Source: Clostridia bacterium
Lineage (GTDB): Bacteria; Bacillota; Clostridia; UMGS1883; UMGS1540
NCBI GenBank assembly: GCA_045535515.1
Contig: JAZSLT010000010.1
Span: 1,916-65,915 of the forward strand
Direction of reading: 5' to 3'
Length of the DNA: 64,000 nt
In this document: piece after piece, positions 1 through 64,000 of the stretch
Position numbering within the stretch: the stretch's first letter is position 1
Layout of the letters: each line of letters starts with the position of its first letter
Notes under the pieces: model-generated
What the model saw: the letters and a program-made list of their open reading frames with translations, nothing else
Databases searched by the model: none
What the model was told of the DNA's origin: nothing
Program-made: the position numbers and the translations under genes

Positions 1-13
1 TGCCCGGCATTTT

Positions 14-1378
14 TTATATCGCCGGTACCGGTACAGGCCGCGCCGCATCCCACACCTCGGACACTGTAAAGAGGTCCGAAAGCTTTTCGGGATTATAGTA
101 CATGCGGTAGCCGTCAAGATTTCGCCGGCCCTGCCGCATATAGTCGTCGCCAAGCTGTACCCAGTAGGTGTTGGAGTCCACATTACAGAAGTAACGGAAG
201 CCCATCCCCTTTAAAATATTGAATTTTTCGTTTTCCGCCGTATATTTTTCAATACCGGCAATATCGTTGCCATGGGCATAAATCAGAATGTCGGTCTCAC
301 CCAAAATGGGCGCAACCTCCGCCTGCCACTTTTCGGCATCGGCGCGGACTTCCTCGGCAGAAGACGAGCCGTAGTAGCGATGGCCCCAGCTGTGGCTTGC
401 AAATACCCAGCCAAGCTCACGCATTCTGTCTGCCACCGCCTTCGCCATGGGGATTTCCGCTTCGTTATATTCTTCGCCGGACGGGCAGGTGCGGTAGCCG
501 AGAACGCCGTCATACCCCGTAATGGCAAGCGTGGCGCGTGCGCCGCGGTAGGAAAAATCGGGGTGCTCCGCGATAAAGTGCTCTAAAATCGGCACCAAAT
601 CAAAGTCGCCGCGGATGACCGTGCCGTCCGCCTCTATGTATTCGCAGGTGGGGTAGCCGTCCTCGCCGATAACCAGGCGCGAGGCAAAGCCGTCACCCTT
701 CATATACTGATAGTAGCTTACATCGTCCTGACTCATAACAAGCGGCTTTTTATCCGGCGGCAGGAGAATTTCGCACTTTTCCATGCGCGTTGCGCCGTCC
801 TCGCCCGATGCAGGCTTTGCCATATCGTCCATGTTCACCAGCACAAAACCGCGCGCGTGGAGGGAGGAGAGCATGGCGCGAAACTCACTCACGGTCGTCA
901 TATACTGGTTATAGCCGTCCTCGGTGTACTCGCCGTCAAAGGCGCGGGCCGTATCGACCAAAAGCGTGTGGAAGAACACATGCGTCACTTCGTCGATGTT
1001 CGCGGGGACAAGCGTGGCCTTCGTTTCGGTAAACCGGTTTATAGCGGCGGTGAGGCTTTCGTTTTCCGCATAGCCGGCAAAGCTTTTTATATGCGCGATA
1101 GCGCCGTCATAATCATAGCCGGCGGCAAGCTTTTCGGCCGCGAAAAGCACGCTTTCCGCCGTTTCTGTCGGCGCCTCCGAGGAGGGGGCCTCCGTCACCT
1201 CGGCCACGGGCGGCTTTTCCCCTGTCGCCAGCCGGACAACGCCCCGCACACCAAAGAACAGTCCCGTTAAAATGAGCGCGCAAAGGCCAAAAAATACCAG
1301 ATAAAAAATGAAAGCTTGCTTCTTGTGTTTTTTTCGAATCTCTTTTTGTCTTTCTTCTGACAATGCCATAGCGTTCAC
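14..1378 (-). CDS. membrane-anchored putative polysaccharide deacetylase-family protein
   Basis: 454-aa ORF with an N-terminal TM segment and an HSWGH motif reminiscent of NodB motif 2. It is divergent from the 1527 gene and shares its promoter region. The family assignment is weak. Confidence 0.35.
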   Translation of the reverse strand: MNAMALSEERQKEIRKKHKKQAFIFYLVFFGLCALILTGLFFGVRGVVRLATGEKPPVAEVTEAPSSEAPTETAESVLFAAEKLAAGYDYDGAIAHIKSFAGYAENESLTAAINRFTETKATLVPANIDEVTHVFFHTLLVDTARAFDGEYTEDGYNQYMTTVSEFRAMLSSLHARGFVLVNMDDMAKPASGEDGATRMEKCEILLPPDKKPLVMSQDDVSYYQYMKGDGFASRLVIGEDGYPTCEYIEADGTVIRGDFDLVPILEHFIAEHPDFSYRGARATLAITGYDGVLGYRTCPSGEEYNEAEIPMAKAVADRMRELGWVFASHSWGHRYYGSSSAEEVRADAEKWQAEVAPILGETDILIYAHGNDIAGIEKYTAENEKFNILKGMGFRYFCNVDSNTYWVQLGDDYMRQGRRNLDGYRMYYNPEKLSDLFTVSEVWDAARPVPVPAI

Positions 1379-1446
1379 TTCCTTCCTTTCCTTATCTTAT
1401 CATACTTTGCGAATTTTGTCAAGAACTCGGGTACAGGCGGATTTTC

Positions 1447-1475
1447 TTGACAGAAGAGGGCGGGGATGGTATAAT
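1447..1475 (+). promoter_or_regulatory. sigma-70-type promoter (TTGACA, 17 bp, TGgTATAAT extended -10) for the DUF3048 gene
   Basis: TTGACA at 1447-1452 and TATAAT at 1470-1475 with a TG extension, about 50 bp upstream of the 1527 start. Confidence 0.5.
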
Positions 1476-1526
1476 AGAAGAGGAAAAAGCAACGGGCGCC
1501 TATAGGGTGCCGGAAAGGATGAACAA

Positions 1527-2525
1527 ATGAAAAAACTGTACAGTATTTTGCTTATCACCGCGCTGCTCCTTTGTGGCTGCAGTCCAAAAACGGAGAACCC
1601 ACCCGTAAGCTCTTCCCCGGCCGAGGCCACCGAGGCGCCGGCGGCGAAAAGCGAGTTTTACACAAAATATCAGGAGGAAACCCGCCGTCCCGTTGCCGTT
1701 ATGGTCGATAATGATAACAGCGCCGCGTGGCCGCATGCAGGTATAGAGGAGGCCTATATGATTTACGAGGTGCCGGTAGAGGGCGGCTCTACGCGCCTGA
1801 TGGCCTTCTTTTATCAGGACGGCCCCGAAAAAATCGGCCCTGTCCGCTCCTCGCGCCATTATTTCCTCGATTATGTGCTGGAGCATGATGCCATTTATAC
1901 GCATTTCGGCTATAGCCCGCGCGCGCAGGCCGATATTCCGGCGCTTGGCGTAAACAATATAAACGGCGTTTTAGGGACCGATGCGAATGTATTTTGGCGG
2001 GAAGGCGGCGGCTATCACAACGCCTTTACCTCCATGGAGCGTATTCTGGATATGACGGGGAAAAAGGAGTACCGCACCGAGCGCCAAAAAGCACCGCTTC
2101 CCTTTGCGACCGAGGATGCTGTCCCTGCCGGTGACATGGAGGCTAAAAATATAAAAATTCCGTATTCCGGCTTTTATTCCTCCGGCTTTTCCTATAACGA
2201 GGAAAACGGCACCTACGATAAGTATATGAACGGAAAACTACATCCCTTGCAGGGTGACGGCAAAATAGAAGCGAAAAACATTGTGATTATGCAGATGCGC
2301 ACCTACCCGCTCGGGGATGGCTCTGCCCGCATTAACATTGACACCGTAGGAAGCGGGGAAGGCTATTATATTTCCATGGGCAAGGCCGTGCCCATTACAT
2401 GGGAAAAGACGGCGCGCAGCGCCAAAACCGTATGGAAGAACGAGGCGGGAGAGGAAATCGCCTTAAATCCCGGGCAGACATGGGTCATGCTTCTGCCGAG
2501 CGGCGTTTCTCCCCAGATAGGATAA
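1527..2525 (+). CDS. DUF3048-family lipoprotein (YerB-like)
   Basis: Signal peptide with a lipobox (LLLCGCS). The MVDNDNSAAWPHAGIEEAYMIYEVPVEGGSTRLMAFF block is typical of DUF3048. Confidence 0.6.
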   Translation: MKKLYSILLITALLLCGCSPKTENPPVSSSPAEATEAPAAKSEFYTKYQEETRRPVAVMVDNDNSAAWPHAGIEEAYMIYEVPVEGGSTRLMAFFYQDGPEKIGPVRSSRHYFLDYVLEHDAIYTHFGYSPRAQADIPALGVNNINGVLGTDANVFWREGGGYHNAFTSMERILDMTGKKEYRTERQKAPLPFATEDAVPAGDMEAKNIKIPYSGFYSSGFSYNEENGTYDKYMNGKLHPLQGDGKIEAKNIVIMQMRTYPLGDGSARINIDTVGSGEGYYISMGKAVPITWEKTARSAKTVWKNEAGEEIALNPGQTWVMLLPSGVSPQIG

Positions 2526-2526
2526 T

Positions 2527-3867
2527 ATGCAGAAGAATGACATTTTAACCGTTAAGATTATCGGTCAGGGCTGTGAGGGGGAAGGCGTTGCCAAAATGGA
2601 GGGCTTCCCCCTCTTTATCCCGGGTGCAATCCATGGCGAAGTGTGCCGTGTGCAGGTGGTAAAGCTTGCAAAAGGGCATGGCTTTGCCCGTCTTTTAGAG
2701 GTGGCCGAGCCATCCAAGCATCGCGCCGCGCCGCCTTGTCCCGTGTACACAAAATGCGGCGGCTGCAGCCTTATGCACATGGATAGAGAGGCGCAGCTTT
2801 TGTGGAAACGCGCGCGCGTGAAGGAGGCCTTTCGCCATATCGGCGGCATGGCGGCCACGGTTGCGCCTGTGGAAACGGACGGACGCACCACAGGATATCG
2901 TAATAAAATACAAATGCCGGTAGCGGCGATTAGAGGGCGCATCGCGGCCGGCTTTTTTGCGCCTCGCTCCCACCGCATCGTGCCTTGCGAGGGGTGCCTT
3001 TTGCAATCGGAAAAGACAGGGGAAATTATCCGCACCATCACGCGCTGGATGGAAGAAAACCATATCGCGCCCTACGAGGAGGAAACGCATTGCGGGCAGG
3101 TGCGCCATATCTTCGTGCGCGAAGGGGACGGCGGCGAATGTATGGTCTCCCTCATCACGCGCACGCGCACGCTTTCGGCGACCCGGGAGCTTACAGAGGC
3201 GCTCCTTAAAAAAGGCGTTACTACCATTTTGCAGAACATAAACCCCGCGCGTACCAATGTCATTTTAGGCGCGGAAACGCGCGTTTTATACGGAAGCGGC
3301 AAGGTGCAAAAAAGCCTTGGCGACCTCACCTTTTCCGTTTCGCACCATTCCTTCTTTCAAGTCAACGCACCCATGGCCGAGCGGTTGTACGAAAAGGGAC
3401 TTTCCCTTCTCGGCGATATTGCCGACAAAACGGTTTTCGACCTGTACTGCGGCATCGGCTCCATCTCCCTCTTTTTAGCGAGGCGGGCGAAAAAGGTCAT
3501 CGGCGTTGAAATCGTACCCGAGGCTGTTCGCGATGCCGAGGAAAATGCCCGCCGAAACGGCATAGACAACGCCGTTTTCTATGCAGGCGATGCCTTCGAA
3601 GTAACAAAGGCCTGTATGGAAAAGGGCGAGCGCGCTGATATCGCGGTGGTAGACCCGCCACGAAAGGGCTGCGACCCCCGGCTCCTCGAAACGCTTTTTT
3701 CGATGCGGCCGGAGAAAATATTGTATATTTCCTGTAACCCGGCCACCCTCGCGCGCGACGCAAAGGCTTTGGCCGAAAAAGGCTATCGCATCGGCACCGT
3801 GTATCCTTTTGATTTATTTCCGAACACAAGCCATGTGGAGTGCGTCGTGCGACTATGTCGCACATAA
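2527..3867 (+). CDS. rlmD: 23S rRNA (uracil-C5)-methyltransferase RlmD/RumA family (TRAM domain, 4Fe-4S cysteines, SAM MTase)
   Basis: 446 aa. N-terminal TRAM domain, a CxxxxxCGGC cysteine cluster, a class I SAM-binding motif (DLYCGIGSISL) and the C-terminal catalytic Cys region. Confidence 0.8.
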   Translation: MQKNDILTVKIIGQGCEGEGVAKMEGFPLFIPGAIHGEVCRVQVVKLAKGHGFARLLEVAEPSKHRAAPPCPVYTKCGGCSLMHMDREAQLLWKRARVKEAFRHIGGMAATVAPVETDGRTTGYRNKIQMPVAAIRGRIAAGFFAPRSHRIVPCEGCLLQSEKTGEIIRTITRWMEENHIAPYEEETHCGQVRHIFVREGDGGECMVSLITRTRTLSATRELTEALLKKGVTTILQNINPARTNVILGAETRVLYGSGKVQKSLGDLTFSVSHHSFFQVNAPMAERLYEKGLSLLGDIADKTVFDLYCGIGSISLFLARRAKKVIGVEIVPEAVRDAEENARRNGIDNAVFYAGDAFEVTKACMEKGERADIAVVDPPRKGCDPRLLETLFSMRPEKILYISCNPATLARDAKALAEKGYRIGTVYPFDLFPNTSHVECVVRLCRT

Positions 3868-4012
3868 GACGCATCGATATAAATCTCTTACGAGATTTTC
3901 GATATATCCTAAAGGATTCGATATGTGCCAAGGCACTCGATATGTTTCCTTCGGAAACGAGCAAGGCGAGTATGTCGCACACAACACGCATCGATATAAA
4001 TCTCTTGCGCGG
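3843..4012 (+). repeat. CGATAT box/hairpin array (family A, locus 1) with an internal ~40-bp direct repeat
   Basis: TCGATAT boxes start at 3874, 3899, 3918 and 3937 (spacing 25, 19, 19 bp). Each is followed by a different short hairpin: aaatctc/gagattt, atcc/ggat, gtgcc/ggcac, gtttcc/ggaaac. The segment 3843-3883 is repeated at 3972-4012. Confidence 0.7.
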
Positions 4013-4082
4013 CTTTCGGTTGTTCCGTGCATCGCACAAAAAGAGGCAGAAAAAACAATCCCTCCGCGTTTGCTACGCAAAC

Positions 4083-4112
4083 CCGCCTCCCTTTACACAA
4101 GGGAGGCTTTTT
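4083..4112 (+). terminator. intrinsic terminator hairpin (gcctccc...gggaggc + T-run), likely for rlmD
   Basis: A GC-rich 7-bp stem followed by TTTTTATTT. Confidence 0.5.
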
Positions 4113-4139
4113 ATTTGCACACGGAAGCATTCAAAATTA

Positions 4140-4178
4140 AGAAAGAAATCCGCTGTAAGGCGGATTTCTTTCTTATTC
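4140..4178. terminator. hairpin aagaaagaaatccgc-tgtaa-ggcggatttctttctt (first copy)
   Basis: A 15-bp stem flanked by A-rich and T-rich runs. An identical copy lies at 4353-4391. Confidence 0.5.
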
Positions 4179-4249
4179 GTTTTTATTTTGTTTTTACCTT
4201 GTGGGGTCTGTGCAGTTTTTGGGGGCGAAAGAAAAGTGTGCAGATTGTG

Positions 4250-4329
4250 CAAACTGAGCGAAAACAAGGCGTAGCCTTGTTTTCGGTTACCCGAAAGCGT
4301 ACATGGGTACGCTGAGTGGCGAAGTTTGT
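4250..4329 (+). ncRNA. three-way-junction structured repeat, copy E1 (unclassified RNA-like element)
   Basis: P1 caaact/agtttg. P2 cgaaaacaaggc-gta-gccttgttttcg. Conserved acccgaa(a)g linker. P3 cgtac-atgg-gtacg. Conserved gagtggcgaag. Confidence 0.45.
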
Positions 4330-4352
4330 GCAAACCACAAGGCGTTCAGATT

Positions 4353-4391
4353 AAAAAAGAAATCCGCTGTAAGGCGGATTTCTTTCTTCTT
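4353..4391. terminator. second copy of the gaaatccgc...gcggatttc hairpin
   Basis: Same stem sequence as 4140-4178. It follows E1 after an AAAAAAG run. Confidence 0.5.
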
Positions 4392-4466
4392 AATTTCTTA
4401 TTCCATTTTTGCCTTGTGGGTTCTGCGCAGTTTCTTGTGGGGATGGAAAAAAAGATGCAGAATAAA

Positions 4467-4540
4467 CGAACTGAGCCGAGCGAGCTTACTCGCGAGGGAT
4501 ACCCGAAGTCGTACATGGGTACGACGAGCGGCGAAGTTCG
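4467..4540 (+). ncRNA. three-way-junction structured repeat, copy E2
   Basis: P1 cgaact/agttcg, a compensatory change relative to E1. P2 cgagcgag-cttac-ctcgcgag. Conserved acccgaagt. P3 tcgtac-atgg-gtacga. Conserved gagcggcgaag. Confidence 0.45.
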
Positions 4541-4564
4541 TTTAGAGCTTATGGGCATAAAAAA

Positions 4565-4595
4565 GTAGAAATCTGCAAAAATTGCAGATTTCTAC
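4565..4595. terminator. hairpin gtagaaatctgc-aaaaatt-gcagatttctac following E2
   Basis: A 12-bp perfect stem flanked by AAAAAA upstream and a T-rich tail downstream. Confidence 0.45.
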
Positions 4596-4689
4596 ATAAA
4601 GTTACTTGTTATGGTATTTTCTACATTTTAGAAATGTTAAAAACTTGCCCATAAGCGGTCAGCGCTTTTTTTACATTCCCAGCCCCGAT

Positions 4690-6513
4690 TTATTCGGGCA
4701 TGATAATAATTGCCGTCGCCTCATACGCCCCGCTGGAGGTAAGGCCTGTTACGGAAACCTTCATGCCGGTTTTGAGGTCCTTCACGGTCCTTGCAGAGCC
4801 GTCACCACTATCAATAACCTTGAGGTTTGCGCGTTTGGTGAAGACCGTCAGCGTCGAGGTTGCGCCGTTTTCATCGAGTGTGGCCAGCGTGAAGAAGCCA
4901 TACGAGGTGTTAATCGTTTCAATCGTACCGGTGATGGCCGCTGTGGTGGCCGGCGCCGTGCTGGTAAGGCTCGTTACCGTTTCGCTGTCAACGCTTGCGC
5001 TGATGGAGGCGCCGAGGCGCAGGTCATAAATCGTGCCTTCCTTGCCGTCCACGGTGTAGACGCAATCGCGCGATAAGCTATAGGTGCTCACAGCGTTGTT
5101 TGCGCGGATTTTAATGGCCGGAAGCTTGGCAATAATAATTTCCTCAATCGTGCCTTGTGTGATAAACTTGCTGCTGGTAGCCGTTACGGTGGCTACTCTT
5201 TCGTAGCGAAGGAGTACGGTAACCTTATCGCCGACGAGAATCTGGTCGGCCTCTGCGGAGGCGCCGTTTCTTTTCGCCACTACACTTTCCGCTACCTGAT
5301 AGGTTTCCACCTCGCCGTTTGTAAGGCGGATGGCATAGGAAAGCACAGGCTCCAGCGTAATATTTTCAATCGTACCTTTAATGTTTCGTTCGCTTTCCTC
5401 GGCTTCAATCACCACGACCTCGCCCGCGCGAATCTGCAGCTTTACGGCCTGCAGGCGTTTTAAATCAGAAATCGTGCCTGCGGTGCCCTCATAGGTGATA
5501 GCAGCTTCGTCCGAAATCGGATAGGTAAATTCCTCCTCGTCGTTATCTATGGCAAATACCGTGATTTTCTTTTCGCGGCCGGTGGTGACGACAGAAGAAA
5601 TGGCACCCTCAAATATCTCGTCCGGTTCTCTTGTGATGGTATCTATGCCATACAGAACTTCATCGCGCAGCGTAAGTAAAAGCTCGGAGCCTAAGGCGAT
5701 GCGGGAGAAATCCTCGCTATAGCCGTCCTGCTTTATGAGCGGCTTTGTTCCTACGGCTGTGCTAATCTGTGCTTCTTCCCCTTCCTCTGTCAGGAAAGTA
5801 ATGGTTTCCAGCTCGCTGTCAACCTCTTTCACCGTACCCAGCACATAGGTTTCCTTCATTTTGCCGCGCAGGCGATACAAAAGCGTGGCAATCTGCGCGC
5901 GGTTTACCTCTTCCATGGGGCCGAACAGGCCGTCGCCCATGCCGTTCATCAGTTCCTCATCCGTTACATAGCGCACATACGGCTTTGCATCGGCGGGGAT
6001 ATCCGCAGAGTCTTTATATTCTCCGGTGGAGGCATCGAGGTCCACCTTATTGCCCGCGCCCATAACGCGTGTTAAGAGCTTGGCCACCTCGTAGCGCTTC
6101 ATACCGGTCGAAGCATTGTCGCCCCCGATATAGAAGGACAGTTCCTTCTCCGTCAGCACTTCCTTATACAGGAGGAAGGCAACCTCGCTTTCATAAGGTG
6201 TATCATACTTTTCTAAAATGTCCGCATAAAACTCGGTGGCAAAGGCAGAAAAGGAGCTGAGCGTTTCATTGGTAAAGCCCAAGATACGCGCACTTAAAAC
6301 CAATGCCTCGATTTTGGTAACGGTGCGTTCCGGCTTAAAGGTGTTATCGGTGTAACCCTTAATAATGCCGTCCTCCACCATTTCCTCTACCGCATCCAGC
6401 GCCCAACCGTAGCTGTCTTTGGTAACATCGGGGAAGGTGGCCGCCATTGCAGACAGGCCCATTGTGCCTAAAAGTATAGCCGCGAGTACTACGCAAATCA
6501 ACTTTTTACTCAT
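4690..6513 (-). CDS. S-layer homology (SLH) domain cell-wall-anchored protein
   Basis: Signal peptide, then three SLH-like repeats (FPDVTKDSYGWALDAVEEMVEDGIIKGY, etc.) ahead of a long extracellular region. 607 aa. Confidence 0.7.
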   Translation of the reverse strand: MSKKLICVVLAAILLGTMGLSAMAATFPDVTKDSYGWALDAVEEMVEDGIIKGYTDNTFKPERTVTKIEALVLSARILGFTNETLSSFSAFATEFYADILEKYDTPYESEVAFLLYKEVLTEKELSFYIGGDNASTGMKRYEVAKLLTRVMGAGNKVDLDASTGEYKDSADIPADAKPYVRYVTDEELMNGMGDGLFGPMEEVNRAQIATLLYRLRGKMKETYVLGTVKEVDSELETITFLTEEGEEAQISTAVGTKPLIKQDGYSEDFSRIALGSELLLTLRDEVLYGIDTITREPDEIFEGAISSVVTTGREKKITVFAIDNDEEEFTYPISDEAAITYEGTAGTISDLKRLQAVKLQIRAGEVVVIEAEESERNIKGTIENITLEPVLSYAIRLTNGEVETYQVAESVVAKRNGASAEADQILVGDKVTVLLRYERVATVTATSSKFITQGTIEEIIIAKLPAIKIRANNAVSTYSLSRDCVYTVDGKEGTIYDLRLGASISASVDSETVTSLTSTAPATTAAITGTIETINTSYGFFTLATLDENGATSTLTVFTKRANLKVIDSGDGSARTVKDLKTGMKVSVTGLTSSGAYEATAIIIMPE

Positions 6514-6571
6514 TATGTAGTCCGTCCTTTCCTGGTAATTATGTATATTATACCATATGTTGTTTTATTTT

Positions 6572-8965
6572 TCAACTATTTTCGTGCGAAAATACAATTT
6601 TTTTGCGTTTTTTCCCTAAAAGGAAAAGCAAAATAATTGCCGTTCCCGTAGAGAGCGCAAGTCCCGTATAAAAGCCGGGGGAAACGAACCGTATCTCGAT
6701 GTGCGAGGTTCCTGCCGGCACCACAAACGAAAGGTAGGTGTCCATATAGGCAGAGGTCTCGGCCTTTTTGCCGTTGATTTTTACCGAGAACCCCTTTGTA
6801 CGGGGGATAGATGTAAAGACAAGGCTCTCTTTTTCCGTGTCGATATTGGCCGAGAGGCCTGTGCTCTTCTTTTGTACATCGTAGAAAGCTTCTTTTTGCA
6901 GCTTCGCGATGCTGTCCTTATAAGCCGCTGTGTCTAAATACTGCAAAAACATGGTGGTCAGCGGCACTTTTTTATTGTTTAGCGCCTTGACCTCTATTTC
7001 TACCTCCTCACCCGGCGCAAAGGTGCCGAGATATAAATTTATTTTGGTTTCCCGCGTGAAATAATGCGCGTGGAAAATATCGTTTACATATACCTCACAG
7101 ACATCCTCTTCCTCGCCGTCCATATAAAGATACACAGGCTCGCTGTTTGGCGCGGTGAAGGTAATGGTCGTGACGGTTTTCTTCGCGTTACTTTTCTTTC
7201 TGTATTCTATCGGATAAAAGATATCCTGCTCGATACCCGACAGGCACTCTATAAGCACATTCTGGTTTTTAAACGGATTGGCCGAAGAAAATTCGCCCAT
7301 ATCCATATTCCGGTCGGCCACAAAGCCCATCGGCAGCACATAGTCGTTTTTGTACAGCGTTTTGCTGTTATAATGCTTTTTTTCGGTATAAAATTCTTCG
7401 CTTCTTTCGCTTTTGGCCATAATGTATTTTACGCCCAGAATACTGTCCGTAACCGGCGTGGAGCCAAAATAAGAGTTCCAGAAAAATGCCTGCGCCATGC
7501 CTGCATTTTTCGTGAAGGTGTTAATGTTCTTATTATTATGGGAAGAAAAGTGTGTGATGCCATGATAACCGAGGAGCATGGAATCGTTCTTCGAATACTC
7601 GTAATCCTTTTCCACGCGGAAGAGGCCCTCGGTATCCTTGGTGACTTCACTTAAAAACCCGCTCGTTTCATCGCAAAAATCCTTGTAATCGGTAAATTTT
7701 TTATAAGTAAACTCTCTGTCCAGTCCCATAAGCATAACCTTGGAATTGTGGTACATCGTGCAGCTGAGCAGAAAAATGAGAAAAATGCAAATCGCGCTCT
7801 TGAAAACCGGCTTCAGCCGTATTTCCATATGCGCAAACTGCATATACGCCATAAAGACCATGAAAAAGCTGAAAAGAAAGGCATAGCGGTAGGGGAACCA
7901 GTTCGGCGTCTGAAACCCGTGCCAGACCTCATCGAGCGGCACCACCCAAAAGCTTACAACGAACAGGCCGATGATAGCGCCTGCCATCACCTTCGCCTTT
8001 GTCACGATTTTCGGGTTAAAGAAGAAGGCTATGGCCAGACAGGTAACGCCCACGCCGCAGAAAATGGCCGGCAGGCCGCCGTTCATGATGCTATCGTAAA
8101 AATTCGGCGTTAATTTCCGGAAGATATCCATAAAGGGGAAATTGAAGGTTTCGGGATTTTCCCAGCCGGCACCCTTGGTCGTTAAGTCCACCACCGTCGG
8201 CACAATCAGCCACGCGCTAAGGCCAATACCGGCCAGCGCGGACAGGGCAATCTTCACAAAATTTTGCCAAAGTGCCTTCGTTTCCTTTATTCCATGCAGC
8301 CAGAACCACCGGTAAAAGTAATACATCACACAGAAAACGGAAACGGAAAAGGCAAGATAATAGTTACAGATAAACACGGCCGCAATGCTCAGGATAAAAA
8401 GCGTGCCACGCCCTTTTCGGATAATATATTCTATGCCGCACAGAATAAGCGGCAGCAAAATGACGGCATCCAGCCACATCAGCGACAGGGAATAGACGAG
8501 ATTATAGCTCATCAGGGCGTAGGCTGTCGTAAAATACAGCTTAAAGGCACGGTTTTCGTCGAAGGCCTTGTCTAAATAGATGGAAAGCGTCACCCCGCAA
8601 AGGGAGATTTTGATAATTGTTAAAAGTAGGATGCCCAGCGGCAGGGTGTCGGTGCTAAACAGCACGGTGATAAAGGACAGGGGGCTTGCCAGATAATAGG
8701 CAAAAAGGCCGATGTAATTTTGGCCCATTCCCTTCTCCCAGGAGAAAAACAGGCTGGTATCGCCGCTGAAAAGGCCCTTTAGGGAGGAGAAAAAATGTAC
8801 ATACTGGTCGTTCATATCCATAATCAGGAGCGACCGCTCTCCAAACGGATAAAACCCCATAACGCGCAGTACAAGCGTTAATATGACCGCCGGCAAAAGA
8901 AAGGCCAGCGCGTGATAAAGATATTTTATTTTCGTATGCTTTTGCCCGAGCTTTGCGTTTTTCAT
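6572..8965 (-). CDS. YfhO-family polytopic membrane protein (glycosylation of teichoic acid-type polymers)
   Basis: 797 aa with many TM helices. The N-terminal region and length match the YfhO family, and it sits beside a GtrB/CsbB-type GT2. Confidence 0.7.
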   Translation of the reverse strand: MKNAKLGQKHTKIKYLYHALAFLLPAVILTLVLRVMGFYPFGERSLLIMDMNDQYVHFFSSLKGLFSGDTSLFFSWEKGMGQNYIGLFAYYLASPLSFITVLFSTDTLPLGILLLTIIKISLCGVTLSIYLDKAFDENRAFKLYFTTAYALMSYNLVYSLSLMWLDAVILLPLILCGIEYIIRKGRGTLFILSIAAVFICNYYLAFSVSVFCVMYYFYRWFWLHGIKETKALWQNFVKIALSALAGIGLSAWLIVPTVVDLTTKGAGWENPETFNFPFMDIFRKLTPNFYDSIMNGGLPAIFCGVGVTCLAIAFFFNPKIVTKAKVMAGAIIGLFVVSFWVVPLDEVWHGFQTPNWFPYRYAFLFSFFMVFMAYMQFAHMEIRLKPVFKSAICIFLIFLLSCTMYHNSKVMLMGLDREFTYKKFTDYKDFCDETSGFLSEVTKDTEGLFRVEKDYEYSKNDSMLLGYHGITHFSSHNNKNINTFTKNAGMAQAFFWNSYFGSTPVTDSILGVKYIMAKSERSEEFYTEKKHYNSKTLYKNDYVLPMGFVADRNMDMGEFSSANPFKNQNVLIECLSGIEQDIFYPIEYRKKSNAKKTVTTITFTAPNSEPVYLYMDGEEEDVCEVYVNDIFHAHYFTRETKINLYLGTFAPGEEVEIEVKALNNKKVPLTTMFLQYLDTAAYKDSIAKLQKEAFYDVQKKSTGLSANIDTEKESLVFTSIPRTKGFSVKINGKKAETSAYMDTYLSFVVPAGTSHIEIRFVSPGFYTGLALSTGTAIILLFLLGKKRKKIVFSHENS

Positions 8966-8982
8966 AAAACCTCTCCTGTTTT

Positions 8983-9915
8983 TTACTCGCTTTTTTCTTT
9001 TATGATGTAGGAAGGCCGTTTTTTAATTTCCATATACGCCTTGGAAATGTACTGCCCCTGTATGCCCATGCAGAAAAGCTGCACGCCGCTAAGGAGCAAA
9101 ATGACGCAGATGAGCGACGGCCAACCGTACGCCGAGCCTTGCCAGATAAGCTCTCTTATGACCATAACGATTATGGCGAGGAACGAAATCAGGCAAAAGA
9201 CAACGCCCAAAACGGAGGCGAGCGCCAGCGGAACGGTGGAGAAGGCGATAATACAATCTATAGAATATAAAAACAGCTTCCAGAAGGACCACTTCGTCTC
9301 GCCCGCAACTCTTTCCACATTTTCAAAGGCGAGCCATTTCGTCTTGTATCCCACCCAGCTGAAGATACCTTTGGAAAAGCGGTTGTATTCGCGAAGCTCC
9401 AAAATAGAGTCCACCATCTGCCGCGTCATCATGCGGAAATCGCGCGCGCCGTCCACAATCTCCGTCTGCGAAATTTTGTTGATGAACTTATAAAACATTC
9501 TGGCGAAGAGGGAGCGAATCACAGGCTCTCCCTTTCTCGTTACGCGCCTCGTTGCCACGCAGTCATATTCTCCCGTTTCGATAAGCCGGAGCATTTCGGG
9601 AATCAGCGTGGGCGGGTCCTGCAAATCTACATCCATTATCGTTACAAAATCGCCTGTGGCGTGGGTAAGGCCGGCATACATGGCCGCCTCCTTGCCAAAA
9701 TAGCGCGAAGACGATATATATTTCACTCTTTTATCTGCCTCCGCAAGCTTTCGCATTTCTGAAAGCGTGTTATCGCGCGAGCCGTCATCTACAAAAACAA
9801 ATTCAAAGTCGTACGCCTCCAGCTTGTCCACAACCTCGGTGGTCGCTTGGTAAAAAAGCGAAATAGTCGCCTCTTCAAAGTAGCAAGGTACGATAATAGA
9901 AACAGTTTTCTTCAT
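8983..9915 (-). CDS. family-2 glycosyltransferase (CsbB/GtrB-like polyprenyl-phosphate glycosyltransferase)
   Basis: MKKTVSIIVPCYFEE start, a DXD region (VDDGSRD...MDVDLQD) and two C-terminal TM helices. Start set at an internal ATG (9915) preceded by an RBS. Confidence 0.75.
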   Translation of the reverse strand: MKKTVSIIVPCYFEEATISLFYQATTEVVDKLEAYDFEFVFVDDGSRDNTLSEMRKLAEADKRVKYISSSRYFGKEAAMYAGLTHATGDFVTIMDVDLQDPPTLIPEMLRLIETGEYDCVATRRVTRKGEPVIRSLFARMFYKFINKISQTEIVDGARDFRMMTRQMVDSILELREYNRFSKGIFSWVGYKTKWLAFENVERVAGETKWSFWKLFLYSIDCIIAFSTVPLALASVLGVVFCLISFLAIIVMVIRELIWQGSAYGWPSLICVILLLSGVQLFCMGIQGQYISKAYMEIKKRPSYIIKEKSE

Positions 9916-10074
9916 GTTTTTCCCTTCCTCTGTCAGGCAAAAAGGATTAGCCTGCACACATAAATTTTCTTTCGTTTTTTGCCATAATATCGGCAAAACA
10001 CCACTCCCGAATATTCTACATCAATGTTCCACTTTTGTCAATTCCCTTTGCAAATATTTTAGGAAAAGGCGCGC

Positions 10075-10110
10075 AAAAAATCCCGCTCCGAAAAGCGGGA
10101 TTTTTGTCAG
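10075..10110. terminator. bidirectional intrinsic terminator (aaaaatcccgct-ccgaaa-agcgggattttt)
   Basis: Perfect 12-bp stem flanked by A and T runs, between convergent/adjacent minus-strand genes. Confidence 0.55.
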
Positions 10111-10871
10111 CCTAAAATCAGTTTTGTCAGGGAATATAATACGGACGGACAGAGAAGACAGCCGAGGCCTGTGTAGAAGGTCGCGGTCATCGCGCCGTAG
10201 GGAACAAGCTTTGCATCGGTTGCCGCAAGACCTGCGCTCGTGCCGCTTGTGGTTCCCATGAGGCCGCCGTAAATCATGGCCGCCTGTGGCGTGTTAAGGC
10301 CGATTTTTTTAGCTAAAAGCGGCGTCGAAACCATAACGGCTATGGATTTGACAAGGCCGACTGCGATGGAAATAGCGATGACGGTAGATTCGGCGCCAAC
10401 GGCCGCCCCCGTAACGGGGCCTACCACAAAGGTAACGGCACCGGCGCCAATCGTGGCTACGCTTGCCGCATCGTGGTAACCAAAGGCGTATGCCACAACG
10501 CCGCCGGCAATGAACGCGGAGATAACGCCGAAAAACAGAGAGATGATGCCGGCAAGTCCGCATTTTTTAATTTCCGATGCCTTGGCGCCGTACGCCGTGG
10601 CAATAATGGCATAATCCCGAAGAGACGAGCTTCCCAGTAGGCCAATGCCGGCCAGCATCCCGACATCGGAAATGCCTTTTTCCCCGCCTGTAACCTTACC
10701 GCCGATATAGGCGAGGATAAGGCCGATAAAGATAGCAATAGCAGAGGCGTGTATTCTGCCCTTTGTTACTTTTTTCGCCACAAAGGCAGCGAAAAGGGAG
10801 ATGATGCCAACCACTAAAAACGACATGACAAGGCCGTTCTTTGTAAAAAGGTCTACGATTATCTTCAGCAT
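10107..10871 (-). CDS. madM: malonate transporter subunit MadM-family membrane protein
   Basis: 254-aa polytopic membrane protein. It overlaps the MadL-like ORF by 7 nt, as in madLM. The family call comes from recalled similarity. Confidence 0.5.
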   Translation of the reverse strand: MLKIIVDLFTKNGLVMSFLVVGIISLFAAFVAKKVTKGRIHASAIAIFIGLILAYIGGKVTGGEKGISDVGMLAGIGLLGSSSLRDYAIIATAYGAKASEIKKCGLAGIISLFFGVISAFIAGGVVAYAFGYHDAASVATIGAGAVTFVVGPVTGAAVGAESTVIAISIAVGLVKSIAVMVSTPLLAKKIGLNTPQAAMIYGGLMGTTSGTSAGLAATDAKLVPYGAMTATFYTGLGCLLCPSVLYSLTKLILG

Positions 10872-11248
10872 GCTTTCTCCTCCTCTTTGTCCGCTTTTTT
10901 GCCAACCATCGCACCGAGCACCGGCACCAGAGCAAACGCGACCGCAACGGCCGCGAGGCCGCCAATAATCGCAAGCATCCCGCTCGATACGGCATTATAT
11001 ACATTCTGCGATGCGCTCATGGCGACAACGATGGGGAGAAACATGTCTTTCCAGAAAGACAAGCCTTCGTGTGTGCCTTTCGGCAGTTTAGAAAAGATTT
11101 TCTCCGAATTGGTTACCCAGAGAAGCAAAAGCATGGCAAACCCAACGCCGCCGACATCGGAATTTAAACCGATTAGCAGGCCGATGGTGTTGCCGAGAAA
11201 AGAGCCTGTGAGCATACAGGCCGCAAGCAAAGCCGCCCCATAAATCAT
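10865..11248 (-). CDS. madL: malonate transporter subunit MadL-family membrane protein
   Basis: 127 aa with 4 TM helices. The IVVAMSASQNVYNAVSSG block is MadL-like. Confidence 0.5.
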   Translation of the reverse strand: MIYGAALLAACMLTGSFLGNTIGLLIGLNSDVGGVGFAMLLLLWVTNSEKIFSKLPKGTHEGLSFWKDMFLPIVVAMSASQNVYNAVSSGMLAIIGGLAAVAVAFALVPVLGAMVGKKADKEEEKAC

Positions 11249-11383
11249 ATTGTTCCCTCGCCTTCCAAAATTTTTTTCATTATATCACGCGGCGGGGGTG
11301 TTGTCAATACGGAAAAGGAAGAAAGGTGAAAAGAATGGGGTGGATGACAATGTTTAGGCGATATAATAGATGCAGGTGTTTTT

Positions 11384-11560
11384 AGTGATATTCCAACTTC
11401 GTTGGCGTGATATTTTTGATAAATCAAAAGTGATATTGAAACCTTATGGTTTCAGTGATATTATATTTGCCATTAAACTGTGCGAAGCAAAATATCACTC
11501 GGCGAAGCCGAATATAACTGCGAAGCAATATAACTTGCCAAAGGCAAATATAACTGAAAA
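11384..11560 (+). repeat. GTGATATT / AATATAACT box-hairpin array (family B)
   Basis: Four GTGATATT boxes, each followed by a different small hairpin (ccaac/gttgg, tttgat/tcaaaa, gaaacc/ggtttc). Then an inverted AATATCAC. Then three AATATAACT boxes separated by tcggc/gccga, gc/gc and tgcc/ggca hairpins. Confidence 0.65.
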
Positions 11561-11590
11561 AAGACATCCATTGGATGTCTTTTTTCTGGT
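11556..11590. terminator. bidirectional terminator (agacatcca-ttgg-atgtct flanked by A/T runs) downstream of the tRNA pair
   Basis: A hairpin with an A-run on one side and a T-run on the other. On the minus strand it immediately follows the CCA end of the tRNA. Confidence 0.55.
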
Positions 11591-11663
11591 GGGCCCTCAG
11601 GGACTCGAACCCGGGACCATTCGGTTATGAGCCGAATGCTCTAACCAACTGAGCTAAGGGCCC
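11587..11663 (-). tRNA. tRNA with CAU anticodon (elongator Met or lysidine-type Ile2; the D-arm GCTCAGTTGGTTAGAGC resembles Ile2/Met)
   Basis: The reverse complement folds into a cloverleaf: GGGCCCT acceptor, CT-CAT-AA anticodon loop, GGTTCGAGTCC T-arm and an encoded CCA. Confidence 0.8.
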
Positions 11664-11666
11664 GTA

Positions 11667-11741
11667 TGGTGACCCCTACGAGAATCGAACTCGTGTTACC
11701 GCCGTGAAAGGGCGATGTCTTAACCGCTTGACCAAGGGGCC
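11667..11741 (-). tRNA. tRNA-Glu (UUC)
   Basis: The reverse complement, GGCCCCTTGGTCAAGCGGTTAAGACATCGCCCTTTCACGGCGGTAACACGAGTTCGATTCTCGTAGGGGTCACCA, is a near-identical match to Firmicutes tRNA-Glu. Confidence 0.85.
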
Positions 11742-11818
11742 GTATAGTAGCGCCTATAGCGCGTACAGCTTAGTATACCATGTTTTTTGCCCGATTGCAA
11801 GCCTTTTTTATAATTTTT

Positions 11819-12931
11819 TTACGGCCCTGTGGCAAGCGGCGCGGAATATTCCGCTATCCGCTGCAAAATTCTTTCCGCCTCCTCGCCTGTGGCGGGGGTG
11901 GGGCGGTAGTCGTTCAAATTGTTTTGCGAAGAGATACGGCAGGGGATAACGCGGCTTTCCCACTCGCCTGTAAGCGCCCCGTCCACCGTCTGAAACAGCA
12001 TCTGATATATCATGCAATCCTTATCGGACGGGTTGTGGTTGCCGCCAAAGCAGAAGTTGCCCATGCTGTACACAATTTCCTTGCCGCGGTACTTTTCTAT
12101 GCCCTGGAGAATATGGGGGTGGTGTCCCCAGACGCCGTCGGCCCCTGCATCAATGGCATAGCGCCCGATAGCCCTTTGCACCTCGTACGGATAGTGCTCG
12201 CCTTCTATGCCCCAGTGGCAGCTTACAAACACCAAATCTGCGCCCCGCTCCCGAAGGGAGGAGATGGCATCGCGGATAGAGGCGCGAACCTTTGCATCAT
12301 CATACCACACGGAAAAGGCCGCAACGCCGATATACACGGCGCCTTCTTTTCTTTCCGCACCTTCCTCTACTTCCTCGGCGCGCTCACCCGGCCGGGCGGA
12401 GAAAAGCGCCGTTTTTTCGCCGTACGCGTAGGAAATGCCGTGGGCCTCCAGCGCGGCGCGCGTATCCGAAAAGCCCGCCTCTCCAAAATCGTAGGTATGG
12501 TTATTCGCGAGGGAAACGACCTCCACGCCGCCCTCCGACAGGATTTCGGCATACTGCGCCGGCCCTTTGAAGGCATAGGTTTTATCGGCGCGCGCATCGG
12601 ACTCTGTGAGCGTTCCTTCAAAATTTAAGAAGGTGAGGGCGTCTGCCTTGAAAATGGGCGAGACCGCCTCGAGAAAATACGCGCTCCTTTTCTCTTCCTC
12701 CTGAAAACGGGCATGAAAACTGCCCCCGTAGGAAAAGAGGGGGTCGCTGCCGAGTGTGGTATCACCGGCACAGGAGATGACGATGGTTTCCACCTTTGGC
12801 GTGGGCAGCGGTGTGGAAACAGATACGGCGGGAGCTGTCTTCCCCCGCCGCACAAGCTCTGCTGTCAGCACGCCGCCTCCTGTGCATAAAAGAGCTGCTA
12901 TGAGGATAAGCGCAAGCTGTTTTTTTCTCAT
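11819..12931 (-). CDS. CapA-family metallophosphoesterase (poly-gamma-glutamate/capsule biosynthesis CapA-like)
   Basis: Signal peptide/lipobox, then [22 protein letters not shown] and ANNHTYDFG motifs of the MPP_CapA family. Confidence 0.65.
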
Positions 12932-14196
12932 TTTTCGATGATGTCGGTTCCCATGTACGGACGAAGTACCTCGGGAATTACGATGCTGCCGTCATCTCGC
13001 TGGAAGTTTTCCAAAACGGCGGCCACCGTTCTGCCAACGGCTACACCGGAGCCGTTTAAGGTGTGTACCAGCTGCGCTTTTCCATTTCCGTCGCGGTAGC
13101 GGATGGAGGCGCGGCGTGCCTGGAAGTCCTCGAAATTACTGCAGGAAGAGATTTCCACATACCGGCCGTAGCTCGGCATCCATACCTCGATGTCATACTT
13201 CATCGCGGCCGTAAAGCCAAGGTCGCCCACGCAGATTTTTACGACGCGGTAGGGAAGGCCCAGGCCCTGCAAAACGCTTTCGGCATCCCGTGTGAGCTTT
13301 TCCAGCTCCTCATAGGAATCCTCCGGCTTTGTAAACTTTACAAGCTCTACCTTATTAAACTGATGCTGGCGGATAAGGCCGCGCGTGTCGCGCCCTGCGC
13401 TGCCGGCCTCCGCACGGAAACAGGCGGAATACGCCGCGTGCTTTATGGGGAGTGCCGCGCCGTCGAGTATCTGGTCGCGGTATAAATTGGTGACCGGCAC
13501 CTCGGCTGTCGGAATAAGGAAGTAATCCGTATCCGTTACCTTAAAGGCATCCTCTTCAAATTTTGGCAGCTGGCCTGTGCCGACCATGCTGTTTCTGTGT
13601 ACCATGTACGGCGGCAGAATTTCCGTGTAGCCGTTCTCCACCGTATGCTTATCGAGAAAATAGCTGATTATCGCACGCTCGAGCCTTGCGCCAAGGCCGC
13701 GGTACACCGTAAAGCGCGCGCCTGTGATTTTAGCGGCAGAGGCAAAATCCAGTATGCCGAGGCTCTCGCCCAAGTCCCAATGCGCCTTCGGCTCGAAGGG
13801 AAATTCCGTGGGCGTACCAAAGCGGCGGATTTCTACATTATCCTCGTCGGTGTCGCCGTCGGGCACGGTGGGATTGGGAATGTTCGGGATGCGAAGGAGT
13901 CGCGTTTCCTGCTCTTCCTCTATTTCGCGCGTCTGGCTGTCCAGCGCCTTGATTTTATCGGAAATTTCGCGCATTTCGGCAAATATCGCTGTCGTGTCCT
14001 CGCCCGCCTTTTTCATTTTCGGGATTTCCTTAGAAACCTCATTTTGTCTGGCTTTGAGCTGCTCCGCCTCAAAAAGAAGGGCGCGGCGCTTCTCATCCAG
14101 CGCAAGGACAGCGTCAATATCTATTTCCTCTTTTCTTCTTGCCAGCGCTTTTTTTATTTCCTCGGTTTCCGTTCTCAGTCGCTTAATGTCTAACAT
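12928..14196 (-). CDS. serS: serine--tRNA ligase
   Basis: 422 aa. N-terminal coiled-coil arm (MLDIKRLR...) plus a class II aaRS core with conserved motifs. Confidence 0.9.
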
Positions 14197-14208
14197 TTTT
14201 CTCTCTCC

Positions 14209-14625
14209 TTAGTCTATTTTTCTGTCTATATCCGCTTTTACTCTGTCATATCTTCCTTTTATATGCTCCTTCAATATAGAAGGGTCCACCGTATCCAGCG
14301 TTTCCCGGGCCTCCTTATACTCGCCGCGCTCGCACAGCCCGTCCGCTATATAAATGGCCTCGACGGCACCGGCATACACCTCGGCCGCGTTTCGGCTGTT
14401 CTCAAGCTCTGCCGTAAGCTGACGCGTTTTTTCTTCCAGCCCCGAAATCGTCATTTCATTTTTCACCTTCGCCTCTGCCAGCTGTGCGTTTTCGGTTTGC
14501 AGATTCTGCAGATTGCTTTTATAGCTCTGGTTCCCCAGCATCGCCAGACTCAGAAGCACCAGTACAAGTGCAACCGTAAAGAGGATGATGGTATACATCC
14601 AAAAAGACTTAGAATTTTTGTTCAT
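14209..14625 (-). CDS. small TM + coiled-coil protein (DUF4446-like) upstream of parB
   Basis: 138 aa with one N-terminal TM helix followed by a coiled coil. This is a conserved position next to parAB in Clostridia. Confidence 0.35.
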   Translation of the reverse strand: MNKNSKSFWMYTIILFTVALVLVLLSLAMLGNQSYKSNLQNLQTENAQLAEAKVKNEMTISGLEEKTRQLTAELENSRNAAEVYAGAVEAIYIADGLCERGEYKEARETLDTVDPSILKEHIKGRYDRVKADIDRKID

Positions 14626-14742
14626 TTTACTCCGCCCTTTCTCTAAGGCTCAAAATTCGTTTATACGAAAAGAAAGCCTTTTTGTATATGTTTATATTCC
14701 TTTTTATTTTTATGCGCCTTAAAACGCAATTTTGAAAGCCGC

Positions 14743-15585
14743 CTAAATTCCAAAAATTTCCATAATTCGTTCAAATTCGGCTGCCGTCCCGTAGGAAATT
14801 TCAATTTTCCCTTTTTTGGCGTTTCCGCAAAGGCGCACACGCGAGCCGATTTTTTTAGAGAACCTTTCCTCCATATCCCGGATTTCTGCGGTATATTTTA
14901 CCGGTGCCTTCTTCGCCGGCCGGCCAAGACTTACCAGCCGCTCCAGCTCTCTGACGGAAAGGCCTTCGCGGATGACTCTCTCGGCAAGAGAAAGCTGGTC
15001 GGCATCAGCCGCCGCAAGGAGTGTTCTGGCATGGCCCGCCGATATTTTTCCTTCGCGCACCAGTTTTCTGACCGGCTCCTTCAGCGCCAGAAGGCGCAGG
15101 GCGTTGGCAACGGCGCTTCGGCTTTTTCCGATTTTTTCGCTGATTTCCTCCTGCGTCATGCCGTATAAATCCATAAGGTTACGAAAGCCCTCTGCCTCTT
15201 CCATGGGATTTAAATTTTCCCGCTGCAAGTTTTCAATCAGAGCAATTTCGCTGGCCGTTTTCTCATCGTATTCCCGGATAATGGCCGGAATTTCCTTTAA
15301 ATCTGCCATTCGGGCCGCACGCCACCGCCGCTCGCCGGCAATAATCGTGTAAAAGCCGTTTTCGTTCTTAGAAACAACGATAGGCTGAATAATGCCATGC
15401 TCCCGCACGGAGGCTGCCAGCTCCTCCAGCTGCTCGGCGGAAAAGCTTTTTCGCGGCTGGTCCTTATTCGGCTCTACTTCGGCAATCCGCAGATATACGA
15501 TTTTATTGCTATCCGGTTCGTTTTGCGGGAAATCTGCAGAAGTGAACAGGGCATCCAGTCCTTTTCCAAGTCCACCCTTAGCCAT
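14743..15585 (-). CDS. parB: chromosome partitioning protein ParB/Spo0J
   Basis: 280 aa with ParB box motifs (GERRWRAA) and a central HTH. It lies downstream of parA in the same operon. Confidence 0.9.
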   Translation of the reverse strand: MAKGGLGKGLDALFTSADFPQNEPDSNKIVYLRIAEVEPNKDQPRKSFSAEQLEELAASVREHGIIQPIVVSKNENGFYTIIAGERRWRAARMADLKEIPAIIREYDEKTASEIALIENLQRENLNPMEEAEGFRNLMDLYGMTQEEISEKIGKSRSAVANALRLLALKEPVRKLVREGKISAGHARTLLAAADADQLSLAERVIREGLSVRELERLVSLGRPAKKAPVKYTAEIRDMEERFSKKIGSRVRLCGNAKKGKIEISYGTAAEFERIMEIFGI

Positions 15586-15609
15586 ATAACCACTTCCTTC
15601 CTATTATAT

Positions 15610-16383
15610 TTATTCTGTTTCCATTGGTCGGTCCAGTACCTCCTGCGCCAAGTCCATATAGCTTTCCGCGCCGCGGCTGTGGGGGTCATACACGATGACA
15701 GGTTGTCCAAAGCCGGGAGCCTCGGAAAGGCGGACATTACGCGGGATAATCGTTTTGTATACCTTTTGCGGGAAAAACTTTTTCACCTCGTCCACCACCT
15801 GAATTGCGAGATTGGTGCGCGAGGAAAACATGGTCATCAAAACGCCTTCTATTTCAATCTGCGGATTTAAAAGCTTTTTCACTCTTTTTATCGTGGCCGT
15901 AAGCTGGCTGAGGCCTTCCAGCGCATAGTATTCGCATTGGATGGGCATGAGAACGGAGCCGCAAGCCGTCAGCGCATTTAAGGTAATGAGACTGAGTGAC
16001 GGCGGACAATCAATAAAAATAAAATCGTAATCCGCCTGTATGTCGGAAAGGGCCTCTTTCAGGCGATATTCACGCGCCATGAGCCCCACAAGCTCAATTT
16101 CCGCACCGGAAAGCGCCAGGCTGGAGGGACAAACGAAAAGATTTCGAAACTCCGTTTTTACAATAACCTCTTCCATTTTTTTTGCTTCAATGAGGACATC
16201 GTATACGGAATGTTCTATTGTCCGGTTGTCAATGCCGAGTCCGCTCGTTGCATTTCCCTGCGGGTCCATATCCACAAGAAGAACTTTTTGGCCTTTTTTT
16301 GCCAGACAAGCCGCTAAATTCACAGAGGTCGTGGTTTTTCCCACGCCGCCCTTCTGGTTGGCTATTGCTATTATTCTTGCCAT
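15610..16383 (-). CDS. parA: chromosome partitioning ATPase ParA/Soj
   Basis: Deviant Walker A (KGGVGKTT) and 257 aa. Confidence 0.9.
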
Positions 16384-16439
16384 GACTATCTCCCTTTTAT
16401 ATAGTTTCTTCTGCTATTTATCCCATTATAACACAAACT

Positions 16440-16455
16440 TGTTTCACGTGAAACA
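16440..16455. promoter_or_regulatory. parS site 1 (perfect TGTTTCACGTGAAACA palindrome)
   Basis: Exact 16-bp consensus ParB-binding palindrome, 57 bp upstream of the parA start. Confidence 0.85.
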
Positions 16456-16477
16456 AAAAAAGGAAAAAAATATAAAT

Positions 16478-16493
16478 TGTTTCACGTGAAACA
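16478..16493. promoter_or_regulatory. parS site 2 (perfect TGTTTCACGTGAAACA palindrome)
   Basis: Second exact copy, 38 bp centre to centre from site 1. Confidence 0.85.
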
Positions 16494-16617
16494 TTTTATA
16501 GCGGCTTTTATCTGCTCTCTTTTTGCCTTTTTGCGGTGCCTGTTTTTTGCCCTTTTCCCTTTCGTTTTTTTGTTCTATACTGAAAGAAAAAAATTTTCTT
16601 TTTTCTGTTTTTTCTTC

Positions 16618-16646
16618 TTGCAAAAAAGGAATTTTTTTGGTATAAT
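16618..16646 (+). promoter_or_regulatory. dnaA promoter (TTGCAA, 17 bp, TGgTATAAT)
   Basis: -35 at 16618-16623 and an extended -10 with TATAAT at 16641-16646. Confidence 0.5.
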
Positions 16647-16679
16647 AGGATGGAGTGGATATAGAAGGAAAGGTCTTGT

Positions 16680-16800
16680 TTTCCACACTTATTTTCGTAC
16701 TTTTTCACTTTTCCACATACTTATCCACATAAAACAAGCTGATTTTGCCGCGATTTGCCTGTTTTCCACATCTTCCGGTTTTTTTGTTTTCCACTTTTCC
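16680..16800 (+). promoter_or_regulatory. oriC part 1: cluster of DnaA boxes upstream of dnaA
   Basis: A perfect TTATCCACA at 16721-16729. Four more TT(T)TCCAC(A/T) variants (ttccacact, ttttccacata, gttttccacatc, ttttccact) in the same orientation. Confidence 0.7.
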
Positions 16801-16853
16801 GCCGGTAAAAAGGCTTGCATATTATCACTTTTTGGGAAAGGATTTTTCTATAC

Positions 16854-18161
16854 ATGGATGGCGAACTTTTAAATATCTGGGAACATGCTTTGCCTCTGAT
16901 TGAGGAAGAGGTTACGCCGGTCGGCTACAAGACCTGGATTTTAGCAATTTCCCCACTTTCTATTGAAAACAATTTTTTAAATGTTTCTGTACCAAATGAG
17001 GTAAACAAAAACATGGTGGACCACCGCTACAAGGAGCTGATTCAAAATGCCGTGTACGAGGTTTCCGGTCACCGCTGTACGCTCGTGGTACATATCGGCG
17101 AGGCACCCGAGGAAAAGAAGGAAGAGAAGGCCGCCCGAAATCTCGGTATGCCGTTAAATCCGAAGTATACCTTTGACAGCTTCGTCGTCGGCGGCTCCAA
17201 CCGTTTTGCGCACGCGGCCTCGCTTGCCGTTGCCGAAACGCCGGCCAGGACCTATAATCCCTTGTTTTTGTACGGCGGCGTAGGGCTTGGCAAAACGCAT
17301 CTTCTGCATGCTATCGGCAACTTTATCATTGAAAATAACCACGATATGCAGGTAATGTACATTTCGGCCGAAACCTTTACCAATGAGCTGATTAACTCCA
17401 TCAAGGATTCGAGAAACGATGAATTCCGCGAGAAATACCGCAGCGTGGATGTTCTGATGGTGGACGATATTCAGTTTATCGCCGGCAAAAAGGTAACGGA
17501 AGAGGAATTTTTCCATACCTTTAATACGCTTTACGATGCCAATAAACAGATTATCATCACGAGTGACCGGCCGCCCAAAGAGCTGAAAACGCTGGAGGAC
17601 AGGCTTCGTTCGCGCTTTGAATGGGGCATTATCGGCGATTTGTATGCGCCTGACTATGAAACGAGAGTAGCCATTCTGCGCAAAAAAGCACAGCTCGAAA
17701 AAATTGAAATTCCCGATGAAATTCTGGAGCTGATTGCCGAGAAAATTACCTCCAATATCCGCGAGCTGGAGGGTGTTTTCAACCGCGTACTCGCGTATCG
17801 CGGCCTTATAAACAGCGAAATTACGATAGATGTGGCGCTGGATGCGATGAAAAGCTACCACGCAACAGGCGGGCCGAATGTAAGCCCCGAGGAAATTGTG
17901 GATGCCTGTGCCAAATTCTATCATGTAAAAAAAGAAGATATTATGGGCAACAAACGCACAAAGAATATTGCCCGCGCAAGGCAGGTTGTGATGTATATGA
18001 TGCGCGAGATTTTAGGGTATTCGCACCTTAAAATTGCGAAATACCTGGATAAGCACCACACAACCGTTATGTATGGCATAAATGAAGTGGAATCCGCCAT
18101 GCAGGAGGACCATGCCTTCCATATGGAAATATCCACACTCAAGAAGGATATCACAGAATAG
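16854..18161 (+). CDS. dnaA: chromosomal replication initiator protein DnaA
   Basis: AAA+ Walker A (GGVGLGKTHL), a domain IV DNA-binding region and conserved oriC synteny. Start placed at MDGELLNIWEH (16854) rather than the upstream ATG of the ORF track. Confidence 0.9.
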   Translation: MDGELLNIWEHALPLIEEEVTPVGYKTWILAISPLSIENNFLNVSVPNEVNKNMVDHRYKELIQNAVYEVSGHRCTLVVHIGEAPEEKKEEKAARNLGMPLNPKYTFDSFVVGGSNRFAHAASLAVAETPARTYNPLFLYGGVGLGKTHLLHAIGNFIIENNHDMQVMYISAETFTNELINSIKDSRNDEFREKYRSVDVLMVDDIQFIAGKKVTEEEFFHTFNTLYDANKQIIITSDRPPKELKTLEDRLRSRFEWGIIGDLYAPDYETRVAILRKKAQLEKIEIPDEILELIAEKITSNIRELEGVFNRVLAYRGLINSEITIDVALDAMKSYHATGGPNVSPEEIVDACAKFYHVKKEDIMGNKRTKNIARARQVVMYMMREILGYSHLKIAKYLDKHHTTVMYGINEVESAMQEDHAFHMEISTLKKDITE

Positions 18162-18262
18162 TTTTCCACTATAAAAAGTGCCTGTTTTCGGCGAAAAAAG
18201 GACTTTTCCGTCCTTTCCACATGCTCTACTATAAATACTATTTTATTATTATATATATTAGC
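18160..18262 (+). promoter_or_regulatory. oriC part 2: DnaA boxes plus an AT-rich DNA unwinding element in the dnaA-dnaN spacer
   Basis: ttttccact and tcctttccacatg boxes, then a 35-bp stretch made almost entirely of A and T (tataaatactattttattattatatatatta). Confidence 0.6.
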
Positions 18263-18310
18263 GCGTTTTCCTTTTCAGAGGAGCGCCCTTTAAAAAACGG
18301 AGGACAAATC

Positions 18311-19426
18311 ATGATTTTTTCGTGTGAAAAGCAATCTCTTTCCGATGCCGTTTCTATTGTTATGAAGGCGGCCGCAAATAAGGCATCCATGCCGATACTC
18401 GAGGGTATCCTTTTAAGTACGGATGCGGACAGCCTTGTGCTGACGGCTAATAATTTAGAGCTTGCCATCGAGTGCCGCATACCGGCTGAAATCCGCGAAG
18501 ACGGCGCGATTGTAACGGGCGATGTCCGTGTTTTCTCGGAGGTTATAAGGAAGCTTCCGTCCGGCATGGCGGATATTACCGTTTCGGAGAATTTTTCCAC
18601 TACCGTACAAAACGGAAAATCCGTTTATAACATTCTCGGTATGAATCCCGAGGAGTTTCCGGATATTCCTTCCGTCCTTGAGGATTCCGGCATTACTGTC
18701 GGCGCAGAAACCTTAAAAAAGGCCATTCGCCAGACGGCGTATGCCGCCGCGATTAAAAATGAAAGACCTTCCCTCACGGGTGTTTACTTTGAAATTGAGC
18801 CGAAGGCGTTTCACATGGTTGCGCTCGATGGTTTTCGCATGGCCATTCATAACGAGCCGCTTTCGGAAAATCCGGACGAGGAGCCGTACAGCTTTATCGT
18901 GCCGGCGAGAACGCTTTTGGAGCTTTCCCGCATTTTGCCGGATGGTGATGCGCCTGTTTTCATTACAGCCAGCACAAAGCATGTGCAGTTTACCTTCGGG
19001 CAGATTAAGGTCGTGTCGCGCCTTTTGTCGGGCGAATATTTCCAGTATAAGCAGATTATTCCGGGTGATTTTAAAATTCAGACGCGCCTTTCGGTCCGCG
19101 ATGTGCTGACATGTGTAGAGCGCGCGGACCCCATTGTATCGACCGATGTGTATAAAAATCCGGTGATTATGACGCTTTCCAATGATACGCTTTCGATAGA
19201 CTGCGTCACAGCCGTCGGCAAAGCGCATGATGTGATTGAAATTCCCGATTGCGGCAGCGAGATCCGCATTGGCTTTAACCAGCGGTATTTGCACGACGCC
19301 CTGTCGGTATGTGACTGCGAAGAAATTATCATGGAATTTAACGGCAGCCGCAACCCCTGCATTATAAAGCCGGCCGAGGGGGATGAATTTTTGTTTATGG
19401 TCTTGCCGGTGCGTATCAGCGAATAA
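18311..19426 (+). CDS. dnaN: DNA polymerase III beta sliding clamp
   Basis: MIFSCEKQSL start preceded by GGAGG, three clamp domains and ~372 aa. The upstream in-frame ATG of the ORF track lies inside the AT-rich DUE and was rejected. Confidence 0.9.
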   Translation: MIFSCEKQSLSDAVSIVMKAAANKASMPILEGILLSTDADSLVLTANNLELAIECRIPAEIREDGAIVTGDVRVFSEVIRKLPSGMADITVSENFSTTVQNGKSVYNILGMNPEEFPDIPSVLEDSGITVGAETLKKAIRQTAYAAAIKNERPSLTGVYFEIEPKAFHMVALDGFRMAIHNEPLSENPDEEPYSFIVPARTLLELSRILPDGDAPVFITASTKHVQFTFGQIKVVSRLLSGEYFQYKQIIPGDFKIQTRLSVRDVLTCVERADPIVSTDVYKNPVIMTLSNDTLSIDCVTAVGKAHDVIEIPDCGSEIRIGFNQRYLHDALSVCDCEEIIMEFNGSRNPCIIKPAEGDEFLFMVLPVRISE

Positions 19427-19436
19427 AGGAGAAAAA

Positions 19437-19646
19437 ATGGAAGAGATTATCGTTCTTCGGGGAGAATATATAAAGCTGGACCAGGCCGTAAAGCATGTTC
19501 TCGGTCTTTCCGGCGGCGAGGCAAAGGAGCAGATACAGGAAGGCTGTTTTCTCGTAAACGGAGAGGTGGAAACGAGAAGAGGCAGAAAGCTTCGCGGCGG
19601 GGATATGGTGGAAGGCGAGGATATCAAAATTAAAATTGAGGGATAG
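19437..19646 (+). CDS. yaaA: S4-domain RNA-binding protein YaaA-like
   Basis: ~70 aa, lysine- and arginine-rich, in the conserved dnaN-yaaA-recF position. Start at MEEIIV with an AAGGAG RBS. Confidence 0.7.
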   Translation: MEEIIVLRGEYIKLDQAVKHVLGLSGGEAKEQIQEGCFLVNGEVETRRGRKLRGGDMVEGEDIKIKIEG

Positions 19647-19654
19647 AAAAAAAC

Positions 19655-20730
19655 ATGGTTGTCAAACGGCTCATTCTTTCCAATTTCAGAAATTATAAAG
19701 AGGCAGATATAGAATTTTGCCCGGGAACGAATGTCATATACGGAAAAAATGCCGGCGGAAAAACGAATTTACTCGAGGCGCTTTGGCTCTTTACGGCCGC
19801 CAAAAGCTTTCGCGCAGGCGGAGAAAGTGAGCTTATTCGGTTTTCCGAGGAGGCGGCAACGGTGAAAACCGAATATGCGGCCTTTGGCAGGGATATGACG
19901 GCGGAAATCACCATAAGTCCCGGAAAAAGAAAGCTTTTAAAGCTCGGCGGCGTAAAACTGGAAAAAACGAGTGAGCTGCTTGGGCAATTCCCGGCCGTGC
20001 TTTTTAGTCCTGATGAGCTGCACATTATAACAGGCGCACCTGAGGTGCGGCGGCGGTTTATGGACAGCGCCATCTGCGCCGCCCGTCCGGCCTATTATGG
20101 CGCACTTCGTACCTATATCCGCGCGTGGAAACAAAAAAATGCCGCGCTGAAGAAAAATCCCGAAAAAGAAAGCCTTGCGGTGTGGAATACCCAGCTGGCC
20201 GCAGCCGGCGCGCAAATTATGCAGTACAGAAGAAACTTTTTCCTCGCGCTCTCGCCGCTTGCTGCTGAATTTCACCGGCAGATAGCCGGCAAGGACGAGG
20301 TTTTGGAGGTTTTATACGCCCCTTGTGCCCCCCTTCGGGAAAATGAGGCGGAGCAAAGGGATGCGCTATATGCGGCGCTTGAGAAAAAGCGGGATGCGGA
20401 AATCCAGCAAGGCCTTTCGCTTATTGGCCCGCATCGGGACGAAATCCGCTTTCTTATCGGCGGACGCGAGGCACGCGCCTATGCCTCCCAGGGGCAGATG
20501 CGCACCGCCGCCGTTTCGATGAAGCTGGCACAAGGCGCACTCCTGGAAAAGGAAACCGGCGAGGCCCCTGCCGTTTTTCTCGATGATATTTTAGGGGAGC
20601 TGGATGCAGAAAGAAGAGCATTTCTTCTTTCCCATACAAAAAACAAGCAAGTTATTTTAACCTGTACCGAGAAAGAGGCCGTGGAGAAAACAGGCGAAAT
20701 GCGGTTTTTTGCGGTTAAGGAGGGCACCGT

Positions 20731-20746
<16 letters not shown>
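19655..20746 (+). CDS. recF: DNA replication/repair protein RecF
   Basis: Walker A (GKNAGGKTNLLEA), an SMC-like signature near the C-terminus and 363 aa. Confidence 0.9.
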
Positions 20747-22921
<2,175 letters not shown>

Positions 22922-22935
22922 GGAGGGAATAAAAC

Positions 22936-25401
22936 ATGTTTAATATTGAAAACGAAAAAATTATTCCCGTGGAGATAAGCCGGGAGATGAAAACGGCGTA
23001 CATCGATTACGCCATGAGTGTTATTATCGGCCGCGCCCTGCCCGATGTGCGCGACGGTTTAAAGCCTGTACACAGAAGAATTTTATATACGATGAACGAG
23101 GACGGCATCACGGCCGACAAGGCGTACCGCAAGTGTGCCACCACCGTCGGTGATGTGCTGGGCCGGTACCATCCGCATGGTGATGCGTCTGTTTACGATG
23201 CGCTCGTTCGTCTGGCGCAGGACTTTTCGCTCCGTTATCCTTTGATTGACGGACAAGGTAACTTCGGTTCGGTGGACGGCGACCCCCCTGCGGCTTACCG
23301 TTACACCGAGGCGAGAATGAGCCGCCTTTCGCAGGAGATGGTGGCGGATATTGAGAAGGAAACGGTGGACTTTGTGCCGAACTTCGATGAGCGGCTGAAA
23401 GAGCCGACCGTTCTGCCCTCGCGTTTCCCGAACCTGCTCGTAAACGGCTCCTCGGGTATTGCCGTAGGTATGGCCACGAACATTCCGCCGCATAATCTTT
23501 CGGAAATCGTGGAAGCTATCCATGCGATGCTGGAGGACCCTGAAATTTCCATCGAAGAGCTGATGGAAATTATAAAAGGCCCTGATTTTCCGACCGCCGG
23601 TCTTATTTTAGGCCGGAGCGGCATCCGCAGTATGTACACAAAAGGCCGCGGCCATATTATCATGCGCGCCCGCGCCGAGGTGGAGGAGCATGGCGGCAGA
23701 GAACGGATTATCGTGACGGAAATTCCGTATCAGGTCAACAAGGCGCGCCTTATCCAGAAAATTGCGGAGCTTGTGAAGGAAAAACGCATTGAAGGCATCA
23801 GCGACCTGCGCGATGAGAGCGACAGGGACGGTATGCGTATTGTTATAGAGCTTAAACGCGAGGCAAACGGCAATGTTGTCCTCAATCAGCTGTATAAAAA
23901 TACGCAGATGCAGGAAACCTTCGGCGCGATTATGCTGGCGATTGTAAATGGTCAGCCGCAAATTTTAAACATAAAAGAGATGCTCTGGCATTATATTGTA
24001 TTTCAGGAGGAGGTTATCCGCCGCCGCACCGCCTTTGACAAGAAAAAGGCAGAGGCGCGCGCCCACATACTCGAGGGCCTTCGGATTGCCCTCGACCATA
24101 TTGACGAAATTATCCGCATTATCCGCCAGAGCTATGACGATGCAAAGCCCCGCCTGATGGAAGCCTTCGGCCTTTCCGAGGTGCAGGCACAGGCAATCCT
24201 CGACATGCGCCTTGCAAGACTGCAGGGTCTGGAGCGCGAGAAAATTGATGCGGAATACAAGGACCTTATGGAAAAGATTGCGTACTATACCGAGGTTCTG
24301 GCAAACGAGAGCATGGTGCGCGACATTATCCGCGACGAGCTGGGTGCCATCCGCGATAAGTACGGCGATGACCGCCGTACCGAAATTACCGCGATGGTCG
24401 GCGATATTGACGATGAGGATATGATTGACGAGGAAGAATGTGTCTTTACGCTTACGCATTTCGGATACATCAAGCGTCTGCCCACCAGCACCTACCGTAG
24501 CCAGCGGCGCGGCGGGCGCGGCATCACCGGCCTCAGCACGCGCGAGGAGGACTTTGTGGAAACCATCTTCACCGCCTCCACCCATGCGCACATTCTGTTC
24601 TTTACCAATCGCGGAAGAATGTACCACTTAAAAGGCTACCAGATTCCCGAGGCCGGCCGGCAGGCAAAGGGTACGGCGATTGTAAACCTTCTGCCGCTTG
24701 CGCAGGACGAGAAGATTATGACGATGCTGGGCGTGCGCGAGTTTGAGGAAAACAGCGCCCTTATTATGGCAACGCGCGCCGGCACGATTAAGAAAACGAT
24801 GCTTTCGGAGTTTAACATGGCAAGACGCGGCGGCCTCAACGCCATTGGTTTAAATGAAGGCGACGAGCTGATGGCGGTCCGCATGGTACGGCCGGGCGAC
24901 AATGTTATTATCGGCACGCATGACGGTATGGCTATCCGTTTCCTCGAGGAGGATGTACGCCCGATGGGCAGAGCGGCGCACGGCGTACGCGCGATAAAGC
25001 TTCGGAGCGGCGATATGGTGGCCGGCATGACCACCGCGCGTGACGATGCGGAGCTTTTAGTCGTCACCGAAGGCGGCTACGGCAAGCGCACCACACTCGA
25101 TGCGTATAAAACGCAAACCCGCGGCGGTATCGGTATCCGCACCTACAAGATTACGGAAACGACAGGAAAGCTTGTGGGTATCAGCACCGTGACCGACAGC
25201 GAGGATATTATGATTATCACAAGTGAAGGTATTATCATCCGTCTGCCAGCGGGGGGTGTCAGCAGCATTGGCCGAAATACACAGGGCGTCCGTCTTATCC
25301 GTATGGAGGAGGGCGTGCAGGTCGTGTCGATTGCCCTTGCGGAGCATGAAGAGGCAGAAAATGAGGAAACGGCAGAGGAAGCTGCGGACGAAGCAGAATA
25401 A
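22936..25401 (+). CDS. gyrA: DNA gyrase subunit A
   Basis: Active-site region AYRYTEARM with catalytic Tyr, a GyrA-box region and an acidic C-terminal tail. 821 aa. Confidence 0.95.
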
Positions 25402-25458
25402 AGGAAATATAATAGGGCGGGGAAACTCGCCTTATTATCGTCATAAAGGAGGAGCAAA

Positions 25459-26079
25459 ATGAACGAAAAAGCCCTTTACCATCTTTCCTACGGTCTGTTT
25501 GTCCTGTCCTGTCACGAGGAAGGAAAGGACGGCGGTTGTATTGTCAATACGGCGATGCAGGCCGCGAATGTACCGGTACAGATGAGCGTTTGTGTATCCA
25601 AAGCGAATTACACGGCGGAAATGATACAAAAGACAGGGCGGTTTACGCTGTCCGTTTTGCATGAGGGCGTACCCTTCTCCCTTTTTGAGCGGTTCGGCTT
25701 TCAGACAGGCCGCGAGGTGGATAAATGGGAAGGCCTTTCGGGCAAGGCGCGCGACGGACAGGGGATTTACTACTTGACCGAGGCCGCAAACGCCTATATT
25801 TCCTGCCGCGTGACGAAGGAGATAGACCTCGGCTCCCACCTTATGTTTATCGCGGAGATTGCGGAGAGCGAGGTTTTGTGCGAGAAGCCGTCCATGACAT
25901 ACGCGTATTATTTTGCCCGTGTAAAGCCTGCCCCGAAGGCGGAAAAGGGCGCATGGGTATGCAAAATATGCGGCTATGTGTATGACGAGGAGAAGGAGGG
26001 CATACCGTTTGCCGATTTGCCCGAGGACTGGGTTTGCCCCTTATGCAAGCACCCGAAATCTGACTTCGAGCGCCGATAA
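25459..26079 (+). CDS. flavin reductase-like domain fused to a C-terminal rubredoxin (Hrb-type high-molecular-weight rubredoxin)
   Basis: Flavin_Reduct-like N-terminal 150 aa. C-terminal [11 protein letters not shown]...CPLCKHPK rubredoxin CxxC pairs. Confidence 0.65.
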
Positions 26080-26101
26080 GGCGGAAAGGCAGGGCGCGAA
26101 A

Positions 26102-27100
26102 ATGAAGGAACGCAAAATCGTAACGATTGGCGGCGGAACGGGGATGTCCACAATGCTCCGCGGCCTGAAGAAGTACACGCGAAATCTGACGGCGATTGTC
26201 ACGATGGCCGATGACGGCGGCGGGAGCGGGCGTCTTAGAGAAGACCTCGGGATGCTGCCGCCCGGCGATGTGCGAAACTGCCTTGTGGCGCTGGCCGATG
26301 CCGAGCCGGTGATGGAAAGCCTTTTCCGGTACCGCTTTTCCGGCGGAGAGCTGAGCGGCCAGAGCCTTGGCAATCTCATTATCGCCGCCATGGATAGCAT
26401 GTGCGGAAGCTTTGAGGAGGCCATTCGCCGCACCGGCGAGGTACTGGCGATTTCCGGCCGCGTGTTGCCGGTGACGACCGAGGATATCCACATTACCGCG
26501 CGGTTTTCCGACGGCGCTGAGGTGCAGGGGGAATCCCATATCGGGGATGCCACAAACGAGCATGGCGGCCGCATTGAAAAGGTGCGGCTGGTGCCGCAAA
26601 AGGCGAAGGCGGCAACAGGTGTTCTGGAAAGCATACGCGAGGCGGATGCCATTTTGCTCGGCCCGGGCAGCCTTTATACCAGCATTATTCCAAATCTTCT
26701 GGTAGAAGGCGTGGCCGATGCGCTGCGGAGGACAAGTGCGCCGAAAATCTATGTTTGTAATGTGATGGGCCAGCCGGGTGAAACCGAGGGGTATACGGCC
26801 TTTGACCATGTGGAGGCTATTTTGCAGCACGGCGGAGAGGGCATCATTGATTATTGCGTCGTCAACACCGAAAAAATAGAGGATGCGGTGCGCCGGCGCT
26901 ATGCCGAGGAGGGCGTAGGCCCCGTTTTGGTGGACGCGCCGCGGTTTCGGGAAAGGGGCATCGGTCTTATCGGGGCCGAGGTTTTAGGGCGAAAAGAAAA
27001 TCTGGCACGCCATAATCCTGAAAAGCTGGCAGAATGTATTTTTGATTTTTTAGAGGGACTTTTACGAAGGGGATACATACGCGAGGAAAGCGGCGCATAG
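26102..27100 (+). CDS. yvcK: gluconeogenesis factor YvcK / CofD-like (UPF0052) family protein
   Basis: MKERKIVTIGGGTGMSTMLRGLK N-terminus characteristic of YvcK. Start at 26102 with an RBS; the upstream part of the ORF-track frame overlaps the previous gene. Confidence 0.75.
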   Translation: MKERKIVTIGGGTGMSTMLRGLKKYTRNLTAIVTMADDGGGSGRLREDLGMLPPGDVRNCLVALADAEPVMESLFRYRFSGGELSGQSLGNLIIAAMDSMCGSFEEAIRRTGEVLAISGRVLPVTTEDIHITARFSDGAEVQGESHIGDATNEHGGRIEKVRLVPQKAKAATGVLESIREADAILLGPGSLYTSIIPNLLVEGVADALRRTSAPKIYVCNVMGQPGETEGYTAFDHVEAILQHGGEGIIDYCVVNTEKIEDAVRRRYAEEGVGPVLVDAPRFRERGIGLIGAEVLGRKENLARHNPEKLAECIFDFLEGLLRRGYIREESGA

Positions 27101-27148
27101 AGGACGCGTTCCCGAAAGCGTTAAATCACGCGAAGAAAGGCATATATT

Positions 27149-28243
27149 ATGGGAAAAAAATTATTTTGTATTTTGCTGTGCGCGGTGCTTTTCCTGCCCG
27201 CCGGTTGCCGGAAAGAAGGCGGCGGGGGCGAAGAGGCACCGTGGAAGATTGCGATTATAACAGGCGAAGGGGGCGAGGCGGCCGAGGTGGCCGCGCGTCT
27301 TGAACGGGAGGAGCCGTATGTGGTGCGGCGCACCTATCCTGGGGACCGCTCGGCCGAGAAAACCGTTTCCATCTGCGCCGAGCTTTTAGAGGATAAGTCG
27401 CTTCGTGCCATTTTGTTCGTGCCAGCAGTTGCGGGGATTGACGAGGCCGCAAAAATGGCCGAGGAAAAGCGGCCCGATGTTCTCTTTCTTGTAGGCACCG
27501 CTGCCGAGGATGCCGGCTTTGCCGCGCAAACGGCCGACATGGTGCTGGCGCCGGATGTATATACGATGGGTACGGAAATCATAAACGAGGCGTACCGCAT
27601 GGGTGCAAAGCGGTTTATTCATTACACCTTTGCGCGCCATCTTTTGTCCGAGCCGTTTCTGCGCCGAAGGGAGCTTATGGTCGAGCGGTGCGGCGAGCTG
27701 GGGATAGAGTTTATCGATATTACCACGCCCGACCCCCTCACGGCCGAGGGCGGAAAAGAGGAGGCGCGCCAGTTTATTGAGGAGGATGTGCCCCAGAAGG
27801 TGGGCGATTACGGCGCAAACACCGCCTTTTTCGCCACCGATTGTACCATTATGCCGGAGCTTATCCGGCAGGTGGCGGAGTGCGGCGCGATTTGCCCTCA
27901 GACCTGTTGTGCCGGCCCTTACCACGGGTATACGGAGATGTTCGGCATAGAAAAAGAGGAATATAACAATACGCAAGGGGTACTGCGGCAGATAGCGGAT
28001 AATATTGCCCCGTACGGCAATACGGGGCACATGGCCGCGTGGTGCCAATCGCCCGAAACTCTTATGGTAGAGGCGGGCGTAGAATATGCGCGGCGCTACG
28101 GAGAGGGCGAAATCAAAAAGAAAGCCGACAGGGAAACGGCAGAGGCGGTGATGGACGGCCTGACGGGGGGGCGGACAACGCTTTCCGAGATGGCGCATGC
28201 ACCGAACTGCTATCTTTTCCTGTGCGAGTATTATATGCTGTAG
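27149..28243 (+). CDS. lipoprotein with a periplasmic-binding-protein-like fold (DUF3798-like)
   Basis: Signal peptide with an LPAGC lipobox. 364 aa. The family assignment is tentative. Confidence 0.4.
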   Translation: MGKKLFCILLCAVLFLPAGCRKEGGGGEEAPWKIAIITGEGGEAAEVAARLEREEPYVVRRTYPGDRSAEKTVSICAELLEDKSLRAILFVPAVAGIDEAAKMAEEKRPDVLFLVGTAAEDAGFAAQTADMVLAPDVYTMGTEIINEAYRMGAKRFIHYTFARHLLSEPFLRRRELMVERCGELGIEFIDITTPDPLTAEGGKEEARQFIEEDVPQKVGDYGANTAFFATDCTIMPELIRQVAECGAICPQTCCAGPYHGYTEMFGIEKEEYNNTQGVLRQIADNIAPYGNTGHMAAWCQSPETLMVEAGVEYARRYGEGEIKKKADRETAEAVMDGLTGGRTTLSEMAHAPNCYLFLCEYYML

Positions 28244-28254
28244 CGCTTCGGGCG

Positions 28255-28325
28255 CGGCGATATAAATTCTTCTCGGAATTTGTGATATGCTGCAAGTAAC
28301 TCGATATGTCCCTTCGGGACGAGAA
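28255..28325 (+). repeat. CGATAT box/hairpin array (family A, locus 2) in the 5' leader of pgeF
   Basis: ggCGATATaaattc..gaattt, gtGATATgctgc, then CTCGATATGTCCC-TTC-GGGACGAG immediately before the RBS AAAGGAG and the ATG at 28338. Confidence 0.65.
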
Positions 28326-28337
28326 AAAGGAGAAACC

Positions 28338-29129
28338 ATGTTTCCTAAAATCCGCGCGGCGATTCCCTATTTTGCCGCTTTTACGGAATATCCCTTTTGC
28401 ACCGCCGGCATTACAACGCGGGAAGGCGGCGTATCAAAGGGGCATTTATCCGCGTTAAATCTCGGCACGCGCTGCGGGGACGAGGAGGCGGCGCTTTCGG
28501 AAAATTACCGCCGCCTCGCAGAGGCTTTTGGCATCTCGTACGAGAAAATCGTGTCCACAAATCAAGAGCATACCGACCGTGTTTTGCGCGTAGGGACGGA
28601 GGACGCCGGGCGCGGCATTGTGCGGCCGCGGTTTTCGGAAGGGGTGGACGGCCTTGTGACAAACGAGCCACATCTGCCGCTTCTTGCTTATTTTGCCGAT
28701 TGCGTGCCGGTGCTTTTTTGTGACCCGAGGGCGCGCGCGGTGGGCGTTTGCCATAGCGGCTGGCGCGGCACCGTAGGAAAAATCGCCGCCAAAACCGCCG
28801 CCCTTATGCAAACGGAATTCGGGAGCAAGAGCGCGGACATCCATGCGGTAATCGGGCCGCATATCGGCGCGTGCTGCTTTGCGGTGGATGCGCCGGTGCA
28901 CGAGGAATTTGTAAAGGCCTTCCCCGAAAATGCCGGATTTTCCGAAAAACGGGGCGAAAAATACTACATCAATTTGTCCGCCGCGGTGGAAAAAACCTTG
29001 CAGGACGAGGGGCTTACCAAGATAGAAAACATGAACATCTGTACCGCATGCCACAGCGAAACCTTCTTTTCGCACCGCAAAACGGGCGGGAAGCGCGGGT
29101 GCTTTGCAGCGGTTATTGCCATACGATAA
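28338..29129 (+). CDS. pgeF: peptidoglycan editing factor PgeF / YfiH-family purine nucleoside phosphorylase-laccase domain protein
   Basis: The conserved HSGWRG motif and CxxH region of the YfiH/DUF152 family. ~263 aa. Confidence 0.75.
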   Translation: MFPKIRAAIPYFAAFTEYPFCTAGITTREGGVSKGHLSALNLGTRCGDEEAALSENYRRLAEAFGISYEKIVSTNQEHTDRVLRVGTEDAGRGIVRPRFSEGVDGLVTNEPHLPLLAYFADCVPVLFCDPRARAVGVCHSGWRGTVGKIAAKTAALMQTEFGSKSADIHAVIGPHIGACCFAVDAPVHEEFVKAFPENAGFSEKRGEKYYINLSAAVEKTLQDEGLTKIENMNICTACHSETFFSHRKTGGKRGCFAAVIAIR

Positions 29130-29143
29130 AAGGAGGAATGGCG

Positions 29144-30658
29144 ATGTTTACCAAAGTGAATACCGCCTGCCTTACAGGCATTGACGGCCAGATGGTCGTG
29201 GTGGAGGCCGATGTATCCCAGGGATTGCCCGGTTTTGAGGTGGTGGGGCTTCCCGATGCCGTGGTAAAGGAAGCGAGAGAGCGCGTTCGCGCGGCCATCA
29301 AAAACTGCGGCTTTTCCTTTCCGGCGCGCCGGCTTACGGTAAATCTGGCACCGGCCGACCTTAAAAAGGTGGGCAGCATGTTTGACCTGCCGATTGCCGC
29401 CGCCCTTCTGCTTGCTACGGAAGAGGTAAGGGGAGATGCCGACGAATTTGTGCTGATTGGCGAGCTGTCCCTCGCGGGCGAGCTTCGGCCGGTGCCGGGC
29501 GTTCTTTCCCTTGTGATGGGCGCGGCACGCGGCGGAAGAAAAAAAGTAATTGTACCCAAAGAAAATGCGCGCGAGGGCGCGCTTTGTCAGGATGCCGAGG
29601 TATACGGCGCATCTACGCTGGCTGAGGTAATGGCGTATATTTCCGGTGCGGAAAAGCCGGAGCGGGTGACGGTCGATTTGCAGGCGCTTCTTGCGGAAGG
29701 GTGCGCGCCTTCCGGCGATTTTTCCGAGGTAAAGGGACAGGAAACCGTAAAACGCGCGATGGAAATTGCCGCCGCCGGCGGCCATAATATACTGATTGTC
29801 GGCGCGCCCGGCTCCGGCAAAAGCATGCTGGCACAGCGCCTTCCTTCCATTTTGCCGCCTCTGACGGCAGAGGAAGCGCTGGAGGTCACGAAAATTCACA
29901 GCGCGGCCGGCCTTTTGCCGTCTGCCGCACCGCTTATAACCGCGCGCCCCTTCCGCGCGCCGCATCACAGCGCATCGACCGCCGGTCTTGCCGGTGGCGG
30001 CGTGAGCGTGCGTCCGGGGGAAATTTCGCTGGCGCACCGCGGCGTTTTGTTTTTGGATGAGCTGCCGGAATTTCGGCGCGATGCCATGGAGGTCCTTCGC
30101 CAGCCGATGGAGGACGGGGTGGTAACGGTTACCCGTGCCGCCGCCACGCACACCTACCCCAGCGATTTTATGCTGGTCGCGGCGATGAACCCCTGCCGCT
30201 GCGGCTATTACGGCGATAAGACGCACCATTGTCGCTGCACCGCCGCCTCGATTGCGCGCTATACGGGGCGCATCAGCGGTCCGCTTATGGACAGAATTGA
30301 TTTAAAGGTGGAGGCCGAAACGGTGACATACGACGACCTCTCCGCGCCGCCGGCCGAAAGCTCGGCCGCCATCCGCGAGAGGGTGACGAGGGCGCGCGCC
30401 CGTCAGGCCGAAAGGCTGGCGAAGCTTGGTCTTTTCTGTAACGCCCAGCTTACCGCGGATGTAGAGGCGCATTGTCACCTTTCGGGCGAGGCCGAAAGAA
30501 TGGCGCGCGAGGCTTTTTCTTCGCTCCACCTTTCCGCACGCGCCTACACGCGCATTTTAAAGGTGGCGCGCACGATTGCCGACCTTGACTGTGCCGAAAA
30601 GGTGGAGGCGCACCATATTGGCGAGGCGTTTCGGTATCGTCTGGCAGGAGAAAAATAA
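29144..30658 (+). CDS. yifB: YifB/ComM-family Mg-chelatase-like AAA+ ATPase
   Basis: N-terminal Lon-like domain (MFTKVNTACLTGIDGQMVVVEADVSQGLPGFEVVGLPDAVVKEARERV), Walker A GAPGSGKSM and a C-terminal Mg-chelatase subunit ChlI-like region. Confidence 0.8.
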   Translation: MFTKVNTACLTGIDGQMVVVEADVSQGLPGFEVVGLPDAVVKEARERVRAAIKNCGFSFPARRLTVNLAPADLKKVGSMFDLPIAAALLLATEEVRGDADEFVLIGELSLAGELRPVPGVLSLVMGAARGGRKKVIVPKENAREGALCQDAEVYGASTLAEVMAYISGAEKPERVTVDLQALLAEGCAPSGDFSEVKGQETVKRAMEIAAAGGHNILIVGAPGSGKSMLAQRLPSILPPLTAEEALEVTKIHSAAGLLPSAAPLITARPFRAPHHSASTAGLAGGGVSVRPGEISLAHRGVLFLDELPEFRRDAMEVLRQPMEDGVVTVTRAAATHTYPSDFMLVAAMNPCRCGYYGDKTHHCRCTAASIARYTGRISGPLMDRIDLKVEAETVTYDDLSAPPAESSAAIRERVTRARARQAERLAKLGLFCNAQLTADVEAHCHLSGEAERMAREAFSSLHLSARAYTRILKVARTIADLDCAEKVEAHHIGEAFRYRLAGEK

Positions 30659-30660
30659 GG

Positions 30661-30760
30661 TGCGATATATTTGCCTTGCAAATGCGATATACAGGCTACG
30701 CCTGCTCGATATGCCTCGCGGCTCGATATGTTGCCTTGCGGCAACGAGAATTTTACTTAT
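30661..30760 (+). repeat. CGATAT box/hairpin array (family A, locus 3)
   Basis: gtGCGATAT-atttgc/gcaaat, GCGATAT-caggc/gcctg, CGATAT-gcc..ggc, and CTCGATATG-ttgcc-ttgc-ggcaa-CGAG as the terminal module. Confidence 0.65.
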
Positions 30761-30769
30761 AAAAGAAAG

Positions 30770-30808
30770 GGACTGTAAATTAATTCGGCAAATTAATTTA
30801 CGGTCCCT
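30770..30808. terminator. long hairpin gggactgtaaattaatt-cggc-aaattaatttacggtccc
   Basis: A 17-bp stem between array A3 and element E3. Confidence 0.45.
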
Positions 30809-30839
30809 TGGGGAATAGGAAAAAACGATTCAGAATTGT

Positions 30840-30922
30840 CCAAATCGAACACAAAGCAAGGTAAAGCCTTGCTTTGTGGTAACCCGAAGGCGTGCGAGGG
30901 CACGGCGAGAGGTGAGATTTGG
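30840..30922 (+). ncRNA. three-way-junction structured repeat, copy E3
   Basis: P1 ccaaatc/gatttgg. P2 cacaaagcaagg-taaa-gccttgctttgtgg. Conserved aacccgaagg. P3 cgtgc-gaggg-gcacg, with compensatory A:U to G:C changes relative to E1, E2 and E4. Confidence 0.45.
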
Positions 30923-30942
30923 CAATAGCAAAAAGGCATATA

Positions 30943-30972
30943 ATTTGAAGAAAAACATCTGGAAAACAGATG
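30943..30972. terminator. hairpin gaaaaacatctg-gaaaa-cagatgtttttc after E3
   Basis: Perfect 12-bp stem with A/T-rich flanks. Confidence 0.45.
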
Positions 30973-31089
30973 TTTTTCAACATTTATGGTGATTTTAAAT
31001 AATTTACAGGCGAAGGATACTCTGTATTCTTTGTTATCTCTGCCTTTTTGCGGTCTGGACTTTTTTTACATTCCCCATTTTTTGCTTTT

Positions 31090-31674
31090 TTAAAAGCCCT
31101 CCCCCGTGAGGGCGTCGAGCGTTTTTCCATATCCTTCAATAAAATGGTCGAAAAAGAGCTGCACTTCTTCTACGCCGCTCTCATCCAGCGCGCGCCGTAT
31201 GCTTTCCTTCGCGGCCGAAAACTCGCGGTTGCCGCTTTTCTCTTCTTCTATACATTTGATATACGCCGAAAGCTTGTCCGCCGCCTTCACAATCGCGCGT
31301 GCTTCCTCATTTTCGGGAGAAATCAGGGGCGAAAAGGCGGCGCGCATTTCCTCGGGCAGCATCCCGACAAGCTTTTCCTCCGTTTCCTTCTCAAGCGTCT
31401 TATACGCCCGGGCGAGATTTGGATTATTATACTTTACGGGCGTTGGCATATCGCCGGTGATAATTTCCGGCGCATCGTGATAAAGCGCAATGAGCGCGCA
31501 AAAGGCGGCATCGTGCTTTTTGCCGAGGTAGCAATTTCCCAAGGTGGCCAGCGCGTGCGAAAGCATCGCGACCTCCATGGTGTGCTCGCTCAGGGTTTCC
31601 TGCCGCGTAGAGCGCATCAGCGCCCAGCGGTCAATATATTTCATACGGGAGAGCAGGGCGAAAAAATTGCTCAT
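31090..31674 (-). CDS. HD-domain phosphohydrolase (YfbR-like 5'-deoxynucleotidase family)
   Basis: HD motif (LSEHTMEVAMLSHALA...YHDAPEIITGD). 194 aa. Confidence 0.7.
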   Translation of the reverse strand: MSNFFALLSRMKYIDRWALMRSTRQETLSEHTMEVAMLSHALATLGNCYLGKKHDAAFCALIALYHDAPEIITGDMPTPVKYNNPNLARAYKTLEKETEEKLVGMLPEEMRAAFSPLISPENEEARAIVKAADKLSAYIKCIEEEKSGNREFSAAKESIRRALDESGVEEVQLFFDHFIEGYGKTLDALTGEGF

Positions 31675-31675
31675 T

Positions 31676-32581
31676 TTATTTTCTCCTTCCGTTTATTTCT
31701 TCCGAAAGTACAAAGGTTTTGCCGGCAACGGCATCAAGTGGGCCGCCGTCAGGCGAAAAGGCAAAATGGATTTTATAGGCGCATAAATCCTGCCCCCTGC
31801 CGCCGCTTCCGTATTTGGCATCGCCGACGAGCGGACAGCCGATAGAGGCAAGGTGCACGCGTATCTGGTGCGAGCGGCCGGAAAAAAGCTCCGCCTCTAC
31901 TAGGCTCGTTTTCCCGTCCGAGGAAAGCGTGCGGTAGTGCGTTTCGGCGCGTTTGCCGCCGTCGCCGATGCGGCTCTTGTTCGTTTTTTCATCTTTTAAA
32001 AGCGCACCGCGAAGGATGCCTTCTTTTGGATTTGGCACACCCTCCACGCGGCAAAGGTATAGCTTTCGTACTTCGCCCTTCCTGATTTTCTCGTTCATGG
32101 CGCGAAGAGAGACAAGCGTTTTGGCGCCGATAACAAGGCCGCGCGTGTTAAAATCCAGGCGGTTACAAAGGGCCGGCGTAAAGCCGTTTTCAGCCTTTGG
32201 CGAAAAGGCGCCCTTTTCATAAAGATACCACAAAAAGCGGTCTATGAGCGTATTTTCGGTGTGCGTTTTATCCGGCTGGGTGGCAAGGTGTGCCGGCTTT
32301 ACAAGGAGCGCAATATGCTCGTCCTCATAGAAAACCGAAACGCCCCCGGCTTTTTTTGGTGCGGCAGGCGCGCAAGACAGGAGCGCCTCGTCCCCGAAGA
32401 ATTTAATCTCGTCCCCTTCGCATAGGCGCGCGCCCGGCGCCGGTTTTTTGCCGCAGACCTTTATTTTCCCCGTCCGCATATATTTATAAATCAGACTTTT
32501 GGGCGCAGTGGGCATAAGGCGCGCAAAAAACGCGTCTACCCGCTTGCCGTCGTCATTTTTTCCGGCCGTAAATATCCTCAT
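31676..32581 (-). CDS. RluA-family pseudouridine synthase
   Basis: An RluA catalytic motif region (HxxRxDxxTSG-like: ETHYRTL...SGRSHQIRVHLASIG). 301 aa. Confidence 0.75.
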   Translation of the reverse strand: MRIFTAGKNDDGKRVDAFFARLMPTAPKSLIYKYMRTGKIKVCGKKPAPGARLCEGDEIKFFGDEALLSCAPAAPKKAGGVSVFYEDEHIALLVKPAHLATQPDKTHTENTLIDRFLWYLYEKGAFSPKAENGFTPALCNRLDFNTRGLVIGAKTLVSLRAMNEKIRKGEVRKLYLCRVEGVPNPKEGILRGALLKDEKTNKSRIGDGGKRAETHYRTLSSDGKTSLVEAELFSGRSHQIRVHLASIGCPLVGDAKYGSGGRGQDLCAYKIHFAFSPDGGPLDAVAGKTFVLSEEINGRRK

Positions 32582-33375
32582 TGCGGCGGAATGTGGCCGA
32601 CATCCGGCAGGATGTAGCTGGGACGGTAGGGGAATTCGGAAAGCTCCTTCTCGCCCGTTACGCCGCTGAGAACCAAAATGGTGTCAATCTCCGTCTGAAT
32701 ACCGGAGAGAATGTCGGTGTCCATTCTGTCCCCCACGATAGCCGTGCCCTGCCGCCGTGTGCCGAGCTTTCGCATGGCGTGGCGCATGATAATCGGGTTC
32801 GGCTTTCCGATAAAATAAGCACTTCGCCCTGTGGCCAGCTCGATGGGCGCCGTCAGCGCGCGGCAGGCCGGTAAAAGGCCGCGTTCGGAAGGTCCCGTAA
32901 GGTCGGTATTCGTACCGATGAGTTTGGCACCGCCAAGGACAAGGCGAATGGCGTGTTCAATCTTTTCAAAGCTGTAGGAACGGCTTTCGCCGACGACCAC
33001 ATAGTCGGGATTATAGTCGTTCATGGCAATTCCGGCATCATAAAGCGCGCCCGTAAGGCCCGGCTCGCCGATAACATACGCGCTTCCGCCCGGGCATTGG
33101 CTCGAGAGGAAGGAGGCGGTGGCGAGGGCGCTTGTGTAAAAGTGGGACGCGTCAATATCCAGCCCCAGCCGCGCCATCTTCTGAGAAAGCTCACGCGGGG
33201 AGCGCTCGCTGCTGTTCGTTAAAAAGAGAAACTCCTTTTTTTCGCGGCGGAGCCAATCGAGAAAACGGTCCACCCCTTCAAGGAGACGCGAGCCGTGATA
33301 GATAACACCGTCCATATCACAGATAAAGCCCTTTTTCTCGTGAATGGCCTCCAGATTTTTTGAAATTTCAATCAT
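32578..33375 (-). CDS. HAD-IIA family hydrolase (NagD-like sugar phosphatase)
   Basis: DMDGVIY motif I, with the other HAD motifs present. 265 aa. Confidence 0.75.
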   Translation of the reverse strand: MIEISKNLEAIHEKKGFICDMDGVIYHGSRLLEGVDRFLDWLRREKKEFLFLTNSSERSPRELSQKMARLGLDIDASHFYTSALATASFLSSQCPGGSAYVIGEPGLTGALYDAGIAMNDYNPDYVVVGESRSYSFEKIEHAIRLVLGGAKLIGTNTDLTGPSERGLLPACRALTAPIELATGRSAYFIGKPNPIIMRHAMRKLGTRRQGTAIVGDRMDTDILSGIQTEIDTILVLSGVTGEKELSEFPYRPSYILPDVGHIPPQ

Positions 33376-33390
33376 GCTTGTTTCCTTTCT

Positions 33391-34395
33391 TTATACAGGG
33401 GCTGTTTCTCCTGCCGCATACGCCGCACACCCTTTTTCGGCGCGGACAAGGCGGAGACGAACGCCGTATTTTTCGGATAAATAAATAAAATTCTCTTTTT
33501 TCTGCCCGACCACCAAGGAGGTCAGCTTTTCCTCGCAAAAAATAGTGATTTCCGGCCCCCGGAGCCGGGAAACGGCGCGTTCAAGGCGGTTTCGCCATAC
33601 TCTTGCCCGCACAAGCTGCCCCATCGCCGGATGGTATGCGCCGCCTTTCACCGTAGAAAAAAGCGTGTCCGTTTCCTGCAGGCCTATGCGGATAACCTGC
33701 ACGCCGCCGTCCTCCAAAACAGAAAGGCAGGCGGCCGCACGCGCGATGGTATCTTCCATGGAGGGCGGCGTATAGCGCCCCTCCTCCAGCATACGGCAAA
33801 GCGGCGAAGCGGAGAATACAACCGTCGGATAAATGCGCGCGATATCGGCGCCCATTTCTACAAAGCGGCGCGCCGTCAAAAGCTCGGTCTCGGGCGTGGA
33901 GGCCGGAAGCCCCGTCATCATCTGCAGACCTAATGTGGCACCGCCCCTCCTTATAAGCGCGGCGGCGCGGCAGGTATCCTCGCTCGTGTGGCCGCGGCCG
34001 GAGGCAGAAAGCACGGCATCCGACATCGACTGCGCGCCAAGCTCTATTGTTTTCACTCCATAAGAGGTGAGAAAATCCACCGTTTCGGCATCTATCAGGT
34101 CCGGCCGCGTGGAAATGCGGATGCTTTCCACCCGTCCGCTTTTTAAAAACGGCGATGCGGCGGAAAGGTAAGAAACTTGCGCCTCGCGCGAAATACCGGT
34201 AAAGCTGCCGCCGAAAAAGGCCACCTCGGCGCGTTTTTGCGGGTTCTTTTCTAAAAATTGCCCGATAGAAAAAGCGACGCTTTCCGCAGAAGGCGCCGCC
34301 TGCACATTCGTCACCGACCTTTGGTTGCAAAAGACGCAATCGTGCGCACAACCCAGATGGGGAATAAAAATCGGAATACAAAAACGCGTTTTCAT
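33391..34395 (-). CDS. radical SAM protein (TIGR01212-like, CxxxCxxC)
   Basis: CAHDCVFC cluster near the N-terminus. Start at MKTRFC (34395), where ATGA overlaps the rnc stop. Confidence 0.65.
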   Translation of the reverse strand: MKTRFCIPIFIPHLGCAHDCVFCNQRSVTNVQAAPSAESVAFSIGQFLEKNPQKRAEVAFFGGSFTGISREAQVSYLSAASPFLKSGRVESIRISTRPDLIDAETVDFLTSYGVKTIELGAQSMSDAVLSASGRGHTSEDTCRAAALIRRGGATLGLQMMTGLPASTPETELLTARRFVEMGADIARIYPTVVFSASPLCRMLEEGRYTPPSMEDTIARAAACLSVLEDGGVQVIRIGLQETDTLFSTVKGGAYHPAMGQLVRARVWRNRLERAVSRLRGPEITIFCEEKLTSLVVGQKKENFIYLSEKYGVRLRLVRAEKGCAAYAAGETAPV

Positions 34396-35075
34396 ATAAG
34401 GCCCTCCAGCGCCTCTTTGGCCGCCGCTTGCTCGGCCGCCTTTTTCGTTTTGCCGCGCCCCGTTCCGAGACATGTCCCTTCCCAAAACGCGGAAACGGTA
34501 AACTCCTTCGCATGGTCCGGTCCGTTTTCCTCTATGACGACATAGCGGACAGAAGCGACATTTTTGCCCTGCAGGCGTTCCTGCAGCGCCGTTTTATAAT
34601 CGCGCGCGGCACCGCCGCCGATAGCCTCTTCTATCGTTTCGGTCAAAAAGGAAAGCACATATTTTTCGGCTTTTTCGCGCCCGCCGTCTAAATACAGCGC
34701 GGCAATCAGCGCCTCCATAGCATCGGCCAAAACCGAAGGACGCGTTCTTCCGCCGCTTGCCGCCTCGCCCCGTCCGAGACGAAGGTAGCGGCCGATATCC
34801 ATTTTTTGGGCATGAAAAGCGAGCGCCCCCTCGCATACGCTCTGGGCGCGCACCCGCGTCATCTCCCCCTCGGAAATGGAAGGGGTGCGGGCAAACAGAT
34901 AGTCACTCACAATAATACTGAGGACGGCATCCCCCAAAAACTCCAGCCGCTCATTGGAGGCACAGCGGTTTTCGTTGGCGAAGGAGCTGTGTGTAAGCGC
35001 CTCTAAAAGAAGCGCGGGGCGGACAAAGGTGTGCGCCATCCGTGCTTCAAAAAAGGCAAGAGCTGTCTTAGGCAT
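34392..35075 (-). CDS. rnc: ribonuclease III
   Basis: [10 protein letters not shown] signature, catalytic [11 protein letters not shown] and a C-terminal dsRBD. The start is uncertain: internal ATG at 35075 (MPKTAL) or the ORF-track ATG at 35099. Confidence 0.85.
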
Positions 35076-35295
35076 GCGATTTAATGTAGGAAACGGCATC
35101 GCCTACGGTGCGGATGCTCTCCGCCTCTTCATCGGAAATGGAGAGAGAAAACTCATCCTCAAAGGACATAATCAGCTCCACAAGGTCCAGCGAATCGGCA
35201 CCGAGGGTGTCAACAAAAGAGTCACTTTCCGTAATGCTTGCGGCATCCATACCAAGCTGTTCTGCGATAATATCGGCTACTTTTTCAAAAATCAT
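35068..35295 (-). CDS. acpP: acyl carrier protein
   Basis: 75 aa with the [11 protein letters not shown] phosphopantetheine-attachment motif. Confidence 0.9.
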
Positions 35296-35498
35296 TTTTC
35301 ATCTTCCTTTCTAATGGACGAGGCGGAAAAACCAGCCTCGATTATTAGCTATTATAGTTTATTCCAAGGAAAAAAGCAAGAGTTTTTACATTTTTTATGG
35401 AAAAACAATTTTCTTATTTTCCGCGCGCAAAAAAAGCTGGCATTTTTAAAAGGAATGTGCTATACTTATAGTATATGTAAAAAGAGGAGGTATTACCC

Positions 35499-36323
35499 TT
35501 GCAATATGTAGAATCCATGCTGCTTGGTTTAATTCAGGGACTGACGGAGTTTCTGCCTGTGTCAAGCTCCGGTCATCTCGCCATTTTCAAGCGGATTTTA
35601 GGCGCGGATGCCCTTTCGACAACGCTCACGATGGACATTTTGTTACATATCGGAACGCTTTTTGCTGTTTTCCTGATGTATTACAAGGATATATGGGCGC
35701 TCGTGCGTGAATTTTTTTGTATGGTGTGGGACGCCTTGCGCGGAAAGCCGGACTTTAAATCGCCGTACCGCCGCTTTGTGCTGATGGTGATTATCGGCTC
35801 CATTCCCGCCGGCGTGGTGGGCGTGGCTTTAAAGGATGTTATCCCTACATTGCCGCTTTATTGTGTGGGCATCTGCCTTTTTATAACGGCACTGCTTCTC
35901 TGGCTTTCCGACAAAATGGCCGAGGGGAAGAAAACGATGGAAACGGCCTCGTACCCCTCCTCGCTTTTCGTCGGCCTTTTTCAGGCGGTGGCGATTTTGC
36001 CCGGCATCAGCCGCTCCGGCTCTACGATTGTGGGGGCGCTCTCGGCCGGCTATGCGCGTGAATTTGCCGTAAAATATTCCTTTATTTTGTCCATTCCGGC
36101 TATACTGGGCGCGGCGCTGCTCGATGCGGTAGATATTATAAAAAGCGGTACGATTGGGATTAGCATAGGCCCTGCGCTCGCCGGTATGGCGGTAGCCGCC
36201 GTCAGCGGTTTTCTGGCGATTCGCTGGCTACTTCGCCTCGTACAAAAAAGCCGCTTTCATTATTTTTCCTATTACTGCGCGGCGGCCGGGATACTGGCCA
36301 TCATTTTGCATTTCGGAGGGTAA
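35499..36323 (+). CDS. uppP: undecaprenyl-diphosphatase
   Basis: Conserved BacA/UppP motifs (GLIQGLTEFLPVSSSGHL; PGISRSGSTI). 274 aa with 8 TM helices. Confidence 0.9.
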   Translation: MQYVESMLLGLIQGLTEFLPVSSSGHLAIFKRILGADALSTTLTMDILLHIGTLFAVFLMYYKDIWALVREFFCMVWDALRGKPDFKSPYRRFVLMVIIGSIPAGVVGVALKDVIPTLPLYCVGICLFITALLLWLSDKMAEGKKTMETASYPSSLFVGLFQAVAILPGISRSGSTIVGALSAGYAREFAVKYSFILSIPAILGAALLDAVDIIKSGTIGISIGPALAGMAVAAVSGFLAIRWLLRLVQKSRFHYFSYYCAAAGILAIILHFGG

Positions 36324-36326
36324 GGT

Positions 36327-38591
36327 ATGGCACAGAGAAAACGGATTCCCGCCAAAAGCGTGCCGAAGAAAAACGGCATGACGCGGGAGATGTGGGCGAT
36401 AATATGGATTGCCGCAGGCATTATTGCGGCGCTTTGCCTGTATACGGAGGCGGCGGCCTCGCCCTTAGGCAGCGCGGTGGGCGCGCTCGTGCTTGGCACG
36501 ATGGGCGCGGTCGGGTATGCCCTGCCTGTTTTTCTTCTTGTTTTCGGTCTGCATTACCTTGTGCAGCGCGATTTTAAAAGGGTTCGGCGGTACTATATAC
36601 AGGGCATGGTGCTCCTTGTTTTGTTGAGCGCAGTTTTGCATTTGTTCCGCGGCAACCACTCGTGGGATTTTGCCCTGTATTATGAAAACCACGGCGCGGG
36701 CGGCATTATAGGGGGACTACTTGCGACCACGATGGTAAAGCTTGCGGATGTGGCCGTTTCGGCGGTTGTATTTATTCTGGCGATGCTTCTGATTCTCGGC
36801 AACATGACGGGCGTTTCCGTTTCGGATATCGTGGAAAGGGCAAGGCTGTATTTCGAGAATAAGAGAAATGCGCGTCCGGTAAAGGAAGAAAGGCCGGCAG
36901 CGGACAAGCCCCCCGTAAAGAAAAAGAAGGCGGAGGCACCGGCCGAGGGAGAAGAGGAGCCTTTCGACTTTAATAAAATCAAAATTTTCACGCATGACCA
37001 GATGACGGTAAACGATGTGTCGGACGAGGCGGAAGTCCCGATAGATACACCCGCGGAAGAGAACACGGCCGAGGCGGAAGAGGAGGCCGCCCCGCCGGTA
37101 GCCGTTTCGGAAATCGCGGCGGAGATTACCGAGCGGAGGGAGGAGCGCATTTATGTTTATCCTTCCACCGACCTTCTGGAAAGACCGATGAGTGCGAAAA
37201 GCGAAAAGGCGGAGGATTTGCGCGAAAGCGCGCGAAAGCTCGTGGAAACATTAAAGAGCTTTGGCGTGGAGGCGAAGATTTTAGAGGTTACGAAGGGCCC
37301 GAACATTACAAGATACGAGCTGCAGCCGAGCGCCGGCGTCAAGGTCAGCAAAATTGTAAATCTTGCAGACGATATTGCCCTAAACCTGGCCGCTACGGCG
37401 GTGCGTATTGAGGCCCCTATCCCCGGAAAAGCGGCGGTGGGCATTGAGGTTCCGAACCAAAAGGGAACGACCGTCACTTTACGCGAAATGCTGGAAACGC
37501 CGGAATTTAAGAATTTCAAGGCGAAGACGGCGTTTGCGGTGGGTAAAACGATTTCCGGCGAAACGATGGTGGCGGACCTTTCCAAAATGCCGCACCTTCT
37601 CATTGCCGGTGCCACCGGCTCCGGTAAAAGCGTTTGCATAAACACGCTGATTGCAAGCCTTATCTACAAGGCGGCGCCGGAGGATGTGCGCCTTTTGATG
37701 ATTGACCCGAAGGTGGTGGAGCTAAAAGTTTATAACGGCCTTCCCCATCTTTTAATTCCTGTTGTGACAGACCCCCGAAAAGCGGCCGGTGCCTTAAACT
37801 GGGCGGTGACGGAGATGCTCCGCCGCTACAAGCTTTTCTCGGAAAGTAATGTGCGAAACCTTGCCGGCTATAACGAGTTTTTAGTCAGCGAAGGCGAAAA
37901 AACGATGGAATCCATTATTATTGTGGTGGACGAGCTTGCCGACCTTATGATGGCCGCGCCGCATGAGGTGGAGGATGCGATTTGCCGTCTGGCGCAGATG
38001 GGGCGTGCGGCCGGCATGCACCTTGTCATCGCTACCCAGCGCCCGAGCGTCGATGTTATTACCGGTCTTATCAAGGCGAACATTCCCTCGCGTATTGCGT
38101 TTGCGGTTGCCAGCCAAATTGACAGCCGTACCATTCTCGATATGATGGGCGCCGAAAAGCTTTTGGGAAAAGGTGATATGCTCTATCTGCCCTTTGGCGC
38201 ATCCAAGCCGATACGCCTGCAGGGTGCGTTTATTTCCGATGCCGAGGTGGAGCGGCTTGTCGATTTCGTCCGCGGGGACGAAGAGGCGGAATACGATGAG
38301 GAAATTATGGAAAGACTGGAAAGAGGCGAGGAGGCGGAGGACGATGACCCCGGTGACAGCGACGACCTTCTGCCCGAAGCCATTGAAATTGTAGTGGAAA
38401 GCGGACAAGCCTCGGTTTCGATGATACAAAGGCGGCTCAAGGTCGGCTACAGCCGCGCCGGCCGCATTGTAGACCAGATGGAGGCGCGCGGCATTATCGG
38501 CCCGCACGAGGGCAGTAAGCCGCGGCAGGTTCTGATAACCCGCCAGCAATATTATGAAATGACAATGCGCGAAAGCGATGCGGCGGAATAG
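36327..38591 (+). CDS. ftsK: DNA translocase FtsK/SpoIIIE
   Basis: N-terminal TM helices, a Pro/Glu-rich linker, an AAA+ motor (GATGSGKS) and a C-terminal gamma winged helix. Confidence 0.9.
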   Translation: MAQRKRIPAKSVPKKNGMTREMWAIIWIAAGIIAALCLYTEAAASPLGSAVGALVLGTMGAVGYALPVFLLVFGLHYLVQRDFKRVRRYYIQGMVLLVLLSAVLHLFRGNHSWDFALYYENHGAGGIIGGLLATTMVKLADVAVSAVVFILAMLLILGNMTGVSVSDIVERARLYFENKRNARPVKEERPAADKPPVKKKKAEAPAEGEEEPFDFNKIKIFTHDQMTVNDVSDEAEVPIDTPAEENTAEAEEEAAPPVAVSEIAAEITERREERIYVYPSTDLLERPMSAKSEKAEDLRESARKLVETLKSFGVEAKILEVTKGPNITRYELQPSAGVKVSKIVNLADDIALNLAATAVRIEAPIPGKAAVGIEVPNQKGTTVTLREMLETPEFKNFKAKTAFAVGKTISGETMVADLSKMPHLLIAGATGSGKSVCINTLIASLIYKAAPEDVRLLMIDPKVVELKVYNGLPHLLIPVVTDPRKAAGALNWAVTEMLRRYKLFSESNVRNLAGYNEFLVSEGEKTMESIIIVVDELADLMMAAPHEVEDAICRLAQMGRAAGMHLVIATQRPSVDVITGLIKANIPSRIAFAVASQIDSRTILDMMGAEKLLGKGDMLYLPFGASKPIRLQGAFISDAEVERLVDFVRGDEEAEYDEEIMERLERGEEAEDDDPGDSDDLLPEAIEIVVESGQASVSMIQRRLKVGYSRAGRIVDQMEARGIIGPHEGSKPRQVLITRQQYYEMTMRESDAAE

Positions 38592-38606
38592 GGAAAGGAA
38601 GGAAAA

Positions 38607-39776
38607 ATGAAAATTACCGACGATATTTTGTATGTAGGGGTAAACGACCACGAGGTAGACCTGTTTGAAGGACAATACAAGGTACCCGCCGGCATGGCGT
38701 ATAATTCCTATGTAATTACCGATGAAAAGACGGCCGTTTTCGATACGGTGGGCGCACCGTTTGGCGAGGAGTGGCTCGGGAACATCGAAGGGGCGCTGGG
38801 CGGGAAAAGTCCCGATTATCTTATAATCCAGCACATGGAGCCGGACCATTCGGCCTACATTGTGTCCTTTATGGAAAAATACGAGGCGGCAAGAATTGTG
38901 GCCAGCGCCAAGGCTTTTACCATGATGCGCCAGTTTTTCGGCACCGATTTTGCCGCGCGGCAGGTCGTGGTGGGAGAAGGCGACACGCTTTCGCTCGGCC
39001 GGCACAACCTGACATTTCTGACCGCGCCCATGGTACATTGGCCGGAGGTTATCGTAACCTACGACAGCACCGACCGCGTGCTCTTCTCGGCCGACGGGTT
39101 TGGAAAATTCGGCGCGCTCGATGCGGAAGAGGACTGGGCGTGCGAGGCGCGGCGGTATTATTTCGGCATCGTGGGTAAATACGGCGCACAGGTGCAGGCG
39201 CTTTTGAAAAAGGCGGAAAATTTGGAGATTTCCACTATCTGCCCTCTGCATGGACCGGTGCTTTCGGAAAATCTCGGGTATTATATAGACCTTTACAAAA
39301 CATGGTCGTCCTATACGCCGGAGAGTGCGGGCGTTTTCATCGCGTACGCCTCGATTTACGGCAACACAAAGCGGGCGGCGCTGGCGCTTTCGGAAAAGCT
39401 TAAAAGAGAAGGCTGCCCGCGCGTGGGCGTTTGCGATTTAGCGCGCGAGGATATGGCCGAGGCGGTGGAGGATGCGTTTAGGCACAGCCACCTCGTTTTA
39501 GCGGCGTCTACCTATAACGCCGATGTGTTCCCCTTTATGCGTACCTTTATCGAGGCGCTCGTCGAGCGGAATTTCCAAAACCGCACCGTGGCGCTCATCG
39601 AAAACGGCTCGTGGGCGCCCATGGCGGCGAAGAAGATGCGCGAGGCGCTTTCGCCCTGTAAAAATCTGACCTTTACGGAAAGCACCGTGCAGATTTTATC
39701 GGCACCAAACGAAGAAACCGACCGCGCTCTTTCGGCACTATGCCGGGAGCTTTGCGCGGATTTTGGGAAGGAGTAA
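38607..39776 (+). CDS. fprA: flavodiiron protein FprA (metallo-beta-lactamase + flavodoxin domains)
   Basis: Di-iron ligand motif HMEPDHS and a C-terminal flavodoxin-like domain. 389 aa. Confidence 0.8.
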   Translation: MKITDDILYVGVNDHEVDLFEGQYKVPAGMAYNSYVITDEKTAVFDTVGAPFGEEWLGNIEGALGGKSPDYLIIQHMEPDHSAYIVSFMEKYEAARIVASAKAFTMMRQFFGTDFAARQVVVGEGDTLSLGRHNLTFLTAPMVHWPEVIVTYDSTDRVLFSADGFGKFGALDAEEDWACEARRYYFGIVGKYGAQVQALLKKAENLEISTICPLHGPVLSENLGYYIDLYKTWSSYTPESAGVFIAYASIYGNTKRAALALSEKLKREGCPRVGVCDLAREDMAEAVEDAFRHSHLVLAASTYNADVFPFMRTFIEALVERNFQNRTVALIENGSWAPMAAKKMREALSPCKNLTFTESTVQILSAPNEETDRALSALCRELCADFGKE

Positions 39777-39781
39777 TACAG

Positions 39782-40999
39782 ATGATAAGAAAAATTCTGG
39801 CGGTTTCGCTTTCTGTTTTACTGCTGTGCGGCACAGCTTCTGCCGCGACGGTGGAATTTACCGTGGACAAAAACGCCTTCTTTATGGAGGAGGAAGGTGC
39901 GGCGGTGGAAAAGGCACTTGAGGCCGCGCCCTTTATCAGCGCGGCAGGCCGCACAATGGTACCGGTGCGCGCGATAGCGGAGGCATTTGGTGCCGCGGTC
40001 GGCTGGGAGGCAGAAGCCGCCCGCGTGACAATAAAGAAAGCCGATACGGAGATTACCTTGACTATCGGGCAGAGCGAGGCCTATATAAACGGCGCGCCCA
40101 CCGTTTTAGATGCGGCGCCGGAGATTGTAGAGGGCAGAACGATGGTTCCCCTTCGGTTTATCGGCGAGGCGCTCTCCTGTCAGGTACAGTATGTGGCGGC
40201 CACAAAGCAAATTCTGATAGAGGATGCGCCCGTCCTTCTCTCCTGCGGCACGCAAACGGCTTCGCTTTGGGACTTAAAGGCGGCGTATGCGTATCTTTAT
40301 AAATATTATGAAACCTGGCGCGGCGATATGGAGGAAGAAGAATACGCCGACACAGTCGCGTATCTTGCGACAGAGGCGGTCAGCGAGCAGCTTTACATAC
40401 GCGCGGCCTTCCCCGCGGCCTACCTTTCGGAGGCGGATGTGCTGACGGTGCAGTTTGCCGCCACCGAAACGGCAAAAATAGTTACGGTGCCGCTTAGTGG
40501 GTATCTCGCGCGCTGGATGGAAAACCTGTATTATCAGGACGGCGGCCCGATTGTGGACTTTATGCTGCGCGAGCGCGATATTGCAAAAATCTATACGGAT
40601 AATTTTGTATGCGCCAAGCACATTTTAGTCGAGGACGAGGCACTCGCCGGCGAAATTTACGAAAAAGCCGCAGGGGGCGCGGATTTTGACGCGCTTTTGG
40701 CAGAGCATAACATCGACCCCGGTATGGAACAGAACCCGGACGGGTATGTGTTTACAAAGGGCGAGATGGTAAAGCCGTTCGAAGAGGCGGCCTTCTCGGC
40801 GGCCGAGGGAGAAATTACAGCGCCTGTGCAAACGGACTACGGCTACCACATTATAAAGCGGATGCCGCTGCCCGCGATGGATGAAAGCGCCGCGGCAAAA
40901 ATTGCGCTTTCCGAGGCAGAGACGGTGCTGATGACGGCCGAGGCACCAACCTTTCACTACGATACGGAAACGCTTTGTAAAATGATTATAGCAGAATAA
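39782..40999 (+). CDS. secreted PpiC/parvulin-type peptidyl-prolyl isomerase with two copper-amine-oxidase-N-terminal-like repeats
   Basis: Signal peptide, a duplicated GRTMVP(V/L)R(A/F)I(A/G)EA motif and a C-terminal parvulin domain (...TDYGYHIIKR). Confidence 0.6.
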   Translation: MIRKILAVSLSVLLLCGTASAATVEFTVDKNAFFMEEEGAAVEKALEAAPFISAAGRTMVPVRAIAEAFGAAVGWEAEAARVTIKKADTEITLTIGQSEAYINGAPTVLDAAPEIVEGRTMVPLRFIGEALSCQVQYVAATKQILIEDAPVLLSCGTQTASLWDLKAAYAYLYKYYETWRGDMEEEEYADTVAYLATEAVSEQLYIRAAFPAAYLSEADVLTVQFAATETAKIVTVPLSGYLARWMENLYYQDGGPIVDFMLRERDIAKIYTDNFVCAKHILVEDEALAGEIYEKAAGGADFDALLAEHNIDPGMEQNPDGYVFTKGEMVKPFEEAAFSAAEGEITAPVQTDYGYHIIKRMPLPAMDESAAAKIALSEAETVLMTAEAPTFHYDTETLCKMIIAE

Positions 41000-41002
41000 A
41001 GA

Positions 41003-41035
41003 AGGTGGGCAAGGAAAAATCCTTGCCCACCGTTT
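41003..41035 (+). terminator. intrinsic terminator gtgggcaagg-aaaaat-ccttgcccac + TTTTTT
   Basis: A 10-bp GC-rich stem followed by a T-run, downstream of the PpiC-type gene. Confidence 0.6.
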
Positions 41036-41108
41036 TTTGATGTGGAAGGTAGTGTGCGCCTTTTCTACCCCCACCCGTATTTTAGGGAGGAGAAAAGTGC
41101 GCAGATTG

Positions 41109-41191
41109 GACAAACTGAGCGAAAACGAGGCAAAGCCTTGTTTTCGGGCACCCGAAGTCGTACATGGGTACGACGAGCGGCGAAGTTTGTT
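41109..41191 (+). ncRNA. three-way-junction structured repeat, copy E4
   Basis: P1 gacaaact/agtttgtt. P2 cgaaaacgaggc-aaa-gccttgttttcg. Conserved cacccgaagt. P3 tcgtac-atgg-gtacga. Conserved gagcggcgaag. The surrounding 237-bp segment is bracketed by 20-bp direct repeats at 41052-41071 and 41310-41329. Confidence 0.45.
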
Positions 41192-41328
41192 CAAAACACA
41201 AGGCAACAAAATAAAAAGGAATTCGCGCTTGACGAATTCCTTTCATAAAATCATTCACAAAAACGATGTTGTTTCTGTTTTATTATGGAATTACACCTTG
41301 CCTTGTGTGGTGTGCGCCTTTTCTACCC

Positions 41329-42723
41329 CTAAAACTGAAAGAAATTCTTAGCGTTTTGGTAACTGATGCCGGTTACGATTTCGCCGAGCGCCTCAAAGTC
41401 CGCCGGATACTCGCCGTTTTCTACCCAGCCGCCGATAAGGTTACACATAATGCGGCGGAAATATTCATGCCGCGGGTAGGACATAAAGCTGCGCGAGTCC
41501 GTCAGCATACCGACAAAGCGGCCGAGAAGGCCTAAATTCGCGAGCGAGCGCATCTGCTCCACCATACCGTCGCGCTGGTCATTGAACCACCAGCCGGAGC
41601 CGAACTGAATTTTCGACGGCGCCTCGGTGTCCTGGAAATTGCCGAGCATCGTGGCCAGCACATAGTTATCCTTCGGATTTAAGGTGTACAAAATCGTTTT
41701 CGGCAGCATATCCTGCTCGTTGCACGCATCAAGAAGTGCCGCGAGAGGGGCGGCGATGCACTTATCGTCAATCGAGTCAAAGCCGGTGTCGGGACCGAGC
41801 TTTTTGTACATGCGGCTGTTGTTGTTGCGAAGGGCGCCGATGTGCAGCTGCATCGTCCAGCCGCGTTTTTTGTACTCGGCGGCGAAGAACAGGAGCATAT
41901 ATGTCTTGTACGCGTTGATTTCGTCCTCCGTCAGGGCTTCGCCACCGAGCGCCTTTTTGAAGGCGGCGTTGGCCTCTGCCTTGTCGGTCTTTTTAAAGGG
42001 AACGCCGGCGAGCGCATGGTCGGAAAGGCGGCAGCCTACCTTGTGGAAGAAATCAATTCTGTCCGCAAGAGAAGAGAGGAGCGCGTCAATATCCGTGAAG
42101 GTGGTACCGGTGAGCGCGGCAAGGTCCTTCATGTAGGGCACAAAGGTTTCCAGCTCACAGTTTACCGCCTTGTCGGGCCGGAAGGTGGGCAGAACGCGCA
42201 CGCGGTTTTGCTTTTGCAGCGCAATGTGGTATTCCAGCGTGTCAAGCGGGTCATCGGTCGTGCAGAGAAGCTCCACATTTGACTTTTCAATCAGGCGCAT
42301 GGCCGAAAAATCGTCCGATGCAATCATTTTGTTCGCCTTTTCGTAAATGGCCTTTGCCGATTTTTCATTCAGGATATCGTCAATCCCGAAAAAGCGCTGG
42401 AGCTCCAGATGCGTCCAATGAAAAAGCGGGTTGCCAATGGCATATTTCAGGGTTTTGGCAAACGCCTCAAACTTCTCAAAGTCCGGCTTATCCCCTGTCA
42501 TGTAGTCCTCAGAAATGCCGTTTGAACGCATGGCGCGCCACTTGTAATGGTCGCCACCCAGCATAATTTCCGTAATGTTTTTAAAGCGTCTGTCCTCACA
42601 AATCTCCTTCGGATTTAAGTGACAATGGTAGTCGATAATCGGCATTTTGGCCGCATAATCGTGGTACAGCTTTTGCGCTGTCTTCGTTTCCAGCATAAAA
42701 TTCTTGTCCATAAATGCTTTCAT
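41329..42723 (-). CDS. uxaC: glucuronate isomerase
   Basis: 464 aa with a characteristic N-terminus (LYHDYAAKMPIIDYHCHL). Confidence 0.85.
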   Translation of the reverse strand: MKAFMDKNFMLETKTAQKLYHDYAAKMPIIDYHCHLNPKEICEDRRFKNITEIMLGGDHYKWRAMRSNGISEDYMTGDKPDFEKFEAFAKTLKYAIGNPLFHWTHLELQRFFGIDDILNEKSAKAIYEKANKMIASDDFSAMRLIEKSNVELLCTTDDPLDTLEYHIALQKQNRVRVLPTFRPDKAVNCELETFVPYMKDLAALTGTTFTDIDALLSSLADRIDFFHKVGCRLSDHALAGVPFKKTDKAEANAAFKKALGGEALTEDEINAYKTYMLLFFAAEYKKRGWTMQLHIGALRNNNSRMYKKLGPDTGFDSIDDKCIAAPLAALLDACNEQDMLPKTILYTLNPKDNYVLATMLGNFQDTEAPSKIQFGSGWWFNDQRDGMVEQMRSLANLGLLGRFVGMLTDSRSFMSYPRHEYFRRIMCNLIGGWVENGEYPADFEALGEIVTGISYQNAKNFFQF

Positions 42724-42754
42724 GTCTTTTCCTCCTCGTTTTTATTTCCGCGCG

Positions 42755-44131
42755 CTACCCTTCTACCTTCGGCAGAGAGGAGAGCGCCTTTTTAATTTCT
42801 TCGTCGGTGGGAATGAAGTCCGACATTTCGCCGTCGTTAAACTTCCCGTAGGCCACCATATCGAAATAGCCCGTTCCCGTAAGACCGAACACAATCGTTT
42901 TTTCCTCGCCCGTTTCCTTGCAGCGGAGCGCCTCGTCAATCGCCACGCGAATCGCATGGCTGCTCTCCGGCGCCGGCAAAATGCCTTCCACCCTGGCAAA
43001 CTGCTGTGCCGCCTCAAAAACATCCGTCTGGCAGACCGAGGTGGCTTCCATCAGCCCGTCCGCATACAGCTGGGAAAGCGTGCTGTTCATGCCGTGATAG
43101 CGAAGACCGCCCGAATGGCTGGACGACGGGATAAAACCGCTGCCTAAGGTATACATTTTAGAGAGCGGACAAACCATGCCCGTATCGCAATAATCATACG
43201 CATAGGTGCCGCGCGTAAGCGTCGGGCAGGAGGCAGGCTCTACGGCAATAATGCGATAATCCGCCTCGCCGCGCAGCATTTCGCCCACAAACGGGGAAAT
43301 TAAGCCGCCGAGATTGGAGCCGCCGCCGGCACAGCCGATGATAACATCCGGCTTTATGCCGTATTTGTCAAGCGCCGCCTTCGTTTCCAGACCAATGACC
43401 GACTGGTGGAGCATAACCTGATTTAACACGCTGCCGAGCACATAGCGGTACCCTTCTTTTTTGGAAGCCGCCTCTACCGCCTCGCTGATGGCACAGCCGA
43501 GGCTACCCGTGGTGCCGGGGTGCGCCGCTAAAATCCGCTTGCCCACTTCCGTTTCCATAGAGGGCGAGGGGGTGACGGATGCGCCGTAGGTCCGCATAAC
43601 CTCGCGGCGGAACGGCTTTTGCTCGTAGGAAACCTTTACCATATATACCTTGCAGTCAAGGCCAAAGTACGCACACGCCATCGAAAGCGCCGTGCCCCAT
43701 TGGCCGGCCCCCGTTTCGGTGGTTACGCCGCGAAGCCCCTGCTGTTTGGCATAATAGGCCTGCGCGATGGCGGAGTTGAGCTTATGACTGCCGCTTGTGT
43801 TGTTGCCCTCAAACTTATAATAGATTTTGGCGGGCGTTTCCAGCTTTTTTTCGAGACAATACGCACGCACGAGGGGTGAGGGGCGATACATTTTGTAAAA
43901 ATCGCGGATTTCCTCGGGAATTTCAAAATACGCGGTGGTATCGTCCAGCTCCTGGGCGATAAGCTCGTCGCAAAAGGTGGAGGAAAGGTCCGCCCCCGTC
44001 ATCACCTGATGCGTTTCGGGGTGGAGAAGCGGTGCCGGCTTGTTTTTCATATCGGCGCGGACATTGTACCACGCGCGCGGCATCTCCTTCTCCTCGAGAT
44101 AAATTTTATAAGGGATTTTTTCGTTTGCCAT
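42755..44131 (-). CDS. TrpB-like pyridoxal-phosphate-dependent enzyme (tryptophan synthase beta-like, TrpB2 type)
   Basis: The PLP lysine motif (SGSHKLN) and the TrpB-like fold. Start moved to MANEKIPYK (44131) with a GGAGAA RBS. Confidence 0.7.
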   Translation of the reverse strand: MANEKIPYKIYLEEKEMPRAWYNVRADMKNKPAPLLHPETHQVMTGADLSSTFCDELIAQELDDTTAYFEIPEEIRDFYKMYRPSPLVRAYCLEKKLETPAKIYYKFEGNNTSGSHKLNSAIAQAYYAKQQGLRGVTTETGAGQWGTALSMACAYFGLDCKVYMVKVSYEQKPFRREVMRTYGASVTPSPSMETEVGKRILAAHPGTTGSLGCAISEAVEAASKKEGYRYVLGSVLNQVMLHQSVIGLETKAALDKYGIKPDVIIGCAGGGSNLGGLISPFVGEMLRGEADYRIIAVEPASCPTLTRGTYAYDYCDTGMVCPLSKMYTLGSGFIPSSSHSGGLRYHGMNSTLSQLYADGLMEATSVCQTDVFEAAQQFARVEGILPAPESSHAIRVAIDEALRCKETGEEKTIVFGLTGTGYFDMVAYGKFNDGEMSDFIPTDEEIKKALSSLPKVEG

Positions 44132-44158
44132 AAGGGTTCTCCTTTCTTTGGCGGGACA

Positions 44159-44442
44159 AAAACAAAAACTCCTGTCCCACGCCATTTTGCTGGGACAGGA
44201 GAATAAAATCCTGCGGTGCCACCCGGCTTGGCGCTTTTGCGCCCACTCTACGCATACTACCATATGCCGGCCTTTTGTAACGGAGAGCCAAACTCCGGCG
44301 CCCATACTCCAAAACTGTTTCTGTTTGCCCTCGAAGGTCCATTCGGCTTTATGTTTTTCACCGCAATCCCACCGCCTGCGGCTCTCTTTTGAAAAAGGGA
44401 TAAAGCGTACTTACTCCTTCTCAACGGTTTACCTAAGTATAA
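44159..44442 (-). promoter_or_regulatory. T-box riboswitch leader (probable tRNA-Trp specifier) with an intrinsic terminator, controlling the TrpB-like gene
   Basis: Minus-strand promoter TTGACA-17-TATACT (44465 to 44437). T-box sequence GGGTGGCACCGCAGG (44225-44211). Terminator ctcctgtccca..tgggacaggag + U-run (44202-44159), which shares bases with an alternative antiterminator. A candidate UGG specifier sits at 44342-44340. Confidence 0.6.
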
Positions 44443-44480
44443 CACCCCTCTATCGTTTTGTCAAGTATTTTACCAAAATT

Positions 44481-45800
44481 TTATCCGAAGGTCGGCCGTC
44501 CTTTGCGGATATTGTACGCCGCGCCGAGAAACGCCCAGTTCTGGCGGAAGGGACGCATAATCGTCCAGTAGCCGCTGCCGAGGAGGTTAAATTCGTCAAT
44601 AAGGTCATATTTCGCACTTATACTGCGGATATCCTCAAACCAGACGATGTGCGCTCTTCCCCGCTCGTCGCGATAGCGGAAGAAGGGCGATTGGGAAGGC
44701 GCATCAAACTGGATTTCCGCGCCATACTGCGCCGCCAGCCGGACGGCCTGCTGGTTCCCGATATTCGTCGCGCGGTCACCCTTTTCATAAGGAAGCGTCC
44801 AGTCATAGCCGTAATTCGGAATGCCCATGAGAATTTTACCTGGCGGAATTTCCGTTACCGCATATTCCACCACCTCGCGAACGCGGTTAAGTGGCGCTAC
44901 GGCCAGCGGCGGCCCGTAGGAATAGCCCCACTCGTAGGTCATGAGAAGCACCGTGTCCACAATCGCGCCAATCGCGCCGTAGTCGTGCGCCTCGTAAAGA
45001 AGGCCCGGCTGGTCGGCGTATGTTTTGGGCGCAAGGTCAACATGGGTGGGATAGCCGGCCGCGTGCAGCTGCGCCGTTGCATTTTCGAGGAAGCGGATAA
45101 AGCCTTCGCTGTCCTCGGGGGAAATGTACTCAAAGTCGATGTCAAGCCCCTGATACCCTTTTCGCTGCATCGTTTCGATAATGGCGGCGAGCACTTTGTT
45201 TTGCAAGGCTTCATTCCGAAAAAGAAGGGACGCGCGCTCGCCGCTGAAGTTGCCGTCCTCGGTAATGGAGGAAAGGAGCATGTAGGGCGCTACATTTTCG
45301 GAAAGCGCCGCCTCGATAAGCGGGAGGTCGTTTAGGGTGATGAGCGTACCCTCCGCCGTAAAGCCGTAGCCGAACACCGTAAGGCGCGAAAGATACGGAA
45401 GCGTCGTGCGGAGCGTCGGGCGGTTTATGTTCGGGTAGGCGTAGCCGGAGACGGTGAGCGTGCGCCTCTTATCCATCCGAAAGGAAATGGTGAGCTGCTG
45501 CCCCGGAAGGAGGGTGGGGTTTAAAATCAGCTCGGGATTATTGCGGCGTATTTCGCCCGTGGTGGTGCCAAAGGCGCGCGCGATGGAGAAGAGCGAATCT
45601 CCCGGCCGCACCGTGTACACCTCGTCGGGGAAAAGAATGAGAAGCGCCTGCCCCACGACAAGCGTGTCAGAGGCGGCAAGACCGTTGTCCGACAAAATGC
45701 GCTGATACGAAACGCCGTACCGGCGGGCGATGCTGCGCACCGTATCGCCGCGGCGAACGACATAAATTTCCAAAACAAACACCTGCCTTTTTGTTTTCAT
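44481..45800 (-). CDS. LysM-domain glycoside hydrolase family 18 protein (YaaH/SleL-like peptidoglycan hydrolase)
   Basis: Two LysM repeats (VRRGDTVRSIARRYGVS; TVRPGDSLFSIARAFG) followed by a GH18 chitinase-like TIM barrel. Confidence 0.65.
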   Translation of the reverse strand: MKTKRQVFVLEIYVVRRGDTVRSIARRYGVSYQRILSDNGLAASDTLVVGQALLILFPDEVYTVRPGDSLFSIARAFGTTTGEIRRNNPELILNPTLLPGQQLTISFRMDKRRTLTVSGYAYPNINRPTLRTTLPYLSRLTVFGYGFTAEGTLITLNDLPLIEAALSENVAPYMLLSSITEDGNFSGERASLLFRNEALQNKVLAAIIETMQRKGYQGLDIDFEYISPEDSEGFIRFLENATAQLHAAGYPTHVDLAPKTYADQPGLLYEAHDYGAIGAIVDTVLLMTYEWGYSYGPPLAVAPLNRVREVVEYAVTEIPPGKILMGIPNYGYDWTLPYEKGDRATNIGNQQAVRLAAQYGAEIQFDAPSQSPFFRYRDERGRAHIVWFEDIRSISAKYDLIDEFNLLGSGYWTIMRPFRQNWAFLGAAYNIRKGRPTFG

Positions 45801-45836
45801 TGTATGCGCGGAGAGGAGGGGGTGTGCAGGAAAGGA

Positions 45837-45865
45837 TTGCATTTTTTTAAGGGGTGTGGTATAAT
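45837..45865 (+). promoter_or_regulatory. promoter (TTGCAT, 17 bp, TGgTATAAT) driving the family-A array leader and the DUF1624 gene
   Basis: -35 at 45837-45842 and extended -10 TATAAT at 45860-45865. The predicted transcription start is about 25 nt before the first CGATAT box. Confidence 0.5.
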
Positions 45866-45889
45866 GAATTTAATTGCAAAGCAATTAAA

Positions 45890-46190
45890 TTCAGCGATAT
45901 AAATTCCTGACGGAATTTGCGATATGTACTTCGTACGCGATATATCTTCGATGCGATATGTCCCTTCGGGACGAGAAATAGGAATTTATATCATATCGCA
46001 ACGGAATGAAATGGAGTTATATCGCATTTGAACAGAGTGAAAATATATCGCACGAACGAAGTGAGTATATCGCCAAAAGTCGGCATCTAAATTGTGCACG
46101 AATTCAGCGATATAAATTCCTGACGGAATTTGCGATATGTACTTCGTACGCGATATATCTTCGATGCGATATGTCCCTTCGGGACGGAAA
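45890..46190 (+). repeat. CGATAT box/hairpin array (family A, locus 4): unit, inverted boxes, unit
   Basis: A near-perfect 88-bp direct repeat (45890-45975 and 46098-46186). Each copy has four GCGATAT boxes separated by aattcc/ggaatt, gtac/gtac and gtccc/gggac hairpins. The central 45976-46097 carries four inverted boxes (ATATCGC). The array ends in CGATATGTCCC-TTC-GGGACGG + RBS + ATG at 46203. Confidence 0.7.
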
Positions 46191-46202
46191 AAGGAGAAGA
46201 AA

Positions 46203-46940
46203 ATGGGAAAAGAGCGCATTTTTTGGATAGATGAATGGCGGGGCGTAGCCCTCCTTGCCATGATACTACATCATATTGCGTTTAACCTGACGGATTTTCT
46301 GGCGCTGCCGTTGCCGCTTGTCCGGGCGGTGCTTTCGAGCCGCGCATTTGACGCGGTGCAGACGGTGTTTATTGCTATTTTCTTTTGCATATCCGGCATT
46401 TGCTGCCGTTTCTCCAAAAGGCCTTATCTTCGCGCGGGGCGCGTCCTTCTCGGGGCCGCGGCCGTGACGGCGGTGACATGGGCGCTTTTTCCGGACGAGG
46501 CGATATGGTTTGGTGTTTTGCATTGTCTTGGTGCGTGCATGCTTTTGTATGCGGTTTTCGGGCGGTGGCTCCGGAAAATACCGCCGCTTTTGGGAATTGC
46601 CGGAGCTATTCTTCTTTTTGTTATTACCTGCCGCGTGCCAGACGGATTTTTGCTTTTTCTCCCCTTGCCGGCCGGTTGGTATTGCGGCGGTCTTCTTACG
46701 ATTTTCGGCTTTTCCGCGCCGCTTTTTACCTCGCTCGACTATGTGCCGCTTCTGCCGCACCTGTTTCTGTTTTTGATAGGCGTGTTTATCGGCCGTCTGC
46801 CGCTGAAAAATAGTCGGCAGCACAGCCGTTTTCTGGCGTTTTTGGGGCGGCACAGCCTTTCGGTCTATCTTTTGCATCAGCCGCTTTTGTTCGGGGTGTT
46901 TTTGTGTTTCGAAAAAATCCTAGGAGGGATGAAACTATGA
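46203..46940 (+). CDS. DUF1624 / acyltransferase-3-like membrane protein
   Basis: Polytopic membrane protein with the N-terminal WIDEWRGVALLAMILHH motif typical of DUF1624. Confidence 0.55.
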   Translation: MGKERIFWIDEWRGVALLAMILHHIAFNLTDFLALPLPLVRAVLSSRAFDAVQTVFIAIFFCISGICCRFSKRPYLRAGRVLLGAAAVTAVTWALFPDEAIWFGVLHCLGACMLLYAVFGRWLRKIPPLLGIAGAILLFVITCRVPDGFLLFLPLPAGWYCGGLLTIFGFSAPLFTSLDYVPLLPHLFLFLIGVFIGRLPLKNSRQHSRFLAFLGRHSLSVYLLHQPLLFGVFLCFEKILGGMKL

Positions 46941-47713
46941 ATTGGTACCGCATAAAAACCGTTTTAATTTTTCTCTTTTTAGCGATTAATATTTTTCTGC
47001 TGGCGCTTCTTGGGGCCGAGGCCCTTTCTGCAAGGAAAGCGGCGAAGGAAAAGGGAGAGGCGGCCGGCGCGGCGCTTTCTGAAAACGGCATTACGGTCAC
47101 GGCACCCATACCGCACAAAACGCCGCGGCTCGGGGCGCTGACAATCGAAAACCTAAACGCGGCGCCCGAGGCACTGGCAGAACGCATTTTAGGCGGGAAG
47201 GCCGTGCGGGCCGGCGATGCTTTTCTGCGGGAGGGACAAACGGTTTCCCTTATGGAAAAGGGCTTTCGGTATGCAAGCGGAAAAGAGGCGGTGACGCCGA
47301 CAAAAAAAGATGTTTCCCGCCTTCGGGAGGCGCTTTCCGGCATGGGCTTTTCCATGGAATACGCAAAAGGGCATCGCGAGGGGGAGGCCGTTTTGTTTGT
47401 GCAGATGGTGGACGGGGTACAGCTTTTTGAAAGTGCGCTTTTTGTATATCCGGCCGCGGACGGCACCATCGCGCGCATGGAGGGCGATTGGGCCAATATT
47501 ACGAAAAGGGATTACGAGCGGGGCACCATAAAGCCGGCGGCCGATGCGCTTTTAGATTTTCTCCGGTCGGGCGGGAAGGGGGAAATCACCGCCATTACAA
47601 GCGGCTATGCGGTGCTTCGTGCAGAAAGCGGCTACCGCACCGCCGATGCTATCCCCGTCTGGGAGATAAAAACAGCGGCCGGTACGGTGTTTTATGCGGA
47701 CGCACGACAATAA
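46937..47713 (+). CDS. membrane-anchored hypothetical protein (YycH/YycI-like topology)
   Basis: N-terminal TM helix then a ~230-aa extracytoplasmic domain. ATGA overlap with the upstream gene. Confidence 0.35.
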   Translation: MNWYRIKTVLIFLFLAINIFLLALLGAEALSARKAAKEKGEAAGAALSENGITVTAPIPHKTPRLGALTIENLNAAPEALAERILGGKAVRAGDAFLREGQTVSLMEKGFRYASGKEAVTPTKKDVSRLREALSGMGFSMEYAKGHREGEAVLFVQMVDGVQLFESALFVYPAADGTIARMEGDWANITKRDYERGTIKPAADALLDFLRSGGKGEITAITSGYAVLRAESGYRTADAIPVWEIKTAAGTVFYADARQ

Positions 47714-47852
47714 TTTGTGAAAATTGCACAATTTTTTTGAAAAAAGATTGTTTAAAGTAGGCATTTCGTAAATTCGTTTTTTATATTATAATAGAGGTAT
47801 CGGGATTATCATACTGTATTTTCCGAGCATTTATTATAGAGGAGGAACGGAT

Positions 47853-49928
47853 ATGAACAAGTATGCAGTAGAGAAAATCAGGAATGTTGTGCTTTTAGGC
47901 CACGGTGGGGCGGGAAAGACCTCTTTTGCCGAGGCAATGGCCTTTAATGCCGGCGCTGTAGACAGACTGGGCAAGATTAGTGACGGCACGACCATTTCCG
48001 ACTACGATGCCGAGGAGATAAAGCGCGCTATTTCAATTAACACTTCACTCGTGCCGTGCGAATGGAACGGCACGAAGATAAATGTAATAGATACACCCGG
48101 ATTTTTTGATTTTGTCGGCGAAGTGCACGAGGGGATTCGCGTAGCCGGGGCCGCGATTATCGTCGTTTCCGGCCGCAGCGGCGTTTCCGTCGGTGCGGAA
48201 AAGGCTTGGGAGTACGCGCACGAGGCGCACATTCCGGCGGCGTTCTTTGTCAATAAAATGGACGATGAAAATGCGAACTTTGACCGTACCATGCGCGAGC
48301 TGGACGCGACCTTCGGAAAATCGGTAGCGCCCTTCCAGGTTCCCATCCGTGAGGACGGCAAGTTTATCGGCTATGTGGATGTGGTGAAGATGATTCCCTA
48401 CCGCTTTGAGGGCCTCAAACGAATCCAGATGGACGCGATTCCCGAAAGCTGCACCGAAACGCTTACGCAGGCGCGCCACCTTCTGATGGAGGCGGTGGCC
48501 GAAACAAGCGAAGCGCTGATGGAAAAATATTTCGAGGGCGAGGAATTTACCATTGAGGAAATCCGCGCGGCGATTAAGGACGGCTTTAAGCAGGAGGCCA
48601 TTGTGCCGGTATTCTGCGGAAGTGCCACGACCAATATGGGCGTTATGAAGGTAATGGACGCGATTGCTGATTATTTCCCCACGCCGCTTACTTTAAATGA
48701 AGTGATTGCAAAGGATAAGGACGGTGCCGATGTGGTACTGCCGCCGAACCCCGACGGACCGCTGGCGGCGTTCGTATTTAAAACGATTGCCGACCAGTTT
48801 GTAGGTAAAATTTCGCTGTTCCGCGTATATTCCGGCACCTTAAAGGCCGACTCCACCGTACTGAATACGGCTACGGGTACGCAGGAGAAAATCGGAAAGC
48901 TTTACATCATGCGCGGCAAAAAGCAGATAGAGGTGGATTCTATCTGTGCAGGCGATATCGGCGCCGTTACCAAGCTTGCCGCCACACAGACGGGGCAGAC
49001 GCTTTCTTCGCCGTCCGCTCCCCTTACGCTCGCCGGCATTGCCTTCCCCGAGCCGAACCTTTCTCTGGCCATCTTGCCGAAGGCGAAGGGGGACGAGGAG
49101 AAAATCGGCAGCGGTCTGCATAAGCTCGAGGAGGAGGACCCCTGCTTTAAGGTATATAACAATACCGAAACGAGGCAGCAGGTCATCTCCGGTATAGGCG
49201 AGCAGCATCTCGATGTGATTATCAGCAAGCTGAAGGCGAAATTCGGCGTGGATGTGGATTTGACCGAGCCGAAGGTGCCGTACCGCGAAACGCTCCGCAA
49301 GAAGGTTAAGGTACAGGGGCGGCACAAAAAGCAGTCCGGCGGACATGGCCAGTTTGGTGATGTATGGATTGAATTTGAGCCGGGCGATACAGACGATTTG
49401 ATTTTTGAAACCAACATTTTCGGCGGCGCGGTACCGAAAAACTTTTTCCCGGCCGTAGAAAAGGGACTTCGCGAATGTATCCAGAAGGGCGTTTTAGCCG
49501 GCTATCCCGTTGTGGGCCTGAAGGCTACGCTGGTGGACGGCTCCTACCATCCGGTAGACTCTTCGGAAATGGCGTTTAAGGTAGCGGCCTCGCTGGCCTT
49601 TAAGGAAGGCTTAAAACAAGCAGGCCCTGTACTGCTGGAGCCGTTTGGTAAGCTCGTGGTTACCATTCCGGAAAGCTACATGGGCGATGTGGTAGGCGAT
49701 GCCAACAAGCGTCGCGGCCGCATTTTAGGTATGGAGCATATCGGCAAAGGCCTCGGTAGAGTGGAGGCTGAGGTGCCGATGAGCGAGATGCACAAGTACG
49801 CCACCGACCTTCGTTCCATGACGCAGGGACGCGGCAATTTCAGCTTTGCCTTTGAGCGGTACGAGGAAGCGCCGCAGAATGTGGCACAGGCTGTTATAGA
49901 CAAGGCAAAAGCAGACACAGAGGAGTAA
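47853..49928 (+). CDS. elongation factor G-family GTPase (EF-G paralog)
   Basis: G1 GHGGAGKTS, DTPG, NKMD and EF-G domains II-V. 691 aa. A second EF-G copy, away from the str operon. Confidence 0.8.
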   Translation: MNKYAVEKIRNVVLLGHGGAGKTSFAEAMAFNAGAVDRLGKISDGTTISDYDAEEIKRAISINTSLVPCEWNGTKINVIDTPGFFDFVGEVHEGIRVAGAAIIVVSGRSGVSVGAEKAWEYAHEAHIPAAFFVNKMDDENANFDRTMRELDATFGKSVAPFQVPIREDGKFIGYVDVVKMIPYRFEGLKRIQMDAIPESCTETLTQARHLLMEAVAETSEALMEKYFEGEEFTIEEIRAAIKDGFKQEAIVPVFCGSATTNMGVMKVMDAIADYFPTPLTLNEVIAKDKDGADVVLPPNPDGPLAAFVFKTIADQFVGKISLFRVYSGTLKADSTVLNTATGTQEKIGKLYIMRGKKQIEVDSICAGDIGAVTKLAATQTGQTLSSPSAPLTLAGIAFPEPNLSLAILPKAKGDEEKIGSGLHKLEEEDPCFKVYNNTETRQQVISGIGEQHLDVIISKLKAKFGVDVDLTEPKVPYRETLRKKVKVQGRHKKQSGGHGQFGDVWIEFEPGDTDDLIFETNIFGGAVPKNFFPAVEKGLRECIQKGVLAGYPVVGLKATLVDGSYHPVDSSEMAFKVAASLAFKEGLKQAGPVLLEPFGKLVVTIPESYMGDVVGDANKRRGRILGMEHIGKGLGRVEAEVPMSEMHKYATDLRSMTQGRGNFSFAFERYEEAPQNVAQAVIDKAKADTEE

Positions 49929-49936
49929 GAAAGATA

Positions 49937-49975
49937 AAAAAGGGATGAGAGCGATGCGCGTTCTCATCCCTTTTT
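49937..49975. terminator. bidirectional terminator (aaaagggatgagagcg-atgcg-cgttctcatccctttt) between convergent genes
   Basis: A 15-bp stem flanked by A-rich and T-rich runs. Confidence 0.6.
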
Positions 49976-49986
49976 CTGTCTTCGGT

Positions 49987-52398
49987 TTACGACTCTTCCA
50001 ATATAGCGCGGAGCTTTTCGTCGTACTTTTCGCTTAGCTCTGCAGCGTATTCCTCCTTGTCGGCATGCGCGATAATCCGGCAGGCGGCGCGGCGGCTGTC
50101 CGGCAAAATCAGCACCCAGCCATGCGCTTCTTCAAACCTTACGCCGTCTGTTTTGTTTTCCGCCGGTGCGCTTTCCGATAAAACGCGCATCAGGCGCCCC
50201 TTGTCGCCCTGCGCGCAAGGCACCTCGCGCCGCCGTATATAAAAGGGTGGAATTTCATCGATGAGGGAGGAAAGGGTGACCTTTTGGCGGTGCAGGAAAT
50301 CGAGAATCCGGATAACGGCCCCCACCGCATCAAAACGGAGAATAAACTGCTCCTCCATATCGGCCTCGCCGCCCGAAAGACCGCACAAAAGCGAGACGGG
50401 AGAGTCCGCCGTGCGAATGACGGTGGCGCCCCATCGGGACGCCATGTCCTCCAGCACAAGAGGCATGGAGGCGGGGGCGAGGATGCGGGCGTTTTTGTGC
50501 TTTCGCATCACGAGGAGAGCGCAAAGGAGGGCGTAGACATCGGCATCGAGAACTCTTCCGCGCTCATCTACCAAAAGCAGCTGTTCGCACTTTTCGTCCA
50601 AAACGGCACCAAACAAGCAGCGCTCCTTTACTACCCGCTCGGCAAAGCGGCGAAGCTTTTCCGCATTGTCGGGAGAGGGGGCGGCATCTTCCGTAAGAAG
50701 GGTAAAGCCGAGCTCGGCGGCGGCGGAGGAGAGAAGGCGGTCGCCCCAATCCGAGGCGGAGGCGGCTAAAATGCGCATCTCGGGCATTTTCTCCGTACCG
50801 CGCAAATTCTGGCGAAGATAATAGAGCTTATATTCATACGCATCGGTGACCGCAGGGAGGGCGCTTGCCTCGCCAAGCGTAAAATCTTCCCTGGAAAAGC
50901 GCGTGCGGAGTGTGCGCATTTCTTCCGTGGACAGCGCACCGCCGCCTTTCCCTAAAATCTCTAAAAAGCCGCTGTTTTCCTGTGTGGAGGCGTGTACGGC
51001 GGCCGAAAGACCGTACACCTTCGCGGCCGAGCGCGTAATGGGCAGCGGCTGGCTGCCAAAGTCCACCACCTCTTGCCCTGTGGACATAATGCCGCTTTGT
51101 ACGGCGTATTTGAGCATAAGGCTTGCGGGACTGCCGTCCGCCGCAATACCGATGCGCCCGCGCCGCACCGTGGAAAGGGCCTGTCCGAGCTTTTGGGCAG
51201 AGGCGGGCGTAAGCTCACTCCCCACGCGTCCGCCTGCGCCGCGCTCTGTAAAAAGCTCGTCCGCCTGCATACTTCCCCACACGAGGCTGGTGGACAGAAT
51301 TTCGCCTGCCCCCACTACCTTGGAGGGCCACACGCGCACGCCCGGCCGCACAACGGCATCCGCCCCCACCCGGCAATCCTCGCCGAGAACCGATTGCTCA
51401 TAAACGGCTGCACCTTCGCCTACCCGGGCGCGGTTGCAAACAATACTGCCGCGGATTTGTGCGTTTTTTTCTACCGTTACATGGTCAAGAAGAACACTCC
51501 GCTTGATAGAGGCACCCGACTCCACCACGCACCCTTCGCCGATAGAGGTGTAGGCATCCACGCGGGCGCCGCTTTTGATGTGGGAATTTTTCCCAATAAG
51601 CACCGGCGGGGTAAGAATGGCACCGGCCTCAATAACGGCGCCCTCCTCGGCATATACGCCCTCCGAGAGGCGGCAGGCGTCCATGGGAAGGCTGATTTTG
51701 CCGGCGAAAATATCATAATGACAATGGCGGTACGCATCCAAATCGCCGATATCGCACCAGTAGGAAGAGGAAACATATCCATATAAAGGGCGGTTTTCCG
51801 CCAGAAGGCGCGGGAAAATATCCTTCGAAAAATCCGAGGGGAGCGAGGTGCAAAGCGACAGGACGGAAGGGTTTAAGATATAAATGCCGGTGTTGACCGT
51901 ATCGGAAAAAACCTGGCTCCACGACGGCTTTTCGAGAAAACGGACGATGCGGCCTTCTTTATCCGTTACCACCACGCCGTACGAAAGCGGAATATCCATG
52001 GGGGAAAGAAGGAGGCTGGCCTCGGCGCCCTTTGCTTTATGGAAGGCAAGGAAGGAAGAGAGGTCCGCGTCGGTCAAGGCATCGCCGCTGACAACGAGAA
52101 AATCATCGTCTAAAAAATCGCCCGTGTTTTTCACGCTGCCGGCGGTGCCAAGCGGCGTGTCCTCCAGAAAATAGGTGAGGTGTACGCCGAAGGCGGAGCC
52201 GTCCCCAAAATAGGAGCGGATATGCTCCGGCATATACTGGAGCGTGACGCCGATTTCGGTGATGCCGTGCTTTTTGAGTAGCACGATAATGTGCTCCATG
52301 ACCGGTCGGTTTACAATGCGGGAGAGGGGCTTTGGCAGAGAAGAGGTTAAAGGTCTCAGGCGCGTACCCTCGCCGCCCGCCATAATGATTGCTTTCAT
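49987..52398 (-). CDS. bifunctional sugar-1-phosphate nucleotidyltransferase (GMPP-like + LbH) / phosphomannomutase-phosphoglucomutase family protein
   Basis: N-terminal [21 protein letters not shown]-transferase motif, left-handed beta-helix hexapeptide repeats, and a C-terminal PGM/PMM domain. 803 aa. Confidence 0.65.
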
Positions 52399-52410
52399 AG
52401 GTACATCTCC

Positions 52411-52791
52411 TTAAAAAATATTGTACAGGGATAATTTTTCCCGCGCGTGGATATGCTCTGCAAGGGCGCGCAGCGTTTTCGCCTCCGCCACAAGCTCCGG
52501 CCCCTCGCGCATGCGGAGAAAGCCGGAGGCGGCGGCGGTAGTGATAAGGATATCATCGAGGAGTGCGTGGTCGGTAAAGGAGGCAAGGCGGGGCGAGGCT
52601 TTTTCCCATTCGCTATGGAGCCTTGCCATCGCCCGCTCGCTTTCCTCCCAATCCTCTTCCTCCGCGGCCGCGGAAAGCGCATCGACAAGGGAGACGAGGT
52701 TTTCGCTCTCGGAATAAAGGTAGCGGTCATAAAAAACGAGGCCGGTCACCAGCACCAGAAGAAGGACAAGTGAAAAGATAAAGGTGCGCAT
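52411..52791 (-). CDS. DUF4363-family protein
   Basis: ~126 aa with an N-terminal TM helix. Start moved to MRTFIF (52791) with an AGGAGG RBS. Paired with DUF421 as is usual. Confidence 0.45.
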   Translation of the reverse strand: MRTFIFSLVLLLVLVTGLVFYDRYLYSESENLVSLVDALSAAAEEEDWEESERAMARLHSEWEKASPRLASFTDHALLDDILITTAAASGFLRMREGPELVAEAKTLRALAEHIHAREKLSLYNIF

Positions 52792-52801
52792 AAAAACCTC
52801 C

Positions 52802-53425
52802 TTATTTTTCTTTTTTCTGCCATGTGAGGCCGTCTTTTTTTGTGTAGGTAGCGAGGAAAACATCGCGAGGGCGCGTGTCACCCAGCATTTTTTGGAGCTT
52901 CTCTTCGGAAAGGCCGCATTTTTTAAGGTTTTCCGAGAGAACGCGGCCGTCGCTTATAAGGGTGTAGGGAAGCGAGCCGCCCTCGGATTTCGGAAAGGCG
53001 CTGATGCTGCCGTCCGTTTCCACAATCGCAATTTCCACCTCCGAAACGCTTTGGATGTCCTTTTTGCGAAGCTCGTCCTCCACATCGTCAATATTCACGC
53101 GCAGGCGGCGCATCTCGCGCTCGTCTAAAACACCGCCGCGGATGATAATGGCCGGCCGACCCAGCAAAAAGGCGCGCGCGTACCCCGATTTTAGGCTGAC
53201 GAAGGACAAAACGATTTCCAAAATGACGAGGGCACAAATCGGAATAAGACCGGAAAGAAGCGGAATACCCGTATCCTGCATGGGGACGGCGGCAAGGTCG
53301 CTGAGCATCAGCGTTACCACCAGCTCAAACGGCTGCAGCTCTCCGATTTGCCGCTTGCCCATAATGCGCATGGCCAGAATAACGGTAAAATACAGAATAA
53401 TCGTTCGCGCAAAAGAAATAATCAT
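52802..53425 (-). CDS. DUF421 (YetF-like) membrane protein
   Basis: Two or three TM helices plus the C-terminal YetF-like domain. Start at MIISFARTI (53425) with a GGAGGA RBS. Confidence 0.55.
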   Translation of the reverse strand: MIISFARTIILYFTVILAMRIMGKRQIGELQPFELVVTLMLSDLAAVPMQDTGIPLLSGLIPICALVILEIVLSFVSLKSGYARAFLLGRPAIIIRGGVLDEREMRRLRVNIDDVEDELRKKDIQSVSEVEIAIVETDGSISAFPKSEGGSLPYTLISDGRVLSENLKKCGLSEEKLQKMLGDTRPRDVFLATYTKKDGLTWQKKEK

Positions 53426-53565
53426 AGGGGCATCCTCCGGCGGCGGGCCGTTTTTTTTTCGCACGAGGCTTGCTTTCCCGCCATTTTTTGTGTATACTTA
53501 TTATGTACAGACAACCGGAATTTATGCTTTAAAAATTTTAAAAGGATAGGGGGCGAAGAAGGGGT

Positions 53566-55584
53566 ATGGTACGGCTGGACGACAGCATAGATACATTGGC
53601 CGGTATAGGCGAAAAAACGAAGGAAAAACTGGAAGAAATCGGGATTTTTACGATTTATGATGCCCTTTTGTATGCGCCCCTTCGGTATGAGGACAGGCGT
53701 GAGAAAAAGCCGATTGCAAGCCTTCTGGACGGAGAGAGGACAGGCACTTTGGCGATGGCGAGTGGGGCGATGGCGGTGCGCCGCGCGGGCGGCAAAACGC
53801 TCTATACGCAAGTCTTTCGCGACGGGAGCGGCCTTTTGCGCGTCACCTGGCAGAATACGCCGTATATTATGCGGAGCATACGGCAGGGGGTACAGTATAC
53901 CCTGTATGGCCGCGTCAGTATCCGCGGCGGTGTGCGCCGCATGTTTGCGCCCATTTGTGAGCCGCAGGGTGCGCCGCCGAAAAAGCTTGGAAAAATCGTT
54001 CCCGTATATCCCCTTGGCGGGCAGGTGACGCAAACGATGGTTTCGGGCGTTATCGAAAGCGCGCTTGCCGCGATGCCGCCGCATTTCCCCGAAATTTTGC
54101 CCGAGAAGGCAAGGCACGCCGGCGGCCTTATGGAAAAAGCCGAAGCCGTACGCGCTCTGCACCGTCCTTCTTCCATGGAGGAGGCGCAAAGGGCGCTCGA
54201 GCGCCTGAAGTTTGAGGAGCTTTTTCTCCTCTTTACGGGCATGCAGCAACAAAAAAAGAGCCTTTCCGAAAAGAAAGGACTCGTACTGTCTTGTGATATG
54301 GCGCCGTTTTTCGCCTCGCTTCCCTTTGCGCTTACAAAGGGGCAGGCGGCGGCGGTGGAGGATATCGGGCGCGATATGGAAAGCGGACGCGTGATGAACC
54401 GCCTTATAGAGGGCGATGTGGGCAGCGGCAAAACGGCGGTAGCCGCCGCCGCGTTATACCGCGCCGCCGCCTCAGGAGGACAGGGGCTCCTGATGGCACC
54501 TACCACGCTCCTGGCCGCCCAGCACGCCGCCACGCTTTCGGCGCTTTTGCCGCACGAGGAAATTTGTCTTTTAACCGGCAAGCTTTCGGCGAGAGAGCGG
54601 CGCGAGGCCGAAAGAAAAATAGCCGACGGCACCGCGCGCGTTATCGTGGGGACGCAGGCCGTTTTAAGTGAAAAGCTGAAGCTCGAACGCGTGGCGCTCG
54701 TGATTGTGGACGAGCAGCACCGCTTTGGCGTTCGCCAGCGCGGCTTTCTCTCGGGCCTTTCCCAAAACCCGCATGTGCTGGTGATGAGTGCCACGCCCAT
54801 TCCGCGCACCCTTTCGCTCACACTTTACGGCGATTTGGATATTTCCGTTTTGCCCGCGAGGCCAAAGGGACGGCAGGCGGTGGAAACCTTTGCGGTGCCG
54901 CCTTCCTATCGCGAGCGGATTTATCGTTTTATAAAGAAGGAGCTGGAAAAGGGGAACCGTGCGTACATCCTTTGTCCCCTGGCGACGGACGGGGGCGAGA
55001 GCGGACTTTCCGATGTGGAAAGCTACGCGGCCGCGCTTTCCGATGTTTTCGGCGCCGACACCGTTTTGGCCCTGCACGGCAAAATGCGCGACAAGGAAAA
55101 AATTATGGAGGCCTTTTCTACAGGGAAACCGAAGGTGCTCGTATCGACAACGGTGGTGGAGGTAGGCGTCGATGTGCCGTCGGCCACGGTTATAGTGATT
55201 GAAAACGCCGAGTGCTTTGGCCTTTCCCAGCTGCATCAGCTGCGCGGACGCGTGGGGCGCGGTACGGAAAAGTCGTATTGCATCCTCATTTCCGAGCCGC
55301 GCACAAAGGAAGCGAGCGCGCGCCTTTCTACCATGCAGCGCACGGAGGACGGGTTCCGGATTGCCGAGGAGGACCTTCGCCTTCGCGGGCCGGGCGAGTT
55401 TTTCGGGGTGCGGCAGCATGGGCAGCTGCAGCTATTATATGCCGATGTGCTGGCAGACAGCCGCCTTCTGACTTTGGCGCACAGGGAGGCCGCGCGCCTT
55501 TTGGCGGAGGACCCAACGCTCGGAAAATATCCCGCCGTGCGGGAGGCGACAGGAAAGCTTTACGCGCGGTTTGCGATGAATTAA
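53566..55584 (+). CDS. recG: ATP-dependent DNA helicase RecG
   Basis: Wedge domain, SF2 helicase motifs (GDVGSGKT; DEQH) and 672 aa. Confidence 0.9.
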   Translation: MVRLDDSIDTLAGIGEKTKEKLEEIGIFTIYDALLYAPLRYEDRREKKPIASLLDGERTGTLAMASGAMAVRRAGGKTLYTQVFRDGSGLLRVTWQNTPYIMRSIRQGVQYTLYGRVSIRGGVRRMFAPICEPQGAPPKKLGKIVPVYPLGGQVTQTMVSGVIESALAAMPPHFPEILPEKARHAGGLMEKAEAVRALHRPSSMEEAQRALERLKFEELFLLFTGMQQQKKSLSEKKGLVLSCDMAPFFASLPFALTKGQAAAVEDIGRDMESGRVMNRLIEGDVGSGKTAVAAAALYRAAASGGQGLLMAPTTLLAAQHAATLSALLPHEEICLLTGKLSARERREAERKIADGTARVIVGTQAVLSEKLKLERVALVIVDEQHRFGVRQRGFLSGLSQNPHVLVMSATPIPRTLSLTLYGDLDISVLPARPKGRQAVETFAVPPSYRERIYRFIKKELEKGNRAYILCPLATDGGESGLSDVESYAAALSDVFGADTVLALHGKMRDKEKIMEAFSTGKPKVLVSTTVVEVGVDVPSATVIVIENAECFGLSQLHQLRGRVGRGTEKSYCILISEPRTKEASARLSTMQRTEDGFRIAEEDLRLRGPGEFFGVRQHGQLQLLYADVLADSRLLTLAHREAARLLAEDPTLGKYPAVREATGKLYARFAMN

Positions 55585-55606
55585 AGAATTAAAGGAGAAA
55601 AGAAGT

Positions 55607-56389
55607 ATGAAAATATTGGTTTTTGCGGACCTTCACTACTATAGCGGCACCGAGCCGAAATTTGACACGAGTAAAAAGCTTGTGCAGTATGCCGACGCGA
55701 TGCTGCAGGCGCTTATTAAGAAGGCAGAGGAAGAAAAGGTCGATTTTGTTGTCAATCTGGGCGACAGTATTCAGGATAACAACGATAAAGAGGGCGACAA
55801 GGAGAGCCTTCGCCTTGTTTTCGAGAGACAAAAGGCGTTTCCCTGCCCGTGCTATACGGTACTCGGTAATCACGATATGAAAATGATGGACAGTAAAAAG
55901 GAGGTCGAGGCCATTTTAGGGTATGAAACGACCTATAGCTTTGACAGGGGCGGGTATCATTTCGTGTTTCTGACAACGGATGTCGATACGGAAAAGGACT
56001 TTTTGCGCGGCGGCATACACAGAACTTGGGTGCTCCCCGAAAAGACGCTCCGCTGGCTCGAAATCGATTTAGAGAAAAACACGCTGCCGTGTATCCTTTT
56101 TACCCACTTTGCCTTAGCGGAGGACGAAAGCATTACGGACGAATGTCTGTTCCTCAAAAACAGAAACGAGGTGAAGGCCGTTTTGGCCCGCCATGACAAT
56201 ATAAAGGCCGCCATCTGCGGCCACCAGCATATAGGAAGGGTACATAAAGAGGGCGGTATTCCCTATTATCTCATCGCATCTCCCACGGCGGCGGAGGAGG
56301 ACGCGCCGGGTGTGCCGTGCGGCGCGTATGCGATTTTGGAAACCGAGGGGGAAGAAGTTACGGTTTTGGAGAAACGCATCCGGCTGTAA
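55607..56389 (+). CDS. calcineurin-like metallophosphoesterase
   Basis: Motifs (ADLH, GDSIQD, GNHD and GHQH) in order. 260 aa. Confidence 0.7.
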   Translation: MKILVFADLHYYSGTEPKFDTSKKLVQYADAMLQALIKKAEEEKVDFVVNLGDSIQDNNDKEGDKESLRLVFERQKAFPCPCYTVLGNHDMKMMDSKKEVEAILGYETTYSFDRGGYHFVFLTTDVDTEKDFLRGGIHRTWVLPEKTLRWLEIDLEKNTLPCILFTHFALAEDESITDECLFLKNRNEVKAVLARHDNIKAAICGHQHIGRVHKEGGIPYYLIASPTAAEEDAPGVPCGAYAILETEGEEVTVLEKRIRL

Positions 56390-56390
56390 T

Positions 56391-56480
56391 GGAGCTAAAT
56401 TGACCTTCGGTCAGCTAAATTGCCTGCGGCAGCTAAATTCGCCTTGCGGCGAGCTGAATGTGCTTCGCACGCGAAATTAT
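56391..56480 (+). repeat. AGCTAAATT box/hairpin array (family C)
   Basis: AGCTAAATT-gacc-ttc-ggtc, AGCTAAATT-gcc-tgc-ggc, AGCTAAATT-cgcc-ttgc-ggcg, AGCTGAATG-tgc-ttc-gca, CGCGAAATT. It starts 2 nt after the phosphoesterase stop codon. Confidence 0.65.
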
Positions 56481-56490
56481 GGCAGACATT

Positions 56491-56530
56491 AAAAAAGGAT
56501 GGAATGCTTTTGCATTCCATCCTTTTTTGC
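56491..56530. terminator. bidirectional terminator (aaaaaaggatggaatgc-ttt-tgcattccatcctttttt)
   Basis: A 14-bp stem flanked by A6 and T6 runs, between convergent genes. Confidence 0.65.
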
Positions 56531-56538
56531 TATACAGA

Positions 56539-57012
56539 TTATTTTACATTTCCCTTTTTAATCTTGAGGCCGTAATAGATATACGCGGCAATCAGATAGA
56601 TGGCCAGGCAGACATAAAGGAAATTAAAGCGCGCGAGTGTGGTAGCTTCTCCGCCGATAGGAAGGAAGGGGATTTTAGATAAAAGCCCTGCCAGAAAAGC
56701 GGTAATGGTGCCATGCAGGATTTCGCGCATGAAGAAAGCGGCTACGGCAAAATAGGGGATAAAGAACAGCCATTTTTTGTCCTTTTTAACAAAGAACAGA
56801 ACGAGCATTGCCGCCACGCCCAAAACGCCGAGCCATCCGATGGCGAGAATGAGAATTCTGGTTTGTTCCGCATAAATGGAAACGAACCAGTTGTACAAAA
56901 AGAGGAGCAGCATCGCCGACACGAGGGCGATGGCCGTGGCCGTTACAATTTTGTTATCCAGAGCTTCACGAGCTTCGCGGGAAAGCTTCGTCTTTGGTTT
57001 TTCCTGTTTCAT
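56539..57012 (-). CDS. hypothetical polytopic membrane protein
   Basis: 157 aa with 4 predicted TM helices. No recognisable motifs. Confidence 0.4.
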   Translation of the reverse strand: MKQEKPKTKLSREAREALDNKIVTATAIALVSAMLLLFLYNWFVSIYAEQTRILILAIGWLGVLGVAAMLVLFFVKKDKKWLFFIPYFAVAAFFMREILHGTITAFLAGLLSKIPFLPIGGEATTLARFNFLYVCLAIYLIAAYIYYGLKIKKGNVK

Positions 57013-57353
57013 AAGAGACCTCCTAAAATGTTATATGAACTATTATACCTTTTTTGCCCGGCAAAGTCAAATCTTTTTGGAAAAAATTATGCGCGCTTCT
57101 TTTGGGCGGGAGATGCGCGCCGCGCGCCCGATGGCGGTGCACAAAACACGCGAGGGACAGGTGCGCAAAAGATGAAGTGGTGAAAAAGAAAACGAGGCGG
57201 TATACTGGGCTTGTCGGCAGGGGAACGGAAAAACGGCAAAGCCGCAAACTGTCCCGAAAACACAAAGTTTATTTGAAAGAAGAGAGGCGGGCTACCATAG
57301 CGGAGATGCCGACCGCTTTTTCTGCCGAATAAAACGAAAAAGGGGGTGAAACC

Positions 57354-59000
57354 ATGCAAAACAAAAAAAGAATACGCCAGAGCCTGATGAGCGAGGAGAA
57401 AAGGGAGCTGGCAAAAAAGTACCGGGATTTTTATCTTCGTGCATGGCAGGACAAGGCGCGCAGGGGACTGGGAGAACGCTTTGCGCTTTACGAAGCCTAC
57501 TGGGAGGGCGATGTAAACCTGCCCGAGTCGGAGAATGACCCGGGAAGCAGCACGAACATTGTCCACGCCAATGTGGAGGGGCAGGTGTCGCTGCTTTTGG
57601 AGCAGAGCATCGGGATACTGCCCGTACCCGTAACGCCTGACGATGCGCCCTTTGCGAAAACCGTGCAAAAGGTGCTGGAGTTTGTCAAGGAAAAAAACCG
57701 CCTGACGCGAAAGCTCGACCTGCACGAGCGGCGCAGAGAAAAATACGGAACCGGAATTTTTCGCGTGTCGTTTGACCCGGCGGCGCTCGATGGGGCGGGG
57801 CTGCCGGTTATTGAGGCGTGCAGTCCGCAGAACATCTTTGTAGACCCGGGTATTACCGATGTTTACCGCACCGAGGAGGCGGCCTTCATTATTGAAACGG
57901 TTTGCAAAACGGTACATTGGGCGAGAAGACAGTACGGCGATGCGGTGGCAGATGCCATTGTGCCGGGGTACAGACCGCAGTTTGAAGGAGAAGAAGGCGG
58001 CGAGGACACCTATTTGCACATGCTGGTCTGGACGAAGGAAGGGGGTAAGCTTCGTCTGGTGGAAATGACAGGCTGCGGCCTGATTTTATCCGACAGCTTT
58101 GAAGAGGGCGAAACCGATTTTTATCCGGGCGGGCGGTATCCTTACTTTTTCACCCCCCTTTACTACCGCGAAGGCTCCATCTGGGGCAAAGGGGATGTGG
58201 AGCTGCTGATTCCGCTGCAGGACCTTATCAACGACCTCGACGACCAAATCCGCATCAATGCACGCCTTACAGGCAATCCGCAGCGCCTGATTGAAACGGG
58301 CAGCGGCATTGATTTAGATGCTATGACAAACGAGGCCGGCCTGAACATTCCCACCACGAGTGTTTCGGCCGTGCGGAATCTGGAGGCACCGCCGCTTCCG
58401 GCATACATTCTCCAGCGGCGCGACACCGCCCTTCGCTACGAGAGCCAGCGCGTCACCCGTTTTTCCGACCAGATGACGGGTGCCAAGCAGGCAGGCGTAA
58501 ACACCGCTTCCGAGGCGATGGTGCTCCAGCAGGGCGGGCAGATGTCCATCCAGCACAAAAAGCTTCTCCTCCAGGAAACGCTTTCCGAGGTCTTTGCCTA
58601 CTGTCTCGAGATGATTCGGGCGTACTGGACCGAGGAGGTGGCCGTTCGCCTGACGGACAAGCCGACGGAATTTATTTTCTTCCGCGGCAGCGACCTTCGT
58701 GCCATAAGCCGAAGAGGCGGCGGCACGAAGGAGGCGGCATTTGACCTTGTGGTGACGGTGGGCGCAGGCCTTCCCACCAACAAGGCGGCGGCGTACCAGA
58801 TGATGAGCGACCTGTACGCCAAGGGGCTTGTAACGCCCCACGAGGTGCGCGCGTTTTTGGCGGACTATTTTGGTCTGCCGCTGGGAGAGGCGCCGGCTGA
58901 AGTGGATGAAGGCGGAAAACAGGCGGAAAAAGGCGCCAAAATCGAACATGCGGCGGCAGAAGGACTTTCGGCAGAAGGCGCGCCGCGCCGCAAGCGGTAA
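57354..59000 (+). CDS. putative phage portal protein
   Basis: 548-aa acidic protein that opens a scaffold + capsid module. The size, composition and position fit a portal. The assignment is by context, not by a recognised motif. Confidence 0.45.
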   Translation: MQNKKRIRQSLMSEEKRELAKKYRDFYLRAWQDKARRGLGERFALYEAYWEGDVNLPESENDPGSSTNIVHANVEGQVSLLLEQSIGILPVPVTPDDAPFAKTVQKVLEFVKEKNRLTRKLDLHERRREKYGTGIFRVSFDPAALDGAGLPVIEACSPQNIFVDPGITDVYRTEEAAFIIETVCKTVHWARRQYGDAVADAIVPGYRPQFEGEEGGEDTYLHMLVWTKEGGKLRLVEMTGCGLILSDSFEEGETDFYPGGRYPYFFTPLYYREGSIWGKGDVELLIPLQDLINDLDDQIRINARLTGNPQRLIETGSGIDLDAMTNEAGLNIPTTSVSAVRNLEAPPLPAYILQRRDTALRYESQRVTRFSDQMTGAKQAGVNTASEAMVLQQGGQMSIQHKKLLLQETLSEVFAYCLEMIRAYWTEEVAVRLTDKPTEFIFFRGSDLRAISRRGGGTKEAAFDLVVTVGAGLPTNKAAAYQMMSDLYAKGLVTPHEVRAFLADYFGLPLGEAPAEVDEGGKQAEKGAKIEHAAAEGLSAEGAPRRKR

Positions 59001-59037
59001 CCTTTTTACCGGCGGACGAGAAGGAAGGAGAAAAGGG

Positions 59038-59271
59038 ATGCAGATTTATTTACCCGAGGCCGTTGCGCGGAGAATGCGGCGGCATGCGTATTTACAGAGC
59101 ATTGACATCGAAAAGCTGCGCGACAACCCCGTTTGTCCGCGCTGCGAGAGGGCGGCGCTTCGCGACAAGGGCTGGTCGGAGGAGAAAATCGGCCATTGTC
59201 CCTATTGCGGACACCGCGGCCCCATGCCGGTAACGGTGGGAGAATATGCAGCGAAGGCGCTGTATAAGTAA
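59038..59271 (+). CDS. small zinc-ribbon protein (CPRC...CPYCGH)
   Basis: 77 aa with two CxxC pairs. Good RBS (GGAAGGAG). Confidence 0.4.
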   Translation: MQIYLPEAVARRMRRHAYLQSIDIEKLRDNPVCPRCERAALRDKGWSEEKIGHCPYCGHRGPMPVTVGEYAAKALYK

Positions 59272-59289
59272 AGAAAACAGGAGGAAATT

Positions 59290-60042
59290 ATGGCAAAAAC
59301 AAAAAAGCGTCCTAAGCCGCAGGACAAAAAAACGGCGGCAGGCGTCGGCACAGCCTCGAAAATCGCGCAGGCGGAGATGGCGGAGGAGCTTCTCTTCACG
59401 CTTTCCGAGGATGCACAAGAGGCAGAGGCCGAAACAGAAACGGCAAAAGAGGTGGAAGATACCGCGAAGGAAGGCGCAAAAGCGGAAGAGGCCGAGGACA
59501 AGGAAAAGGCGGAAATGCTGGCCATATTAAAACGGCTCATGGACGATATGGGCGTCAGCGGTATGGCGGCGCTCGTCGAGAAGATTGACGAGGCCGAGAA
59601 GAGAAAGCTGGTCCGCTCCTATGGTCTTGACGAGGCGGCGGCCGCTCTCTTTTTAGAGCAGCAGGAGAAGGTGCGGGCGCTGCGCGAGGCCAAGGAGAAG
59701 GCCGTGCGCGAGGCGATGTACGCCGAGATGCGCAAAAACCCCTTCTATGCCGATGTGGACAGCCGAAGAGAAGCGCTCGAAGCCTTTATTCTCCGCACAG
59801 GCACCACGCCCCGCGAGGCGTACGGCGCCCTGTTTGCCGAGGAGAGAATGGAGAAAATGGTACGCGAGATGGAAGAAAAGAAGAGCGCGGCCGAGAAAAA
59901 GGCCAAGCATATTCCGGCGCTTTCCGGTGGCGATGCGCCGGAAAATGAAGGCTACAAAAAGCTTTCGGAGGCTGAAAAGTGGGCGGCGGAGCGTGCGGGT
60001 ATGACGCCGCAGGAATACGCCCGCTACAAGTATGCGTATTAA
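59290..60042 (+). CDS. putative phage scaffolding protein (Ala/Glu/Lys-rich coiled coil)
   Basis: 250 aa, highly charged and helical, immediately upstream of the capsid gene. Typical scaffold position and composition. Confidence 0.5.
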   Translation: MAKTKKRPKPQDKKTAAGVGTASKIAQAEMAEELLFTLSEDAQEAEAETETAKEVEDTAKEGAKAEEAEDKEKAEMLAILKRLMDDMGVSGMAALVEKIDEAEKRKLVRSYGLDEAAAALFLEQQEKVRALREAKEKAVREAMYAEMRKNPFYADVDSRREALEAFILRTGTTPREAYGALFAEERMEKMVREMEEKKSAAEKKAKHIPALSGGDAPENEGYKKLSEAEKWAAERAGMTPQEYARYKYAY

Positions 60043-60058
60043 AAAATAAGAAAGGAAA

Positions 60059-60985
60059 ATGAAAATGGCAACAAAACTTGAAAGAAGTAATTTTGCGGCG
60101 CTTTTGACGCCGGTACACAGAAAGGTGTTTTTTGACACCTACAACAAGAAGAAAAAGCAGTATACCGAAATTTTCAAGGTAGACGAAATGCACGCGAAGG
60201 AAGAATCCTTCCCGCATCTCGGCGCTTTCGGCAAGTGGGCGGAAAACGCGGAAGGAAATGATTTTAATGTGGCGGACATCGCACAGGGCGATATTGCCAC
60301 CTTCACCGCCCGCCGCTTTGACAAGGCGTATGAGGTGACCTGGGAGCTTGTACAGGATGACCTTTACAATGTGATGAAGGGAAGTGGCCGAGGCGGCAGC
60401 GCCTCCAAGCTCGGCAGCGGACTCCAGGCGACCGAGGAATCGCAGGCCGCCCGCGTGATTTTGGACGGCTTTACCGAAAACGGCTACGATGGCGTACCGC
60501 TGTTTTCGGCAAATCATCCGCTGGTAAACGGCACGGAAAGCTGTTCTAACCTCGTGGAAGGTGCGCTGACGGACGAGAAGCTCAAGGAAGCGCTGACCAG
60601 AATGCGCCTTCAGAAGGACGAGGCCGGCGTGCTTGTTGCCGCGCATGCGGACAAGCTGGTTGTACACCCCGATTGGGAATTTACGGCCCGCGCTCTCGTT
60701 GGCTCCACCTTACAGGCAGGCACAGCCAACAACGATAAGAACACCATTCCGCACCTTGACATTGTGGTATGGGATTATCTGTATGACGGCACGGATACAA
60801 ATAAGCCGTGGTTTGTACAAGACGGCAGCATGGACAACCTGATGTTCCTGTGGCGCGAAAAGCCCATCTTTGACAGCGAAAAGATTGACAACAAGATGGA
60901 CTATCGCTTCTACGGATACTGCCGCTTTGACACAGGCTATGTGGATTGGCGCGGTCTTGTCGGCTCTACGGGCAAAAGCGAATAA
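60059..60985 (+). CDS. putative phage major capsid protein
   Basis: 308 aa, following the scaffold gene with a strong RBS. Assigned by position and size only. Confidence 0.45.
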   Translation: MKMATKLERSNFAALLTPVHRKVFFDTYNKKKKQYTEIFKVDEMHAKEESFPHLGAFGKWAENAEGNDFNVADIAQGDIATFTARRFDKAYEVTWELVQDDLYNVMKGSGRGGSASKLGSGLQATEESQAARVILDGFTENGYDGVPLFSANHPLVNGTESCSNLVEGALTDEKLKEALTRMRLQKDEAGVLVAAHADKLVVHPDWEFTARALVGSTLQAGTANNDKNTIPHLDIVVWDYLYDGTDTNKPWFVQDGSMDNLMFLWREKPIFDSEKIDNKMDYRFYGYCRFDTGYVDWRGLVGSTGKSE

Positions 60986-61008
60986 GGAAAAGGGAAGGAA
61001 GTGAGAAT

Positions 61009-62604
61009 ATGCGTGTATCCGAAATTTTAAACGAGGGTGTAGAGCAGTTTTTGTCAATCGCACCTTCCACAGTAGCGCACATGGAGGACACGGATAATCC
61101 CCATGCGGTGACGAAAAAGACGATAGGGCTTGAAAATGTTACCAACGACCTGCAGGCCAAGGATGCCGACTTCCGTTCCCACAAAGAGGCGGCAGAGCTT
61201 GACCATCCGGACGGCAGCGTGACAACAGACAAGCTGGCCGCGGCGGCGGTGAAAACAGAGAAGCTCGCAAGCGGCGCGGTGACGGCGGAAAAAATAGCCG
61301 AGGGCGCCGTGGGCGGTGATGCACTCCGGGAGGGGTGCATCCGGCCGGAGCACCTCGCCGGCAACCTGAAAACAACCCTTTCCGAGAAGGTGGACACAGT
61401 GAAGGGGATGGGCCTTTCGCAAAACAGCTTTACCGATGCGGAAAAAGCGAAGCTGGGTGCTATAAAGGTGGTGGACGAGGAGACGCACACGCTCGACACG
61501 GCGACGCTGGTGCTGAAGGGGCAGGAGCTTGTGCTGCACAAGGAAGGACATCGGTATACCTACGAAGGAGAAACGGTGCTGGACAGGAATGTCACCAGTT
61601 TTATTTCGGCAGACACCGATGAGGTGAACGGCAATATGATGGTGGCCTATCGGGACAGAGACAATATTTATACCGTTTCCTGGCTTTATGGGGGAGACAA
61701 GAAATGGTACACATTCAAGCTGCCGGAAAACACCTCCTGTCACACCATGTATCAGGGCACCCTTTATTATGTCGTTTTAGAAGGAAATGTGGCGAAGGTA
61801 GAAAGACGGACCCATATCAATGCGGTGCACGATTGGGGAAGCTATACACTGGCAAGAACGGGAACGATAGAGGTGAAGGGTGTTTTTGCAAAGGACGATT
61901 CCGTTCGCATTGTCTATTGGGAACATGGGACAAGCTATACAACCTTGTGCGTGGAGAAGTTCAAAAAGAGCACAGGAGAGCAGGAATGGATTTACACCAA
62001 AAATATGACAAAAAAAGCAAAATTTACGCCGCCTCCTGCCGATGCCGACACGATTTACGAAAGCCGCGTGCGCATGGTGACACATGATGCATCGGACGAC
62101 CTGTATGTGGCAATGGTGCTTCCCTCGAGCCAGAAATACGCCGTTGTGCGTATCGACATAAACGGCGAAGTAAAGGGCGAATACTTCCCAATCGAAAGCA
62201 ATCATGACGGCTATATTTTTCAGGACCTTGCTGTTGTGGACAAAAAGATTTATGCCTTCGCCCGCTCACGGCTGATGATGGCCGATATGGAAACGGGCGC
62301 AACGGTTATGGCGTGGCGGCACAACAGCCAATGCCTCCGAGGCATCAATGTTGACCCCGAAGGGGAAATCTACCTGATGATGGAAAGCACGGCCGGCGTC
62401 ACAAAATTGTATCGCTTTAAAGGAAACCGGGAAATGGAATGTAATATCAATGAGGCGGCAAACACCTATCCGCAGAAAATAGACGGACGATATCTGATAG
62501 CGCGATATCTCGATGGCAAGATGTATTTATTCCATATACCGGAAGGAACAGAGAAGCTTATGATGACCACCTACACGGCCGATACGGTGTACAGCATATT
62601 GTAA
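61009..62604 (+). CDS. phage structural protein with N-terminal tail-fiber-type tandem repeats and a C-terminal beta-propeller-like domain
   Basis: Repeats VTTDKLAAAAV / KTEKLASGAV / TAEKIAEGAV (phage fibre repeat type). The C-terminal 300 aa has recurring aromatic/beta-strand blocks. Start at MRVSEIL (61009). Confidence 0.45.
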   Translation: MRVSEILNEGVEQFLSIAPSTVAHMEDTDNPHAVTKKTIGLENVTNDLQAKDADFRSHKEAAELDHPDGSVTTDKLAAAAVKTEKLASGAVTAEKIAEGAVGGDALREGCIRPEHLAGNLKTTLSEKVDTVKGMGLSQNSFTDAEKAKLGAIKVVDEETHTLDTATLVLKGQELVLHKEGHRYTYEGETVLDRNVTSFISADTDEVNGNMMVAYRDRDNIYTVSWLYGGDKKWYTFKLPENTSCHTMYQGTLYYVVLEGNVAKVERRTHINAVHDWGSYTLARTGTIEVKGVFAKDDSVRIVYWEHGTSYTTLCVEKFKKSTGEQEWIYTKNMTKKAKFTPPPADADTIYESRVRMVTHDASDDLYVAMVLPSSQKYAVVRIDINGEVKGEYFPIESNHDGYIFQDLAVVDKKIYAFARSRLMMADMETGATVMAWRHNSQCLRGINVDPEGEIYLMMESTAGVTKLYRFKGNREMECNINEAANTYPQKIDGRYLIARYLDGKMYLFHIPEGTEKLMMTTYTADTVYSIL

Positions 62605-62617
62605 CGGAGGCGGAAGG

Positions 62618-62842
62618 ATGAATGAGATAACGATAGCCGGCCTTTCCTTTTTGGGAACCTGTGTGGGAACGGTGGGCGGCATACTGACGGCGAGCCGTCT
62701 GACAAACTATCGCCTCGAGCAGCTGGAAAAAAAGGTGGCCAAGCATAACAATCTGGTGGAACGCATGGCCTGTGCGGAGGAGAGCGTGAAAAGCGCACAC
62801 CGCCGCATTGACGAAATCAAGGAGGAGGTACTGCATGGATAA
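62618..62842 (+). CDS. BhlA/UviB/XhlA-family holin-like protein
   Basis: 74 aa: one N-terminal TM helix followed by a coiled coil. First gene of an XhlA-XhlB-amidase-type lysis cassette. Confidence 0.55.
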   Translation: MNEITIAGLSFLGTCVGTVGGILTASRLTNYRLEQLEKKVAKHNNLVERMACAEESVKSAHRRIDEIKEEVLHG

Positions 62843-63014
62843 ACGATGGAAAAGCCCGATTTTATGGGCATCGTGTCTTGCGCTCTTCGCCTTTGTGATG
62901 AAAACCTGGGTGGGATGGGAAATTCCGCAGTTTGATACATTTGCGGAGCTTCTTTTGGCGGCGCTTGCGGCGCTGGGCGTTATCAACAATCCCACCGACA
63001 GGGAGCATTTTTAA
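62835..63014 (+). CDS. phage holin (SPP1/XhlB-type, two TM helices)
   Basis: 59 aa with two TM helices and a charged C-terminus. ATGGATAA overlap with the upstream gene and a GGAGGAGG RBS. Confidence 0.55.
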   Translation: MDKRWKSPILWASCLALFAFVMKTWVGWEIPQFDTFAELLLAALAALGVINNPTDREHF

Positions 63015-63033
63015 AAAGCAGGAGGGGAACGAG

Positions 63034-63648
63034 ATGCAAATAGCCTACAACAAAACCGAGAGAAAGGAAAAGCCGCGCTACATCGTGGTACACACGACGG
63101 GAAACACCCGAAAGGGTGCGGATGCGGCGGCGCACTTTTCGTACTGGAACAGCAAAAATGTAGGGCAGAGCGCCGATTTTGTCGTAGACGAAAACGGGGC
63201 GCTCCAGATAAATGATTACACAAAATATTATACATGGCATTGCGGGGACGGAAAGGGGCGCTACGGCATAACCAACCAGAACTCTATCGGGGTGGAAATC
63301 TGCGTAAACGAGGATGGCGACTTTTCGCGCGCGCTCGAGCATACCGTTGCCCTTTTGCGAAGGCTGAAGGGGGAAACGGGAATAGAAAATGTGGTGCGGC
63401 ATTACGACGCCTCCCGTAAAATGTGCCCCGCGGCCCTGGCTGAAAACGATTGGGAAAAGTGGAAGGAGCTGAAAAGAAAAGTGGCAGAGGTAGAGGAACT
63501 GACCAGCGTAAACGACATCGTTTGGGAGCTGGGAGAGAGAGGCGTTATTACAGATGCCGCCCTCTGGCTTCGAAAGCTGGAAGAGGATGAAAATGCGTAC
63601 TGGCTGGCGCGAAAGTGCCTGCGCTATATGAGGGGGAGATGTGTGTGA
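63034..63648 (+). CDS. N-acetylmuramoyl-L-alanine amidase (amidase_2/PGRP domain) endolysin
   Basis: YIVVHTTGN, HCGDG and ...ICVNEDGD blocks typical of amidase_2 Zn amidases. Follows two holin genes. Confidence 0.75.
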   Translation: MQIAYNKTERKEKPRYIVVHTTGNTRKGADAAAHFSYWNSKNVGQSADFVVDENGALQINDYTKYYTWHCGDGKGRYGITNQNSIGVEICVNEDGDFSRALEHTVALLRRLKGETGIENVVRHYDASRKMCPAALAENDWEKWKELKRKVAEVEELTSVNDIVWELGERGVITDAALWLRKLEEDENAYWLARKCLRYMRGRCV

Positions 63649-64000
63649 GAGTAGGAGAAATTCTGGCCGATGTGAAAACGAGAATGCCGAATGCCTTTGA
63701 AGAGGATACGCTTATACGGTGGCTGGACAGCGCCGTACGGGAGCTTTACAAGGTGCTGGGTGTGCGCGAGGGCTTTACCTTCCGCGCCATGGGCGGTCAG
63801 ACGATATATCCTATCCCGACCGACATATGTGCGGGTGGCATCAGCGCCGTGGTAGTCGGCGGAAAGGAAATAGCGGCGCGGCGCATCGGCGATGCAAACG
63901 GCATCGGCTGGTTCGGGGCCACGGAGGGCTTTATCGGGCTGTACCCGAGCCCGGGGCGAGGGGAAAAGATAACGATATGGTATTATGTGCGCCCCGCACG
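63645..64000 (+). CDS. phage gp6-like head-tail connector protein (partial, runs off the window end)
   Basis: GTG start overlapping the amidase stop, with an AGGGGGAG RBS. N-terminal helical region, then ...IYPIPTD...ISAVVVGGKEI... and ...ITIWYY, the pattern of Phage_connect_1 proteins. Not in the ORF track because it is truncated. Confidence 0.45.
   Translation, partial: MRVGEILADVKTRMPNAFEEDTLIRWLDSAVRELYKVLGVREGFTFRAMGGQTIYPIPTDICAGGISAVVVGGKEIAARRIGDANGIGWFGATEGFIGLYPSPGRGEKITIWYYVRPA

Follow-up and report, generated by a model that had tools for sequence, protein, structure and literature searches.

A box-and-hairpin array in the 3' UTR of a clostridial metallophosphoesterase gene and its relation to the Gut-1 RNA motif

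In a 64-kb stretch of clostridial DNA (hereafter the window, meaning the whole stretch that was analysed), a metallophosphoesterase gene is followed directly by short repeated boxes that alternate with mini-hairpins. This locus raises the question of what kind of element the repeat is, whether it stands alone and how it could act at the end of a gene. The gene carries a Metallophos domain (Pfam, E 1.3e-19). On direct reading, the boxes of the repeat, termed array C, alternate with four perfect mini-hairpins. The features are as follows, with boxes and hairpins assigned by sequence reading.

55607..56389, + strand: metallophosphoesterase gene (ORF list, Pfam), stop codon TAA at 56387-56389
56393-56479, + strand: array C as a whole, AGCTAAATT three times, variant AGCTGAATG and remnant GCGAAATTA
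56393-56401, + strand: box 1, AGCTAAATT
56402-56412, + strand: hairpin 1, GACC-UUC-GGUC, with a fifth pair from the flanking U and A
56413-56421, + strand: box 2, AGCTAAATT
56422-56430, + strand: hairpin 2, GCC-UGC-GGC
56431-56439, + strand: box 3, AGCTAAATT
56440-56451, + strand: hairpin 3, CGCC-UUGC-GGCG
56452-56460, + strand: box 4, the variant AGCTGAATG
56460-56470, + strand: hairpin 4, GUGC-UUC-GCAC
56471-56479, + strand: GCGAAATTA, putative remnant of a conserved "turn" module, from comparison with full elements
56491-56528, either strand: bidirectional intrinsic terminator, A6-GGATGGAATGC-TTTT-GCATTCCATCC-T6, with an 11-bp stem and a UUUU loop
56539..57012, - strand: convergent 157-aa ORF without Pfam or PHROG match

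An earlier note on this DNA had described the alternation, placed it in the 3' UTR and pointed to a bidirectional terminator behind it, and all three descriptions stand. The array lies between the metallophosphoesterase stop codon and the terminator. The alternation was seen by direct reading, by Tandem Repeats Finder (56393-56459, period 20, 3.4 copies, score 75) and against shuffle controls. All four spacers are hairpins flush with the boxes, with a product of per-spacer shuffle probabilities of 1.4e-5, and a strict box-plus-hairpin detector returned 0 arrays in three shuffles of 846 kb. Detection by boxes alone was swamped by AT-rich chance repeats and ordinary tandem repeats. The terminator is visible by eye and in RNAfold; a consensus scanner made no call there, and our guess is that the A and T runs were absorbed into the stem. 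Two details of the note needed correction. The array begins 3 nt after the stop codon rather than 2 nt, and its last base lies 11 nt ahead of the terminator. The loops, given as UUCG-type tetraloops, are UUC, UGC, UUGC and UUC at maximal pairing, i.e., three triloops and one tetraloop.

On both strands of the 64-kb window, the exact 9-mer AGCTAAATT has no copies beyond the three in array C. The G variant of box 4 also terminates other AGCTAAAT arrays (L060, L068 and L115), and hairpin 4 lies within 16 nt, AATGTGCTTCGCACGC, that recur unchanged in the full element of contig L002. The array C hairpins were rejected as intrinsic terminators in their own right: each is followed by AGCUAAAUU without a U tract, and the terminator proper is that at 56491-56528. 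A coding repeat was likewise rejected on reading the sequence, since the period of 18-20 nt is no multiple of three. About 0.9 kb downstream of array C begins a compact phage-like cluster (57354-63648), perhaps a small prophage remnant or an island.

57354..59000: portal protein
60059..60985: major head/protease-like protein
60946..62604: tail-fibre-like protein, with a 30-nt tandem repeat at 61219-61282
62932..63648: amidase/endolysin

Repeat scans and reading located nine box-hairpin modules at six loci in the 64-kb window. The siblings of array C are listed below with their bit scores against the Rfam Gut-1 model and against R1, a covariance model described further on.

3874..3970, + strand: array D, TCGATAT four times with four hairpins, R1 12.2 bits; begins 6 nt past the stop of a tRNA-U5-methyltransferase-like gene
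11385..11461, + strand: array A+, GTGATAT four times, converging on A-; Gut-1 26.1 bits, R1 16 bits
11487..11556, - strand: array A-, GTTATAT three times plus GTGATAT, Gut-1 51.7 bits; directly behind the terminator of tRNA-Met and tRNA-Glu
28257..28320, + strand: array F, intercistronic, GCGATAT, GTGATAT and TCGATAT, Gut-1 30.2 bits; its last hairpin and GAGAAAAAGGAGAA form the ribosome-binding site of the next gene (ATG at 28338)
30662..30750, + strand: array E, GCGATAT twice and TCGATAT twice, R1 17.8 bits; begins 3 nt past the stop of a ComM-like Mg-chelatase gene
45894..46185, + strand: element B, within the 5' leader of an acyltransferase gene (ATG at 46203), with four forward, four reverse and four forward boxes; Gut-1 33.4/25.6 bits, R1 27.8/27.1 bits

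In element B, four GCGATAT boxes (45894-45972) are followed by four reverse ATATCGC boxes (45993-46073) and an exact second forward array (46107-46185). Its four reverse boxes have purine-rich spacers that do not form hairpins. The region 45883-46188 is partially duplicated in tandem (period about 213 nt, about 1.4 copies), and its two forward arrays agree in every base over about 90 nt. The flanks of array D (3846-4006) hold a direct repeat of 37 of 40 nt that spans the gene end and box 1 (tatgtcgcacaNaaNacgcatcgatataaatctctt), which suggests a partial tandem duplication of about 115 nt. Arrays F (28308-28340) and B2 (46173-46205) end in the same module, GTCCCTTCGGGAC, followed by G(A/G)(G/A)AAAAAGGAGAA and ATG, and their 3' ends thereby provide the Shine-Dalgarno sequence of the downstream gene. 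The "turn" of other copies, AAAAGGCGAA, is similar to this end module.

The earlier note had recognized an architecture common to array C and other arrays of the window, which the siblings bear out. It had also treated array C as a separate family and its box as one of three unrelated sequences, and had argued from this that no single binding site was at work. Here, the comparison led elsewhere. Array C is one of nine window modules of a single family, in which an AU-rich box of 7-9 nt, (A)G-Y-K-A-W-A-U(U), and a GC-rich mini-hairpin of 3-7 bp behind it make up the unit. Most hairpins close with a C-G pair and have a U..C loop. Across an alignment of 28 arrays, the boxes all conform to G-[C/T]-[T/G]-A-[A/T]-A-T, with G1 conserved at 96-100%, A4 at 94-100%, A6 at 96-100% and T7 at 100%. 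The supposedly unrelated boxes are variants of G-Y-K-A-W-A-U and are mixed inside single arrays, namely in window arrays E (GCGATAT and TCGATAT), F and A-, and on L121, where GCTAAAT, GCGATAT and GTGATAT stand in one array. With one consensus and mixed box types, a single recognition factor of degenerate specificity could still be at work, contrary to that argument.

Rfam already lists this architecture, as the Gut-1 RNA motif (RF01706; Weinberg et al. 2010, PMC2864571), a point that the earlier note missed. The RF01706 consensus has GUGAAAU linkers alternating with three hairpins, and since 2010 Gut-1 has been listed as a human-gut-only RNA without known function or host. We found no Gut-1 literature beyond Weinberg et al. 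2010. In the original alignment in the supplement of that paper (PMC2864571), four forward boxes follow a leading hairpin or terminator, and a turn (GGCGAAUAUA...) leads on to four reverse-complement boxes with hairpins of their own.

At Rfam gathering thresholds, the sole matches in the whole window were two tRNAs and, at array A-, Gut-1. Array A- scored 51.7 bits where the gathering score is 50 and is a bona fide Gut-1 match. A T-box leader match at 44188-44433 on the - strand, upstream of the minus-strand ORF 42755..44305, scored 92.5 bits, slightly under its gathering score of 93. Array C scored 23.9 bits against Gut-1, below the gathering score of 50, and Gut-1 is nonetheless its best Rfam match, with E 0.008-0.013 in a local search. 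The window-wide E-value is 2.8 when corrected for 4227 families and about 7e-4 for Gut-1 alone (our own division). The cmscan alignment covers Gut-1 model positions 1-77 including all three hairpins, and array C has at least three short hairpins joined by a GCUAAAU linker that fits G-Y-K-A-W-A-U. Window-wide at E<=5, Gut-1 accounted for 6 of 18 Rfam matches (A-, B1, F, A+, B2 and C), and all six coincide with arrays in box-sense orientation.

Eleven arrays went into R1, namely window array A- and ten from other sources, and array C was left out. R1 was given a hand-made structure because MAFFT whole-array alignments shift register. With filters off, array C scored 54.2 bits over model positions 1-87 of 87 (rough E 6e-13), and the eight best matches in the window were the eight arrays, all on the sense strand. 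That array C and its siblings form a scattered modular RNA element of uncultured gut Clostridia related to Gut-1 is well supported, as is the reading of Rfam's Gut-1 as the GUGAAAU/GUGAUAU-box version of this element. The Rfam model takes in one box subtype only and just half of the larger element.

Structure was assessed on the 28 arrays including C, in an alignment fitted to R1, a fitting that favours the structure in the pairing and covariation figures. Paired cells reached 92.4%, compared with 60.4% in shuffles, and 0 of 500 shuffles were as high. All 15 of 15 pairs vary on both sides, and the covariation score was 0.731 versus 0.177 for shuffled alignments and <=0.089 with slid partners. 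As in Gut-1, the hairpins are thus supported by covariation in this model-fitted alignment. In the orthologous elements of L049, L068 and L115, all boxes are kept, loops have changed and flanks have diverged, with compensatory U-A to C-G swaps in two stems. Counted over 84 distinct hairpins, Watson-Crick pairs fill 411 of 427 stem positions and only 3 pairs are G.U. C-G closes the stem in 74 of the 84, and 68 of 84 loops start with U, so that the complementary strand reads C(GNA)G. C(GNA)G is a classic stable DNA mini-hairpin. Such loops would suit a DNA-level or antisense structure, and the tally of G.U against A.C for choosing the functional strand, 3 versus 4, favoured neither strand.

Array C itself folds no more stably than shuffles (z -0.44; reverse strand -1.03), and its minimum-free-energy structure lacks hairpins 2 and 4. 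This result bears on the idea of a passive barrier to 3'-to-5' exonucleases, in which REP-like hairpins do the work and box sequence is irrelevant. The position, from stop codon to terminator or intercistronic, resembles that of REP/BIME and is in its favour. However, hairpins of -1.3 to -4.9 kcal/mol are very weak, the fold z-score is -0.44, and a barrier leaves the invariant G, A, A and U of the box unexplained. We consider this explanation highly improbable.

A metagenome pattern scan followed by a filter for hairpin spacers gave nine further loci with AGCTAAAT arrays. The earlier note had leaned away from a one-off tandem duplication, and same-box arrays at nine other metagenomic loci agree with it. 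They comprise the following.

L049, L068, L115: orthologous full elements
L045, L062, L069, L100: one locus
L119, L349: four hairpins identical to those of the L100 group (L100a), in a different flank
L020, L040: expanded arrays of 7-8 units
L047, L121: further loci
L002: full element with its own TTGAAA-17-TATAAT promoter directly upstream
L060: stop codon TAA, four boxes, AGCTGA and terminator, the layout of array C

The majority of these outside AGCTAAAT arrays are full, with a leading hairpin, four forward boxes, a turn and reverse-complement boxes. In viral contigs, about five true arrays were found in 2.1 Mb of pattern matches, which indicates no phage association. The L121 element (9816-10130) is very long: it counts at least nine forward boxes, and long composite hairpins accompany some of them. 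It stands opposite a convergent mixed-type array (GTGATAT, GCTAAAT, GCGATAT), between two apparently convergent genes. On the minus strand of L349, about 640-680 nt downstream of the array, one lone AGCTAAATTC box directly adjoins the 5' end of a tRNA-Thr(UGU)-like gene, and the same is seen at the end of L119. The tRNA-Thr(UGU) was called by eye only and lies behind two strong rRNA-type promoters. The lone box of L349 prompted the idea of RNase P leader mimicry, which was dropped on reading the sequence because the stems are too short.

Full elements have GGCGAATTTA (GCGAATTTA) and then reverse boxes at the site of array C's GCGAAATTA. No reverse-complement box AATTTAGCT was found near array C within one mismatch, and none in the entire 64 kb window. 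With GCGAAATTA standing where full elements have the turn and the reverse boxes, array C is probably the truncated forward half of a larger element, judging from sequence comparison. The L002 element and array C have in common the 16-nt exact string and two further hairpins. The L002 contig also carries a metallophosphoesterase gene of 62% identity, and there is no synteny between array C and the L002 element, whose flanking proteins are unrelated.

The reverse halves bring in the possibility of an RNA-RNA zipper, in which boxes serve to pair with complementary reverse boxes. In cis, a full element would form a rod of 7-9 bp helices from which mini-hairpins branch off; in trans, forward-only arrays like C would be targets or sponges of AAUUUAGCU-box RNAs. 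Forward and reverse box types match in most full elements, AGCTAAATT pairing with AATTTAGCT in L002, L049, L068, L115 and L119. Gut-1 seeds pair GTGATAT with ATATCAC and GTGAAAT with ATTTCAC, and window element B pairs GCGATAT with ATATCGC. RNAfold gives this ladder, with -73.6 kcal/mol for L002 and -94.3 kcal/mol for L115. Reverse halves (L002 7470-7580, L068, L115 and window 45976-46095) have a common non-hairpin spacer, (UAU)CGAAYNNARUGAG(AUA), in which tandem G.A pairs could form. With this spacer motif of their own, CGAAYNNARUGAG, reverse halves differ from forward arrays on the other strand, a further point for pairing. On the other hand, the 64 kb window holds 0 AATTTAGCT boxes, the L121 halves carry non-complementary box types, and GUUAUAU of window array A- stands opposite AUAUCAC with the mismatch uncompensated. 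Inverted duplication would also yield matching box types. We regard the zipper, in cis or in trans, as unlikely.

Orthologous metallophosphoesterase genes were taken from a genome-collection scan (L001, 51%) and a protein search (L002, L003 and L005, <=64%). Such a comparison of orthologous sites had been called for by the earlier note. None of the four gene ends fetched, at 51-64% identity, is followed by the array. Right after the stop codon of the 64%-identical orthologue on L003 (3040-3105) there is a tandem repeat of AATGTTTTGTTAYAG in about 4 copies, which is not a box-hairpin array.

The empty orthologous sites fit a selfish or neutral scattered repeat, which would spread and grow by duplication and be tolerated in transcribed spacers, leaving array C as a functionless, decaying half-copy. 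Near-identical copies in different flanks (L100a versus L119/L349, with four hairpins in common, and likewise BAAZ seed sequences) fit as well, as do unit-level tandem expansion in L020 and L040 and partial tandem duplications in window element B (213-nt period) and array D (37/40 nt repeated). Array C without its reverse half, yet with a turn remnant kept, and the phage-like genes from about 0.9 kb downstream point the same way. Against this, boxes and stems are conserved with compensatory changes while flanks diverge, orientation is strictly sense, and array C has all four hairpins and three boxes in perfect form. A transposase, a target-site duplication and a terminal signature were not found. 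This explanation is a minor possibility in our view, and array C may be a dead remnant of a full element.

Orientation and placement informed the choice between RNA and DNA. Arrays are sense to the interpretable neighbour in about 13 of 13 cases. Gaps after the stop codon are 0-6 nt for arrays C, D, E and L060, and 22-73 nt, with the leading hairpin in between, in the L100 and L115 groups. Window arrays B and F and two arrays on L166 lie in 5' leaders. The window also contains a replication origin (14743-19426), with tandem DnaA boxes TTATCCACA at 16707-16731.

14743..15585, - strand: parB
15610..16383, - strand: parA
16815..18161: dnaA
18221..19426: dnaN

Array D lies left of this origin on the plus strand and is sense to a gene running head-on to replication, which indicates that its orientation tracks transcription. 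The alternative is a DNA-level element, in which boxes are protein-binding sites (iteron- or transposon-end-like) or the hairpins act in single-stranded DNA as priming or HUH-nuclease signals. It draws on the near-purely Watson-Crick stems, the C(GNA)G loops of the complementary strand (GCGAAGC three times in array A) and the four direct plus four inverted boxes, similar to multi-site transposon ends. The sense strand is also the lagging-strand template in 6 of 7 window arrays. However, box spacing of 16 to 26 bp gives no helical phasing, box types differ in one genome, the gene to which array D is sense runs head-on to replication, the arrays are always sense and start 0-6 nt past stop codons, and no recombinase is associated. 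We rate the DNA-level element as distinctly unlikely. Sense orientation and the placement of array D favour an RNA role, and the Watson-Crick-only stems keep the DNA-level reading alive.

Our preferred explanation, held with moderate confidence overall, more firmly for the identity of the element and less so for its mechanism, is that array C is a co-transcribed 3'-UTR module that shows single-stranded boxes to a trans-acting factor. The array would be transcribed as the 3' UTR of the metallophosphoesterase mRNA, from the stop codon to the terminator. Local folding of the hairpins would leave the G, A, A and U of each box single-stranded and evenly presented, and the array could then offer a platform of several binding sites. 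For this factor, the most likely candidates are RNA-binding proteins and endoribonucleases with a preference for AU-rich single strands beside stems, which in Firmicutes would mean an RNase Y-like or Hfq-like activity. Binding may set the stability of the upstream mRNA or its 3'-end processing. In full elements, the boxes may instead be masked by pairing with the downstream reverse boxes. Counted against this explanation are the below-threshold Gut-1 score, the shuffle-like fold, the weak hairpins, the Watson-Crick-only stems and the lack of a counterpart of array C downstream of four orthologues.

A wider proposal, which we consider clearly improbable, is that gut Clostridia have an unrecognized addressing system based on RNA-RNA (or RNA-protein) contacts, of which the arrays are what can be seen. 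If so, the 3' UTRs and leaders of dozens to hundreds of mRNAs would carry forward-only arrays as docking sites, onto which matching reverse-box transcripts or a dedicated box-reading protein zip, giving ladders of stacked four-way junctions, with the box subtype (GCUAAAU, GYGAUAU or GUGAAAU) as the address code. With nine modules spread over six loci in 64 kb, the window shows a Gut-1-type motif at high density and ties it to an assembled clostridial genome. An orphan motif thereby becomes a testable class, in which the box has an invariant part, G..A.AU, its variants are defined and forward-only copies occur naturally for comparison. Should there be a partner protein or RNase, this would be a widespread post-transcriptional signal in abundant, little-studied gut bacteria.

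Several known systems were compared with the arrays. A CRISPR array has repeats of 23-47 nt, spacers of 26-72 nt and a cas/leader context; with 9-nt boxes, hairpin spacers of 9-12 nt and unrelated neighbouring genes, array C was rejected as one. parS half-sites and omega-type heptads were set aside for the box variation within one genome, -10-like boxes for sigma-dependent pausing and NusG pause sites for a poor match, and pairing to the 16S rRNA 3' end because GUGAU alone would fit, all three on reading the sequence. Type III toxin-antitoxin RNAs such as ToxI are similarly tandem arrays, whose single-stranded sites contain AAAU. The ToxI units, 36 nt long and near-identical, precede a toxin gene. 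Array C was not assigned to this class, as its spacers all differ and a terminator and the convergent 157-aa ORF without family match lie downstream.

REP/BIME, pneumococcal BOX, ERIC and Correia repeats resemble the arrays in being scattered, modular and co-transcribed, at gene ends or intercistronic sites and with a variable number of modules. In REP/BIME-type repeats, hairpins are conserved and linkers vary, whereas here linkers are conserved and mini-hairpins vary. An assignment to REP/BIME, with its imperfect palindrome of about 35 nt and GTAG-type head, was rejected because the window hairpins differ within and between arrays and only boxes are shared. No RAYT or transposase link was seen for the arrays. 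The CsrB and RsmZ sponge sRNAs carry GGA motifs, and CrcZ carries A-rich motifs. These RNAs likewise present a short repeated single-stranded motif between hairpins and serve as our working analogy for mechanism; they differ in the motif and in being dedicated sRNAs, whereas the present arrays lie mostly inside mRNAs.

The closest relative is Gut-1. Conserved 7-nt linkers alternate with short covarying hairpins in both, a threshold-passing Gut-1 copy lies inside the same window, and the Gut-1 seed alignment has the same leading hairpin, turn and reverse boxes as the full elements. On contigs L100 and L069, a Gut-1 seed locus and a AGCTAAAT array lie about 1 kb apart. The two differ in their box, GUGAAAU or GUGAUAU in Gut-1 and GCUAAAU in array C, and at 23.9 and 17.7 bits, respectively, array C and L002 fall below the Gut-1 gathering score of 50. 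Array C is forward-only, in a 3' UTR and flush with a stop codon, whereas Rfam types Gut-1 as a stand-alone sRNA and models three hairpins only. By the Rfam threshold, array C was not filed as a Gut-1 member. Its architecture is known from Gut-1, and four features appear new, namely the GCUAAAU subtype that Rfam's model misses, the forward-only form located in a 3' UTR, the larger full element and the high density within one genome.

Follow-up and report, generated by a model that had tools for sequence, protein, structure and literature searches.

Gene content and borders of the putative particle locus

The window analysed here, a stretch of 64,000 nucleotides from a Clostridia bacterium (genome G000), ends within a tightly packed cluster of phage-like genes that begins at position 57354 and, followed to its end, spans 9.3 kb (locus A, C22:59269-68559). 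The genes as far as the adaptor lie on the + strand, with intergenic gaps of -34 to +37 nt, and the full order is portal, zinc ribbon, scaffold, capsid, fibre, XhlA-like, holin, amidase, adaptor, nozzle and coiled-coil protein (Table 1). Together with profile matches, this bears out the original prediction of a one-strand module of such genes.

Table 1. Features of locus A and of the region upstream of it (window positions unless L002 is given)
Feature	Position	Strand	Basis
Membrane protein, 157 aa	56539..57012	-	divergent from portal gene
Conserved promoter-like block upstream of portal	57149..57210	+	alignment of 8 genus members
Portal, 548 aa, SU10/P22 type	57354..59000	+	PF23899 (SU10_portal) E 2.2e-12; PF16510 (P22_portal) E 1.4e-6
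Zinc-ribbon protein, 77 aa, two CxxC pairs	59038..59271	+	frame set by relatives
Scaffolding-like protein, 250 aa, charged, helical	59290..60042	+	position, make-up, homology to positional counterpart in related phages
Major capsid protein, 308 aa	60059..60985	+	PF10124 (Mu gpT-like) E 2.5e-16; PF25209 (Phage_capsid_4) E 9.4e-14
Tail fibre / receptor-binding candidate, 531 aa	61009..62604	+	phrog_892 E 4.9e-11
XhlA-like protein, 74 aa	62618..62842	+	phrog_1863 E 7.7e-16
Holin candidate, 59 aa from internal Met	62835..63014	+	phrog_297 E 3.5e-4
N-acetylmuramoyl-L-alanine amidase endolysin, 204 aa	63034..63648	+	PF01510 (Amidase_2) E 9.5e-19; phrog_3088 E 1e-33
Head-to-tail adaptor, SU10 type	63615..64256 (L002 8531-9172; window ends 64000)	+	PF24175 E 6.2e-12, full gene
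Tail nozzle	L002 9169-10551, beyond window		P22 gp10-like, structure-based
Coiled-coil protein, 330 aa	L002 10568-11560, beyond window		

The portal and capsid products proved to be phage-related, as predicted, with Pfam matches and additional PHROG matches to phrog_156 (E 5.9e-25) and phrog_371 (E 2.6e-20), respectively. A zinc-ribbon gene had been foreseen as well and is present, but the 56-aa ORF proposed for it (59063-59233) was rejected, as comparison with relatives fixes the 77-aa frame. This protein, for which family matches are weak only, is the most conserved of the cluster (87-94% identity in the genus, dN 0.05-0.10), and its homologues are located after the large terminase gene (terL) in sister genera and beside the portal in free phages. 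The next gene was assigned as scaffold-like by position, composition and positional homologues; its product matches no Pfam or PHROG family, and its C-terminal part is kept in sister genera and free phages (29-42%).

Of the predicted "fibre/propeller" protein, the fibre part stands, through matches to phrog_892 and other tail-fibre PHROGs that cover the N-terminal part only; no propeller was recognised in it. The gene evolves fast, with 34-45% identity in the genus and a dN of 0.48-0.70. Between fibre and adaptor lies a lysis cassette of three genes. It opens with the 74-aa protein (72-82% identity in the genus), whose likeness to XhlA is one of architecture, i.e., an N-terminal membrane segment followed by a coiled coil according to hydropathy. 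The holin candidate, with two membrane segments by the same criterion, is 54-71% conserved in the genus, and the amidase was taken to be 204 aa long, since alignments with relatives begin at residue 35-36 of the longer frame. The predicted gp6-like connector is indeed an adaptor, and its profile match is to the SU10 type. Extension downstream, in search of tail genes, revealed the nozzle and the coiled-coil gene. The AlphaFold model of the nozzle (pLDDT 90.4) gave the Pa223 tail as best Foldseek match (9nwi_Y, E 2e-21, TM 0.82) and also matched P22 gp10 (8eap_D, E 1.6e-18). SU10 adaptor and P22 gp10-like nozzle make this a tail of the short podovirus type, and no sheath or tube genes were found in the cluster.

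Host genes border the cluster on both sides. Upstream of the portal are recG, a metallophosphoesterase gene and a minus-strand gene for a four-helix membrane protein, as originally described; downstream, after the coiled-coil gene, follows the converging spoIIIA operon (spoIIIAH-AB; SpoIIIAH PF12685, E 1.3e-38, with SpoIIIAE, AD/AC, AB and AF also recognised). Searches of all ORFs from window position 49987 to the contig end against Pfam and PHROG yielded no integrase, replication or regulatory gene, and C22:57000-72571 holds neither a tRNA nor a terminase. Their predicted absence from the locus is thus confirmed, and a terminase and integrase just downstream, which would have indicated a permuted standard prophage, were not found up to the contig end. 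The flanking host genes vary among the species of the genus, the spoIIIA side being common only to G002. With flanks so variable, a fixed ancestral insertion site is at most a possibility, and the cluster may have some mobility. With 54.6% G+C the locus is about 5 points richer than the genome (49.6%), a value reached by only 2% of 9.3-kb genome windows.

The 157-aa membrane protein encoded divergently from the portal gene possibly belongs to the element. It adjoins the portal in all eight genus relatives examined (57-75% identical), though the other flanks differ, and is absent beside the cluster in genus g3; a simple hydropathy scan gives three hydrophobic segments, and neither Pfam nor PHROG holds a matching family. 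A strong sigma-70-type promoter (11/12 positions) lies on the minus strand at 57070-57042, whereas a search of 56300-64000 gave no sigma-70 consensus site on the + strand. A TATACT box (57201-57206) closes the conserved block upstream of the portal; a sigma-70 -35 consensus is missing from this block.

The terminase at a second locus

The large terminase is not lost. An intact single gene was found on another contig, in a 2.2-kb locus (locus B, C38:51165-53343) at least 55 kb from locus A. A genome-wide profile search of G000 returned one Terminase_6N match and none for TerL_ATPase or Terminase_3. The order at locus B is a gene for a 58-aa protein overlapping the terL start, terL itself and a gene for a 221-aa tail-like protein, with asnA/matE on one flank and a NifU-like/GGGtGRT gene pair on the other. 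TerL comprises 441 aa from a conserved start, matches phrog_979 (E 7e-48) and has a P-loop that is invariant in the alignment. The upstream block of this mini-locus resembles, by eye, that of the portal. The G+C content of locus B (54.1%) is likewise raised, and neither locus was found to contain an integrase, a repressor switch or a replication gene.

The 58-aa protein is conserved and has no family match. Its resemblance to the gp3-type small terminases encoded in sister genera is limited to a 13-residue C-terminal tail (hhalign probability 14%), and it may represent a small terminase subunit that has lost the DNA-binding domain. The split layout, with terL apart and the lysis genes embedded, is common to genera g1 and g3, which makes it old; in six other genera examined, terL lies inside the cluster.

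Conservation, inheritance and free-phage relatives

In the family, a group of uncultured gut Clostridia, homologues of the portal occur in 22 of the 22 species (21/21 genomes besides G000), those of the capsid (68-89% identity) and of TerL in 21 each (20/21 besides G000). The exceptions are G006, a 95% complete genome in which TerL was not found, and G016, in which the capsid was not found and the portal sits at a contig end. Across the order, the capsid profile matched 22 of 87 genomes (f1 20/21, f2 0/1, f3 1/64).

Compared with G000, portal identity is 80-86% within the genus, 71-72% in genus g3 and 52-66% in other genera, against 59-72%, 54-56% and 43-47% for RecG, and TerL identity declines in parallel with that of the portal. 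The dN values point in the same direction (portal 0.10-0.16, capsid 0.08-0.21, TerL 0.12-0.14, RecG 0.23-0.33); with dS saturated, dN/dS ratios cannot be relied on. Distances correlate with those of RecG for portal (Mantel r = 0.75) and capsid (r = 0.61), with none of 2000 permutations as high (17 rows). The clades G002+G004, G005+G007, G018+G021 with G010, and g1+g3 are supported in both the RecG tree and the portal tree, the latter a quick tree. Reading frames are intact in seven of eight genus relatives despite saturated synonymous change (pS 0.6-0.8); the eighth, G008, has a frameshifted portal with two stops plus a stop in the fibre gene. The gene set is best read as vertically inherited in the family. 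In genus g6, two genomes contain an additional, larger copy that includes an LPD38 protein, so related elements may still be active there.

Among isolated phages, Bacillus phage PK1 is nearest (capsid 36%, portal 24%). Closer relatives came from IMG/VR, where 32 contigs encode a capsid 53-64% identical, in the order TerL-portal-capsid-adaptor-nozzle. Two of these, with direct terminal repeats, received a completeness rating of 100%, tyrosine integrases occur in two, and one 45-kb contig was fully annotated (serine recombinase, cI/Cro, SSB, DnaB, methylase). The uncultivated 41-46 kb phages (G061-G065; e.g., genomes of 42.9 kb and 41.6 kb, both with terminal repeats) share the module with our cluster: TerL 47-51%, portal 36-53%, capsid 53-64% and zinc ribbon 30-38% identity, in addition to an SU10-type adaptor, a nozzle (20-30%) and a counterpart of the 221-aa tail protein (35%). 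They are about four times larger, however, and in contrast to the cluster have recombinase or integrase, cI/Cro, SSB, DnaB, methylase, a tailspike and a 1023-aa LPD38 protein. They also keep the canonical order TerL-portal-scaffold-capsid-adaptor-nozzle-lysis, which the cluster does not; gene order is rearranged relative to sister genera as well, as the original prediction had suspected.

A putative GTA-like particle system and its alternatives

Bounded by host genes, devoid of integration and replication genes, present family-wide and more conserved than RecG, the region probably (about 70%) represents the larger locus of a two-locus, domesticated particle system that is GTA-like and derives from a podovirus; a GTA-like cluster was one of the possibilities raised originally. 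RcGTA of Rhodobacter capsulatus and other alphaproteobacterial GTAs are likewise vertically inherited, multi-locus, phage-derived and under purifying selection, and particles of this type are unable to package their own full gene set. RcGTA is, however, siphovirus-like: its tail is long, an HK97-type head protease is present, and the head-tail cluster includes the terminase. Host phylum and regulators are unrelated. PBSX-type defective prophages and capsid-forming phage satellites (cf-PICI) are further cases of chromosomal genes for phage-like particles that fall short of a fully autonomous phage. The lysis cassette of PBSX is also of the XhlA-holin-amidase kind, but the PBSX tail is contractile and the terminase sits in the same, single locus. 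The cf-PICI bring an integrase and replication genes and are tailless. The cluster shows neither pattern. The suggested PBSX-like particle does not fit because the tail is of the short podovirus type, without sheath or tube genes.

The defective prophage and the moron insertion that had also been proposed are at odds with the family-wide conservation. An inert, decaying remnant, with the terminase locus as an unrelated second remnant, would explain the absence of integrase, replication and regulatory genes, the gene order scrambled relative to free phages, the elevated G+C and the broken genes of G008. We nevertheless regard it as improbable, given that portal, capsid and TerL are almost universal in the family and change less than RecG, that frames stay open at saturated synonymous divergence, that the portal tree follows the RecG tree, and that TerL and portal share one identity gradient. 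Still less credible, indeed very unlikely, is a mobile phage satellite (a capsid-forming island) or minimal temperate element moving with a helper phage. The host flanks that vary between species and the second copies in g6 would suit such an element, and in a 2026 preprint a 12.7-kb terminase-capsid-lysis cluster of mouse-gut bacteria was likened to capsid-forming satellites (10.64898/2026.07.08.737213). Three IMG/VR contigs of 6.7-11.5 kb contain just this cluster, but these are metagenome predictions, not particle DNA. Integrase, primase/replicase and excision genes are absent at both loci and from the contiguous versions in G019 and G017; the element has its own tail (adaptor, nozzle, fibre), unlike capsid-forming satellites; and its genes, divided over two distant loci, are universal in the family, mostly single-copy and co-diverge with RecG.

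The host might instead own the particle for a pay-off other than transfer, such as programmed lysis and content release, competitor killing, or DNA repair or storage. A lysis cassette conserved amid the structural operon in two genera is compatible with this, as is a fast-evolving fibre, expected for targeting other cells, and DNA delivery is itself deduced for a system known here from genes. We consider this unlikely, as the terminase with its conserved P-loop is retained intact along with the portal, which would be pointless unless DNA is packaged, and as the sole experimentally studied system of the same architecture, FpGTA of Faecalibacterium prausnitzii, is described as packaging host DNA (Borodovich et al., Nat Commun 2026, PMC12946183).

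In a GTA-like system, a host signal would lead to transcription of both loci from similar promoters lacking a sigma-70 consensus. A small procapsid would be assembled from portal, scaffold and capsid protein, and the terminase, possibly with the 58-aa protein as a small subunit minus its DNA-binding domain, would fill it with headfuls of whatever DNA is available. Adaptor, nozzle, fibre and accessory tail proteins would close the particle, and holin and amidase would lyse the producer cell, releasing particles that bring DNA of the host to kin. With its genes on two loci far apart, the system as a whole could not be carried by the particles and would therefore be propagated only with the chromosome.

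By described gene content rather than sequence comparison, FpGTA is the closest known system, a podovirus-like two-locus GTA with particles of ~40 nm holding 8.4-8.9 kb of host DNA (PMC12946183). As far as that description goes, both systems belong to gut Clostridia, combine terminase, portal, scaffold, capsid, short-tail parts, holin and endolysin without replication or integration genes, occupy two chromosomal loci, are conserved genus-wide and have a small-terminase candidate without a DNA-binding domain. The division differs: FpGTA is reported to keep TerS, TerL, portal, scaffold and capsid together and to have its fibre and lysis genes at the other locus, whereas here a single locus combines the head, tail and lysis genes, and only the packaging motor plus one tail gene sits elsewhere. 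For FpGTA, the particles and the DNA packaged in them were demonstrated, while our cluster is known at the level of genes. GTA-like particles of this kind were first described in gut bacteria in 2026, and the source organism of the probable system presented here comes from a different order, a small one with 87 species genomes.

Gene content of the two loci

The phage-like module is a tight row of genes on one strand that runs from window position 57354 to the window end, with gaps of -34 to +37 nt, and goes on in contig C22, of which the window covers 1916-65915 and which continues 6.6 kb past that end. The whole block (locus A) measures 9,291 bp (C22:59269-68559, equivalent to window coordinates 57354-66644) and has host genes on either side. 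It belongs to an assembly (G000) of an uncultured organism, 1.55 Mb in 42 contigs, rated 96.8% complete. The phage-like genes named in the original prediction were confirmed with small corrections of coordinates and names, namely the frame of the zinc-ribbon gene and the SU10-type adaptor (Table). An SU10/P22-type portal, an SU10-type adaptor and a gp10-like nozzle identify the block as an SU10/P22-like podovirus structural module. The nozzle model (pLDDT 90.4) matched Pa223 best in Foldseek (E 2e-21, TM 0.82), together with P22 gp10 (E 1.6e-18), Sf6, SU10 and T7 gp12; the podovirus nozzle and hub matches ranged from E 2e-21 to 1e-13, with TM 0.6-0.8. The model of the 330-aa protein (pLDDT 89) has a small beta domain, weakly resembling the N1 domain of copper amine oxidase, and then a helix of 127 residues, and gave no structural match in the PDB at E <= 0.001. 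For the 77-aa protein, Pfam, PHROGs and the protein atlas returned generic zinc-ribbon leads only. A mechanically called 56-aa ORF at the same gene is spurious, the relatives supporting the 77-aa frame, and so are ORFs of 113 and 168 aa near the locus.

Upstream of the module lie an NTP-transferase/PGM fusion gene, a YetF-family gene, recG and a metallophosphoesterase gene; between the latter and the portal gene stands a minus-strand membrane protein gene with its own strong sigma-70 promoter. Downstream of the 330-aa gene, the host operon spoIIIAH-AG-AF-AE-AD/AC-AB converges on the module from the opposite strand. Pfam and PHROG scans of locus A and its flanks bore out the claim that host genes adjoin a module with neither terminase nor integrase, and C22:57000-72571 holds no tRNA. 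A terminase and an integrase just downstream, as expected of an otherwise standard prophage, were not found in the remainder of the contig.

Table. Genes and upstream element of the two particle loci in the studied genome
Feature	Position	Strand	Matches and remarks
TATACT-type box (locus A)	window 57201-57206		end of conserved block upstream of portal
Portal	first gene of locus A, window 57354	+	SU10_portal and P22_portal, phrog_156; PF23899, 46.7 bits (cut-off 30)
Zinc-ribbon protein, 77 aa	window 59038-59271	+	true frame set by comparing relatives
Scaffold-like protein, 250 aa	locus A	+	charged
Major capsid protein	locus A	+	Mu gpT-like and Phage_capsid_4 matches
Fibre, 531 aa	locus A	+	tail-fibre PHROG matches, N-terminal part
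Membrane-anchored coiled-coil protein, 74 aa	locus A	+	phrog_1863
Holin candidate, 59 aa	locus A	+	two-helix; phrog_297
Endolysin	locus A	+	Amidase_2
SU10-type adaptor	starts in window, ends beyond	+	PF24175, E 6e-12, 46.8 bits (cut-off 27)
Tail nozzle, 460 aa	beyond window, after adaptor	+	predicted fold matches podovirus nozzles
330-aa protein	beyond window, after nozzle	+	
58-aa protein (locus B)	directly upstream of TerL, overlapping its start		57-83% identity in seven relatives
TerL, 441 aa from conserved start (locus B)	C38:51843-53228		phrog_979, E 7e-48
221-aa protein (locus B)	directly downstream of TerL		homologues between nozzle and 330-aa gene in sister genera and free phages

Genome-wide family searches found Terminase_6N once and neither TerL_ATPase nor Terminase_3. 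The large terminase (TerL), whose P-loop is invariant across relatives, is encoded in a mini-locus of 2,179 bp (locus B, C38:51165-53343) between asnA/matE on one side and a NifU-like/GGGtGRT gene pair on the other; the two loci are on separate contigs and, from contig geometry, at least about 55 kb apart. The 58-aa protein encoded before TerL matches no family. In a profile comparison with the gp3-type small terminases (TerS) of sister genera only 13 C-terminal residues aligned, with a probability of 14%, which is not significant, and neither the gp3-type nor the HTH-type TerS of those genera had a tblastn match in the genome.

Two minus-strand ORFs of 262 and 347 aa that might be taken for members of locus B are artefacts on the antisense strand of the NifU-like and GGGtGRT genes of the host. 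This adjoining pair (GGGtGRT family: PF14057, E 2e-196) occupies positions 10493-12258 (+) of L040, the stretch around the terminase locus; it is 94-97% identical across the genus, far above any other gene compared, and in two unrelated contigs of Clostridia MAGs (L095, L102), too, homologues of the pair precede a TerL relative by about 3 kb. Just past it (L040 12312-13334, minus strand), a 340-aa protein combines an HTH-like N terminus, a histidine-kinase-type ATPase domain and, at its C terminus, a DUF4325 STAS-like domain (phrog_3364, E 8e-10); the three relatives compared do not conserve it at that site.

Gene order and inheritance in the family

The placement of the lysis genes between capsid and connector, which the original prediction had singled out, is real, and the studied genus (g1) and its sister genus (g3) share the order portal, zinc ribbon, scaffold, capsid, fibre, lysis cassette, adaptor, nozzle and 330-aa gene, with TerL and the 58-aa and 221-aa genes on other contigs. 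Six other genera (g2, g5, g6 and g10, and g8 and g7 in part) have the order small terminase, (fibre, lysis), adaptor, portal, scaffold, capsid, TerL, zinc ribbon, nozzle, 221-aa-like and 330-aa-like gene, and their lysis genes stand at one cluster end or the other. Because g1 and g3 have one layout and the six other genera another, the embedded lysis cassette and the missing terminase represent a single rearrangement, which predates the split of the two genera and has been retained since. In one relative (G019) the cluster, 11.3 kb long, sits directly between host thiF and greA; the versions of two further genomes (G017 and G009) keep an Xre/ImmA pair, and that of G017 also a sigma-like DUF1492 gene.

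Our sample of the family comprised the 22 species genomes in the collection, from 10 genera and including G000. Portal homologues were present in all 22. TerL was found in 21, the exception being G006 (95% complete), and the capsid also in 21, the exception being G016, whose portal sits at a contig end. Across the order (87 genomes), a capsid profile matched 20 of 21 genomes of this family, 0 of 1 of a second and 1 of 64 of a third family. Portal identity to G000 drops with taxonomic distance and exceeds that of the host protein RecG at each level: 80-86% vs 59-72% within the genus, 71-72% vs 54-56% for the sister genus, and 52-66% vs 43-47% for other genera. Between G000 and five genus relatives, dN was 0.05-0.10 for the zinc-ribbon gene, 0.08-0.21 for the capsid, 0.10-0.16 for the portal and 0.12-0.14 for TerL, compared with 0.23-0.33 for RecG and 0.48-0.70 for the fibre; since synonymous sites are saturated (pS 0.6-0.8), dN/dS ratios are unreliable.

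Distances for portal and capsid correlated with those of RecG (Mantel r 0.75 and 0.61, 0 of 2000 permutations as high) in a test of 17 rows that includes both copies of G020 and in which kin are not independent. The RecG tree, from a careful search, and the portal tree, from a quick search only, recover the same supported groups (G002 with G004, G005 with G007, G018 and G021 with G010, and g1 with g3). All cluster genes are open in seven of eight genus relatives. In the eighth, G008 (L137, G008:C41, 3198-4789 and 6674-8482), a frameshift divides the portal between two overlapping frames, with two stops, and a single stop interrupts the fibre gene, the other cluster genes being open; either function has truly been lost or the MAG was misassembled. 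The host flanks lack synteny from one species to another. Both loci have a G+C content of 54-55%, about 5 points above the genome (49.6%), and only 2% of 9.3-kb windows reach such values; GTA genes of Alphaproteobacteria reportedly have a G+C bias, too. Conservation and co-divergence point to an element inherited vertically along with its host lineage and kept by purifying selection, with the saturated dS, the non-syntenic flanks and the broken G008 portal as caveats.

Other clusters were observed alongside. Two g6 genomes, G020 (C74, L029 and L191) and G013 (C32, L026 and L192), carry a second, more divergent copy with a portal identity of 49-51%. This longer copy additionally has six small ORFs on the reverse strand, a protein of 973-1150 aa (LPD38 in G020) and a collagen-like protein ahead of the holin and amidase genes; the parts covered showed no integrase. 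The largest genus of the sister family, g12, has a conserved cluster of its own (L050, G040:C29, 9770-19977; L051, G024:C8, 2742-14531) with small ORFs, TerL (37-43% identity to that of G000), P22-type portal (21-24%), scaffold, Phage_capsid_3/4 capsid, a collagen/DUF6273 protein and a nozzle-like protein, and in L050 a LexA-like S24 repressor gene upstream. TerL and portal each occur in 17 of the 18 g12 genomes sampled, and this cluster may be a second, separate GTA-like system with a gene order like that of the podovirus-like GTA of Faecalibacterium prausnitzii (FpGTA).

Phage relatives and shared upstream sequences

Of 108 candidate stretches from an IMG/VR scan with a capsid alignment, 35 were confirmed. 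Three of these 35 are short contigs of 6.7-11.5 kb with 88-89% identity and exactly the gene order of g1; the capsids of the remaining 32 are 53-64% identical. Stretches with enough flank have the canonical order, with TerL (47-51%), portal (36-53%), capsid, adaptor (24-31%), nozzle (20-30%) and a 330-aa-like gene. Two of five records checked, 42.9 and 41.6 kb long, bear direct terminal repeats and have a completeness rating of 100%; two encode tyrosine integrases. A fully annotated record of 45.1 kb (93% complete) encodes a serine recombinase, a cI/Cro pair, SSB, DnaB, cytosine methylase, YopX and HNH, in addition to TerL, portal, a zinc-ribbon homologue, scaffold, capsid, SU10 adaptor, a pectate-lyase-like tailspike, nozzle, a 221-aa-like protein, a 1023-aa LPD38 protein and an amidase. 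The element of this family amounts to those genes of such a phage that serve structure, packaging and lysis, and is about one quarter as large.

Among isolated phages, Bacillus phage PK1 comes closest (capsid 36%, portal 24%). Outside the family, gut Clostridia MAGs abound in TerL relatives of 48-56% identity (561 of 600 candidate stretches were confirmed); none of 70 loci examined from the best 80 of these 561 contained a portal or capsid of the locus A type, and none of those 80 had Faecalibacterium in its title. Three unannotated GenBank entries named 'Bacteriophage sp.' from human faeces (MT836159, MT836150 and MT836324; portal matches of 22-23%) are, at 11-12 kb, close in size to these particle gene clusters.

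No sigma-70 consensus promoter precedes the portal gene on the plus strand. Instead, eight genus members share a conserved upstream block that ends in a TATACT-type box, and a like box is found in locus B about 30 nt before the start codon of the 58-aa gene. With both loci aligned on this box, TGC(C/A) boxes are seen by inspection at the same three offsets, which suggests one candidate regulator for both. Neither locus of G000 contains a repressor or anti-repressor gene. The sequencing data sets listed for locus A were all DNA metagenomes. In its closest relative, G006 (L015, G006:C15, 1669-3049), an ImmA/IrrE-type M78 peptidase gene and two Xre-type HTH genes directly follow the 330-aa gene; they have no counterpart next to either G000 locus.

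Identity of the element and comparison with known gene transfer agents

As in GTAs generally, phage-like structural, packaging and lysis genes are found here in the chromosome without replication or integration genes of their own, as Pfam and PHROG scans across the two loci with their flanks showed. The integrase or recombinase, immunity switch and replication module of an intact temperate prophage, all present in the related 45-kb phage, are absent from loci A and B. Capsid-forming satellites (cf-PICIs) are distinguished by an integrase, replication or primase genes and att sites, and have no tail genes; the element in question lacks integrase and replication genes and does possess adaptor, nozzle and fibre. 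From the identities originally proposed, 'GTA-like' and 'rearranged' have held, whereas 'defective prophage', 'PBSX-like' and 'moron' have not.

This gene content, the two-locus layout, the co-divergence, a family-wide conservation above that of a housekeeping gene and the existence of full-size phage relatives are best read as signs of a GTA-type particle system that derives from a podovirus and is inherited vertically. We count the non-syntenic host flanks, the broken G008 genes, the larger second copies in g6 and the high G+C against it. In such a system, the products of the loci would assemble into particles that package host DNA by a headful mechanism, with the 58-aa protein acting as a putative reduced small terminase; the two loci would be regulated jointly, and particles would be released by lysis and then delivered to kin. 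A more specific proposal is tentative, at roughly three chances in ten: an ancient podovirus-derived GTA confined to one small gut Clostridia family, with its motor apart since before the split of the two genera, a single host regulon, and a small terminase shrunk to 58 aa. As part of it, both loci may share a promoter type without sigma-70 consensus, in which a TAT(A/G)CT box is preceded by three TGC(C/A) boxes, each at a set distance from it. If true, a small terminase of 58 aa without any DNA-binding domain would explain packaging that ignores sequence.

To our knowledge, nearly all GTAs long recognized came from Alphaproteobacteria, with few cases elsewhere, and FpGTA is the only such gut gene set so far tied to particles. 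Particle sequencing in 2026 reportedly suggested that GTAs move much bacterial DNA in the gut. The published FpGTA description (PMC12946183) reports an operon I of 10.5 kb with a small terminase without DNA-binding domain, TerL, portal (RCH50851.1), scaffold, capsid (RCH50849.1) and short-tail parts, an operon II of 5.5 kb, about 125 kb away, with baseplate, fibre, receptor-binding, holin and endolysin genes, and particles of about 40 nm carrying 8.4-8.9 kb of host DNA. FpGTA is the closest known system, a likeness of published architecture to a system known from its genes: both have a short-tailed, podovirus-type particle gene set over two loci (here SU10 portal and adaptor and the nozzle fold). 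As far as that description goes, the genes are partitioned otherwise between the loci in FpGTA, and its host belongs to another order. Further candidate GTA clusters in mouse-gut Clostridia appear in a 2026 preprint (10.64898/2026.07.08.737213), and the matches listed for literature on gene transfer agents, podoviruses and Oscillospiraceae included no description of this family's element.

The locus adds a well-delimited, family-wide GTA candidate in ruminant-gut Clostridia and cautions annotators that a head module without terminase need not be a dead prophage. Portal, capsid and the 77-aa zinc-ribbon protein can serve as markers for spotting producers in particle-sequencing data. Clear free-phage relatives and a dated rearrangement that moved the terminase make this a compact 14-gene set for rebuilding such particles, and a test case for how a phage loses autonomy. 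If the more specific proposal is true, the family would have domesticated its phage independently of FpGTA and would possess a naturally bipartite, minimal particle system that takes 14 genes and 11.5 kb.
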